From: Eledone cirrhosa
Taxonomy: Eukaryota
NCBI GenBank assembly: GCA_964016885.1
Contig: OZ024740.1
Span: 127,348,001-127,412,000, forward strand
Length of the DNA stretch: 64,000 bases
Direction: 5' to 3'
Shown: piece by piece, positions 1-64,000 of the stretch
Position numbering within the stretch: the first letter of the stretch is position 1
How the letters are laid out: each line of letters starts with the position of its first letter
Program-made: the position numbers and the translations under genes
Notes under the pieces: generated by a model
Databases searched by the model: none
What the model was told of the DNA's origin: nothing
Seen by the model: only the letters and a program-made list of their open reading frames with translations

Positions 1-794
1 AATAACATGACATATTATCCCAGTATTAACATAAACACTAAACCAAACAAAAAAACTAGAACTAGAAATATTATTTGGTACTCTCCCCCATTCTCATTAA
101 GCGTTAAAACACCTTAAGCAAAGCTATTCTTTAAAGCACTTGATAAATGTTTTCCTAAAGCCGACAGATTCCACTCTATTTTTAACAGACACACTTTAAA
201 ACTAACCTACTCTACTACTATGAACATAGCACAACATACAAATAGAATTAATAATAGAAAATTAAATTTAAACCCTAATCAAACTAATAAAAATAGCAAT
301 AATAGTATTTCTAACAACATATTCAGAATAATAGTACCGTTCTGAACAACAATAACTCCAGTAAATGTAACTGTAGAATCAAATCAAACTGCCCTTAACA
401 AAATAATTGTTTAGACTAAAACGTAGTTTATAAATGCACAGTTAAAACTAGAGACAAAACGTTTAACTATGTTGGTGCCACTTCAACAAAATTTAAAGAA
501 AGGTTGGATAACCATAATCATACATTTAAGAGATTTGATAAAAAATCTGCTACTTCACTTTCACATCTAATTTGGAATTTAAAAGACAACAATATAGACT
601 ATTCAATATCTTGGAGAACGATTTCGGAAGCACCTGCATACAGAAACACGGCTTTATCAAGATTCTGTAAATTGTGTATCGAAGAAATTTGTTATATAAT
701 TAGCTGTCGAAACTCTATTAATCTCAGAACAGAATTATTTTCTTCTTGCAGACATCGCCAAAATTCCACGTTCAGAACTATTTTTAATTTATAA
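1..794 (+). mobile_element. Penelope-like element (Naiad-type), decayed 3' part: linker + GIY-YIG endonuclease
   Basis: RTRNIIWYSPPF...FNRHTLKLTYSTT, CNCR..CP, VVYKCTV...YVGAT..FKERL..H, LIWNLKD, CKLCIEE, SCRH; frameshifts and stops present. Confidence 0.9.
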
Positions 795-1289
795 TAATCC
801 TATATACCTTCAAAATGATCTTACCTTTTTGAAAATTTAAATGTAATTTTTTTAAATATTTTTTAATATTTTTAATATTTCTAAATTTTTTAATATCTCT
901 AATATTTATAATATTTTTAATATATATATTTAATATTTTAATTCCTACATTATTTTAATTCTGACATTATTTTTAATTCTGACATTATTGTTGTAAGGAC
1001 ACCCCTCTAAATGTATTTTTTATATATAATCAATTAGATTATATGAAGAATTATGGTTGTAAGTATTTCTATCTTATTACATTAAATATGTATATAGATT
1101 AATAATTGCGTATGTATTAGTATTATAGAGATAGACATCATTTACAATTATTAGTGGTTTATATATCAAATATGAGTTACGAAGATGTTGATTTTGTATT
1201 TTATATGGGTGGGTGGCTAGTAATAAATAGTACACATTGTTAATTAGGTTACTTAAAATAGTAATAATAATAATGAGCATGTTGTGTAC

Positions 1290-1930
1290 AGTGCTCAGGT
1301 GCACTACAACTCATCAAAAGTGTATGCATAGTACATAGGGTAATGTACAAACGTCAGGAAAATGAACAGTGCATGAGTCATGATATACACATCTGTTCAT
1401 GTGTATGGCAGGGGGACATCAGGTGTAGTTTTGGCGATTTCGGGAAGCATGAGGCTTTTTAAGGGTGCAGTGTCTCGGCAGCTAACAACTGACGCAGGCA
1501 GTTTGTTCCATGCCTCAGCAACTCTAAGCATGAAAAAACGTTTTCGAAAGTCATGGGAGCTGTTGCTGTTTTCTGACTTCGTAGGCATGTCCATGTGTGT
1601 TAAACACATGGAGATGAAAACGGTGCTCAGGGTTGTTGTTGGCGAGATGGTTAATAACTTTGTGGGTGTTTTACCAAGTCCATTGCCAGATGTCGGAGCT
1701 TCAATGAATCCAGGCCCAGAGAAGCAAGGCGTTCAGAGTATGATAGGTGTATGATGGAGAGTAGGCGCTTGGTTGCACGTCTCTGAACAGTTTCCAGGAG
1801 GTCAATGTTCTGAGCAAGATAGGGGTTCCAGACTGATGAAGCGAATTCCAAGTGTACCATAGCTGTATATAGCTTTAAATAGCGGCTAACAAAGGTCTTG
1901 CTGAGTGATACCAAGACAACCTCGGCCTTC
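1290..1930 (-). mobile_element. CR1-type LINE 3' fragment (C-terminus of RT ORF2)
   Basis: LEFASSVWNPYLAQNIDLLETVQRRATKR...SYSERLASLGLDSL and RKRFFMLRVAEAWNKLPASVV. Confidence 0.88.
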
Positions 1931-2051
1931 ATTTAAGATATTGGAATCTTAGTCGGTGGAAGGGGGAGATATTCAAATAAAAAAGAGAGAAGAAGCCGCA
2001 GATGAGTGAAATATTTGGTGAGATTTCAAAAATCAAAGGAGATATACATTT

Positions 2052-2196
<145 letters not shown>

Positions 2197-2887
2197 GTCG
2201 TGGTGGAAATTTCGACAAAATGAAATGCAATCAACATAAACTACTCCCTATTGAACAAGTTTTGCCTACATCTGAAAAAAGCACTGTTATATTTGAGTAT
2301 ATAAATCAAATGCATGTTGACTATTTAAATGTTAGAAAATAAATATATATCTATTCTCTCCATGGATATATTACTTATTATCATATATAATTTATTCTCT
2401 CATCATTATTTCTTTTTTCTCACTATAGTTAATCGTGCTGCTACATTTTAATACTTGAATATCATGCGTTTATGCCTCTTTAAAGAATATGTACTTACGA
2501 CAGTAAAAGTGTGGGTTTGAGTGGGTGTGAACGTGTGCACGTGTGGAACTCCATTTTTCCTCTCGGAATGTAGGATGAATACAATATAAATGCTGAAAAT
2601 TGTGATGTTGATCGTAGTGATTTTAGACTCTAGGACACCAATTTATATAGGAAGTTCTATGAGAGCGATTTTGGGTTAATGTAGCTTTCAAATTATACAC
2701 TTGCATCTATAACGATTCAGTTAGCGTCAGTTAAATCATTAAGATTACCAGGTTGAGTTCTTTATAATTAGGTTCATCATCGCTACATTGATTAGATCAA
2801 CTTTGATTTACAACAACTCGTCATCCAGATTTAGAGTTAAGGCTAATTGGCGTTGAAAGATCGAAAGCTGACAGCGAGTGAAATGAT

Positions 2888-3190
<303 letters not shown>

Positions 3191-4488
3191 AGTATATAAG
3201 CGTGGGTATATGTGTGTGTCACTTCATAAACATGTATGACAGCATTGTCTAGCTGTAAATGTGTTATATAGTCATACATATTCGAATTATTAGTATTTTG
3301 GACTCTACTCACCGACTGATCTACTATGAGCATCTTGGCAAATTTCTTTCACCTTTACTAATGGACATAACTGTTACAAACTAAGTCTACCCCGGTGTAA
3401 TTAAGTATTACCAAAGCACGATCTATCAGGAAGGGCTGGTAAATCATCTAGAATGTTGACATATTGCAGCATTTAAGTCTGCACATTTGCCTGAATTATC
3501 TATAGCAAATCCCCTTATGTGTGCAGGATTAGAATATTGCTGGGAATCACCATAGTTATATTCATGGTGGTTCGGTAACACTGTAAATAATTTGCATTTT
3601 ATCTAATTACTATCATGTAACATTGTCTTAAGTTAAACCACATAAACTGGCATTAATCGGCAATATTTCTTGACAACGTTTATATGTGTGCAATCGGTGC
3701 AGTCATTGTAGTCTGTTGAAGTAGTTTTTTTGTAAATAAGTAGATACAGTTCCATACAATTGCGTGGCATCTGAGACATGTGTCTTCTGAGAATCCTCAA
3801 GAATAAACCAAAATGTCGTTAATGAAATTTGTTAGACGCGAAACATGAGATTATCCGCTGGCGTGACAAACCTTGTTCTTTTGGGATATAGTTGCGCTAC
3901 CACGTTAGACACTGTGTAGGACAATATGAGTTGCAACCCATCAAAAGTATATATAATTATGTTGAATAATACAAAAATATATTAAAATAATTTTGATGAA
4001 GGGAAATCTTAGTGCAGTATTTTGATAATATGCGATTCTATATCTGTCTAAAATAAGTAACTTAGATGCACCACCATTTTTTTTATAAAGGTTAAGCCAT
4101 CTCAAATCCATTCAACACCACAAACCTGATTTTATATAAGTGCCTTAAAAAGTACGTTGGGGCTTTTGGTCAATATACATTGATGAAGATAGCCTTCTTA
4201 AAACAGTTCTACATAGCAAAACCATGGATAACGGTAATTATTTGCTCGGTCAGTTCCGATAAAAATGTTCCAGTGGATACTCTGCAGTAAGTAAAGTGAC
4301 CAGCTAAAAAACACGAGATGTCATTAAGAATCAAATTGACGACTTTCTGAACTTGAGCCTACCAGCATAGCATATATGCATGAAGGACTAGCGTAGCTAG
4401 AAAAGAACAACAACAACTATATGATCCGAAATCTAATTCGATTAAACACGTGTGCCAATTTCTAACTCAGAGATATAGCTGTCTATAT

Positions 4489-4620
<132 letters not shown>

Positions 4621-5470
4621 CACTTGGAGAGGAAGTTGAGGGGGGATAGAAAAGTCTATTTACTGAAAGGCGTATGAATGTGGCGAGAGTGGCCCGTGTG
4701 AGGGAAACTACTCTGACCATGCGCCTGTAGGCTGGTTAATTTGAGGAGGAGAGGGGTACTCCCCTCGGGTGCCCCAAAAGCGTCGGGTGTTTTAGGATTG
4801 GTGGTGTACCTGAGTTTCCTCTGTGTGTTTCACCCCCTATTGGGGAATTCATTTTGATATTATTATATTTGTTCATTATTAAATTGGTTTTGTTATTGTG
4901 CATTTTTATTCGATATTATTGTAAACCCCCACTGTCCGTGTCTTTGTATTTTCCCCTAGATGTCGGCCCTTAAATGACCAATAAATGAAATAATCTGACT
5001 AAAATGGAGCACTTCCTCTTCCACGTTTTGTGGAAGTGACGTGCTCCCATAGCCAGTCGATCCATCTGCTGTCAGCACCCGTTGCGTGGGGAACTGAGCA
5101 TGCCGTGGCTAATGATGCGCAAATATGCGCTGAGGCTTCGACATCTCTGGGGCCTCCTTGACTGTGAAAAGATGTGGTCGCCGTAGGCCAGACGCGTTTT
5201 TCCTGAGCTCGTCTCTTTGACGGAGCTGCAGTCCTGGATCAGGAAAAGACAGAGGGATAGCGCATGGAAGTCGGAATATTTCCAAGCGCTCACCACCCTC
5301 TACACGCTGGGCACTAGTATCAGTGGAACATCCACCTCGGCGTTCTATAGAGGACTATTGGATGGGAAGAACGCCGACGTTCTCGGGGAGACTATGGGCG
5401 TCGAAGACGATCAGCTGTTCGCTCTCTTCAAGAGAACTTTCAGCCCAGGGCCTACGGCCAACTTCCATTT
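4621..5470 (+). mobile_element. L1/Tx1-type LINE fragments (probable ORF2 end + 3'UTR at 4621-4995, then an internal post-RT piece at 4996-5470)
   Basis: LEHFLFHVLWK*RAPIASRSICCQHPLRGELSMPWL resembles the FLW...P..GGLG.P motif of L1/Tx1 ORF2; the first piece ends in aataaatgaaataa. Confidence 0.6.
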
Positions 5471-6249
5471 GTTATCTGAGATATTAGAAAGGTTTAGAAA
5501 GGAAGGTAATCATTGTACATTTTAGATGGTCATACGTTCTTTTGTATCTGAAAAAGATTGAAGGCTGGGCGTTGGATTGTGGCGTGACTAGCTGTTGTGA
5601 GAGGGGTGAGTGAGCGTACGCGAGCAAACTGACCAAGGTAGGGATGTGTATACATATGTATATGAAACTGTGCACTTACATACACACAGGCGTAAAGCAG
5701 TCTCAAGGGTTTGTATAGTAAAGGAGCCAGTAGCATATATGATCTTTCCTTTGCATATTTCATTTCGTGGTATGGTGTTTAAGAGAAACTACTTAGCTTC
5801 AAGTATGATATGATGGTACAACCGTAAGCAGCTGAACTACAAAGTGTGAAGTAACTATGTGCGTGGAGGTGGAGAGAACCGTATGGTGGTGGAGTTATAC
5901 AAAATATAGGCGTCATTCAACACCGACGGCACTGCAGCCGCTGCACTGGGTGTCTGGCGATTACAGGCGCACACATAAGAAACTATCACATATGCCCACA
6001 GAAGCCTGAGTGATGTGTGCGTCGATGGTGCGTTTGGTCTTGCTTACACATACATCTTATAACGTAAGGTTTTGAGGTTAATCTGTGCACAGAGGAATAT
6101 ATGTTTTGGGTAGTGTATACTGGTAGTGTAAATGTGGTAGCGTATTGTGAGGTCTCTGGAGTTATGTTTGTTTCTTTCTATGTGTGTGAGTGTGTGTGTA
6201 AGAGTAATGATAAAGAGAGGGTATAGACATTGTGAGAATGAATTATGTC

Positions 6250-7420
6250 CAGTGTGAAAAGTAATTCCAATGAGAAAAAATAAGTCCTCCTTGGTCCTGG
6301 TGTCAGTGAGTGTGTTTCCGTGGTGTCATATAAGGTCTGCTACAGTGCAATTTTGAGTAGAGTGATTGGGGAATGGAAGTGATGAGCAATAGGGTATTGT
6401 TTACCAGTTGTATATCCCTTAGGTTTTCGGCGAATCGATCCACGAGACGGCGGCGGTTAGTCTGGTATATGGACCTGCAAAAGGAACATTGGGTGGAATG
6501 GACGAAGTTGGGAGAAGTACATGTGAAGGAATGGTGAATGCGAAAAGAATAGATTGCACTTCTAAGTGTAGAAAGGTTTTTTATGTAGCTACGGGAATTA
6601 CAGCTCGGCCAGGAGCAAGGACATGGGCGAGGTGGAGTCCTAGAGAAAGGAGAGAAGGAACTGCGCACAAGAAGGTCACGAAAATTAAGGCGGCACTGAT
6701 GGGTTGGTTAGGAAAGAAGCTCGTTGATGGATGGGTTAGAAAAGAAGCGAGAAGTGATGGAGTCAGAAACGATGTTCGGGAATCAATGAAAGTATAGCGT
6801 TACATGGGTAGTATAGAGGGTTTGTAGGTGAAGAGGAAAGGAAGGCGGTTGTTGGGAAACCTATGGCGGACAGGAGGATGTGAGGAATTCGGAGTAGGGT
6901 ATGGAGATTTGGGACTGGATTAGATGGAAGAAGGTGTATTGAGTTATGAGCGAGAGTTAGTAGGGTTGTAATGGATGGAGCTAGAGAGTTTTTGGTGAGT
7001 GTGGTCGATAGAGTGGAGGATGTCTAGAAACTGGATGGAAAAAATCATAGACGAATTTGGTGAAGGTGAGGGGAGGATGAAAATTGTGGACAAAAGAAAG
7101 TAAAGAATCGAGTTGTTCACCGAAGAGACAGTCAGGCCGATACAATCGTAGATATAATGACCGTATAGCTCAGTGGTGGATCCAATGTACTCTAAAAACG
7201 CTCAGTCCAGTAGACATCACCGCGTTTTGTTTTATGTATACATATAGTGTGTTATTGTTTTTTTGTTTTTTTTTACTTTTTGTTTTTTGTATGGTGGAAT
7301 TCAATATTACAAATGTCATTGGCGGTAATTTAACAACTCGATGATTTAGTGTAGTGGAAGCAGAGGTTATTGAGATGGGGAGACTTACAATTGATTTTTG
7401 TATCGATTTCTATTTGGAGT
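6250..7420 (-). mobile_element. decayed Penelope-like element (Neptune-like RT end + GIY-YIG)
   Basis: ELYGHYIYDCIG..EQLDSLLSFVHNFHPPLTFT (RYIDD region); FTCTSPNFV...CSFC..IYQT.RRLVDRFAENLRDI. Confidence 0.75.
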
Positions 7421-9211
7421 TGAGTACCGTATTCCACAACACTAAAACGTGAACGCGGCAGAACACTTTCTATAATTTTATATTTCTTTATATCTATTTA
7501 AAAGTTTATAATACATTGTTTTTGTTTACAACCATAAAATAACATAGATGACATAAAAATGTCTTCACGTCCCAAATACTTGTCTGGATGCCTCCATCAT
7601 TTTCCTATATTATGTACTACAGGATTGTTTAAGTTTGATCTATGTTAATTCAGTACCGATTTAAAATATCGACAATCTAGAAATCATTCACCAATATGAT
7701 TACACTTGAATTTATTGTAGTGTAGACATCTGGCGTCCTGACTCCACGAATCACATTTTTACGTAGTATGATCATGATGCATATGGCCATCCGCCAAACC
7801 GAGCCCCGCAATTTGAACTGGCTCATTTATTGCTTTTGCCTTATTATCCGGAGAAACGCATAAACAGTTCTGTCCAACCGGACTATGAAGCAACAAGAAA
7901 CTTAAATAAGATTTCGATTAAGTAAGCAACGCAATTATTTATATTCTGGTTTGCCAAATATATTCAGTTAGGATATTTGAAAAATCTGAAAAAAAGCTGA
8001 TTCAAAACATCATTATAAAATGGTATGAATTTTATAAAGCTTTCTGTATAACCTTGCCTGAGCGTTTCAGAACATATTATGAAATAATTCTACACCAATA
8101 GACATACGTTGTCTAAACCACATTACACAGGAAGAGGTGAAATACGTTTATTTTCAAAGGAAATGTGGTTACTTAAAGAGACGTTTTACATAATCTCCAG
8201 CTATATGATAGTCAAAGCAGTATTATGTTGACAAACGTATTTTTTCACGACGTTCAATCATTAGATTCCTTTTTGTACATGATATAATTTATTATTTATG
8301 TGCTAATCAAGTTAAGTAAATAAATATCCAGATATATAGTTACTCGCCATGTTTGCGAACTCATAATTGTCAGATTTGTAGCCGAAATAAGAAAATAAGA
8401 AATTGTTAAAATTTACACATAAAACATTGTGCCAAATTTTCGTTTATCTTTCTCTACATATGTCTGAGTATGACATATACAAATAAGTCTCTCACGAGAA
8501 TTCAGTTTATATTATCATCTTGTCAGTCAGTTGACATATCAAATAGGTAGTAATCTGGCTTCCAATCAAAATTATTTTTGTATGTTGCCACTTTTAGCAA
8601 TCCTTACAAGTGAATAGCAAACTTATTTAGAGTTCCCTTTTATTAATGCAAGGATTTCAAAGCTTTCATCTTCCATCAGATTCAGGCAAAAGCGTTCGAT
8701 CTAAAGTCATGATGAATATTTAATCGCGCGCTTAACATAGAAAATATAATCAGATTATAAGTTAAGACACATTTAATTGTATTTCTTCTTTTCAAGCAAT
8801 CTCACTCGGAAGGAAAATATTTTCGACACGGCTACAAATAAATGTATTGTTTCCCTCCAACTGTTTCTAAATTTAGTTCAGAAATAAACCGAAGGATTAA
8901 ATTAAAATTTGAAATAGAAATTATGATCCAATAATATATATTTTTATACAAATTCCTTATATTCTCCTACTTCTAATTACGTCTGAGTATAGAGCAGTAA
9001 GTGCATGTGCTGTATTACTCGAAATACACTGCAGTAGTGTTGGGATTACAATGTAGTTTCAAATCCTAGTCGGATCGTGACGATCGCTTCAAAATTCATT
9101 CATAATACTTCTTAATTTGTCGATTTTATTTAGTCCCAGCCATATTGCGATCAACTCACCCAGGTTTGATGTCATTCAAGTCGCGCCCTACCTATTTGCT
9201 TATTCAGCCAT

Positions 9212-9285
<74 letters not shown>

Positions 9286-9448
9286 AATTAATATATCTAC
9301 CGACATATGTATACAGATGCATACCTATGCCAGCAGATATATATGTTTTGTCTTAGTAACTTTGTGGTTCTATGCAGGGGAATGCAGAACAATTATATGA
9401 AAGACGTAAATAAGAAAGTTATGAAAATTGACTTATTACTAAAATTTC

Positions 9449-9528
9449 ACTCCAACTAATTAGTTTCTGTAAGGGGATAAATACAGTTATGTAATATCTG
9501 TAGAGAAGCCTTGCGTCATCAGGGAGTC
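9449..9528 (-). ncRNA. type I hammerhead ribozyme (inverted copy)
   Basis: reverse complement of 9701-9780. Confidence 0.8.
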
Positions 9529-9700
9529 TATTCTCAGCTAAGCTACCAGGCAGTGAATTTTCAGTGGCTAGGAATCTAGGCCCACTCGCTTTTTTCGCTT
9601 TTTTCGCTTTTTTCGCTTTTTTCGCTTTTTTCCATCCACTGAATTATTGTTATATAAGTTTCCAGTGTGCCCGCATTGCCTGGTAGCTTAGCTGAGAATC

Positions 9701-9780
9701 GACTCCCTGATGACGTAAGGCTTCTCTACAGATATTACATAACTGTATTTATCCCCTTACAGAAACTAATTAGTTGGAGT
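9701..9780 (+). ncRNA. type I hammerhead ribozyme
   Basis: ACTCC-CTGATGA-cGTAAGG..CCTTACa-GAAA-CTAATTAG-TT-GGAGT. Confidence 0.85.
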
Positions 9781-10229
9781 GAAATTTTAGTAATAAGTCA
9801 ATTTTCATAACTTTCTTATTTACGTCTTTCATATAATTGTTCTGCATTCCCCTGCATAGAACCACAAAGTTACTAAGACAAAACATATATATCTGCTGAC
9901 ATAGGTATGCATCTGTATACATATGTCGGTAGATATATCAATTCTTTATAATCATCTCCAAATTATTTGTAGAGCAAAATTTGCCAAATTACTACTGTGA
10001 CTGATAGTAGTGGCTAGGCTCTGTCTTAATAGCACCCCCACTCCAAGCTGGTTAACCTCAGTGTCACGTCATTGATTCTTTTGAATTTGCCACTTGACCA
10101 AGAAGGCAGTGAATTTTTAGTGGCTTGGAATCTAGCCCCACTCGCCTTTTTCGCTTTTTTCCATCCACTGAATTATTGTTATATAAGTTTCCAGTGTCCC
10201 CGCATTGCCTGGTAGCTTAGCTGAGAATC

Positions 10230-10309
10230 GACTCCCTGATGACGTAAGGCTTCTCTACAGATATTACATAACTGTATTTACCCCCTTACGGAAACTAATT
10301 AGTTGGAGT
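10230..10309 (+). ncRNA. type I hammerhead ribozyme
   Basis: ACTCC-CTGATGA-CGTAAGG..CCTTACG-GAAA-CTAATTAG-TT-GGAGT; all three stems form. Confidence 0.88.
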
Positions 10310-10356
10310 GAAATTTTAGTAAGTAAGTCAATTTTCATAACTTTCTTATTTACGTC

Positions 10357-10615
<259 letters not shown>

Positions 10616-10711
10616 GTATATATGTTATCTATGTTTACTAGGATTACTAGCCGGGATAGGAAAAATATAAATGTATTTATACATATGTACACTCATATAT
10701 ATATATATATA

Positions 10712-11038
10712 TAAATAAAAACATACACAGACACCCGGACGTAACACATGCGCAAACTAACCACACAACACACACAAAAACAAGATGGCGTAGAACAGAA
10801 CAAAGTAGAGGCACAAAACAAACCAAAGAATTCCCTGAAGAGGTGACTGAATGTGTGAAGAAAGAACTTTGATAATATATGAACAACCGTTCGGTTGTAG
10901 AACCAACCAACCAACCAAGCAACCAACCAACCGGAAATTTACAAATTTCTTAAATTTATAAATTTAATTTATAATAAATTAGTGTGAAAGTAACTGGTGC
11001 GTGTGTTTCTTATTGGCAACATGACCCGCCCAAAGTAT

Positions 11039-11042
<4 letters not shown>
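10712..11042 (+). mobile_element. solo Penelope pLTR fragment (same family as 45826-46768)
   Basis: matches the reverse complement of about 45826-46130; degenerate CTGAAGA...GAAA core at about 10835-10872. Confidence 0.75.
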
Positions 11043-11077
<35 letters not shown>

Positions 11078-11081
<4 letters not shown>

Positions 11082-11282
11082 AACGAGTAGGACCCCAACG
11101 GCTGAGCTCAAGCCGTTTCGACGGCTAATTCTTGACTAATTTTAGTCTAGAATTAGCCGTCGAAACGGCTTGAGCTCAGCCGTCGGGGTGCTACTCGTTC
11201 CTATTACCCACTCTACTACCCTAAGTATTGAGTACTTTGGTGCGTTATGGTCCACCTGGTTCCTTACCACATTTCCTTCGTT
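11078..11282 (+). mobile_element. short fold-back element with tail, containing the 3' half of an HHR
   Basis: hairpin 11078-11203; GAAA-CGGCT-TGAGCTC-AGCCG-TC-GGGG at 11162-11188; relatives at 24427-24534 and 38701-38893. Confidence 0.8.
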
Positions 11283-11297
11283 ATATATATATATATA

Positions 11298-11400
11298 TAA
11301 TTGTTTCTACTTTAGGCACAAGGGCATCAATTACCCCAGTGCATTACTGGTACTTTATTTTATCGACCCCGTAAGGATGAAAGGGAAAGTCAACCTCGGT
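11298..11400 (-). mobile_element. SINE 3' half (Meta-domain-like core)
   Basis: reverse complement of gaggttgactttccctttcatccttacggggtcgataaaataaagtaccag, shared with 24110-24298. Confidence 0.8.
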
Positions 11401-11423
11401 ATATATAATTATATATATATAAC

Positions 11424-11734
11424 ATAATAATACTAAAAAGAAACAAACACAGATATATACATATCTCCGTTCAAATCACAAGGGACATAAACGCAAGGGT
11501 GAAGAAGATACTAACTAAGTATAATACGGTTTGCTAGACTCAATTAAAAGGTTTGTAATTCTTAATTTATCCTTTTAATAGAGTCTAGCAAACCGTATTA
11601 TCCTTAGTTAGTAATTTCTTCACCCTAGCGCTTTACGCCCCTTGTGATTTGAAAGCATATACATCTTTATTATTTTATATTATAAGGCTCGGAATTATTT
11701 TAATTATAAGGGACTATTGTGAGTGTTTAACTCA
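11424..11734 (+). repeat. fold-back element (about 115-bp arms) with tail between TA tracts
   Basis: ttcaaatcacaaggg...ctagactc pairs with gagtctag...cccttgtgatttgaa. Confidence 0.75.
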
Positions 11735-12144
11735 ATATATATATATATATATATATAACATTTTGACGGACACAAGAAATAGATGAAATATTTCAACAAA
11801 CAATACATTATTTATATGATTTATATGTATAATTCTCCAAAGAATGTCATTTCAATAACTTTGTACATAAATCATCCGAATCAATTATATGTAACAAATA
11901 AATGGTATTTATTTATCGACCATGTGTGTGCGCACCATATTGGTTGAAGCGACGAAATTATTCTTTGGGTAAAGGAACATATGTGCATCAAAAACATTAT
12001 GTATTAATTGTTCTTGTGTGTCTTTATGATCTGTGATAATACATTTATGATGATCGGATGTTTACTATAGGGATTTACCTCCGCATTTCCTTCCGATAAT
12101 CAGGATATTGAAAAAACCCATACCCTTTTCAATGACTTTACCTC

Positions 12145-12220
<76 letters not shown>

Positions 12221-12434
12221 TACCAGGTATATTAATTCTGTTCAATGAATGTTCTCCAAATTGAAATAGAAAAAAATACTACTAAATGATTGTTTGTCAC
12301 TATATCACAGAGCGTAATGATGTATACCCATTATATGCAGTCAATAGTATTGTATTGCTCACAAGATTCCAACTCTTAGGCGGATAAAAAAAAATGTGGA
12401 TGATCTAGTTGTGAGATTCCTAAATGTTATATAT

Positions 12435-12960
12435 AGTGGAGGCGGCAAAGTGGCAAAGTACTTAGAATGTCGTATCGAATGTTCTGTGGTAAACATTTCG
12501 GCTTTTCACTCTGTAAGTTCTAATCTGTCCGAGGTCAACATTGCTTTTCCTCGATTCAAGATCGATTAAAAAGTGCCCATCTGGCACTTGGATCGATGTT
12601 TCCTCTATATCTCTTTCTCACTTCCATCCTCTCACTCCCTGGAAAAATTCGTTTGTATTCAGATCTGGGTATGCGATAGGATCTGCCACATTAGGAAGAA
12701 ATGCCCTAGAAACGCCGTATGTTCATATGACACCTCTTAAAAGATTAATATAAATAATAGGGGATGTGGTACACAATTGTATATCGTCAGACAAACGCTT
12801 TGTTGTATTTTTTCCTGTTTAAGTACAACTGAGGTAATGTTTGCCTTTCGTCATTCAAGCTTCAATAAATTAAAATGCTTGTCCCTTATTGTGAACATTT
12901 TAATCAACTTCAGCCTCTTTCTAAAATTGCTGGTCTTGTGCCTAAATTTGAAACTAAGTT
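12435..12960 (+). mobile_element. two degenerate SINE copies (about 12435-12600 and 12810-12960)
   Basis: ggcggcaaagtggcaaa...gttctaatctgtccgaggtcaacattgctttt and gaggtaatgtttgcctttcgtc...cttgtgcctaaatttgaaac. Confidence 0.55.
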
Positions 12961-13079
12961 AGAATCATTAAAATATAGTTCTCCTTCTTTATGTTTTATA
13001 TTTATGATGAACATTAACAAATTTTACAACGCAATTGTTTCTTTCTCTCTTATCATTCTTTAATATAAATATCCTATGC

Positions 13080-13330
13080 AGACGACACCTTATAGAAATT
13101 TGTCCCGAAAGACAGCATGCCGTAGTGAAAATCACCATTTCACCGTCCGATATAGTGTAAATGGCCCGGTAGATCGCAAAATATAGTAGCACCCACCATT
13201 CTATATTTTGATAAATTATCCATTGGTGCTAACATATTGAAGTCAAACACACTATTCTTCATACCATTTGCGAGAAAATGTGTTAATGCCATCTGAAACT
13301 TTATTGGATTTAGCAATTATGTTGAAGCCT
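13080..13330 (-). pseudogene. possible highly decayed Tc1/mariner transposase fragment
   Basis: frameshifted SDGINTF.RK..EE and PGHLHYI/DGEM resemble Tc1 DDE-region motifs; weak. Confidence 0.3.
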
Positions 13331-13894
13331 TGTAAAATGTTTTAGCACAGCATGAATTTCCATTTTATTAATAATAAATGTATTCATCAGTACACAGGAT
13401 GAGTAGGAAATTTAAACTAATATACGACCAAAATATTGCAAGCAGTATTTATTAGTTTCTCATTCTCTGTATCTCACACAATCTCTCTCATCACTCTTTA
13501 ACACTGACACTTTAACTCCCCCTCTCTGTTTATCTCTTTCTTTCATTTTACATTTTCCTCTCATTTTCGTTTCGTCATCTCATCACTGTCTTACTTCATC
13601 TTTAACGTCTCTCACAGTAATATTGTCTTCCTCAGTCTCATAAACGTTTCTTTATTTTTTTTTCATGTGGGTGTTCTCCTTCAAAATATAGAGGAAATAA
13701 ACTTTCTCTCTTTTTTTCCTTATATTTTCAACGCTTACACCATTGCACATTCTATGGCCAAGTAATTCTGCTGCACTTTCTTATATTTCTATTATTTTAA
13801 GTTTTACTTTCTCTCTCAATCCATTGTTAACATTTTATCCAAATTTCTCAACTTTTATATCTCCTCAGCCTGTGTCTCTAACCATTCATCGAAA

Positions 13895-14054
<160 letters not shown>

Positions 14055-14892
14055 GTATGTATAAGCAAATACATTTCCTCTCCCACGGTACTTATGGTTA
14101 TTTCACGCCCTCAATCCTTTTCATTTTACTATATCTCCATTCATTCTCTCCCTCATATATTTATATTAATTATGATTTATATTCTACTTTTTCCTTGTGC
14201 CAATCTGTTATTTTCTCCTCCAAATTCCCTCTGCTGTTCATCTCTACAGCACTCTCGCAATTATCAATCTCACCACTCTCACTCCTTCTTTTTCACTCGT
14301 TTCACAATTTTAATGCCATTTTCTGTTCAACTCAGTTGAAATCCCTTTAACACTTCTGCAACTGTCACCTCATAGAGTGTTATAATTTTGGAATGTGTCA
14401 CGCATGTCTGTGAATTTCTACTGGAAATTGTTGCAGATGTGTCAACACATACATGGGAAGCTTTAATGGAGAAGCGCATAAATAAGCTTGGAATATCCGA
14501 TGCGACAATTGTTGGAATTTAGTGAACTATATCACTGTAGCATATACATATATCCTTATATAAGATACAATTTTAATAAAGAAATGTAGCACTTTAAATG
14601 GATGACTCCATTATATAACAGAATATTCTCCTCTTAGTCCTTTGAAGTACACATCGCTAATTTGATTGATTCAAGAAATTTACAAATCAGGATAGTGTGC
14701 GGCAAATATTGATTGGTTTTATTGATTCGTCAAGAATATATATTTTAGGCTACAACAAATTCAGAATTTTAATTCATTTACTGATTTCAAGTTTAAACCT
14801 TACGTTATTGCCTCAAATATGAAACGAAACCAGCCTGCTAGCTAGGTATATCAATCCATGAAACACAGTGCTCAGCACACATTGTGTATATA

Positions 14893-15100
14893 TAATGGTT
14901 TCGGATTTAGGTACAAGGCCGCCAATTTGGGGGAGGGAAAATGTTGCTTAAATCTACTAGTACATTGTTTTATCGACCCCGTAAGGATGAAAGTCAAAGC
15001 TAACCTTGGCGAGATTTCAACTCACAATTTAAAGGGACATAACTCTATGCCATGAATCAGGGTGTCCGATGCTCTCTAGGTTCTGCCAATTCACCGCCCA
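14893..15100 (-). mobile_element. tRNA-derived SINE
   Basis: reverse complement starts gggcggtgaattggcagaa, has a B-box-like gttgaaatc and the shared core ctttcatccttacggggtcgataaa. Confidence 0.8.
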
Positions 15101-15194
15101 TTTATCAATATATAACGAAACATAATCCATAATTTAAACTGTTGAAAAAGAAATGTCAGTATGTATATTTATTTTCAAATATAGTAAATTATGT

Positions 15195-15700
15195 TAGGAA
15201 AAGATTAATAGGTTGAGATTGGTTTGGCGATAGGTCCAGTATTTCTGGAGTGGGAACCGAAGAAGATGTTTCCGATGTCTCATGGGTGTGGTTGTGAATA
15301 TGCTGAAGGAATGAAATTGGTAGGTGTCAATTATTGCTTCAGTTTGTGTGTGAAAAGATGGTATATCAGAGTCATATAGTTTTGGTGTTTGTACACTGAT
15401 GTGTGAGTATTAATGGCAGGCCTTCCATCGGTTTCGACGGTTGAAATCATCAGTACGTTGTATCATGCCGAGTGTGTAGTCCTTGTTTATAGGTATAGGT
15501 ATGTTTTTCAGTGACATGCCTATGCGGTGCTTTTCCATGTTAACGCCGTGCGTTAAGGTTGTTACTCAACCTATTGGTAGCCGTGTATATGGGATAACAA
15601 GTTATCCTTATAGGTAATCCTGTTAGAGTACTCCGCGTCGTGGATAGTTTTAACGTACGGCTTTGTTTGACTCAACAAGATATTTCCATATTAATACAGC
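15195..15700 (-). mobile_element. Penelope (Naiad-type) 5'UTR and ORF N-terminus fragment
   Basis: MEKHRIGMSLKNIPIPINKDYTLGMIQRT from ATG 15538; 5'UTR homologous to 49894-50040. Confidence 0.85.
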
Positions 15701-16239
15701 GAGTTCGCGGTGATTTCTATGCAGGTCACACTTGGAGTAATAATAGTTAAAGAAAGAAGAGTAACATGGTTGGCTGTACGATAAAGGCTTTACTTAAAGT
15801 ACTGACAATTGTTTAGTTGATCAGGTGTGTCTAGAGTTCGCTAATCGCTTGAGGCTGCACAATCGATCTCCAATACATTGCTTACCACTGGTCAACACAT
15901 CAGATCCCGTAGATATGAAAATAATTCATTCGAGGCAAGACTTATATAGAAACTTAGCGTAACACTTCCTCAAAAAACTACTAAAATCTAATTCTACGTA
16001 CACTCTCTAACGCTTTTATTTCTTTTATTTCTTTGTATTCTCCATTTCCTCATTTTCTTCTTATTATTATTGTTTTTTAATGTACCCTATCTTTTACTTT
16101 TTTACATTTGTAACTTCTCTATATATTTACCATGCATGTTTTACTATTGATGTTATTGTTTTAATTATAAGCTATTTTATTGTTGATGTTATTGTTTTGG
16201 TGTTACGCTACTTTTATATATAAGTTAAAAACAAAAAAA

Positions 16240-16900
16240 AACAAAAACAATAACGAAGAGTGCAGTACAAACAGTGTAGGTATTAGATTCACGCTTGAGA
16301 GTGGGTGTGGGGGGCGAGGTTTCGGGTATTAGCCCTTCATCAGGAGAAAAGTGGGAAAGAAAAGATTTCCGAGAGGGAGTTGTGGAAATATATACATACT
16401 AATGTATTTTTGAAATGGTCAACATTAATTTTATGTTGGTTGTTTTTCTTTAATAATAAAGCATTTAATAGTTTTTCTTGCATCAGTTCAATGTTTAAAC
16501 TAATATTTACCTTCTGGATCCCGCTTCAATATTCCTGGTTCAAGCGTTAGTAGTGTGCTGGCTAGGTAGTAAGGCCTATACAATAATATGCAATTAATAT
16601 CAAATCGCATGAGAAGAACTACACAAATATAATTGATTTGTTGTAAAAACAGAAATGAAAATAGTTGGGTGAACATAATCTGGTGTGCGATTCAAAATAA
16701 CTCACTTGAGGATAAAAGGGTAATCAGCTAATTCTTAAAATTGAGTCATTAGTAATATATAATTACTAAATATTAGAAGCAACAATACTAGAAAGATCTG
16801 AAAAGTTAAAACATAGGTAACACATACAAAAAGTAATTGAATGGCCATGATAGAGTTAATTCTAGTCGGTAATTAGAAATACATGCCTCCTTTCTTTGCC
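16240..16900 (-). mobile_element. Penelope-like 3' end with HHR core
   Basis: LLTLEPG.L.RD C-terminal motif; CTGATGA-A-GGG-CTAATA-CCC-GAAA at 16320-16343 (-); stem I not evident. Confidence 0.55.
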
Positions 16901-17010
16901 TCCAGGATTAATTCAGCCGCTTTTATCCATACTCCTTTACACACGAACAGACACACATATATATATATATTTGTATGAATATATATATGTATACACACAC
17001 ACACGCACAC

Positions 17011-17073
<63 letters not shown>

Positions 17074-17074
17074 G

Positions 17075-17970
17075 GAAAATTTGAACAGGAACAAAACAGA
17101 GAGGCAGTACAACGAATGTTTATTAATTTCACGCTCTTGAGAGTGGGGTGGTGGTGGGGTACGATGTTTCGGGCATAAGCCCTTCTTCAGGTGAAAAGTG
17201 TGTGGGAAGAGAGTTCAAAGGGTGTGTAGGGGAGTGGTGGAGAGACATATAGCAAAAAGGGGGTGGGAGGAAACGGTGCAAATGAAATTGAAAATAAAAG
17301 CATGATCAAAATAAAATTAAAATGGGGTAAAACAGGTGGTGGAAGGGTGTGGGGCGTGTAGGGGTGGTGGCGGGTGGAGTGGGGAGAGGGAGACGGGGTG
17401 TCCGAGCGGGGAGGGCTGAAGGTGGTGTGTGTGTGTAGGTGTACGTGTGTGTGTGTGTGTATGTGAAAGCAAGGGTTGGGGGAAGAACGGGGTTGCATGT
17501 TCAGGAAGAGGTGTGTGTGGGGTGGGGTGTAGGTCGGAGTGTGTGTGCGTGTGTGGATAGAGGGGTGGGGGGAGAGGAATCCGGAGGCTGAATGTGTAAA
17601 TATGTGGTGGAATGCACGTGTGTGTGTGGTGTATAAGCGTGTTGTGGGTGTAGGTGGCGTGTGGGGAAAATAAATGATTGGGGTGTATGTGTGGGTGAGT
17701 CATAAAGGTGATTCCGTAAGAAGATGTGGTGGAATGGTTAGTAAAATCCTAGGATGGTAGTTGATTCCGGGGTCAAGATATATATATATATATGCCCGTC
17801 TGCCATCTTCCTTACTGATATCATCCCTACCACTCACCTGTCTGTCAGCCTCCTACTGCTATCTCCACTCTCTCGCATCCTTCGCCTTGACCTTCTTGAC
17901 CACTTCCTGTTTCGCACGCACCGCACCACTGGACACACGCTCCAGACATCCACCCTCTTATACTCGAATT
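17075..17970 (-). mobile_element. Penelope-like 3' end with HHR core, plus a small opposite-strand RT-like fragment
   Basis: CTGAAGA-A-GGGC-TTAT-GCCC-GAAA-CATCG-TA at 17160-17190 (-); tail homologous to 16240-16345; LDPGIN C-terminus-like at about 17750. Confidence 0.55.
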
Positions 17971-18331
17971 TTTCGGCTCATGTGTACATACATTTATAGT
18001 ATTTTGATTATTTATTTGTACGTGTGTGTGTATGTGTGTAGATGTGTATGTGTGAATGTATGCGTGTATGTATGTATATATATATATATATAAACGGAAA
18101 AAATGAAACGAAATTTCATTTCCCACTCTTAGTACGGCTGTTACTTAAATATAAGTATGTACACATACATACATATATGTATACAGACGTACAGTAGTAT
18201 GTATATATATATATATACATACATGCACACATATATATATGAACGTATGGATTCACCGAACATTTATTATAATTCTCGGTGTGTTTGTAAACATATATAT
18301 ATATGTGTGTGTATGTGTATGTGTACGTATT

Positions 18332-18394
<63 letters not shown>

Positions 18395-18807
18395 GTATGT
18401 GTTTATGCATATATATATATTTATATTTGTGTGTATATATCTATGTGTGTGTGTTTATTAATGTTTATATTATATTTATATATGATTAATTTTATGTCTT
18501 TACGTATATAGTTGTGTGTATGCGGTTGTATATGTTTTTTTGTGTATGTATGGTTTTTTTGTATGAGTGTGTTGATTTGTTATAACGTGCGAGTGCGCGC
18601 ACGCATGTTTTTACGAATGAACGTAGGTTATGAACCAATGCTCTTTATTGTAGGCTTTTATGTGCAGGTATGTGGGCGTATTTGTATATTTGGTTGTATG
18701 CATGTTTATATATACGTGTGTATCCGTGTGTATGTGCATGTGTATATGTATTTTTGCACGCATGTTTATGTGTATGTGGATTTGTACGTATGTTTATTTA
18801 ATATTTT

Positions 18808-18857
<50 letters not shown>

Positions 18858-19389
18858 CATATGTGTATGTGTTTTTATTCGTGTGTATGAGTATTCGTGC
18901 ATGTTTCTGTGTGTGTGCGTGCGTATGTATGTATGTGTGTATATATATATATATTATTTTTTTATATATATATTTATGTATATGCACATCTCGTGTATTT
19001 GTTTATTATTTTATTTTGTTGTTATCCCCCCCTCCACTTACTTATCGTTGTCAACACGTATCATTTTGTCTTTTTTTGTTATTGACTTTGTATTTTTTGT
19101 TCTTATTCATTTATTTATTTATTCTTATTACTTCATGTATATGTATGCCCCTGTCTGTCGACACATATACGCTTATGTGAAAAAGTATACGTCTATGTAC
19201 TTTTCAAGTATATGCGTGTGATTGAGTGTGTGTATGTTTATATTCTGGATATTCATTGTTTATATATATATATATTTTTTAATTCTTTTTCCCCACTTCT
19301 TCTTCGCCCGTTTTTTCCTCAGCCCCACTTTTATTATTTCTTAAATTTAGTTGTCAAATCCATATTTATTAAAACACCATGTCTTTTAT

Positions 19390-19448
19390 TCATTCTGACG
19401 ACTGAAAACAGATACAACATCTGCTTTCAAGAAACCACTGGTAAATGA
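19390..19448 (+). ncRNA. type I hammerhead ribozyme
   Basis: TCATT-CTGACGA-cTGAAAaCAGAT(acaac)ATCTGcTTTCAa-GAAA-CCACTGG-TA-AATGA; GUA cleavage triplet. Confidence 0.88.
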
Positions 19449-19542
19449 CATAATTATCTTATGTTGTTTATTACATAACTAATAAACTCTGTAGCCTACA
19501 TAGAGTACTCTTTTTTCCTGTACCTTTACGACGGAATTACTT

Positions 19543-19580
<38 letters not shown>

Positions 19581-19599
19581 TACACATATATATATATAC

Positions 19600-22480
19600 T
19601 TAGGTTAATAGGAGTTAGGTATTGTATACCCGTGTCCCATTAAGGTATTGGCAGCATAATAATTAGCTCTATGCTTTGGAGCAGAGCCGTATATATGACA
19701 AAGAACACAAGAGCGTCTACAACATCAAACATTTTTATTGGCTTACAATGTTTCTTCCTTACGTAACCGTAGGATTCTTCAGAGCTATAAAAGGGGTTTG
19801 ATTGGTGTTATGGACTCTACAAACTAAACATTCAAGAACAAAGAGTAAAGAGATTAAAGAGCAAAAGCAGGGGACAATAAGTCTGATTTTGGTGCGGGAG
19901 GGTGGGGTGTGGGTCCTTGTTTACTAGCTGTGGTCATATTCATTCCCGTGAGTCGAGTGGTTAGTGGAGCCATAGATGGGTGGCACCGATAGTAGGGTGC
20001 AGAGGCTACACACACACAAAGGACATACAATATATATATAACGGGGGAGAAAGTACATGAGGTAATTAGAAATGGAATAAGATTAATAATAATCTATAGT
20101 TAATAATGTATAATAAGGCATAGGGAAGATTACACTATAATAAGGTATAAGAGTAAGAATAAGATAAAATATAAAGGAGGATAAAAATGAAAAAAAGAAT
20201 TAAAAAAAATATATATATATAAAAAATATATAGAGAATATATAAAAAATATAAGCAAGTATTAGAAAGGGAGAAACACAATGTAAAAAAACAGATATCGT
20301 CAAATAAAAATATATTAAATATGGAGGGGGGGGGGAACGGGAGAGAGAAATATAATCATAATGTGATTAGTTGAGAGCATATAAGATGATAATAGTTGTG
20401 TCAAGTTTATACATCTTAATAATAAACAATACATCCTTCAATTCACTTGCAGGTTCAACCCATATGGCATAGTCCATCGCTCATCTGTGCGGTCGTGTGC
20501 GTTTGTGTTTGACCCCACAGCAGATGCACAAGTTCGTAAATGTCAATGCAGATAGGAATCTATTTGTGCTTACCCGGACATTGACGGAGGATCCAATATT
20601 CCTAGTTCATTGCCGACCCAATATGTGTGTGGTGTTATTTTGGTCGCACAAATCAATCACTTGGTCCAATATTATGGAGTATGGTTTTCTGGTCTTCGTT
20701 ACACTATCAGTGGTTGTATATCTCGAAATCAAAAGGATCACAGTACTCCGGTTTGGTGTGATTATCGGTCATCCAACTATGTTGTCGGTGGTTGGATTCA
20801 ATTCTATTGCCCAGAACGTAGAACTTTGGTGTTGATTGAACATTAACGAGGCAGAGTGAGATCGCATCTGCGGTACAAAACGGTACGCAAGGAAATTCTT
20901 CGTCTTCGTTTCATCCGGGTCTAACAGTCACGTACAAGAACCGCTACGTAGTAATTGTGAGGGTAAGCGGTCAAGATAGTAACTGACCGAAAATTCTCCT
21001 GGGAATTCAGACAGGCATGACAGGTACATTTAGGTCAGCAGTTTCTTCATGTGTACGTGTGTCTGATACACACAGACACATATTTATATGTATTTCAACT
21101 AAAAAAATTCAATTGATTCGCTTATTGATATTATATCTCTGTTGCTCCGATGTGCATGTTGTGATGTTCTGGCGTGTCTACCATTCACTGTGTTTTGCCA
21201 TTACCTTGGAATGTGATGTTATGGTCATCAATATTCCGGCAAGCGCATTCCTCTCTTATATTGTGGAGAATGGTGTTCTGGTCCTCAGTAAACATTTGGG
21301 TCAGCTGGAGGGGTGGTGGTTCTCAGTTTCAACTGCGACAATACATATGTGTTACACTACATATCGTGCTCCTTTCGAAGAAGAGTATTATAGGAGGAAT
21401 TCATGCCAAACACCACATGTAGAGAAGACTTCTACAGAAAAAAATTCTCTCTCCGAGAGTTCCTTCCAGATAATATTTCGGCGACACACAGCGAAGTACA
21501 CAATACATAATATATAATATATAACATATAGTGTGTTATTACATGAGTGGATATTCACTTGTATCATACATGAGAGGCAATAGGGAGTGGGGAAGAAGAG
21601 GCCTTGCTTTTATGGTGGAGGTTGGGGTGAACTAGTATAAGAATGCACACCCGCAGACGTTCCCGCATCTGTCTGAGTGTACACATGGACAGCGACGCAC
21701 ACAGTCAAACACGCATATATGTATACATTCATGCACACACAGACGCACGAGCACACACACGCACAGATGATAGAGGCTGGGGTGTATTATTATATATGGC
21801 CATGTGCACAGACATACACACACTCATACCCACCCATAGATGTACGTATGCATACACACACGCACGAGAGGTTGGGGTGTATTAGCACATGGGTAGCTAT
21901 TCCCCCACATGCATGCGTGCACCCACACATGCACACACACATGTATTCGCGCACACAGACACACATACGAGCCCACGCTCATCTACACCCAGGCATATAG
22001 ATCACTACCACACGACACGTATGCATATACACAGACGCGTGGGGGTGAGCGGTTAATATAGCGATATAGGTTTTCCCACAAGATATAGGGCATATGATAT
22101 TGGATCCACAGAATGTGATCATGCCACGGTACTAGCCAGTGCACACATATGGGAACACACATGCGCCTCCTCACTCCCCGACAGACCAGCGCCAACACAC
22201 ATAGGCCCACACACATGTACACACCCGTATTCGATGACATGTACCCACATAGGCGTATTTATGGGGGTCCATAGAGGAGCAAATAAATGAATGAGTCGCA
22301 GGGGAGCCTGCAGTACTACGGGGCGGTCGTGCAGCGCAACTTAAGATGCGGGCTAAGACAAAATGTCTTCCAGCAGTGGTGTAACCTAGATGAGAGTATG
22401 ATATTCTGGTCAGATGTCTACAAACACATTCACATATGCTCACATATAAAGTCCTCACTCCCACACACTCGCACAAACGC
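19600..22480 (-). mobile_element. highly diverged Penelope-derived element
   Basis: HHR at the 3' end followed by a tail into TA; residual CRRNIIW motif at about 21470-21490 (-); no intact ORF. Confidence 0.45.
19741..19785 (-). ncRNA. minimal type I hammerhead ribozyme
   Basis: GCT-CTGAAGA-aTCCTACG(gtta)CGTAAGGAa-GAAA-CATTG-TA-AGC. Confidence 0.72.
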
Positions 22481-22652
22481 ATAATCTTATACCTATATAT
22501 ATATATATTTATAAGGAATTTATATCTAGTAACATTTATATACACACAGATGCATATCAATGCTAGCAAATATATAGGTTTTCTCTTATTAACATTGTGG
22601 TTCAATGCATGCGGAGAGTCCTCGCTATGCCTGGAGACTTACACGGAAAAAG

Positions 22653-22735
22653 ACTTTCCTGATGACGGAATGATTTTCTATATGTTTCTTCGGAAAATAT
22701 ATTTACTCCATTCCAGAAACTAATTAGTTGGAAGT
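22653..22735 (+). ncRNA. type I hammerhead ribozyme
   Basis: ACTTTC-CTGATGA-cGGAATG..CATTCCa-GAAA-CTAATTAG-TT-GGAAGT. Confidence 0.85.
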
Positions 22736-23177
22736 GATTTTTTAGTAAGTAAGTTAATTTTATAATTTTCTTATTTTACGTCTCTCATATTATTGTTCTG
22801 CAACCCCATGCATTGAACCACAATGTTAATAAGGCAAAACCTATATATTTGCTAGCATTGATATGCATCTGTGTGTATATAAATGTTACTAGATATAAAT
22901 TCCTTATAATTATCTCCAATTCATTTGTCGAGCAATATTTGGCCATGACTGCTACTATGGTAGTAGGCTGGCCGCTGTCTTATTAACCACTCGCTTTCCA
23001 CTGATTGACCTCCATGTCACGTGATTGATTCTTTTTGAATTTGCCACAGACGTAGAGGCAGTGATTTTCTCAATGGCTAGGAATCCAGTCCACGCTTAGC
23101 TATTTCCTTTCCACTGAATTATTTTTTAAATAAGTTTCCAGAGTCCTCGCTATGCCTGGAGACTTACACGGAAAAAG

Positions 23178-23259
23178 ACTTTCCTGATGACGGAATGATT
23201 TTCTATATGTTTCTTCGGAAAATATATTTACTCCATTCCAAAACTAATTAGTTGGAAGT
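23178..23259 (+). ncRNA. hammerhead copy lacking G12 (probably inactive)
   Basis: same as 22653-22735 but cattcca-aaac replaces cattcca-gaaac. Confidence 0.65.
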
Positions 23260-23480
23260 GATTTTTTAGTAAGTAAGTTAATTTTATAATTTTCTTATTT
23301 TACGTCTCTCATATATATATATTTATATATATATATATAATAAGGATTTGACGGAGCCAGCATATTTATCAATGCCAGGATCGGTTATATCTCAGCGTAC
23401 TCAATAGGTAATGTAGGATACATTACCAGAGTATACACATAGTTATTCGCTTCAATACAACTCACATAAAATTGGTAGTT

Positions 23481-23585
23481 CCCGGTCGCGAGTTTCGGCC
23501 ACACATAATGCAGCAGTAGGGTGCACTTCACCTTCTGTCTGCATATATTACATGGATAATCGGCGCATGGGGCTTCATCAGCGGG
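23481..23585 (-). ncRNA. degenerate type I HHR in a TA-flanked element (about 23340-23765)
   Basis: CCCG-CTGATGA-aGCC...GGCc-GAAA-CTCGCG-AC-CGGG; U16.1 replaced by A. Confidence 0.6.
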
Positions 23586-23772
23586 TATCGCCTAATCAAT
23601 AACCAATCGATCGACATAATCGAAAACCCCAGCCCATGCCGGCTATGACTGTTTGTGACGGCGGTTGCAGTAAAATTATTAGCAACTGGAATCCGATACA
23701 ATTATGTCCCCCGGCCAGCCACCGATTTAGGAATTTTACGTGGGGGCGGGAGAATAGAAAACAAATATATAA

Positions 23773-23837
<65 letters not shown>

Positions 23838-23843
<6 letters not shown>

Positions 23844-24026
23844 TAACAGATTAAAGTTGAAGCAAAGAATTGCTGCTTTCACCCTTAACGAGATCTTCTG
23901 TAACAAAAGAAATCAATCTGTGAACGCAGAAGTAAATATTTCAGATTGATTTTTTTACTTTCAGAATATCCCGTTAAGGGTGAAAGCAGCGATTCTTTGC
24001 ATAAAAATTAATCTGTTATTTTAATA
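23838..24026. repeat. fold-back of the ~105-bp CAGAAGA/HHR-like cassette
   Basis: 23838-23920 is the reverse complement of 23942-24026. Confidence 0.8.
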
Positions 24027-24109
24027 CATATTTGCTCTAGAATTCTTATATATTTGATATATATTTATCCTTATCGCGCCCCTTTGAATGTTAGTTTTCA
24101 AATTTATTA

Positions 24110-24298
24110 TTATCGGGGATTTGGCAGTATCGGCAGAGCGTCGGACATGCTTTCCAGCATAGTTACGTCCCTTTACGATCTGAGTTCAAATCCGGCCGAG
24201 GTTAACTTTGCCTTTCATCCTTACGGGGTCGATAAAATAAAGTACCAGTAATGTACTGGGTATTTCCTCGCTTGTGCCTAAAATAGAAACAATTATTA
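24110..24298 (+). mobile_element. tRNA-derived SINE (Meta-domain-like core)
   Basis: A-box-like tggcagtatcgg, B box gttcaaatcc, core gaggttaactttgcctttcatccttacggggtcgataaaataaagtacc, (tta) tail. Confidence 0.85.
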
Positions 24299-24376
24299 CT
24301 ATATATATATATATATGTATCTGTGTATATATGTGTGGATGTGGATATATGTATATATATATATATATATATGTAC

Positions 24377-24426
<50 letters not shown>

Positions 24427-24429
<3 letters not shown>

Positions 24430-24533
24430 AACGAGTAGGACCTCTACTCGTTCCTATTACCCACTCTACTTCCTTAAGTATTGGGTGCTTTAGTGCGTTA
24501 TGGTCCACTTGGTTCCTTACCACATTTCCTTCG

Positions 24534-24534
<1 letters not shown>
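24427..24534 (+). mobile_element. truncated member of the 11078 fold-back family
   Basis: ggaacgagtag...ctactcgttcc followed by the same tail ending catttccttcgt. Confidence 0.8.
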
Positions 24535-24587
<53 letters not shown>

Positions 24588-24591
<4 letters not shown>

Positions 24592-25082
24592 ACAGCTAGA
24601 CATCATCAAAAGATAATTCATTCCGAGTCCTTACAAATGTTTCAACAGTAGTTATACAGCCTAGTCATGCTATGTGTAATTGATAGTTAATAATTATTTA
24701 ATTCTCCAATAACTTCCTTTAAGAAATACAAAGGTATTTACATTTTTACCATTCTGCTCTGAGGAAATGGTAGTCACAGCATTTGAAAATTGAGTTTCTG
24801 CAATCAAATAATTATTAATTATCAATTGAACATAGCATGACTGGGCTGTATAACTACTGTTGAAACATTTGTAAGCACTCGGAACAAGTTACCTTTTTAT
24901 GATGACAACTTGTTATTATTCATTCTTTATCTACACTCCGGAATAGAGAAGGATCATAAACTGAACTTTCGCGACTATTCTTCCATAACTCATTGAGTAA
25001 CCCCTCACCGTACGTCAACTCTATCTAGTGTAGTAATTAACCATTACTGCATTCAGGATAACCCTAAGCATTTATTGCATAA

Positions 25083-25085
<3 letters not shown>
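24588..25085 (+). mobile_element. fold-back pLTR-like element with tail, in (TA)n
   Basis: 24588-24700 is inverted relative to 24808-24920; tail to 25085. Confidence 0.8.
24755..24877 (+). ncRNA. type I HHR with ~95-nt stem II domain
   Basis: TGCT-CTGAGGA-AATGGTAGT...ACTACTGTT-GAAA-CATTTG-TA-AGCA. Confidence 0.78.
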
Positions 25086-25179
<94 letters not shown>

Positions 25180-25355
25180 TTATACATTAACAGAGAAAGC
25201 ATTAAGCAAAAGTCCGACCGACTTCCGTCTCACCCACCAAACATTAGGATATACCTTAGTATAATCCCAATTATACGTTTCGGGTGCTAACTATACCTAT
25301 TTTGCAAATAGCCAGTTGTACTATTTTCTATGAGACAATTAAATACATCCCTCTT

Positions 25356-25477
25356 TCCAAACAATCGTTTCATTATAAATTTTCTACAAGTTAGGAAAAT
25401 AATGTCCAGGTTATGTAGAAGCCTACACATAGTCTATAGGAATATATGTAGGTGGGCACTTATAAATCATCAGTGGA
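25356..25477 (-). ncRNA. type I HHR with long stem II
   Basis: TCCA-CTGATGA-tTTATAAg...tTTATAAt-GAAA-CGATTG-TT-TGGA. Confidence 0.78.
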
Positions 25478-26074
25478 TGCCCAACAATATCGATATAAAC
25501 AAAACCCCTACCCATATTAACATTCGGCGAAGGTACCCGTCAGTGTTAGAGTGACCGCCACATTTGAAATTCCAGCAGTCTCACAAAGAGAAATCTCACA
25601 CCGTCACCAAGCGGGAAGGGAAGGTCATTGCAAAACATAAAATAATAAAATAATATGCACGCAGGTCAATTAATTCTGTCAAGAACTTTAACCATGCGTG
25701 AAGAACTCAATTGGATATAAAAAAATAAATATATGCCAGTATTATTTATACATGAATATAGGTATTTTCTCAGGCTAAAAACAGAGACAAGATACCGGAA
25801 AAACAATCAATATTTCATACAAAAAATAAATAAAGAAAATCATGCCTAGAAATATCTAGAAATGTTCAGCTCTGGCCAAATCAAGAGTATAATATTTAAC
25901 ACATTAACAGAGAAAGCTTTAAGCAATACTCCGACCGACTTCCGTCTCACTCAACAACCATTAGGATATACCTTAGTATAATCCCAATTATAGGTTTCGG
26001 GTGCTAACTATACCTATTTTGAGGATAGCCAGTTGTATTATTTTATATGAGACATAATTAAATACATCCCTCTT

Positions 26075-26196
26075 TCCAAACGATCGTTTCATTATAAGTT
26101 TTCTACAAGTAGGGAAAATAATGTCCAGGTTATGTATAAGCCTACACATAGTCTATAGCAATATATGCAAGTGGGTACTTATAAATCATCAGTGGA
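26075..26196 (-). ncRNA. type I HHR with long stem II
   Basis: TCCA-CTGATGA-tTTATAAGT...ACTTATAAt-GAAA-CGATCG-TT-TGGA. Confidence 0.82.
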
Positions 26197-26240
26197 TGCC
26201 CAACAATATCGATATAAAAAAAAAACCCACATATATATAT

Positions 26241-26612
26241 ACAAAATAAAATAATTAAGTCAAGTATTTAAAATTTGGCTTCGTTTATTGAAGATGTACT
26301 TCTATATATATTTCGGGGACAGCCATCATTGGTTGTGACAACTTCAGGCATTCCGAATTGGTGTGGTAGAGACAGGTACACATGTTGTTGAAGTGTTTTA
26401 CTGCGTCAATACTCCGATATGTCCAGCTCCTGGTTGGGTTGTTATTTCTCTGAGGAACTGAAATCATATGAATTCGAACAAACGATTTTCGGCATCATAT
26501 GACACTCTCGCCTCCCAATGGTCAGTTGTGAGATCATTCCTCAGTCAAAAGTCTATAGAAATTTTTCTGAGGCAATACAATCTGTTGTGGTTGTTTTTGT
26601 TAAGTACAGCTG
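26241..26612 (-). repeat. pLTR-like arm, inverted partner of 33295-33660
   Basis: diverged reverse-complement match; degenerate HHR-like core. Confidence 0.75.
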
Positions 26613-27113
26613 ACCTCATTGTGTTGGTAGTGGTAGTGGTGTTAAGGAGTCAGCAGGCAGGTCAGCTTTGGTTCGCTGCTTCTATGTTCAGAAGAATGTG
26701 TGTGGGTTGGCATCGATCCTGCCACCATTTCACATGGTGCGGGGTGCCAAACAGATAAGATAAATTAAATAAAGAAATAAAAAAAAATAATAAAATAAAA
26801 TAAAATAAAATGCGTGTGTTACAACCAATATCAAAGTTTGATACATTTAGAAAATATTGACTGAAGTAGAAAGGCTATGTCAGATTCGGGTAGTGCAAAG
26901 GCTTACAATCCTTACACTATTATGGGGTGGTGCGTTTTAAGAGCAAATGAGACAACGGTGGAGTGTAAAACACCAGAACCTAAGTGTCAAAATCCGGAAA
27001 TGCAGAGGACTGCAGTTCTTATTTCGGCATAATGTACAAATGCGTGTATGTCAACGCACATCGTTGCAAGCACACACGCACAAACACAGGCTCAGGTTCA
27101 TCCCATATGTAAA

Positions 27114-27216
<103 letters not shown>

Positions 27217-27393
27217 GTTATTAGGAGTATTCCAAAGCTTGGTAGAACAAGTTGTGAGGAAAGTTCTCAACATACGTTAAGGTGACTCGACAGGTTGGTA
27301 GGGATTCTGTAGTGGAAACACGAACAAACGAGGAGTGTAATCAGAGAAGAGAAATAGGACGAAGGTAAAGAGTTACAAAAGAATTTAATCCAC

Positions 27394-27494
27394 GTATTAA
27401 CAATTGTTTCATCAGAATTTCAGTCCATTATTGCTACACTATGTTATAATAGGCAATCAAGAAAGATACTGTAGCATCCGAATTTTCGAAATAC
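27394..27494 (-). ncRNA. variant HHR (U3-C4...A8 core)
   Basis: reverse complement of 30658-30758. Confidence 0.6.
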
Positions 27495-27573
27495 AAAGTT
27501 GGAATGACCTTAGGAAATGAAATAAGGGGTAGTAGTGTAAGATAGAGGAACAGAGAGAGAGAGGGGCAAAAGA

Positions 27574-27640
<67 letters not shown>

Positions 27641-27894
27641 GATAGAGGTAGGGAGAGAAAGAGAAAGAGATAGTGTGGTGTGAGAGGATTTGTAAGGGAG
27701 GGGGAGGAGGCTTGTGTGCTAAAAGTTGTGATGAGTAGAGGGAGAGAGAAGGAAGATAGAATTTTAAGAGGCATTTGGAAGTGGACAGGCGAAAGTCTTA
27801 CCAGAGAACAGATGAAGGAAGAAAGTATTAAATTTCATATATAGTCTATTTTTAGGGGTGTAGAATTGTTTTTAGGGTAGAAAAATAGGTAGTG

Positions 27895-30226
27895 TTAGGA
27901 TTTGGTTGAAGGTTTGAAGTGTGAGAATTTCGCTTTCAGTTTATGCTGGCAAAAAATTGACCTTTCAATTTTGTTGTTAAGTAGTTGGTGGCTTGAGCTT
28001 AGGATATGGAAGAGCTCATTATTACACAACGGGCACGTTTTCATCCCACTCCGGTATGGAGGAGCATATGAGAGTTTGGTCCATTTAAGGGTGTATTGTC
28101 GGTTACTCCCTTTTAAGTGCCAAATTTTGTCGGCGAGAGTCGTTACGCAACGGTGGTGCTTTATTGCGTAACGATGCGTGTACCAACGAGTTTTGAAGGT
28201 GTTTGCAGTGCTGCCAATGTAGTGCTAGGTTTGGTTGCCCGACTCAACCGAGCACCTGTACACTAGGTTTGATTGCAAACATTCGTTATTCAATGGACAA
28301 GTCTCTGGAAGGTGGCAATTACAATTTATGTTATGGGCAGTGTTGGAGTTATAGGTGGGCTGGGATGTGTGTGTGAGTGTGTTTTGTGCATACTGATTGT
28401 TAGTGGGTGGTTGGGTATTAGGTGTATTATTGTGTTGAGTGATTGGGGTGTTGTTGTTACGGAGTCTTTTGGCGTTGAGCATCTTAATGTGTGCGTCTAG
28501 GTTTGGTGCAGTGGAATAAGATAGTCTAATTGTTTTGGTATTAAGTATACTACTATATTTATGTGAATTTGGAAAGTGTTTTTTTATAATTTTGTAGAAT
28601 GTGGAAGGTAAGTTAGAGCTAATAGAAGAGTTAAAAATAGGATTATACCAAATGTAAGATCTACTCCGTGTTCTGTTTTGCTTTGATGTTGCTGTTGTAT
28701 TTGTGGTGTGGTTAGTATTAGGGGGTCTAGGTGCGTGTGTGCGGGTGTTTGTGGGGCGTTTGGCGTATCTGTGGTTATGTGTTTTATGGTTGTGTGGGTC
28801 CATGTATTCTAGTTTGTCGGTGTGGCCAGCCCGTTCTAATGCAGTGTTGTAGTATTCAGCGTGTTGATCGAATATTTGTTGGTTAGATGAGAGGCGGGAT
28901 ATTCTAAGTGATATACTATGTGGCACGGACCTTATAATAGATAGTGGGTGGTTAGAGCTAGTGTGGATGTAGGTGAGGTTCTCATTGTTTTTGTGAAAGG
29001 GTGTGATAATTTGGGTGTTGAGGTTGAAGGTGGCATCTAGGAAGTTAACTACTTTGGTACTATATTCGTAGGTGATTTTAAGGCATAGGCTATCTAGGGT
29101 TCTTCTAATGCTCTTACGGGTTCGTTCTATGTTTTGTTTATTCATGTTTTTAACTAATAGGAGAGCGTCATCTCTATATATTACGCCTTGAAGGTAACTA
29201 ACTTTATTATGTAAGGTGTGGGCTATGTATATACCAACAATATCCGTAACTTGTGCTGAGTCATTAGCACACATAGTTATGTCAAAGTTATCTATTCTAT
29301 CCTTACGTATCCAAAAGTTATTTTCAAATTTAATTATCATCTTTCTAGCTGCTAGGATAATGTTTATTTCGTCGTCGGTTAAGTCAGAGTTGGCTTTCGC
29401 AAATTCTAGTGCCTTGTTTAGAGTATCGGGTGATATGGAGGAGTAATAGTCATTAATGTCGAATTGTATAAAGTTAGAGGTATTTTTGTTATCTATACTA
29501 TTAAACCATTTAATTGTGTCGCTAGTATTGTCCCAAAGTTTAATAACTAGTTTATTCCTTAATTGTATTATTATTCTATCTAAAATATGCTTGCTAATTT
29601 TACCTATGTCTGACTTAGATGGGCATATTAATCTAATAGTGGGTTTATCTAGGAAATCTAATTTGTGGTTCTTAAGATTAAAGGTGGGGGTGCAAGTTGT
29701 CATGGGCTCAGTTCTATCTTCAAGTTCTAGACTTTTGACAATATGGTGTGCTTGTTTGTTGATGTTAAGTAGTGCTTTATTATTGGTTTTCTTATATTGT
29801 TTATGTAATTCCTTTCGTATAAGGTCGTGGTAAGTATTAATGTCCATTGTGTATACGTTAGATGTTTTATCCGCTTTGACAATAATCCCGTTAGTGGTGC
29901 GCAGCTTGTTTAGAAAGGTATCAATGTCTTTATGAAGCTTGTTGGTTTTGAACTTCCTATATTTAGTATTCATGACCATTTTATGTAAGTCCTGTTCGAA
30001 GGCGTCCAATTAGAGGGTTAGTGGGTCGGTTTTTACAGGAGTTGAACCCATATGTATTCTTTCCAGAGTTCGCGGTATAATCCTTACGTCCTTTGTCGAA
30101 GTGGAATGTTTTCCATCTGACGCGGCGTATGAAATCATTGGTGCGCTGGATCGTTCCAAGAGTGTATTCCTTCCTTTTGGGTAAAGGTATATTCTTTAGG
30201 GACATACCGATGTAATGTTTTTCCAT
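27895..30226 (-). pseudogene. Penelope RT + GIY-YIG endonuclease polyprotein (about 775 aa; one frameshift near 30012, one TAG at 28225)
   Basis: MSLKNIPLP, KADKTSN, FIQFDINDYYSSI, FDITM..NDSAQVTDIVG, YRDD, VNFLD, SNHP, CNC..CPL..C, LVYRC..HYIGST..FKTRW..H, CPLCN.E, FCQHK. Confidence 0.93.
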
Positions 30227-30657
30227 GTCCAAGGCGTAAGTTGAAGTGGTGGCTCAACCAGATAGGAGCATAAATTCAGTTATTAGGAGTATTCCAAAGC
30301 TTGGTAGAACAAGTTGTGAGGAAAGTTCTCAACATACGTTAAGGTGACTCGACAGGTTGGTAGGGATTCTGTAGTGGTAACACGAACAACCGAGGAGTGT
30401 AATCAAAGAAGAGAAATATGACGAAGGTAAACAGTTACAAAATAATTTAATCCCTCTACTCATCACAACTTTTAGCACACAACCCTCTTCCCCCTCCCTT
30501 ACAAATCCTCTCACGCCACACTATCTCTTTCTCTTTCTCTCCCTACCTCTATCCCTTTTCTCTCTCTCTCTCTCCCTCTCTTTTGCCTCTCTCTCTCTCT
30601 GTTACTCTATCTTACACTACTACCCCTTATTTCATTTCCTAAGGTCATTCCAACTTT

Positions 30658-30758
30658 GTATTTCGAAAATTCGGATGCTACAGTATCTTTCTTGATTGCC
30701 TATTATAACATAGTGTAGCAATAATGGACTGAAATTCTGATGAAACAATTGTTAATAC
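30658..30758 (+). ncRNA. variant HHR (U3-C4...A8 core)
   Basis: GTATT-TCGAAAA-tTCGGA...TCTGAt-GAAA-CAATTG-TT-AATAC. Confidence 0.62.
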
Positions 30759-30974
30759 GTGGATTAAATTCTTGTGTAACTATTTACCTTCGTCCTATTT
30801 CTCTTCTTTGGTATATATATATATATACATATATACATACACATGCATATACACACACATACACATACATACATACATACATACATACATACATACATAC
30901 ATACATACATACATACATACATACATACATACATACATGCAAGTATCTATTTATGGACAAATATATAAGTATGT

Positions 30975-33240
30975 GTAGCCATAGGAGTCGATCGAGGCAG
31001 GGGTAGGTGTGGTGATTGTGTAGGGGGTGGATTACCGTGGGCTCGGTGTGGCGGGGCTACTGTCCCTATAGGTTGAGGGAAGTTCCCATCCCAATGTGTT
31101 GTTATTGTCCATATAGCTTGAGGAAGGACCCGACACTGAGGTGTCTACATGTCCCGAAGAAGTCAGTCCTGAGGTGTATTAGGCTGCTTCCACCGCTGAG
31201 TATCTCGAGGGTCTCGCTCAGACATAGTTTGCAGATGCCAGATCCTGGTTTATTAGGTGGTACTTTCCTGAATTTAGACCAGGCCAGAGTGTACGCATCC
31301 TGTCCAGCTTGAGCTTCCAGGTCAGTTCGGAAAGACCATCGGTATTTAAAGCTCGTTGATGTGGCTCCTATGTAAAGGTGTTCAGAGTTGGGGATGTTTA
31401 CTCTACATCCGTATATTAAGTTCTAACTAAGGCATTCATTACTAAGGGGGCATAATGTGGGGGATTCTGTAGTTGCAGAAGGTGGTTGCCCCCCGAGTAC
31501 CTAATGTGGGGTTCCCGTTGCGTATTATATGGTGGTCTTCCCCCGGGCCCGGTGTAGGGTCGCTGGGTCTGTTTGGGTTTCCAGGGTGGGTAGTATGTCC
31601 ACTGTTCCTTCCCTCCACATGGTTCTGCTGAGTGCTTATATTGCCAGCTTATGGTTGTGTGTAGTTTTAAGTCTACCCCTATTGATGCTAGCTATGTGCT
31701 GGGACAAATTTTGCGTGGTAGAATACGAGAGCTTCACAGTGTGTCTGTTGAAACTCTTGTCGTATCTATGGTCCCTCGGGAAGCATTTATCTAGTGCTCT
31801 AAAGAATGAACGGGCCATACTATTCTTTAGTGCCGCTGAGTAAGGTGGGTTGTACCAGGTGATTTTTCTGCGTCTACTCCTATGTGGTTGGGTTGGGCGT
31901 GCCGTGGGTTGTTGGGGAGTTGTTGGGTTGCTAGTAGTTCCCGCATTGCTGCTTCCCCTTTGGACGCTATGTGATTTGCTAACTTCTCGGCCCGTATCAG
32001 TGATGTGGTTGTTGCTCACGCTGGAAGTTCTACAATGGGATGGTCCTCCATCAGTCCCGCTTCGTGTCTTGTGGTTGGGGGCGTCGGGCCCGGGGCGATT
32101 AGTATCACCCCTGAGACCGCTACTTTTACTGGGTTTCCTCCCATGGTTATGCGTACGCGTCGCCTTCGCTACTGGTGTCGGATTCATGGTGTTTAGTTGT
32201 TTCCACTCTCTCTCTGTACTGTTAGGTTTCCCCCCTCCCGGATACCGTGGGTCGGAATGTCCGATGGGCTATCCCTATCATGGCGCCTCGGATTATATGA
32301 TGTATTTCGGCAATGAGCCGCCTTATTTAGAGCTGCGTTCTAATATTCTGCGTTGCTCTCGAAGATTTCCTTATTGGCAGACAGGTTGGATACCCTGTCC
32401 TAGACACTTTTCACTACGGCCTTAATTATGGATCTAAAGTGGTTTGATTTGGCATTAACATATACCAGTTTTTCGTCGGGCTTGTGATAGGGGTAGTATT
32501 GCTCGGTGTTCAGGTTTAGGGTGGTGTATAGGAAGTTAACTACTTTTCTATTTGGGTCTAGTTCGATACTGAGCCCATGGATCTTAAAGAAATGCCCAAT
32601 TCGCCTCTACATTCTCTCCACCATAGTGGTGCTGTGGTCATAGACTGTGAAGAGATCATCGTCACGATACAATCCGTCGCCCAGGCAGGGGATTTCTTCT
32701 TTTATCTGCTTCAGCAGGAAGAGCCCAACCTGGTCCGTTACCTGTGCGGAGTCGCTGGAGCCCATCGTAATGTTAAAGTTATTTGGCCAATCACTCCTGG
32801 TCCAAAGGTCTCCAGCGAAACGGACCAAGGTCGTTCGGGCGGCGTGGATGATTCCCACCTCCTCGCGGGTTAGGTCGCTAAATTAAGAGCCTTATTAATT
32901 ATTATGGGCGAAATTGAGGAGTAGTAGTTTGCAATGTCCAGTTGGATAAAGCTTGTCCTACTTTTCTCAGGTAGTATATTGAAACATTCTATTACACCTC
33001 TCCCGTGCATGACCATTGCTGTAATTTTTTTCCAAATCTGAGGCATATTCCTATCTAGTATGCTTTTACTGACGATCCTAGGGCTGATCTGGAGGGGGCT
33101 ATTAGTATAACCGGCAGGTCGGACTCAAAGTTTGGGTTGGGGTATTTAAGGGTAACCCTCGGCTCCCTTGGTTGGTATGGGACCGTCCTATCCTCTATGC
33201 CGAGTCCGGATATAATCCTGTAAGCTGTGGCGTTGTTCTC
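30975..33240 (-). mobile_element. decayed, 5'-truncated Penelope (Naiad-type) RT-GIY-YIG
   Basis: FNITMGSSDSAQVTDQVG, GLYRDD, RRRKITWYNPPYS, FNRHTVKLSYSTT, CPLSNECL, YIGATST; many frameshifts. Confidence 0.9.
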
Positions 33241-33742
33241 ATCCAGGGTAACTCCAAGTGTTTTTTTTGTAGCATTTCCTCATTTCCCTGAGAATTAGCT
33301 TACTTAACAAATACAACCACAACAAATTGACTTGCCTAAGAAAAATTTCTATAGACTTTTGACTGAGGAATGATCTCACATCTGACCAATGGGATGAGAG
33401 AGTTCCTATGACGCTGAAATTGTTTTTTTTTTTCGAATTCATATGATTCCAGTTCCTCAGAGAAATAACAACCCAACCAGGAGCTGGACATATCGGAGTA
33501 TTGACGGAGTAAAACACTTCAACATGTGTATCTGTCTCTACCACACCAATTCGGAATGCTTGAAGAGGTGACATACAATGATGGATGTCACCCAAATATT
33601 TATACAGTACATCTTTAATAAACGAAGCCAAATTTCAAATATTTGACTTAATTATTTTACATTACACCGGAGTAACCAAATCGTCCTGCGTACTTCGTCG
33701 AGTGATCCAATATGCATACTGAGCTGTGGGTAAGCAAGCAAC
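33241..33742 (+). repeat. inverted pLTR arm with tail
   Basis: partner of 26241-26612; tTGAAGA-GGTGACA...TGTCACC-cAAA degenerate HHR at about 33560-33595; tail runs into TA. Confidence 0.7.
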
Positions 33743-33749
33743 ATATACT

Positions 33750-33878
<129 letters not shown>

Positions 33879-33879
33879 C

Positions 33880-33953
<74 letters not shown>

Positions 33954-34007
33954 TAAAAAAATAATGAATAAAACAATGAAACAGTTCCTTATATTAAACA
34001 AAAAAAG

Positions 34008-34162
34008 TTCATTATTTAACGATCGTTTCTAGGATATATATGTGTTAGAATTGGCATGCATATTCAACAGATCTATGTACAAAATTATACAAAATTATAC
34101 AAACTATCAAGATTAAATATACATACCAAACACACATATATGCCGTCTTCAGAAATAATGAA
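34008..34162 (-). ncRNA. type I HHR (inverted copy)
   Basis: reverse complement of 38322-38476. Confidence 0.82.
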
Positions 34163-34765
34163 ATATATTTATTGATAATAACAACAATTCAAAATTTCAG
34201 GTCCGTTTGGGAACAGAGTTCAAATTGACCAATCAAAATACAAAAAATTTTATGCAGTTTGGTGTGTGTATATACATGTAATTAACTTCGTACACATATT
34301 TATATAAAGATATATGCTCACATGCATACGCATGCCAAAAAGATGTATGCAAATACAAACATTCAAGGCTAATGTCTCTGTAAGTTTATAATCCACAGAT
34401 AAAATGCGTATAGACACATAAATATGAAATAAATGTATACACACATTCATATACTCACACATATACGTACACTCACACACACGCGCGCGTATATGCATAA
34501 ACATACACATAATTACGAACATACATACACACACACACCCCCACACACATATATATGTGCATATAGTATTATCATAAGCATATGGACATTAATGCACGCA
34601 CATAAACACTGCCACACACATTTAGATCAAGATACAGAAATTAGGTGGGAGGGGGGGAGAGGTCAGTATTCAACGGTTTCGGCAGACTGCTTATTTATAG
34701 ATGTATCTATAAACTTAGAAATAAAAAGAAAAGAAAAAGAAAAAAGAAAAAAGAAATATATCAAG

Positions 34766-34812
<47 letters not shown>

Positions 34813-35438
34813 CTACACATACAACACACACACACACACATATATAAACATATACATATATATATATACACATATATACACACATACATATATATATACA
34901 CACACATATACACATATATACACACACATATATACACACACATATATATATATACAAACACATATACATACACACACATATATATATATACAAACAAGCA
35001 AAATATAAAGTATACATCGATATACATACATATAGACATATAAATAAATACACACGCATACACACACATACATATACATACATATACATACACATATATA
35101 TAAACACATACATATACATACATATACATACACATACCATATAAATACACATACACATACACAGACGCATACATATAGAGACACATACATATACACATAT
35201 AAATACATAGACACATACATACATAAACACATATATATATATATATATATATTTTTTTTACACACATATACACATACACGCATACATACATATATATATA
35301 TATACACACATATACATATACATATATATATATACATATATACACATACACATACACATATACACACATATATATATATATATATACATTCACAACACTC
35401 GTATATATATACACACTCATACATATACACACATATAC

Positions 35439-35471
<33 letters not shown>

Positions 35472-35614
35472 CATACATACATATATATATATATATACAT
35501 ATATATACAGTCACATCTACATACATATATATATATATATAAAAATACACTCATATATATACACACATACACATACATACCCACATATAAATATATATAT
35601 ATACATAAATATAT

Positions 35615-35653
<39 letters not shown>

Positions 35654-35685
35654 TACATATATATATATATATACATATATACATA

Positions 35686-35727
<42 letters not shown>

Positions 35728-35851
35728 CACACACATACATACACATATACACACATACATATATAGTCACACACACACACCTACACATACATACACATAC
35801 ACATATATAAAGATATATATACACACATACACACACACACATATATAATAA

Positions 35852-35884
<33 letters not shown>

Positions 35885-36188
35885 TATACATATACATACA
35901 TATATACATACATACATACACACACATACATATATATACACACATATACATACACACATACACACATACATACATACACACACATACATACACACACATA
36001 CATACTCATACATAGACATAGATATATATTCACACACACATACGCACTTACATATACGCATATATACAAATACATACGCATCCATATATGCGTATATACA
36101 TACAAACACCACTACACTCTCACACAACTCAGACATACAAAGAAAAAGGTATATACATATACATATATACACACATAAATAGAGATAC

Positions 36189-36261
<73 letters not shown>

Positions 36262-36387
36262 CACATACATATACATACACACACATATACACACATACAT
36301 ATATAGTCACACACACACACCTACACATACATACACATACACACATATAAAGATATATATACACACATACACACACATACATATATA

Positions 36388-36426
<39 letters not shown>

Positions 36427-36687
36427 TACATACATATACATACATATATACATACATACATACACATACATACATATATATACACACATATACATACACA
36501 CATACACACGTACATACATACACACACACATACATACACACACATACATACTCATACATAGACATAGATATATATTCACACACACATACGCACTTACATA
36601 TACGCATATATACAAATATATACGCATCCATATATCCGTATATACATACAAACACCACTACACTATATATGTGTATGTATGTGTGTG

Positions 36688-36768
<81 letters not shown>

Positions 36769-36789
36769 ATATATATATATATGTATGTA

Positions 36790-36820
<31 letters not shown>

Positions 36821-36959
36821 ATATATTTATGTATATATATATATTTATATGCGGGTATGTATGTGTATGTGTGTATATATATGAGTGTATTTTTATATAT
36901 ATATATATATGTATGTAGATGTGACTGTATATATATGTATATATATATATATATGTATG

Positions 36960-37000
<41 letters not shown>

Positions 37001-37186
37001 GTATATGTGTGTATATGTATGAGTGTGTATATATATACGAGTGTTGTGAATGTATATATATATATATATATATATGTGTGTATATGTGTATGTGTATGTG
37101 TATATATGTATATATATATATATATGTATATGTATATGTGTGTATATATATATATATGTATGTATGCGTGTATGTGTATATGTGTG

Positions 37187-37217
<31 letters not shown>

Positions 37218-37641
37218 GTGTTTATGTATGTATGTGTCTATGTATTTATATGTGTATATGTATGTGTCTCTATATGTATGCGTCTGTGTATGTGTATGTG
37301 TATTTATATGGTATGTGTATGTATATGTATGTATATGTATGTGTTTATATATATGTGTATGTATATGTATGTATATGTATGTGTGTGTATGCGTGTGTAT
37401 TTATTTATATGTCTATATGTATGTATATCGATGTATACTTTATATTTTGCTTGTTTGTATATATATATATGTGTGTGTATGTATATGTGTGTGTATATAT
37501 ATATATGTGTGTGTATATATGTGTGTGTATATATGTGTATATGTGTGTGTATATATATATGTATGTGTGTATATATGTGTATATATATATGTATATGTTT
37601 ATATATGTTTATATATGTGTGTGTGTGTGTTGTATGTGTAG

Positions 37642-37718
<77 letters not shown>

Positions 37719-38321
37719 CTTGATATATTTCTTTTTTCTTTTTTCTTTTTCTTTTCTTTTTATTTCTAAGTTTATAGATACATCTATAAATAAGCAGTCT
37801 GCCGAAACCGTTGAATACTGACCTCTCCCCCCCTCCCACCTAATTTCTGTATCTTGATCTAAATGTGTGTGGCAGTGTTTATGTGCGTGCATTAATGTCC
37901 ATATGCTTATGATAATACTATATGCACATATATATGTGTGTGGGGGTGTGTGTGTGTATGTATGTTCGTAATTATGTGTATGTTTATGCATATACGCGCG
38001 CGTGTGTGTGAGTGTACGTATATGTGTGAGTATATGAATGTGTGTATACATTTATTTCATATTTATGTGTCTATACGCATTTTATCTGTGGATTATAAAC
38101 TTACAGAGACATTAGCCTTGAATGTTTGTATTTGCATACATCTTTTTGGCATGCGTATGCATGTGAGCATATATCTTTATATAAATATGTGTACGAAGTT
38201 AATTACATGTATATACACACACCAAACTGCATAAAATTTTTTGTATTTTGATTGGTCAATTTGAACTCTGTTCCCAAACGGACCTGAAATTTTGAATTGT
38301 TGTTATTATCAATAAATATAA

Positions 38322-38476
38322 TTCATTATTTCTGAAGACGGCATATATGTGTGTTTGGTATGTATATTTAATCTTGATAGTTTGTATAATTTTGTATAAT
38401 TTTGTACATAGATCTGTTGAATATGCATGCCAATTCTAACACATATATATCCTAGAAACGATCGTTAAATAATGAA
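38322..38476 (+). ncRNA. type I HHR with 10-bp stem I and ~115-nt hairpin stem II
   Basis: TTCATTATTT-CTGAAGA-cGGcATATATGTGT...ACACATATATatCCta-GAAA-CGATCG-TT-AAATAATGAA. Confidence 0.85.
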
Positions 38477-38670
38477 CTTTTTTTGTTTAATATAAGGAAC
38501 TGTTTCATTGTTTTATTCATTATTTTTTTAATATTTTATCTTGACTCTGTATTCCGTTTATCTTTCACCGAAAGTGATTTTTCATTGCATCTCTTCTTTC
38601 CATGATATCCGGACTACATTGAGTTCTTCATACGGATTGGACACTACCGTAAACTCTTGGTAGATTTATC

Positions 38671-38700
<30 letters not shown>

Positions 38701-38704
<4 letters not shown>

Positions 38705-38893
38705 AACCAGTAAGACCCCGACAGCTGAGCTCGAGCCGTTTCGACGGCTAATTCTGGACTGAATTAGCCGTCGAAACGGCTTGAGCTCAGCTGTCGGGGT
38801 CTTACTGGTTCCTATTACCCACTCTACTACCTCAATTATTGAGTACTTTGGTGCGTTATGGTCCACCTGGTTCCTTACCACATTTCCTTCGTT
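38701..38893 (+). mobile_element. fold-back element of the 11078 family
   Basis: hairpin 38701-38814 plus the same tail. Confidence 0.82.
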
Positions 38894-39244
38894 ATATATA
38901 TATATATATATATACTACTGATCCGTCCGACTGGCCTCCGGTTAGGTATACCTGCCCCCACACTCAACAGCAAAGATACCACACACCTTCCCGTGTCATG
39001 TTGTCTTTCCGACTTCGTAAGCAAAGGGGAGGAGCTACAGTAAAAATGAGTTTAAAAAGAAAGAGTTAAGCTGTGTTGTTATTATACATACATATATATG
39101 ACTTTCAGCTTTATAAGTATACATATGTGTGTGTTTGTGTATGTGTATGTGTGTTTGTGTATGTGTGTATGTGCATGTGTGTGTCTGCGTGTTTTGTTTT
39201 AATGTTATCTATCCGGCAATTGGCGAAATCAGGTGTGAAAGTAT

Positions 39245-39284
<40 letters not shown>

Positions 39285-39448
39285 TATGCGAGCGACGACA
39301 GAGGAAAATATACCGCGGAAATGAACGTTATTTTTCAATCACCGCTACATTTGATCATACACATTGTTTATTTCAAAATTATTTTAATGCCGATACTTGA
39401 TGTAACGTCATTGGAAATACGGTCACTTGTTGGTCCCCTCTGTGTCTT

Positions 39449-39515
<67 letters not shown>

Positions 39516-39913
39516 AACTCTCTCTGATAACTAACATTTTAATTGTATCTCTCTCTGTCTAACAGCCTATCTCTCTATTTTCCCCTCTCTCTGATGTTCT
39601 GTCTCTCTCTCTGTGTAGATGTGTGTGTGTAGTTTTCCTAATCTTTCTCTAAATATCTCTATTCCCCACCCCCCCTCTCTCTCTATGTGTGTATATATTG
39701 AATGGAGATACGGAAACTAAAACAGTGTTGTCATATAGAGAGTGGAGAGCGACAACGAGAGTAAAGAAGTTAAATTATAAATAGGAGGAACGATCTATTA
39801 TAGAGAGAGGGAAGAGCGAGGGTCAGAGAAAAGCTAACAAACTAGAGGGAGGTGTGTAGGATAGATACATACATACATATATATACATATATATATACAT
39901 ATATATATACATA

Positions 39914-40816
39914 AATTTTTTTCCAATTTGTAGAAAACTTATAATGAAACGATCGTTTGGAAAGAGAGATGTATTTAATTATGTCTCATATAAAATAATA
40001 CAACTGGCTATCCGCAAAATACGTATAGTTAGCACACCAAACGTATAATTGGGATTATACTAAGGTATATCCTAATGTTTGTTGAGTGAGACGGAAGCTG
40101 GTAGGAGTATTGCTTAAAGCTTTGTCTGTTAATGTGTTAAATATTATACTCTTGATTTGGCCAGAGATGAATATTTCCAGATACTCTTTTAGGTATGACT
40201 TTCTTTATTTATTCTTTGTATGAAATATTGATTGTTTTTCCGGTATCTTGTCTCTTTTTTTAGCCTGAGAAAATACCTATATTCATGTATAAATAATACA
40301 GGCATATATTTATTTTTTTATATCCAATTGAGTTCTTCACGCATGGTTAAAATTATTGAAAGAATTAATTGACCTGCGTGCATATTATTTTATTCTTTTA
40401 TGTTTTGCGATGACCTCCCCTTCCCGCTTGGTGACGGTGTGAGATTTCTCATTGTAAGACTGCTTGAATTTCAAATTTGGCTGTCAGTCTAACACTGACG
40501 GGTACTCGCTGACTATTAATATTGGTAAAGTATTTCTTTATAGAGATATTGTCGGGCATCCACTGATGATTTATAAGTACCCACCTACATATATTCCTAT
40601 GGGCTATGTGTAGGCTTCTACAGAACCTGGACATTATTTTCCCAATTTGTAGAAAACTTATAATGAAACGATCATTTGGAAAGAGAGATCTATTTAATTA
40701 TGTCTCATATAACATAATACAACTGGCTATCCGCAAAATACGTATAGTTAGCACCCCAAAGTATAAATGGGATTATACTAAGGTATATCCTAATGTTTGT
40801 TGAGTGAGACGGAAGT
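39914..40816 (+). mobile_element. second copy of the 719-nt HHR tandem family
   Basis: gaaacgatc at 39946 and 40665 (719 apart); reverse-complement homolog of 25175-26230. Confidence 0.85.
40559..40680 (+). ncRNA. type I HHR with long stem II
   Basis: TCCA-CTGATGA-tTTATAAGT...ACTTATAAt-GAAA-CGATCA-TT-TGGA (stem III G to A change). Confidence 0.72.
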
Positions 40817-41137
40817 GGTTAAACGACTTGCAGTGAAGGACCCCTAGCCTTTGTCAAGGCATTCTTCTAGGAGAACGCAAATAAAAAAAACTGGGACATA
40901 TCCGATATAAATCCTGCGGCTCAGTTGTTACCTATGATGTTGATCTTTTCTTATTTTCGGGTTATAGCTACTGTCGCTCAGAATTAATTAATAATTGTTA
41001 ATAATGGTATATCGTGCAATGGTCATACTCGATAACGAGGGGGCGGCCATCACATATGTATATTTATATGTGTATTTAATGGTATGTATATGTGTATATA
41101 AGTGTGCATATATGTATGTACATGATGTATGTACATG

Positions 41138-41187
<50 letters not shown>

Positions 41188-41755
41188 CATGTACATACAT
41201 ATCTATATAAATACATACATGTACATACATGTACATACATATATGTACACTTATATACACATATACATACCTCTAAATACACATATAACTATACTAATGT
41301 GATGGCCGCCTCCTCGTTATCGAGTATGGCCATTGCACGATATACCATTATTAATAATTATTAATTAATTCTGAGCGACAGTAGCTATAACCCGAAAATA
41401 AGAAAAGATCAACATCATAGGTAACAACTGAGCCGCAGGATTTATATAGGATATATCCCAGTTTCTTGAGTTGCCTTCTCCTAGAAGAACGGCTTGACAA
41501 AGGTTAGGGGTCTTTCACTCCAAGTCGTTTAACCGCGCGGTTATATACATATTTACACACATTTGGATGGCCATTGACTCTATGATTCTTCCGCCCTTTG
41601 TCGGATTTTGTTTTCTGCCCTGGAGGGTGTCCAAAATGACCCTCCTATCCAAGTAAACGTGGTGGGGTTGCCGGTTTAGTCGCCGTCGACATGAACAAGC
41701 TACAGGTTGCACTGGGTTACATGTTACCAGTAGCACTCAAGGGTGATTCGACAAA
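40817..41755. repeat. fold-back element (about 330-bp arms around a TA centre) with ~220-bp tail
   Basis: 40817-41140 is inverted relative to 41180-41534. Confidence 0.85.
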
Positions 41756-41999
41756 ATATACATATGTACATGCATACATACATACGCACACATATACCTA
41801 CATATATATATATATATATATAAGTACATACACACTTTCATACACAAATATATATATATTCATATTTATATTTGTTTCCATACATAGACATACAGACACA
41901 CACACACATATATATATGTTTGATTTTACTCTTCATGTGTATTATTATTACTACTATATACACACACACAAAGATGTATATATGTATATATAGATGTAT

Positions 42000-42047
<48 letters not shown>

Positions 42048-42132
42048 CATATATATGTACGTCCCATGTACGTTAATACTCATCTTTTTCCATTTCTCCG
42101 AGGGTTCTCAACTCCACTATCAGGCTAAATAA

Positions 42133-42260
42133 TTTCTTTAATTTCTTTAGTCAAAATGCGGCGATAGCTTACATTTCTAATAATATATATATATTTATAT
42201 ATATATATATTATTAGAAATGTAAGCTATCGCCGCATTTTGACTAAAGAAATTAAAGAAA
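42133..42260. repeat. perfect ~50-bp inverted repeat around (TA)n
   Basis: tttctttaatttctttagtcaaaatgcggcgatagcttacatttctaataa and its reverse complement. Confidence 0.9.
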
Positions 42261-42269
42261 CGTTTTTTG

Positions 42270-42375
42270 AAATATCCAGTTCTGCGTTTACAGATTGATT
42301 TGTTAGTTTCAGAAGATCCCGTTAAGGGTGAAAGAAGCGATTCTTTGCTTAAACTTTAATCTGTTATTTTAATAA
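42270..42375 (+). ncRNA. ~105-bp cassette with HHR-like fold (U4A core)
   Basis: AGTTT-CAGAAGA-tCCC(gttaa)GGGt-GAAA-G.A..TGC-TT-AAACT at 42305-42355. Confidence 0.55.
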
Positions 42376-42378
42376 ATA

Positions 42379-42448
<70 letters not shown>

Positions 42449-42540
42449 CACATACATATATATATATATACATACACACACATATATATAAGAACATACA
42501 CACATACGTATATATATATATACATATATATATGTACATA

Positions 42541-45358
42541 TAACTTTGATAACTTTGATAACTGTGATAGGTTTCGGCCAGTATTGGCCCAGGCCATGTC
42601 TAACTTAATAGCACCCCCTGGCGAAGTCTTACAAATTAGTGTTTGGGCACCATGTCCCACTCGAGCAGAGAGTTATTGTTTACGGAGACATATCCGGTTG
42701 TAGGAGGCTTATTTGGGATTTATTGATGGAATTCTTGAACTTGATGAGATCTGTGTCTGCTTTGATGTGTTTTGGTGTAATGCTAAAGAGTGCAGGGCCA
42801 ATTGAGGTGAAATAATTATGCTGTAATGTTGCTATCAGATGCGAGTGAGATTTTTGTCGTGGGCGGATATCACGGGGCCCAAGCCTTGGATGTACATTAA
42901 AGGTGATGGCAACATCATTTGGGAAAAGCTGATGGAATATTTTCCACATCATGCAGATAATGTAGCGCTCAGGGCGACGTTGGAGAGAATAAAGTGAGCT
43001 TTTCTAATCGAGTCAAGACCGTCATGTCATCTTTCTTTTTGTAATTGAAATTTGGGGTGCTTCAACTTTCATGATACTTTGTTTCGTGTGGGGAGACCAC
43101 AGTGGACAACAGTATTCAAAGCGGGGTCGGGCAAAAGTGGAGAAGAGAAGGATAACAATGTGGATATCTCTCGACTGGAAAGTTCTGAGAATGCATGAAA
43201 AAATTCTGCGGGACATATCAACTTTGTTGTTTTTATGAGTGGCCCAGCTTATGTTGTTGTCCACAATTACTCCCAGGTCTCTGATGTTATTGGATGCCAC
43301 TAGAGTTTCACCCGAAGGAAGAGAGTATGGTAGTTTCAGGGCATCCTTTTTTTCCAAAGTGGATTAATTCAAACTTATCCTCAATCAACAGCATATTATT
43401 CATTTCTGTCCATTGGATACCAGCCAGTTGGTCTGACTGAAAGCAAGCCCAGTCCGGCACCTCATTGATGACGCTTTGGAGCTTGGAATCAACTGCGAAG
43501 ATATTTATGTTGCTGTGCTTGATGATGTCAGTAATGTCATTAATGTAGATGATGAGAAGAAGTGGGCCCAACACAGTGCCTTGTGGGACGCCACTGCTGA
43601 CTTTGGCAGGATTTGATTTTACTCCTTCGACTACAACATATTGGGTTCTGCCTGTCAGGAAACATTTGATCCACTGTAGTAACCTTTCAGAGACACCAAC
43701 ATTGGATAGTTTTTCAGTAGAATCTTATGATCAACCCTGTCGAAGGCCTTGCTGAAATCAAGGTAGATAACATCGGTGCTGGAGCCCTCTCCCAAGGCTC
43801 TCAAAAAATCGTCAAGGTGATGCAGGAGCTGCGTGAGGAGGTCCCTTCCATTACGGCACCCATGTTGGTTGGAGTTCAGCAGACCGTTACTTTCAAGTAA
43901 GTGGGTTATTCGTGATCTCACCACCCTCTGAAATACATTGATAATATGAGAGTTGAGTGAGATCGGACGGTAGTTCACCGCAAGGGACTTATTTCCCTAT
44001 TTGAAGACTGGGACCACGGACTGGGACAGAAAGTTATCAGGAATATATCCAGTGTCCAGTGAGTTCCTCCACAGATTAGCAAGAGGAGATGCAATTTGGT
44101 GTCGAGACACCTTCAGGACCCAAGCAGGGAACCTGTCGGGGCCTGCTGCTGAATTGTTTTTAATTTCGTTTATTGCCGCTAAGACATCAGTGGCACCAAA
44201 CGTTATGTCTGATATAGTGTGTTGGGGATTAACATCACTGACACGGCCAAGATCGGCCATATAAGGATTGCTGAAAACAGACCAGTATTGTTTCTGCAGT
44301 ATCTCGCCCATGGTTTTGGTATTGTCTTGGAGTGTGCCATTTTCATGAATTAGGGGGCCAACAGTGGGGACGGTGACCTTGTGTTTTTTAGCAAATGAAA
44401 AGAACACTTTGGGGTTGAGTTGAGTTTGATTTTCTCAATGGCCCACCTCCGTCCAGATATTCTCTGGTTATTGATGGTGGTCATCATGCATTGCTGGAGG
44501 TTATATTTGTTTGACTCAAGCAGGGCGATTGTCATCGAATGTATGTGTTGCTGTTGGCAGTATTTTAGTATGTTAATTGTTTTGTTTGTTCTTTTTATTT
44601 TTGTGATAATTGTTTTTCTGTTTCGAGGGATACTGCACTTGGTGTTGTTCACAGCTTTTGGTGGGGTGTGTTTTGTACATATATTTGTGACAGTGTTTAC
44701 AAAGATCTGCAAAGATGTTTTGATGTTGGTGGAAGTGTGTGCGTGTGTAAAAGACCAGTCGACATGTGATAGTTCGTTCATAATTGCATCCCAGTTGGCA
44801 TTGTAGAGATCCATGTTATCAAATGGGTGGGGTGGAAAGAGAACCCAGGGATTAGCTTTCGGCCGGTGGAATCTCAGGTTACAAAAAACCATGTCATGGT
44901 CTGAGAGTAGGGCTTTTTCCACTGTAATATTATGTATAGTGTTAGTGTGGTTACTAAACACTAGATCCAGAATGTTCTTCTGATGCCTCGTTGGTGCAAA
45001 GACAAGGTGGGACAAGAAAAACTCATTCATGAATTCAAGAAGTGACTCGACAGCTTCTTTGTCAGTGGTTGAGTTTGTGGTGCCTGGTTTCAAACTATAT
45101 GTAGACCACGACGCAAGGTAAAGTCTTCCATCAAAAGTGTGTTGCTAGAATGGCACTGTTTAATAAAGCATTTAATACTGTTGAGGCATTCTTTGAAGCA
45201 GATTATGGGTGTTTGTGGTGGCCTATAGAGCCCAACTAATGTCAGGTCATGGGCTTTATTGTGCACAGTGACTGATTCACAGTATCCATTAGAATACGTA
45301 AGGAAATCATGCAGGAAAATGGCAGTTCCCCCCTTCCTTCTGCCAACACGATCCGCAC

Positions 45359-45360
<2 letters not shown>
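42541..45360 (-). mobile_element. CR1-clade LINE, 5'-truncated ORF2 (APE endonuclease + RT), decayed
   Basis: RADR..RKGG, LYRPP, LDLVFSN, SDHDMV, AAGPD, NYRPISL, YLDFSKAFDRVDH, GVPQGTVLGPLL, FAVDSKL, EYCCPLWSP; (TTATCAAAG)n tail at 42541-42570. Confidence 0.93.
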
Positions 45361-45395
<35 letters not shown>

Positions 45396-45475
45396 TATAT
45401 ACACACACACATATATAAATATATACACATACACACATATATAATTACACACCTATATATATACATACATATATA

Positions 45476-46836
<1,361 letters not shown>

Positions 46837-46890
46837 AATTGAAATAGTGAAGAATAACATGGTCAACAGTACAAAAAAGGGGATTTATTT

Positions 46891-47002
46891 ACAGTCTAAC
46901 AATTGCTTCTCTGATTAAGTTGTCTAAAAATTGCTGAACACTAGAAGCAGTGTCACTCAATTTGAAATACGATGCTAGCCCGTTCAGATCATCAGAATCT
47001 GT
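46891..47002 (-). ncRNA. type I HHR (A15.1 to G, degenerate)
   Basis: inverted homolog of 50519-50630. Confidence 0.65.
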
Positions 47003-47855
47003 TACAAAATATATATATATAACCGACAAATTTACAAATTCAAATTACATCATCAATAATAATATTAATAATAAATATAGAGAGAGAAAAAAATAAAGAA
47101 AGAAAGGGAGATAGATGAATGAAAAAAAGAAAGGAAAATGAAAAAGAAAAAAAAAGAAGAGAAAGAAAATGAAAAAATGAGGAATGAATACAGAGAAAAA
47201 TATAGAGAGAAGAAAAAATATGGAGAAATGATGGTAGAAAGAGGAGAGACAAGCATAAGGAGAAATAACGTAGGAGAGAAAGAAAAATAGAGGGAAAATA
47301 ATATCAATAAATCAATAATATCAATAATTATAAAAATAAATACATGAATAAATAAATAAATAAATAAATTACATCCAATATGATAAAAAAAAAGGTACAA
47401 AATGTGCAAAATGAAAAATGAAAATATGAAAATAAATAAGTAAAAAAGTAAAAATGTGCGAATAAAATTTAAACATATTAAGATTATTGAAAGTGGTTTT
47501 TGATAGTGGCTAAAATATAGAGAGATACACAGAGATACACGAAGGTATAAATATGATAATGTTAAATATACTTATGTGTGTATTGGTTATTTTAATAAAT
47601 AAATAAATTAATTAGTTGTAAGTTATATTATATGATAAAATATAATGCCGCAGATGAAATAAATTTAGGGAGAGAAATATAGAGATAGAGAGTGAAAGGT
47701 AGAGATATATAAAATAAGAATGTAAATATAAGAGGTTTTCATGTTGTTCATTGATAGATGATGACAATTATAATAATAATGATGATGATGATGATGATAA
47801 TGTGATATATTAGATCTAAGTGGACATTTCGGGTTATGGAATAGATAAGAAGAAC

Positions 47856-49893
47856 TTAAGCTGGTCTAAAGTTCTCAAATTTGGTCGGCGTTTTATGCCG
47901 ACAAAAAATAGTTCTTTCAATTTTAATGTTAAGAAGGTTTTTATTGTAATTTAAAATTTGGAAAAGTTCCATATTACAGAGACCGCAGAGGGACATACCA
48001 ATTTGATAGGCCGTTGCTTTTGATAGCTTCGTCCAGCTGATTTTATATTCCATGTTTGCATCCTTGAGTTGCCAGATTTTATTGGCGAGAGTCGGTGTAT
48101 TTAAGAGGTTCCTGTTATTCATAGGGTGTCTATGGACGTACCACCTTTTCTTAAACTCCCCAGCTGTGGAGCCAATGTAATGCCATGCTAAGCTACCTGA
48201 ATTTATAGTACATAGGTATAATATATTTGTCTCTAGGAATCTATTTTGTAATAGGCATTTGTCAGCTAGATGGCAGTTACATTTAGATGCTTTTCTATTT
48301 GCCGGTTCTTTGATATGGTTTTGTAGGTTGCTATGTACGGATTGAGAGTTGGGTTTATTGATGTATTGTGGTGATGTGTGCTGACGTGTGTTTGGTTGTG
48401 ATGATGTTATATGCTTATGTTTTGTATTTGGTGTTATGGTACTTATTTGCGGCCTACTTGTATTATAAATTATTTTATAGTAAATTTTATGTATGTGCGA
48501 TTCTACTTCGTTGGCAGTGGAGTATGCTAGTTTGATAGTTTTTCTATTAAATATTTTATGATATTTATGAATTTTAGGGAAGTGTTTGTCAACCAAGTTG
48601 AAGAAAGTGTAAGGTAGTTTTGTTTTTATAGAGGAGTTAAACATTGGATTGAACCATAAGTAGTTTCTATTTCTGCATCTTCTAGAGTTATTAGTGGTCT
48701 TTATATTAGTATTCTGTTCAATTTATTTCCGTCCCTGTTGCCTAAATTATTAAAGAAGTTTGTAATCTTTTTTCTTAATCTTTCTGAGTTTTGATTATTT
48801 AAGTTTTTAGCTAAAAACAGTGTATCGTCTCTATAAATTCCTCCTTATAGGTTATCAAATTCCCTATGTAAAATATGTGCTATACAAATTCCGACAATGT
48901 CTGTAACTTGGGCTGAATCATTTGATCCCATAGTTATATCGAAGTTATTCTGTCTATTTTTTCGTTCCCAGTAACTATTGTCGAATCTATTGATTGTTCT
49001 TCTAGCAGCTAGTATTATTTTAATTTCGTCTGGTGAAAGGTCAGAGTTTTTTCGTGCAAAGGATAGTGTATTATTTGGGGTTACTGGAGAAATAGAATAG
49101 TAGTAGTCATTTATGTCAAATTGTATAAAGTCGAAAGATTCTCTATTGTCTAATTTATTAAACCAATCTATTGCTTCATTTGTGTTAGCCCAGAGCTGGA
49201 TTATTAGTTTTTTCTTTAATTTGTGATATTATTCTATCTAGTATAAACTTGCTAATTCTCCCTATATCTGATTTTGATAGACATATTAATCTCATAGTAG
49301 GGTTAGTTTCGAAGTTACATGTATGACCCTTCAGATTAAAAGTGGGTTTACAAGGGGTTAGAGGTTTGGTTGTATCAGATATTTTAAGTGTTTTTACTAT
49401 GTTAAGACCTCCCTTGTTAATGCTATTGAGTGTAGACTGTAGTTTTCTTGTATTTTTTATGTAATTCCCGGCGTATAAAGTTGTTGTATGTATTAAGGCT
49501 CATGGTGTATACATTTGATGTTTTGTCTGCCTTTACTATAATACCATTGGTGTTACGTAATTTTGTTAGTAGTGCATTGATGTCATTTTGCAGTTTGTTA
49601 TGATGTGTACGTTTTTTGAATTTAGTTTCTTTTATCATGTTCATGAGCTCAAGTTCAAAGGCATCAAGTTGTGGGTGGCTCGGTGGATTTTTGCAGGATC
49701 TAAACCCATACTTTTCACTGGTAGACCTCTTATTATTTATATCATTATTATTATGTCCTTTATCGTAATGATATGCTTTCCATATGATTCTACCGATAAA
49801 GTTATTAGTTCTATGTGTCATACCGAGCATATATTCATTATTTGTAGGTATAGGTATGTTTTTTAAGGACATTCCTATGTAGTGTCTTTCCAT
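47856..49893 (-). pseudogene. Penelope RT + GIY-YIG, frameshifted, with the thumb region deleted near 48740
   Basis: MERHYIGMSLKNIPIP, KADKTSN, FDITMGSNDSAQVTD, IYRDD, WHYIGSTAGEFKKRWYVH, CGLCNME, FCRHK. Confidence 0.92.
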
Positions 49894-50518
49894 GTTAGTG
49901 CCGTGCGTTAAATTAATTGCTCAACCTAATGGGATAAGGGATAACAAAATATCGTTATAGGTAATCCAGTTAGAGGTTGTGAATACTTCTTATTATGGAT
50001 AGTTTTAGCGTATGGCGTTGTTTGACTCAACAAGATATTTTCTTCGCACATTTTTATTTTTTACTTATTTATTTTCAAATTTTAACTTTTTCACATTTTG
50101 TACCATTTTGTATCACATTGGATGTAAATTATTTAGTTATTTATTTATATATTTATTTGTATTTACATTTATTCATGTATTAACGTTTATTCATTTATCG
50201 TTGATATCATTATTTTCACTCTATTTTTCTTTCTCTCCTACGATATTTTCCCTTATGCTTGTCTCTCCTCTTTCTACCATCATTTCTCCATATTTTTTCT
50301 TCTCTCTATATTTTTCTCTATATTCATTTCTCCTTTCTCCATTTCTTTCTCTTTTTGTTTTTGTTTTTCATTTTTCTTTTTCCTTTTCCTCTCTTTCTTT
50401 CCTTTATCTATCTCGATTTCTTTCTTTATTTTTTTTCTCTCGCTATCTTTATTATTAATATTATTATTGATGATGTAATTTGAATTTGTAAATTTGCCGG
50501 TTATATATACTTTTGGTA

Positions 50519-50630
50519 ACAGTTTCTGATGATCGGATCGAGCTAGCATCGTATTTGAATTTGAGTGGCACTACTTCTAGCGTTCAGCAATTGTTAAACA
50601 ACTTAATCAGAGAAACAATTGTTAGACTGT
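50519..50630 (+). ncRNA. type I HHR with ~80-nt stem II domain
   Basis: ACAGTTT-CTGATGA-TCgGAT...ATCaGA-GAAA-CAATTG-TT-AGACTGT. Confidence 0.85.
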
Positions 50631-50849
50631 AAATGAATCTCCTTGTTTGTACTCTTGACCATGTTATTCTTCACTTTTTCAATTGTATTATTCCAAGATT
50701 AACTTACATAGGAATACAAGTGAAATCATAAACTCGTCATCTACGTAAACCTCTTGTTGAGTCAAACAACGCCGTACGTTAAACTATCCATAATAAGAAG
50801 TATTCACAAACTCTAACTGGATGACTACCTATAACGATATTTTGTTATC

Positions 50850-50922
<73 letters not shown>

Positions 50923-50926
<4 letters not shown>

Positions 50927-51747
50927 CTAGAAATTGTTTGACATATAAATAAACATATGAAACTATCATAGGGGACAATTTGTAAAAGTGTGTAACCAAA
51001 CATAGCTAGGTAGGTAACTAAATAAAGTTTAACTAGAGCTCACAAATGATTAATCTTCCCTGTATATAGTCCATTAAAGAAATATATGTCACCAATTAAT
51101 CAATTGGTAAACAACGGAAGCCAGATCCTGGATTTTCAACAAGGAAGAGGTCCAACCATCTGTGTTTACGCATCAAATTCAAATCAGCGACTGGCTAGTA
51201 ACACGTGCTGTATTTACTAAAAATACACACATCATACCAGCTTCGTCCCGGTGGCGTGAATAGGGCTATCGACAACTAGAAACAGCAGTCAAATCCTTTC
51301 AACTGAGTTAGCTCTACAATTAAGGGGCCGTATTTATATATATATATATCCAAAATTAAGATAAATTAAATTAAATTAAATTAAGGGAGTCATGCCGGAT
51401 AGACATGCGCCATATCACCCATAAAATATGCTCCAAGATTCTAATGAATAGATCCGAGCATTTTATATCAACAAGAAATTGATTGACATATAAATAAACA
51501 TATGAAACAATCACAGGGGATAATTTGTAAAAGTGTATAAGCACACATAGCTAGGTAGGTAACTAAATAAAGTTTAACTAGAGATTCAAAAATAGATATC
51601 TTATAAAATGATTAACCTTCCTAGTATATATTACATTATTTCACCAATTAATCGATTGGTAAACGACAGAAGCCAGATCCTGAATTTTCAACAAGGAAGA
51701 GTTCCAACCATCTGTGTTTACGCATCAAATTCAAATCAGCGACTGGT
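50923..51747. repeat. ORF-less partial tandem element, unit about 545-552 nt
   Basis: about 50925-51194 is repeated at about 51470-51747. Confidence 0.8.
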
Positions 51748-52075
51748 ATGGTAACCTCCCAAAAGTCACCTCAAAAGTGATTCAGAAGAGACTGAGGTTA
51801 GCTGGACATGCTAACCGACTTCCAGAGTTCACATTGCACTCAGTGCTCCTGTGGAGCCCCTACATGGACACACTGGAAGAGGAAGACCAATGTTAACGTA
51901 TGTTGATGCCCTAAGGACAGACACTGTTCTGTTGGAGACGCAGGGCATGGCAGCGATAATGAGGGACAGAGACCGCTGGAGAGAACTCGTCCATGGATCT
52001 CGGTAATTTTACCCGCCCTAGAAATATATAGTAATAATAGTAATAATAATAAAATCCAAAGAGGGCTCGATAAGG

Positions 52076-52078
<3 letters not shown>
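51748..52078 (+). mobile_element. RTE LINE 3' end
   Basis: YGNLPKVTSKV..KRLRLAGH...GRGRP.LTYVD.L..DT...MRDRDRWR; (TAA/TAG)n tail. Confidence 0.88.
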
Positions 52079-52153
<75 letters not shown>

Positions 52154-52170
52154 TATATATATATATATAA

Positions 52171-52258
<88 letters not shown>

Positions 52259-52277
52259 ATTTATATATATATATATA

Positions 52278-54185
52278 TAATCCTCATCGAGCCTTCTTTG
52301 TAATTTATTCTTCAAATTTATTATTATTACTATTATTACTATATATTTCTAGGGCGGGTAAAAACACCGAGATCCATGGACGAGTTCTGTCCAGCGGTCT
52401 CTGTCCCTCATTATCGCTGCCATGCCCTGCGTCTCCAACAGGACAGTGTTTGTCTTTAGGGCATCAACATACGTTAACATTGGTCTTCCTCTTCCAGTGT
52501 GTCCATGAGTTTCTTGGTGCGTGTCCAAGGCTCAGACCCGTACACACAGCACAGACTCCACTACAGCAATGAAGAGGCGGATTTTCAGGTCTTTATGAAG
52601 GTTCGACTTCCACACCGATCTCAAGCTGTGGCAAGCGGCCCAGGCTTTGCTCTTCCTCTCAACCACATCATCTTCCGTATTCCAAATCTTTGCTCCCAAA
52701 TACAGGAAGTTCTCAACCAATTCTAGCGGCTTCCCGCCTACATTAGTGATCCCCTCTAGTGTCCAAGTCCCAGATTGATTTCATTCTGGTGAGGGAAAAG
52801 TGGCGGAATATTGTTTTGAACACTGAACCATACAACTAAGTAGTACACTGGTAGTACACTTCAGTACACTGGGTAGTGACCATAGGCTTGTTATGAGTGA
52901 GTTCCGGTTGAGCTTAAGAAATAGCAAGGCTCAGTCCCGGGGAGCAATGTATAACTGGGGAGATTTCAAGGAAGATGATAAGCTACAGTAGAGGTTTAAG
53001 TGGAAATGAGGAACAGGTTCAGTGCTCTGTGTGGAGAGACAGAGGAGAGAGAGATTGAATGGACTGAGGAGAATGTGACGACGAGGTACGGGCACTTCAC
53101 CAAAGCAGTGGCGGAAGCAAGTGAGACCCTGGTGCCGAGGAGAAAGAACAAAAGGAAGCACGTCAGCTCTGCAGACTCAAATGTGTGTGCAGCCAGAGAA
53201 CACCTGAAAGCTGCCAAGGACAAATTCTATGCTGATCCTACGGAGGAGAGGATGGAAACTGTGAAGGTGATGAGGGAGGAACTTTGTACCGGTTACACTG
53301 AGGCCAGAGAGGAGGCACTGATAGAGAAGATCATAAGTGTGGAGAGAGCGGTTGACAGGTCTGGATGTAAGGGGAGCTGGATGATCATCAACGAGATCAC
53401 AGGGAGGAAGAGAAGGTGTTCAAGTCAGATCCAGGGAACAGGGCCCGATGATAGGAAGAGGAAATGGTTAGACCATTTTAGGACCCTACTAGGAGAGCCA
53501 CCCTCCACAGCCCAGAGCACTGGGGAGCTCTGACAGCTTTTTAAAGAACTGGATATTGAGACAGAGCCCTTCACCAGAGGGGAGCTTCAGAAAGCCAAGA
53601 AGATCAAGGAGGGCAAGGCTCATGGAGAAGATGGAGTGGGATCAGAGGTGATGAAGAGGTGTGATTTTGTAACCAGGCACTGGAGAAAGGAGTTGCCCCA
53701 AATCAGTGGAGGATCAGTAACATCGTTCCAGTGCCAAAGAAGGGAGATCTCTCTAATACGAACAACTACAGGGGGTGTCACTGACGTCACTTGTGGCAAA
53801 TACCCTCAACAGGATGGTTCTTAACAGGATCCAGCCTGAGATGGAGAAGAAGCTCAGGGACAACCAGAGCCGCTTCAGAGAGGGAGGATCAACCACGAGT
53901 CACATCCTGATGTTGAGGAGGATATTAGAGGGAGCTATAGCAAAGTGCCTTCCTGCGGTCATGGTTTTCATTGACTTTCGGAAGCCCTTTGATTCTGTGG
54001 ACCGTCACTGCCCGATGAAGATCTTACAGACTTATGGAATCCCCAAGAAGATAGTAGACCTGATATCACTGCTCTACACCAACACCAAAGCCCAAGTCAT
54101 TACACCTGGTGGGATGACTGAGTTCTTTGAGATACTGGCTGGAGTGCACCAGGGAGATACATTGGCTCCCTACCTTTTTATCACA
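52278..54185 (-). mobile_element. RTE LINE with 5' inversion (3' end on - at 52278-52760; internal ORF2 on + at 52760-54185)
   Basis: VENFLYLGAKI...KIRLFIAVVESVL on -; NRFSAL, NYRG.SLTS, FIDFRKPFDSV, GVHQGDTLAPYLF on +. Confidence 0.88.
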
Positions 54186-54366
54186 CATTCCTCCAAGTTA
54201 TCCCGGATAAACCTCCTACATACGGATATGTCTACGTAAACCAGAACTCTTTACTTCAGTAGGCCATGATATCCAAATCCCGATCTGAAAGACTTCGTTT
54301 GGTGGTGCTCTTAAGTAAGACATGGCTGGGTCCAATACTGACCGAAACCCGTCAATGCTATCAAAG

Positions 54367-54414
<48 letters not shown>

Positions 54415-54834
54415 ATACGATTGGCATCTGCATATTCCGTCCACAAACTTTCACCAGCATGGCGTCAACTAACGCGATGCAATAGCAGAGGATACTTGCC
54501 AGAGTTGCCTTAATAGTAGATACCAAACGGTGTGGTTGTGAAACGGCTTGCCGTTAAACCCACAGCCATAAAGGTTCTTATTTTCATAGTCTTATATACT
54601 GTCTATTTATGTCTATGCATCAATTCTAAACTCAATACACGAACCATCATTTTCTAATGAAACAACATTCCATATTACTATTCCATGATAATATAACGAA
54701 TAATAATTGTCGAAAACTATTAGTATGTATTAAAAAGAAGTTTCACTGTAGGAAAACCTAGAATTTATTTTGACCTTGCACTCTAAATATAATACAATCA
54801 CGACATGTATTCAGTATACCATTATTTGTAAACG

Positions 54835-54896
<62 letters not shown>

Positions 54897-55567
54897 ATGT
54901 ATATATGTGTTTGCGTGTGTATAATATAGACATATGTATTCTATTGTATTATATTATAGATATAGATGTATATATATAGACAGATAGATACGAAATGCAC
55001 ACAAACACACAAACACACACACACATACATAATATATATATATATATATATATACCAATTTCATAGTGAATTTGTGAATTTATTTAACAAATATGTAGAT
55101 TCATTTGTAAGTCCTCGTGTTATAGATAATGTTTTGCCTTTCTATTTCTAAGGTGTACAAAAAAACTTTGTATGAACCTTTTTTCACATTAGATAGGAAT
55201 GAATTGTAATGCAGCATAATCAAAAGTCTTAAAATGCTTTTCTTGCTTTTTTGTTCGTCGCATTTGTAAATATATTGTGTAAGAAATAATTGTACCTCCT
55301 GTTGTTAGTATCAAATAATTCAAATAGAATATGTTGCCTTTGAAAGTGGATAATGTATTATGTTACAACAGTAATGTTAATGAAACAATAACATATATTC
55401 ACAAAAAAAAATGTTATTGTCTTGTAACAAAGGAACATGTATATATGCAAATTCAGTTTTCTTTTTTCCATTACCATATTCTCTAGAAGCACACTTACAC
55501 AGAAATAAAGATGTATGTCTGCATGTATATACGGGAAAACTTGTTTACGTAGGTGTGTATGTATATT

Positions 55568-55631
<64 letters not shown>

Positions 55632-55652
55632 AGAGAGAGACCTGTGGTTTAA

Positions 55653-56443
55653 TCTATATATATAAAACAGAGGATGTCTGTCTGTCTGTTTCCTTAAAAC
55701 TCGAGAAGTACCCAACCAGTTTTTTTCAAACTTTATACATATAACTCGTATGACCCGAGAAGTGTTTTGAGCATAAAACATTTCAAATTTTCAATGCCCT
55801 AGGGACCGCATTAGGCGATTTAGCGATCTCTTTCTCTTTCTCTTAGTCTTTCTCTTTTTAGATAGATACATAGATATGACGTCGCGCCTTCATAATATCT
55901 GTCTGTATGCCTGTCTGCCTGCATTACGTCATTATGACGCGATCAGTGTGTGTGTGTGTATATATTCTTATGCCAGGGAACGTCTTCACGAACCAAAGTA
56001 TCGTCTTCCTGTTTTCCAGATTGATTTTTTTAGTTTAAGAAGATCCCGTTAAGGTTGAAAGCAGCGATTCTTTGCTTAAACATTAATATGTTATTTTAAT
56101 ATAGATATTTGTGTACAGATATTTTTGCATACACAAAAACAAAATATAAACAAACAAGGCCAAAGATTACATCAATTAGTCTTAGTGTATGTACTGCATA
56201 CTGCTTTTAGGTAGAATATCGCGTTAAGAGTGAAATCAGTGATTCTTTGCTTAAACTTTAGTCTGTTATTTTAATATATATATATAATTATATATTTATG
56301 GACAGATATTTTTGCATACACAATAACAAAATATAAACAAACGTATTTATTTCACCAGGTTCGATAAGGATAAATATATATAAGGATAAATATATATAAG
56401 AACCCTATAGCAAATCCCGAGCAACGCCGGGCCATTCTGTTAG
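55653..56443 (+). mobile_element. non-autonomous Helitron
   Basis: a|TCtatatatataaaacagag 5' end; cccg-agcaacgc-cggg hairpin then TTAG|t 3' end. Confidence 0.8.
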
Positions 56444-56835
56444 TACTATATAAATGTGTTGATGCTTAACGTAAGATTAGAAAGAGAACAAACGTTTACA
56501 TTTCCGCAACACTAAATGTGAAGATAAATTGCAATTATGTTCAACCGAGTGCATCTGTCACATTTACATATTTATTCTTTGTGTGACGGTATTAAGGAAA
56601 ACGCTGGCAAAGCCTACAAGGTTTGTGTTTCAATTTCAAAACAGCTTGCTCGTGAAATCTATAATCCACATCATCGTCCGTCTTACATTCTCAAATATCT
56701 TAGATTACCTTTCTGTTGACATTTCGCTTATGTACGTCGCTTTCCTTACGTTGAAGTGGAAAACAAAAAAAACGGATCAGACTTAGAAATCTTGCAGGCG
56801 TCACACTCCATTTCCTTACACTGAAATCACAAATA

Positions 56836-57025
56836 ATAATTGTTTCTACCTTTGGCACAAGGCCAGCAATTACCCAGCACGTTACTGGTACTTTATTTTA
56901 TCGACGCCATAAGGATGAAAGGCAAAGTTAACCTCGACGGGATTTGAACTCAGACCGTAAAGGGACGTAACTATGCTAGAAAGCATGGCGTCTAACCCTC
57001 TACCAATACTGCTAATTCGATGCTA
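56836..57025 (-). mobile_element. tRNA-derived SINE
   Basis: reverse-complement homolog of 24110-24298. Confidence 0.85.
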
Positions 57026-58889
57026 ATCACTTCTAAGTTCACTTTTTAAACGATCGCTCCTTGTTATGCCAGCTAGTTAACCATTCTTCGTTAAAAACAT
57101 CTATGCATAGGCAAAATTAACATATGCAATTATAAGTCCATATACATGCACGCAAAGAACATCTTATAAGTACAATACTATTATCTTTCGTATGAATAAG
57201 ATTCTTTGTTCTAAAGGTTAATTGTTGAATTTACTCCTCAAGATTGAAATGCAGAGACGCAGGTACTTTGTGATTCAATGGCTGACTAAATATGTATTAA
57301 TATATTGATTTATACTTTAATAATCCTGCGTTCTATGAACATTTAATAACAGTAATATAGTCTACAAATTCACTCGCCTCCGTTTTCATGATAAGCGAAA
57401 TCATTTATTATTTTTCTCTCTCTACTTCCACTTGATTTTCATATTTTTCTTGTCTCTTTCTTCCTCCTTCACATCTTTATTTCATTTTATTCTAAACCGA
57501 GCTACTATAATCAATTTGTGTTTTGATTATGTTCCTAGAGGATATCATTTAAATTATCTGTAAGTGAGAATATTGAGATGAGCACAAAGAGATATCTTTC
57601 GAATGTGTGCTGTTTCTGTGAGAGATGGATATATATTTTCAGCTATGGCTAGAAGGATTATAGTAATTGATTTCTCACTTCTGGGGTCATATACCACTTT
57701 CAAGTAGTCGACATTAAGTCTTTACATAGAAATTATGCAAAACTTAGTTATTTATTTCATTGAAATTTGTTTCATTTAGATCCGGATTCTTTACTTGTTC
57801 AAAGGTTTAATTACACTATATATTTACCGTTATGTAAAGGGTTCAGTGCATATATTCCGGTAATTACTATTGTTTTGATAATATTTCATGAAAAATGAAG
57901 TCGAATATTAAATCTTTTTCAATTATTCATGTAACGAAATTAGACGTTCTTCGTCATGCTGAATCCCTTATAAAAGATGTTCCGCTATCTCTTTGCTAGT
58001 AATTTAAAATCAAATAGATTTATTATGCGCAAGGATGCTTTAATGAACTCCAGATATTTAATATTTTAAAAGATCAATTCAACTGAGTTATCATTGATAA
58101 ACAATAGGTATCTGCAGCTCAAAATAAGAGAGCCAATATAAACACATATGTTAAAATATTATGTGTGGTTCAAAATATATATGTGGTTCAACAGCATATT
58201 GAATGTAAATAACTGATAGTTTTATTGTTATATGGTCAACCAAAATCATTTTAAGTTCACGAAATGTAGATGATATTGAAATTATAAATCCAGAATCAAG
58301 TCAGTTAGTCATAAAACATTTAAAGTGGAAAACGTGTCAAAACTGGAAACAAAATCGTTTGCAATAGTTGACTTTTTATTATGTTTTCAATAAGCATAAT
58401 TTCAACGATACTACTCAGTTCAGAACCCATTCTAAATAATAAGAGATTTCAATTCTTTTGCGTTTCTATATGTCCCATTCCAATGTGTCTATTATAAATT
58501 TAATATAACAACTGCTTAACAGCTAAACATTCAAGTTTAATCAGGTGCAGTAGCTTCTTTTATTTAAGGGTTGACAGTCGTGCTAGCATAACTTTGATGA
58601 ACAATAGATCTGCATTACATAGATTACTAATTACTATAAATTCACGTACTATTGTCATAGAATATGACACAATGGTTAGCTAATAATGTTTCACACACAT
58701 AAGAAAACCATGGGTTAGTGGCAGTTGTAACGCCTTTTATAAATGAACTACTCAATACTGTTATTCAAAAGCTGGGATAAGAGATTGTAGACCCTTATAT
58801 GCAAAGGCATGATCAAGTAGAGTGAGTTTCTACGGAATCAAAACTTGCCTTCAGCCTCCCGACACGTTTCATGCTGTCCAGCGAGTGGG

Positions 58890-59040
<151 letters not shown>

Positions 59041-59388
59041 ATACTAATTTAGATGAGTTGATAACACAACAGTATAAAGGAAAATAATATTTCAAAGCTC
59101 AAATGAGATGTTGTATTCTACATAAAGATACTTAAAATATAGTTAATAATGTAATCCAATCACAGTAGTTTTACCAAATCAGATACCATATGTATGTGTA
59201 AATATATAAAAATTAGCAGGATTAAATTGCATTAAATTATATAATTGATTGACAAACAATTCGAATAACAATAAACTTTGAAAAGATCTATACAGCATAA
59301 AAGTGTAGATCGAAACGTTCACCAATCAATTACATGATTCAATATAATTTGATCCTGGTTATTTCTATTAATTGTCATATATATATTC

Positions 59389-59444
<56 letters not shown>

Positions 59445-59924
59445 AACTAAACGTTTTATAAAAATTTACATATGTACAAGTATGCATGCAATTGAGGGAA
59501 TAATGTTCACATTATTAGTGCTTATACCATTAACTACTTTATATCGGATGAGATGTCAATGCAGAGTCAGGCCCCACTCATTACGTTCAAAGCCTGAGCT
59601 GATCGATATCGAAGATATGGGGTTAAAATGGTTCAAATCCTCATAACTGCGGATGGCAACATTTTCCGTTTTTAAGGATATCCACCCTATTTCATAAGCT
59701 ATCTACATAGTATTTCTACGCTTGAGCACTTTCTACGTACACATACACACAAACACGCACACATACACACACTTATACACACACGCGCGCACACACACAC
59801 ACATACACACTCAAACACACACACACATATATATATATATATTTATATTTATCTATATGTATAAAACTTTTGTTGCGTGTGTGTGATGTGTGTGTCCGTG
59901 TGTCCGTGTGTGTCCTCATTTTTG

Positions 59925-60290
59925 CAAAGTCTATACAAATCCACATTTCTACTCCGATTGACTTCAAACTTGCATTTATATATTCCTTGCGGTCTAAAGA
60001 TATTAACTGAAGATTTTATTTTTCAATTTTCTGTTTTTGAAGGGGTGTTAGGCGCCGGTTATCGATCTCCGTCGCGCCCTTATAATATGTATGTATGTCT
60101 GCCTGTCTGCATTCGGCATTATGACAAACATTGATGACATATTATGTTCGGTATTTTCTGTTCATTGCCAGGCAACGTATTCACGAAACAAAGTATCGTC
60201 TGCCTGTTTTCCTTCGGTTGCAACGTTTTTAGAAATACTAGCAAAAAAAACACCTTTCGTCTGGTTTTCTGCTTGCGTGTGTAGTGTGTA
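59925..60290 (+). mobile_element. Helitron 5' subterminal region
   Basis: shares blocks with 55653-56020 (ttcaaactt, gtcgcgcc..ataatat..gcctgtctgcatt, caaagtatcgtct). Confidence 0.6.
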
Positions 60291-60294
60291 TATT

Positions 60295-62580
60295 GATATT
60301 ACAGTACCAAGTGGGTAGGTACACAAGCAGTAACGAGGCCTTCTGGCGCATTTTCGGTTTGCCCTTGCATCAAAGGCACCCACCCATCTAACAACCTGCT
60401 GTTCACCTTGAAAGCGGTCAACGCGTACACTTCACTGATTCCACTGATGTCCATTGGTCGAGGAACCGAAGCACACTACCCTCACTGCCTTCTTTAAACT
60501 TTGTCAAGTCGATCCATTCGCCCAAACTTTGCTGTATCCACAAGTGCCGTCCTATTACATCTGGGAAAAAAAGAAATGGCAACGGAGGAAGAAGGGTCAA
60601 AACGTTGATGGATACTCTGCCGTTAAATTTGACAGTTGCCTCGGGAGAGTTTACACAGTTCATCCAAGCCAACAAGAGTGTTTCTACCTTCGTCTGCTAC
60701 TTCATGTGCATAGGGGACCAATGTCTTACCAACATTTGAAAACAGTCAACGGTCGGCTTTGCGCTACTTTCAGCGACGCCTGCTTAAGGCATGGACTGTT
60801 AGAAGACTGCGCACAGTGAGATGCTACGCTCGCGGAGGCTGCCGTTTCACAGCCGGCGAAAAGTGTCAGGGCTCTCTTTGCAGTGCTTCTTTGCAGTGCT
60901 TCTTTGCGAAGTCTTAGATCCCGTCTCTCTGTGGTTGAAGTATAGAGATACCCTGGCGGAAGACTTTTACCACCAAGCACAATTGCGGTATCCTAGCCTT
61001 AATGCAGCCAGTGACGACGTCTACAACTGTGCTTTGATTGACGTGGAAAACAGGACTGTTTCACTGGGTGGGAATACTTTACCAACGTACGGGCTGCCTA
61101 AATTAGTTCGGACAGGGATGGATAACCTTCCTACAAAACTCATTCGCGAAACAGCCTATGATGTTGAGGCTCTTGCCCAATACGTCTGTGAAACAGAGCC
61201 AAAACTCCGTCCGGGAGAACAGTGGACCTACAACACTATTTTCGACCATGTTCGAAACCGGAAAGGGGGAATCTTCTTCCTAGATGCACCTTGAGGGACA
61301 GGAAAAACGTTTCTAACTAAGCTTCTTCTACCCAAAGTGAGGTAGCACAAGAACATCGCGTTAGCCGTGGGTTCCTCTGGTATTGCTGCAACTTTGAAAC
61401 CCGGCGGTAGGACACCCCACTCAGCCTTTAAGCTCTCCCTGAACTTGGCGACATCCGAAACACCGTCCTGCAACATTAGCAAAACTTCGGACAAGGGATT
61501 GGTTCTCCGAAGGTGTCAGCTCATAGTGTGGGATGAATGTACCATGGCCCATAAAGAAACTCTGGAAGCACTAGACACTACTTTGCAAGACATCAGATAC
61601 TGCCAGACTGCGATGAGAGGTATCACGCTTCTCCTATCCGGCAACTTCTGACAGACCCTTCCCGTTATTCCCAAGGGAATCAGGGCAGATGAAGTCCTGG
61701 CGTACCTCAAGTCCTCTCCGCTGTGGCAAAAGGTAACAACGTTGACCCTGACAACTAACATGAGGGCCCAACTGCACGGCGACCAACTGGCAGCTGAGTT
61801 TGCTTCGGATATTTTGTCACTTGGCGATGGCAAGATCACCATCGGTGGAGATGGCGATTTGTCACTCAGTCCGATTTGTACCACTGTTAACACAGTCGAG
61901 GACCTCAAGGCTTAAGTGTTACCCAGTCTTCCTGATAACTACCAAGATGTGAATTGTTTATGCGAAAGAGCTATTTTAGCTCCAAAAAACAGCACAGTGA
62001 ACGCTATCAACGAGCAACTGTTGCAATTTCTTCCCGGAAGGCTGCATATTTACAAATCCGTCGATACAGTCCCCGACCAAGACCAAGCGGTAAACTACCA
62101 TGTTGAATTCCTCAATTCGCTAGAACCTCCTGCACTGCCTCCTCATAGACTGGGACTAAAAATTGGAACTCCAATAATGCTTCTTAGGAATTTGGACCCT
62201 ACAAAACTTTGCAACATCACACGCCTGGTTATAAAGAATGTAATGCGGCACGTCGCTGAAGCCACCATTATTTCAGGGTGTGGAAAAGGAGAGGATGTGT
62301 TCGTTCCCAGAATACCACTCATTCCACCAGGTCAAGATCTTCCGTTTACCTTCAGACGCCTTCAATTTCCGCTTCGCATAAGTTTTGCCATGTCTATCAA
62401 CAAGTCCCAGGGGCAGACATTTTCGGTGGCAGGACTTCACTTGGTAGATTCATGCTTCTCACATGGTCAACTATAAGTAGGCTGCTCCAGAGTGGGGAGC
62501 AAAGGAAGTTTTTTCGCGTACACTCCACGAGGGAAAACAAAGAAAATTGTCTACCAAGAGGTTTTACGCCAAAATGCCAT
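60295..62580 (+). pseudogene. Helitron Rep/Hel, PIF1-family helicase part, decayed; Rep domain absent
   Basis: GRY.SSNEAFWRIFG, ECFYLRLLL.V.RGP.S, DAP*GTGKTF, IVWDECTM, GNF*QTLPVI, RAILAP.N, MLLRNLDP..LCN.TRL, RRLQFPLRISFAMSINKSQGQT, FSHGQL. Confidence 0.95.
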
Positions 62581-63058
62581 GTGTGTTCAAACGGACTAAC
62601 TCAAGGTAAGGTTATATACTACTGCTCCTATACAATATCGAATTTACACCTTCATATTACCATCCTTCCTTCAATCAGGTATAAGTCACGAATTCGGAAA
62701 AAACCACAGGCAGAAGGAATGACCAGAAAGAGCTCGGATGAAACCTTCCACAATTTTCCCCTAAATGAAACGGCCACTGTTATATCCTCCACAGATTGAC
62801 ACGTGGTAAGCAATGTCAATGTTACTGCTGCTACATAGGACGCCCATTACCATCCGCAGTAGTCAGATTATTGAGGGAGAAACAGAAGGGTCTCGAATTT
62901 GCCGTCCAAAATCGCGATTGACATTAACGAAAACCGCTAACATCAACGCAGAATAATACATTGTAGGTCGCTTTAACCCGTCTTTTATTAATCAAAGCAC
63001 TTCTTGCCTATAAACATTAACCCTCTGTGCGCCATTCATCTAACTGTAGATCAACAAA

Positions 63059-63976
63059 TCTATATATCTAAAACAGAGAATGTTTGTATGTCTGTCTGTC
63101 CGATCACTAAAACTCGAGAACCACCCAACCGATTTCTTTCAAACTTTACACTTGTAATATTTATGGTCCTGTGAGTGTTGTGAGAAAAGAAAATTAAAAT
63201 TGTCAATGCCCTAGGGAACGCATTAGGCGATTTAGCGATATCTCTGCATAACTCTTAGTCTTTCTAGTTTTAGATAGATACAAAAATATAGTGTTGCACC
63301 CTTATAATATATGTCTGTATGCCTGGCTGTCTGCATTACGTCATTATCACGTAGTTGTGTGTGTGTGTGTGTGTATCACATATATATAGTGTGCGTATAT
63401 ATATATACATATATAGTGTGTAACGTTTTTCAAAATATTTACTTCTGCGTTCACAGATTGATTTTTATTTTAGTTTCAGAAGATCCCGTTAAGAGTGAAA
63501 GCAGCGATTCTTTGCTTAAACTTTAATCTGTTACGTTAATAACATTTACACCAAAAGACCAAAACAGAGGAGTATGAAAAGAAGGGGCTCAACAATATTT
63601 CTATGAACAATGCACGTAGACAGCTAAACTGTACTTTCAACTTTTTTTTTCAATTTCAACTTGAAGTTTCCTGTCGGTATATTTTCGTGAGTTTTTAACA
63701 GGCACTCACAAATAAACGTTTATGAATCTAGGTGCTATTACCAATGTTCTTACCCGTGCAACGCCCGGATACACTGCTAGTATATATATAATTATATATT
63801 CGTGTAGATATTTTTGCATACACAATAACAAAATATAAACAAACGTATTTATTTCGCGATAAAGTATTGAGTTTCTTCGCACAGAAAAAAACCCTGGTAA
63901 TCTTCGACGAATTATATATATCAAATATATAAGAACACTAGAGCAAATCCCGAGTAACGCCGGGCCATTATGCTAG
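63059..63976 (+). mobile_element. non-autonomous Helitron (same family as 55653-56443) with an extra internal 3' terminus
   Basis: a|TC start; hairpin + CTAG|t at 63753-63780 and again at 63949-63976. Confidence 0.82.
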
Positions 63977-64000
63977 TATATATATATATATAGGAGAGTG

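What the first reader, a model, noticed from the sequence alone, without database searches (positions are those of the whole stretch)
25175..26230. Second ORF-less tandem HHR family with a 719-nt unit, at two loci
Seen: HHR cores 719 nt apart at 25467/26186 (-) and GAAA motifs at 39946/40665 (+, locus 39914-40816). The unit length is the same at both loci despite sequence divergence. The stem II insert is about 95 nt and no credible ORF is present. As I recall them, described animal non-LTR retrozyme monomers are usually shorter. Inference: a candidate large non-autonomous Penelope parasite or circRNA.
Basis: partly seen in the sequence, partly recalled or inferred. Interest (0 to 1): 0.78.

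Follow-up and report, generated by a model that had tools for sequence, protein, structure and literature searches.

The report
Ribozyme-bearing parasite of Penelope retrotransposons
This is one of about a thousand copies of a protein-less jumping sequence whose 719-base unit carries a predicted self-cutting RNA with an unusually large insert; it is likely copied into TA repeats by the enzymes of Penelope-type retrotransposons, and the ends of its copies suggest that the RNA is cut in the cell.

Summary
Observation confirmed at the stated coordinates, but the two loci are 92% identical copies of one dispersed family (737 exact hits of a 24-mer), so the equal unit length is expected, and locus 2 holds only one whole, damaged hammerhead. 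The family is a non-coding, head-to-tail element of the non-LTR retrozyme kind. 91 of 92 sampled terminal copies end about 187 nt after the predicted cut, on (TA)n, with variable 5' ends: the signature of Penelope-type internal initiation. No copy examined leads into an ORF. 719 nt is above the 170-400 nt of the 2020 description but inside the 51-972 bp of a 2026 preprint, so size is not new. Two points are less ordinary. The 95-nt stem II insert is a branched domain with compensatory changes, missed by Rfam, and coding Hydra-clade Penelope elements of this genome carry 72-81-nt inserts too. And 5' ends pile up just after the predicted cut and drop beyond it (20 of 81 against 1 of 61; sister families 8 of 54 against 0 of 46), a possible genomic record of cleavage in vivo. 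Transcription, cleavage and circles are untested; the mobilising family was not identified.

The parts
25176..26225 (-). Locus 1 insertion, 1.46 units: about 145 nt before the first cut, one whole 719-nt unit, then about 185 nt
   Evidence: L018
25360..26078 (-). 719-nt unit, cut to cut (u1 = 26078); 34% GC, no ORF
26075..26202 (-). Hammerhead 1 (type I): stem I UCCA/UGGA, core 26192-26186, 95-nt insert 26185-26091, GAAA from 26090, palindromic stem III ACGAUCGU, predicted cut between 26079 and 26078; insert hairpins carry several changes in this copy
25356..25483 (-). Hammerhead 2: core 25473-25467, stem III ACGAUUGU (one G-U), predicted cut between 25360 and 25359; insert folds as 7-8 bp stem II plus two hairpins
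25176..25359 (-). Terminal u1-u185 segment, the most conserved part between sister families (86% against 66% in the body); its 3' end is the inferred start of reverse transcription
25085..25175 (.). (TA)n tract at the 3' end, inferred insertion target
25947..25956 (-). 10-nt motif TGTTGAGTGA (u123), resembling a motif 107-134 nt after the cut in three coding families; post hoc, weak
39918..40816 (+). Locus 2 insertion, 1.25 units (u676 to u719, whole unit 39958-40676, u1-u141); 3' end lost against an inverted-repeat element starting at 40817
   Evidence: L001
40553..40680 (+). Only whole hammerhead of locus 2: core 40563-40569, GAAA at 40665, stem III broken (ACGAUCAU)
39918..39961 (+). 3' half only of the first hammerhead of locus 2 (GAAA at 39946, no CUGAUGA)

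Best explanation
The 719-nt unit is a non-coding, head-to-tail element of about a thousand dispersed copies that carries a predicted type I hammerhead with a branched 95-nt stem II and is likely mobilised in trans by a Penelope-like (probably Hydra-clade) reverse transcriptase/endonuclease. Shown: copies share a 3' end about 187 nt after the predicted cut, sit on (TA)n, are 5'-truncated, and read upstream across the cut into the previous unit. Inferred: a tandem copy is transcribed; two hammerheads pair through their palindromic stem III and cut part of the RNA; the borrowed enzyme nicks a (TA)n tract, starts cDNA internally at u187 and copies upstream; on cut RNA it runs off at u1 (short copies of 170-187 nt, or 890-906 nt one unit later), on uncut or religated RNA it reads through and writes a partial tandem, which restores two hammerheads in copies such as locus 1. 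Long arrays are rare and grew at least partly by DNA duplication.
For: 3' end: of the first 100 of 737 sites of a 24-mer near the end, 92 are terminal and 91 of these run into (TA)3 or more; sisters 64 of 65 (recounted by eye). Same geometry as internal initiation downstream of the hammerhead in the anole element (PMC11167929, parts 1-2 of 4 read). Head-to-tail: 27 of 30 internal-junction loci (of 122 sites) run on to the next hammerhead, 3 break off at u270, u497, u686; no pile-up of 5' ends at u188. One template per insertion: two subfamily markers agree within a locus in 58 of 66 comparisons, between loci in 54%. Fold under selection: sister families (units 689, 708, 759, 767 nt) keep core and stems, change stem III to ACGGCCGU (still a palindrome), use U, C or A but never G at the cut, and show three compensatory pairs in insert hairpin A; 95.6% of cells paired against 27-50% in slid controls. 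Helper present: intact 768-812-codon frames with RWK, DKT, YRDD, CxCx5C and C-terminal GIY-YIG-like motifs, as defined for the Hydra clade, which targets (TA)n; their terminal repeats hold hammerheads with 72-81-nt inserts and the U3-A8 core covariation described in PMC4209133; the window's own coding copy ends on (TA)n 186 nt after its cut. 5' edge: 20 of 81 copies stop in the 20 nt after the cut, 1 of 61 in the 20 nt before it (Fisher p 6e-5); sisters 8 of 54 against 0 of 46 (p 0.007).
Against: No parent found: u1-230 aligns no better than shuffles with ten post-cut regions, including five from coding families; no unit-to-element DNA match beyond low-complexity stretches; no protein remnant; two targeted patterns gave only one nested insertion, L186/L331. 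The 5' peak is not unique: other 20-nt windows reach 16% against 25% in the main family, and in the sisters the cut window ranks third (15% against 23% and 16%); 14 of the 20 ends lie at u11-u17, a TA-like stretch, so microhomology or stalling at the folded ribozyme could explain it. The main family has U.U instead of G10.1-C11.1 (G-C in 16 of 30 rows, all sisters), a 4-bp stem I and a U at the cut; in single-strand folding a competing UGGGC/GCCCA helix often beats stems I and II. In the 2026 preprint 8 of 9 tested dimers did not cleave. Only 3-4 families underlie the covariation, so it rests on few events; the measure counting pairs did not exceed shuffles (379 of 500).
Confidence: 0.8

Rival explanations
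1. Classical retrozyme cycle: double cleavage releases a 719-nt monomer that is ligated to a circle, and the circle is the main template, copied by rolling reverse transcription.
For: 61 of 92 terminal copies read through the cut and 9 exceed one unit; markers agree within loci; the circular unit folds somewhat better than 25 shuffles (z -2.6); circles are shown for coral, mussel and axolotl retrozymes (PMC7229834, discussion read).
Against: The one long array (about 8.8 units) is not star-like: units 1 and 4 differ by 1.2%, others by 3.5-7%, with rare alleles shared by subsets. Read-through is equally explained by uncut multimers. Not exclusive of the best explanation.
Confidence: 0.3
2. The unit is the terminal repeat or 3' UTR of a coding Penelope-like element, and the copies are its truncated ends.
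For: Coding elements here have the same hammerhead type, insert class and end geometry; one family copy abuts the start of such an ORF (L186); two similar candidates in other genomes were read this way by earlier agents (unchecked).
Against: Upstream of u188 every long copy continues into u187; 27 of 30 internal junctions continue into the unit; L186 has a TA tract between family end and ORF start and is 1 of 19 hits; no ORF homology. Only 30 of 122 junction sites were examined.
Confidence: 0.07
3. The hammerhead is a vestige; the element spreads on uncut RNA and the 5' peak comes from TA microhomology or structure-induced stalling.
For: Hammerhead mutants did not affect insertion in vitro and no RNA-seq ends were seen at the cut in the anole element; weak stems and competing fold; hot spots elsewhere.
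Against: Compensatory changes, palindrome-preserving change and no G at the cut across sisters; the hammerhead region is more conserved than the body (80% against 66%); 6 ends at u1-u7 lack TA microhomology and earlier TA-like sites (u31-u110) hold few ends.
Confidence: 0.2

Closest known systems
Non-LTR retrozymes of animals (PMC7229834; 10.64898/2026.07.22.740005)
   Same: Non-coding head-to-tail units with a type I hammerhead, low GC, many dispersed monomeric or partial copies and few multimers; proposed Penelope origin and mobilisation.
   Different: Unit about twice the 170-400 nt tested experimentally (but within 51-972 bp predicted); stem II carries a 95-nt branched insert; most copies are shorter than one unit with a fixed internal 3' end; expression and circles not shown.
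Minimal hammerheads of metazoan Penelope-like elements (PMC4209133)
   Same: Helix I of 4 bp, helix II of 7-8 bp, palindromic helix III needing a dimer, U3-A8 core variant in relatives.
   Different: Loop II replaced by a two-hairpin domain; possible 5-bp pseudoknot to the strand before stem I; U.U at 10.1-11.1 in the main family.
Hydra-clade Penelope-like elements (PMC8557442)
   Same: (TA)n target, partial tandems, inverted partial copy, hammerhead upstream of the copy's 3' end.
   Different: No ORF; no detectable sequence homology to the coding families tested.
Poseidon element of the green anole, PAc (PMC11167929)
   Same: Reverse transcription starts inside the RNA, downstream of the hammerhead cut, at AT-rich DNA.
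   Different: PAc is autonomous with two start sites about 90 nt after the cut; here one dominant end at 187 nt, and genomic copies show an edge at the cut that was not seen in PAc RNA-seq.

Membership tests
Type I hammerhead ribozyme | CUGANGA and GAAA cores, stems I-III, NUH cut site | tested here: met
   Both locus 1 copies; core invariant or nearly so in 30 aligned copies, stems I and II 99-100% paired. Locus 2 copy has a broken stem III.
Type I hammerhead ribozyme | Match to a curated model | tested here: not met
   No hammerhead family among Rfam matches at E up to 10; the 95-nt insert is the likely reason (inference).
Type I hammerhead ribozyme | Self-cleavage | not testable with these tools
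   Indirect only: 5' edge at the predicted cut.
Penelope minimal hammerhead | Helix I 4-5 bp, helix II 7-8 bp, palindromic helix III | tested here: met
   4 bp, 7-8 bp, ACGAUCGU/ACGGCCGU (definition).
Penelope minimal hammerhead | G10.1-C11.1 pair | tested here: inconclusive
   G-C in 16 of 30 rows (sisters), U.U in the window's family; U.U is tolerated according to PMC3088659 (passage).
Non-LTR retrozyme | Head-to-tail units each with a type I hammerhead | tested here: met
   Locus 1 has two whole hammerheads; array of about 8.8 units at G000:C5. Locus 2 alone does not meet it.
Non-LTR retrozyme | No protein coding; GC under 50% | tested here: met
   Longest frame 71 codons, 31-34% GC; no hit to a Hydra-clade protein profile above 2 bits.
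Non-LTR retrozyme | Monomer size | tested here: inconclusive
   Outside 170-400 nt, inside 51-972 bp.
Non-LTR retrozyme | Expressed as linear and circular monomer RNA | not testable with these tools
Non-LTR retrozyme | Long target-site duplications when present | not tested
   Insertions lie in (TA)n, which hides them.
Autonomous Penelope-like element (Hydra clade) | RT plus GIY-YIG ORF between terminal repeats | tested here: not met
Autonomous Penelope-like element (Hydra clade) | (TA)n targeting, partial tandem, inverted truncated copy | tested here: met
   91 of 92 ends on (TA)n; inverted partial copy upstream in L031.

The most novel reading that the evidence does not exclude
A class of hammerheads with 70-100-nt structured, sometimes branched stem II domains is the norm in this genome's Hydra-clade Penelope elements and their parasites and escapes standard searches; it cleaves in vivo during retrotransposition, and the 5' ends of genomic copies record that cut, showing linear cleaved RNA rather than circles as a main template. 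The UGGGC/GCCCA helix acts as a pseudoknot or an on/off switch.
Probability: 0.4. Interest if true: 0.68.

Novelty: new variant of a known kind. Interest (0 to 1): 0.48.

Why it matters
What hammerheads do in Penelope-like elements is stated as unclear in PMC8557442, and in the only reconstituted system cleavage was dispensable (PMC11167929). A family with about a thousand copies, a fixed initiation site and an edge of 5' ends at the predicted cut gives a direct way to test whether cleavage happens in the germ line and whether templates are linear or circular. Long-insert hammerheads missed by Rfam suggest that some elements scored as lacking the ribozyme may have it. As a repeat family it is otherwise ordinary.

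Tried and rejected
Rfam scans found only microsatellite-driven miRNA matches and no hammerhead. Run search: no RNA holder listed; one run of unknown kind (X1) holds family-like contigs and says nothing on expression. Pfam and PDB searches did not recognise the Hydra-type proteins (one GIY-YIG hint at E 0.024 on a fragment), so the clade call rests on motifs, without a tree. A weak tblastn match of the window's RT frame to the unit (E 0.048) was rejected after the profile search. L186 as the coding parent was rejected as a nested insertion. The uniform-rate test of the 5' peak (20 seen, 3.3 expected) overstates the case because hot spots exist; the edge test and window ranks are used instead. 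Whole-region folding of single copies is unconvincing (z 0.7, -2.1, -2.9) and the consensus fold recovers stem II and both hairpins but not stems I and III. The pseudoknot has 88.7% pairing and one double change only: not established. Earlier findings by place and by sequence: none.

Full report
Observation. The coordinates are right: cores at 25467-25473 and 26186-26192 (minus), GAAA at 39946 and 40665 (plus), both pairs 719 nt apart, 95 nt between core and GAAA. Locus 1 is 1.46 units with two whole hammerheads; locus 2 is 1.25 units, begins inside the insert and has one whole hammerhead with a broken stem III. The loci are 91.6% identical. Unit positions below count from the first base after the predicted cut (u1 = 26078, minus strand).

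Family. The window lies in a 3.0-Gb assembly. Exact patterns give 346 hits at the hammerhead's 3' half, 737 near the 3' end and 122 at the internal u187/u188 junction, with 0 for reversed controls. A recapture estimate is about 940 copies, a lower bound since the sample favours young copies (22 of 28). Copies differ from the column majority by 3.7% on average (117 rows). A degenerate pattern finds 576 sites of sister families; in 30 of them examined, units of 689, 708, 759 and 767 nt were seen, with the same 3' end in 26 or so and the same ribozyme. Against two sister units identity is 86% in u1-187, 80% in the ribozyme and 66% in the body.

Anatomy of insertions. Of the first 100 of 737 sites, 8 are internal and were dropped; 91 of 92 terminal copies run into (TA)n at about u187. 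Of the first 70 of 546 sister sites, 5 are internal and were dropped (3 of them misflagged by the script and removed by eye); 64 of 65 end on (TA)n. 5' ends vary, often in TA-like stretches, and upstream sequence always follows the unit across the cut. Of 30 internal-junction loci, 27 continue to the next hammerhead and 3 break off. An inverted partial copy lies upstream in L031. This is the structure described for Penelope-like elements (PMC8557442, passages and section 11) and matches internal initiation downstream of the hammerhead shown for the anole element (PMC11167929, parts 1-2 of 4).

Not a terminal repeat. No long copy leaves the unit at u188; the unit has no frame over 71 codons and no match to a profile of five Hydra-type proteins above 2 bits. 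A pattern asking for this ribozyme end followed by the typical ORF start returned 19 sites: 18 of a different coding family and one family copy separated from an ORF start by a TA tract; a second pattern returned that site alone. Only part of the sites was examined, so a rare coding form is not excluded.

The ribozyme. Stem I is 4 bp, stem II 7-8 bp, stem III the palindrome ACGAUCGU, as in the dimer-type minimal hammerheads of Penelope elements (PMC4209133, parts 1-2 of 4); the two locus 1 palindromes form a duplex of -13.9 kcal/mol with flanks. The insert folds as two hairpins on stem II. On 30 copies, 95.6% of cells pair, against 27-50% in slid controls; hairpin A has three pairs changed on both sides, and stem III switches to ACGGCCGU in 7 rows; the cut base is U, C or A. 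These changes trace to 3-4 families, so they are few events. A 5-bp helix between the strand before stem I and the start of the insert is possible (88.7% paired); pseudoknots between stems I and II are known (PMC3088659, passages), but in folding without pseudoknots this helix competes with the active fold. Rfam does not detect the motif.

The insert class is shared with coding elements. Intact frames of 768-812 codons (one 918 with a low-complexity tail) carry RWK, DKT, CxCx5C, CxxC and, in two of four, CxH motifs of the Hydra clade. Their repeats hold hammerheads with 75-81-nt inserts, cores CCGAAGA or UUGAAAA (the U3-A8 covariation), and the broken coding copy in this window (27214-30810) has a 72-nt insert and ends on (TA)n 186 nt after its cut. 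Other families with 84-101-nt inserts turned up in flanks. No sequence homology links the 719-nt family to any of them beyond a post hoc 10-nt motif, so the helper is inferred from target, geometry and ribozyme type.

5' ends and the cut. In the main family 20 of 81 copies that reach u20 stop within u1-u20, and 1 of 61 in the 20 nt before the cut (p 6e-5); in the sisters, an independent sample, 8 of 54 and 0 of 46 (p 0.007). One copy in each set begins exactly at u1. Against: other windows reach 16% in the main family and 23% in the sisters; most ends lie 10-16 nt inside the cut at a TA-like site; some ends are alignment breaks at indels (for example L230, L141 and the T-tract near u575). I read it as run-off from cleaved RNA with about 60% confidence. 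Two thirds of copies read through, from uncut multimers or circles. The single long array has one founder but a mosaic of shared alleles, pointing to later DNA duplication.

Comparison with print. Non-LTR retrozymes were described at 170-400 nt (PMC7229834, passages and discussion). A 2026 preprint gives 51-972 bp and a Penelope origin in vertebrates (supplements closed). Schistosome W elements with hammerheads are 333-428 bp (PMC8490949, passages and section 11). So neither size nor origin is new. Searches for long or branched stem II in natural hammerheads and for 5'-end footprints listed no paper describing either; I saw these as listings only. Lunse et al. 2017 on Penelope hammerhead variants was not held, and of the supplement of PMC8557442 I saw only search hits in the metadata file, which note split cores 35-50 nt apart in Naiads in the methods; the Hydra hammerhead annotations in file S2 were not seen and may already show long inserts. 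The host was not identified; a resemblance to octopod genomes is recalled, not tested.

Verdict. The size claim is weak, the circle untested. The long structured insert, shared with coding Hydra-clade elements, and the 5' edge at the cut are what deserve follow-up. New variant of a known kind; interest 0.48.

Noticed in passing
window 9283-10361 and 22509-23315: The first hammerhead family: 529-nt spacing (cores 9707, 10236), 48-nt insert, palindrome ACUAAUUAGU, upstream inverted partial copy and (TA)n ends; a 76% identical relative with a 50-nt insert at 22659.
   Followed up: partly
window 27214-30810 (minus): Broken coding Penelope-like element (594-codon RT frame 28225-30009, GIY-YIG-like frame 27895-28224) with terminal repeats, inverted upstream copy and a 72-nt-insert hammerhead (core UCGAAAA).
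   Followed up: partly
window 24589-25085 (plus): Another long-insert hammerhead (core CUGAGGA at 24759, 96-nt insert) with an inverted partial copy, ending 211 nt after its cut in the same (TA)n tract as locus 1, tail to tail.
   Followed up: partly
L201 703-3126; L204 717-3119; G000 hits: Many intact 800-812-codon Hydra-type ORFs, several with identical scores, suggesting a recently active family that Pfam and PDB searches do not recognise.
   Followed up: partly
unit u553-u582 (window about 25497-25526, minus): Second cluster of 5' ends just upstream of the ribozyme, also in copies longer than one unit; TA microhomology, T-tract or a transcription start are all possible.
   Followed up: no
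L013, L025, L056, L186: Family copies sit next to sister-family or coding Penelope copies in shared (TA)n tracts, often tail to tail.
   Followed up: partly
window 33945-38539: Large inverted repeat (877-nt arms, 99% complementary) around a 2.8-kb microsatellite-like core.
   Followed up: no
window 40817-41534: Inverted-repeat element (237-nt arms, 94%) abutting the truncated 3' end of locus 2.
   Followed up: no
window 60392-62476; 43022-45144; 53000-54239; 47856-49920; 420-794: Fragments of a Pif1-helicase element (Pfam Pif1_2B_dom; Helitron-like by recall), LINE-type RT pieces (RVT_1 at 53757) and further Penelope-like remnants.
   Followed up: no

Follow-up and report, generated by a model that had tools for sequence, protein, structure and literature searches.

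Both pLTR copies of a Penelope-like element in the genome of Eledone cirrhosa carry the heptamer UCGAAAA at a place where the hammerhead core CUGANGA is expected, which raises the question of whether this sequence is a natural variant core of a self-cleaving ribozyme. The element was analysed within a stretch of 64,000 nucleotides (assembly GCA_964016885.1, contig OZ024740.1, positions 127,348,001 to 127,412,000), referred to here as the window.

The type I hammerhead motif, recognised by sequence, homology and covariation, occupies 30658-30758 (+) in the inverted 5' pLTR copy. Sequence comparison showed an identical motif of 101 nt at 27394-27494 (-) in the 3' pLTR, with its core at 27489-27483. 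On the plus strand the core lies at 30663-30669 (U3 at 30663, C4 at 30664, A8 at 30668). Stem I is formed by GUAUU (30658-30662) and AAUAC (30754-30758), and the base of stem II by UCGGA (30671-30675) and UCUGA (30736-30740), which give five pairs inside a stem II region of 72 nt. GAAA is located at 30742-30745, and the self-complementary stem III segment ACAAUUGU, the predicted dimerisation arm, at 30745-30752; as a monomer, stem III comprises just 2-3 pairs. The three stems surround the core as a three-way junction that is open at stem I, and the cuts are predicted after GUU, at 30753/30754 (+) and 27399/27398 (-). The arrangement departs from the consensus at positions 10.1-11.1, where a purine-pyrimidine pair (usually G-C) is replaced by a mismatch of U10.1 (30670) opposite U11.1 (30741). 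This U-U is a described, tolerated exception (PMC3088659), and is common to the sister families in a sample that had been filtered for U at both positions. The earlier note had described UCGAAAA as bracketed by stems I to III in both pLTR copies, and also a related element with a canonical core and the same stem III; both descriptions are borne out. The hammerhead of the related element, at 50519-50628 (+), has the core CUGAUGA and shares the stem III AACAATTGTT, while its protein is 63% identical to that of the window element (185/294 residues).

A descriptor set up post hoc (either core, palindromic stem III, stem I of at least 5 pairs, 5/7 stem II base pairs) found nine matches in the window, compared with a mean of 0.015 in 200 local first-order resamples, of which 3/200 contained one match. 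Folding energy of the motif showed no excess over shuffled sequences (z = -0.15). The hammerhead model was unmatched in an Rfam scan of 30600-30800 at E up to 10, and in the scan of the whole window it was absent among the 150 of 173 rows listed, copies with canonical cores included. An alternative register, through a CUGAUGA that overlaps GAAA (30737-30745), was rejected: it would have no stem II, the bases concerned belong to the 3' strand of stem II, which covaries, and the word is missing in sister families. The 5' core region (30661-30679) resembles the end of stem II on its 3' side (30729-30745), forming a short direct repeat that is probably incidental. The window motif is a real hammerhead-shaped RNA motif residing in the pLTR of a Penelope-like element, and is predicted to self-cleave.

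Other hammerhead motifs were also observed in the window. Four canonical CUGAUGA type I motifs belong to another family (9522 on the minus strand; 9707, 10236 and 22659 on the plus strand) and are characterized by C-A or C-G at 10.1-11.1, a longer stem III palindrome, and a tandem and inverted layout. In addition, inverted arms at 33945-34821 and 37663-38539, 99.9% identical over 856 bases, flank a stretch of about 2.8 kb with many simple repeats, and each includes a CUGAAGA hammerhead motif (34152, -; 38332, +) with a stem II region of 116 nt.

The main body of the host element (27208-30453, -) is comprised of a 184-nt repeat, the ORF, the 3' pLTR and the 184-nt repeat again, and ends at a TA repeat. 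It is accompanied by the inverted, 5'-truncated pLTR copy (30451-30810, +), which spans -344 to +57 from the predicted cut and also ends at a TA repeat. An N-terminal ORF piece with RWK (29984-30253, -) is in a frame different from that of the main piece, with the break near 30010. The main piece (28225-30009, -; 594 aa) comprises DKT, an RT core with YRDD and the CxCx5C linker, and is closed by a premature TAG at 28227-28225. The remaining GIY-YIG-type endonuclease continues past this stop (27895-28224, -), with YIG, CxxC and CxH, named according to PMC8557442. The ORF in the window is thus interrupted twice, by the shift of frame near 30010 and by the early TAG; locus L085 is open at these places. 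A Pfam search of the window ORF gave no match. Translation shows a single ORF with RT followed by a C-terminal endonuclease of the GIY-YIG type. Its motifs RWK, DKT, the CxCx5C linker, and CxxC and CxH around the endonuclease E and N correspond to those given for the Hydra clade by Craig et al. 2021 (PMC8557442), as do the unit of about 3 kb, insertion into (TA)n, and a pLTR with an inverted 5'-truncated copy. On the match of these motifs to the description of the clade, we assign the window element as a Hydra-type Penelope-like element.

The label "youngest", previously given to this element, is unsupported, because another hammerhead-bearing inverted repeat in the same window is 99.9% identical between its arms (33.9-38.5 kb, 856 bases), compared with 8 differences over 360 aligned bases between the two pLTRs. 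Two further elements were observed nearby. The segment 31400-33100 (-) holds the broken ORF of a more distantly related Penelope-like element (about 41% identity to P0001), beside which motif scans found no hammerhead. The element at 47.5-50.9 kb has pLTR copies in opposite orientation (46837-47468, -; 50037-50684, +) whose identity, at just 85%, marks it as an older insertion.

To characterize the core in the family of the window copy (family A), the whole 3.0 Gb genome was searched with a pattern that held both flanks constant and allowed any core. This search disclosed 126 matches, 100 of which were listed and counted by eye. The core is UUGAAAA in 90 of these 100; U3 is present in 99, A8 in 99, and C3 or G8 in none. 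Two read TCGAAAA, both from the window, and eight carry other single changes. Relaxing the pattern raised the number of matches to 290, compared with 36 in the control, i.e. about 250 copies, with UUGAAAA in 89 of 95 listed family rows after five chance rows were removed. Column counts over 59 fetched copies were similar (U3 in 58, U4 in 56, A8 in 59). According to these family-wide counts, C3U and G8A are therefore fixed together. U4, G5, A6, A9, G12-A13-A14, A15.1-U16.1 and H17 are all present in family A; the window copies differ at U4, where they have C4. The earlier note proposed to see whether U3 and A8 are fixed together across family copies, and named a canonical family consensus as the outcome that would speak against its reading. 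The two residues are fixed together, with C3-G8 in relatives, and the consensus is UUGAAAA. UCGAAAA is not the core of the family, and in searches with exact flanks it is confined to the window insertion. We also considered UUG as the product of CpG decay from an ancestral UCG; this was rejected, as UUG is near-universal in a family with 96-98% identity, the neighbouring CpG in UUCGG is mostly retained, and family B likewise has UUG.

The combination of GAAA, stem III and the stem I word of the window motif was found at 3,348 genome sites, 1,132 of them with a matching 5' arm. Sixty regions, representing hammerhead-like rows among the first 73 listed and all located on contig C1, were fetched, and motifs with at least 4/7 matches to either core were kept (n = 68). 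Among these 68 motifs sharing stems I and III, the 3-8 pair is C3-G8 in 47, U3-A8 in 16 and unpaired in 5. A Watson-Crick pair is therefore retained in 63/68; the earlier note had described the change from C3-G8 to U3-A8 as compensatory. Stem II positions 10.3-10.6 covary between families as well (C-G/U-A; G-U/G-C/A-U; G-C/A-U; A-U/U-A). Stems I and III served as anchors for these samples, and only motifs with stem II pairing and U at both 10.1 and 11.1 passed the filter; conservation at such positions is therefore partly built in. The covarying pairs, moreover, trace to a small number of changes at the level of families and do not amount to many independent events.

Family B, whose protein is 71-73% identical to that of family A, differs in stems II and III and has the triplet GUA, as seen in its sequence. 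Its stem III ACGGUCGU is self-complementary through G-U pairs only (L144, L146-L150, L151-L160). The core is UUGAAAA in 93 of the 100 matches listed (427 found), and its retention in this divergent family argues for selection on the core. A tree of RT sequences, built from elements of this genome only and with sister-locus labels assigned by proximity, did not establish families A and B as sisters (support 13.6/47), and U3-A8 may have arisen in them once or more than once; the RT of L081 in this tree is probably that of an unrelated element.

In the predicted ensemble, the monomeric hammerhead fold accounts for 0.07% in the window copy and 0.2% in the family type, while folding prediction gives the palindrome as an 8-pair self-duplex of -6.4 kcal/mol. 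A rare monomer fold together with a palindrome duplex fits the dimer model of Penelope hammerheads. A short palindromic stem III is also a feature of the small Penelope variants that cleave as dimers (Lunse, Weinberg and Breaker, as presented in the review PMC6765202). In a tandem transcript, the palindromic stem III would join two copies, and cleavage would follow GUU. Hammerhead catalysis uses G12 as general base and the 2'-OH of residue 8 as general acid (PMC6155905); U3-A8 would position this 2'-OH as C3-G8 does, and a hammerhead with U3-A8 is reported as active in vitro (PMC3088659). The motif likely serves to cleave tandem transcripts slowly. Taking these observations together, we consider it probable that the family has a type I hammerhead with the core UUGAAAA which is likely a slow dimer cleaver, and that U4C of the window copy is likely private and mildly damaging.

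Ends of genomic copies were inspected with regard to the predicted cut. Fifteen copies extend to the ORF start, and their 5' ends show no pile-up at this position, which speaks against such cleavage; they are dispersed from +125 to beyond -500, and most of these copies read through an intact upstream motif. In the single case of the window copy, the 5' end is at +8. As an observation of its own, 3' ends in family A form two classes relative to the predicted cut: one at about +191, and a shorter one, at about +52 to +61, that occurs mostly on inverted or downstream copies. This suggests two fixed priming or resolution points.

Tolerance of C4 can be evaluated in a sister subfamily with the core CCGAUGA on a normal C3-G8 (e.g. 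L062, L067, L104 and L105). In the 100 copies listed of at least 397, counted by eye, C4 is present in 88, U4 in 11 and G4 in one; five listed rows have G5A, as CpG decay on the opposite strand would produce. To judge from these counts, C4 is probably ancestral in the subfamily, and it evidently did not stop its spread. As C4 is compatible with spread, the window copy may retain some activity, or cleavage may not be strictly needed. Changes expected to lower activity are fixed in high-copy families, U3-A8 in about 250 and at least 427 copies and C4 in at least 397, and U10.1-U11.1 and GUU occur in most families of this Hydra-type lineage. A tentative explanation, to which we give a rather low probability, is that selection favours slow hammerheads in the lineage, which would let tandem RNA persist until it has been reverse-transcribed through the ribozyme; the window motif with U3-C4-A8 would then still cleave.

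It is less probable still that the family hammerhead is a non-cleaving relic or structural element, in which the departures reflect drift and the fold is kept for, e.g., binding of the RT or endonuclease. Departures which would be expected to lower activity are indeed stacked in this motif (U3-A8, U10.1-U11.1, GUU, a long stem II and a stem III of 2-3 pairs), and the 15 copies extending to the ORF start carry no footprint of the cut. Moreover, Penelope hammerheads are poor cleavers in vitro, and Naiad elements spread without canonical hammerheads. However, residues 3 and 8 change jointly, not singly, as the 63/68 Watson-Crick pairs indicate. In addition, G5, A6, A9, GAAA and an allowed triplet persist in two families whose proteins diverge by 27-29%, and a core kept through such divergence points to selection on the catalytic core. 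Slow cleavage by a dimer thus remains the preferred reading of the family motif.

The remaining question is the significance of C4 in the window copy. A whole-genome search for family copies without U4, with exact flanks, returned seven matches against four in the control: the two window copies, one copy with G4, one with A4, and three chance matches. UCGAAAA with exact flanks is therefore represented only by the two repeats of the window insertion, in a search that misses copies with changed flanks, so that a further UCGAAAA copy may exist. The layout indicates that the two repeats of one insertion were copied from one template, and the two window pLTR copies are not independent evidence for this core. 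A comparable case is that of L010 and L011, two repeats of another insertion, which share a substitution in stem I. Because it is confined to two repeats of one insertion with a broken ORF, U4C is, from the sequence comparison, most likely a private mutation. The exact-flank genome search found no donor copy with C4 for the window insertion, so U4C probably arose in this transposition or spread between the repeats later. It would have arisen once, by transcription, reverse transcription or later conversion between repeats, and would for this reason be found in both pLTRs.

Accepting C3U, U4C and G8A together as a natural core under selection in a young and active subfamily would explain its presence in both repeats, and C4 as such is compatible with spread, given the sister subfamily described above. 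A viroid variant with U4C had low activity in vitro and still supported infectivity, and was thus active enough in vivo (cited in PMC3088659). The proposal is nevertheless largely refuted by the exact-flank matches, limited to two repeats of one insertion. In L010/L011, private changes are likewise common to both repeats; the ORF of the element is also broken and daughter copies were not found. We regard it as very unlikely. An assembly or consensus error at C4 is the least credible explanation, since the same C appears in both copies, which lie 3 kb from each other in opposite orientation, and since the change replaces a base and does not alter the length of a homopolymer. A private mutation in one insertion of a UUGAAAA family is the reading retained here.

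The change from C3-G8 to U3-A8 is not new. Cervera and de la Pena 2014 reported about 1,300 matches with U3-A8 in Schistosoma mansoni using a dedicated descriptor, and the covariation was first seen there in a Penelope-like element, Cercyon; their supplement lists an element-associated motif that combines a UUGAAAA core with a GUU triplet (PMC4209133). The family motif described here resembles the minimal hammerheads of Cercyon in being type I, located in a pLTR, with U3-A8, and in its dimer-dependent design; UUGAAAA and GUU are shared with the one listed motif. As far as Cercyon is described in that paper, it differs in its short helix with G10.1-C11.1, compared with the 72-nt stem II region opening with U10.1-U11.1 in E. 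cirrhosa, and in the palindromic stem III and Hydra-type host element of the latter. Both the swap to U3-A8 and the U10.1-U11.1 mismatch are also known among the natural variants of Perreault et al. 2011 (PMC3088659); the available text of that paper gives no combination of U3-A8 with U4C, and no example from this element family. Canonical hammerheads are those reported for Hydra elements in PMC8557442, in contrast to the U3-A8 core found here, although the hammerhead table of that paper may hold a case. In the literature surveyed, in which few subscription papers were included, neither a U3-C4-A8 core nor U4C at the family level was found for Penelope elements. The suggestion in the earlier note of a natural variant ribozyme invisible to consensus searches can therefore be accepted only in part. 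The hammerhead motif stands, whereas the U3-A8 variant was published with its own descriptor in 2014.

With U3-A8 already published, the window motif is largely ordinary, and the UCGAAAA core carries little weight because it is confined to one broken insertion. What the analysis adds is a family-level example of the known swap from C3-G8 to U3-A8, from a clade of Penelope elements whose reported cores are canonical. Descriptors based on CUGANGA only undercount such motifs. Furthermore, fixed U3-A8, fixed C4 and canonical sisters built on the same stems would allow cleavage rate to be compared with copy number. If hammerheads in this lineage are indeed selected to be slow, the lineage would offer a natural set of variants for testing the role of Penelope hammerheads.
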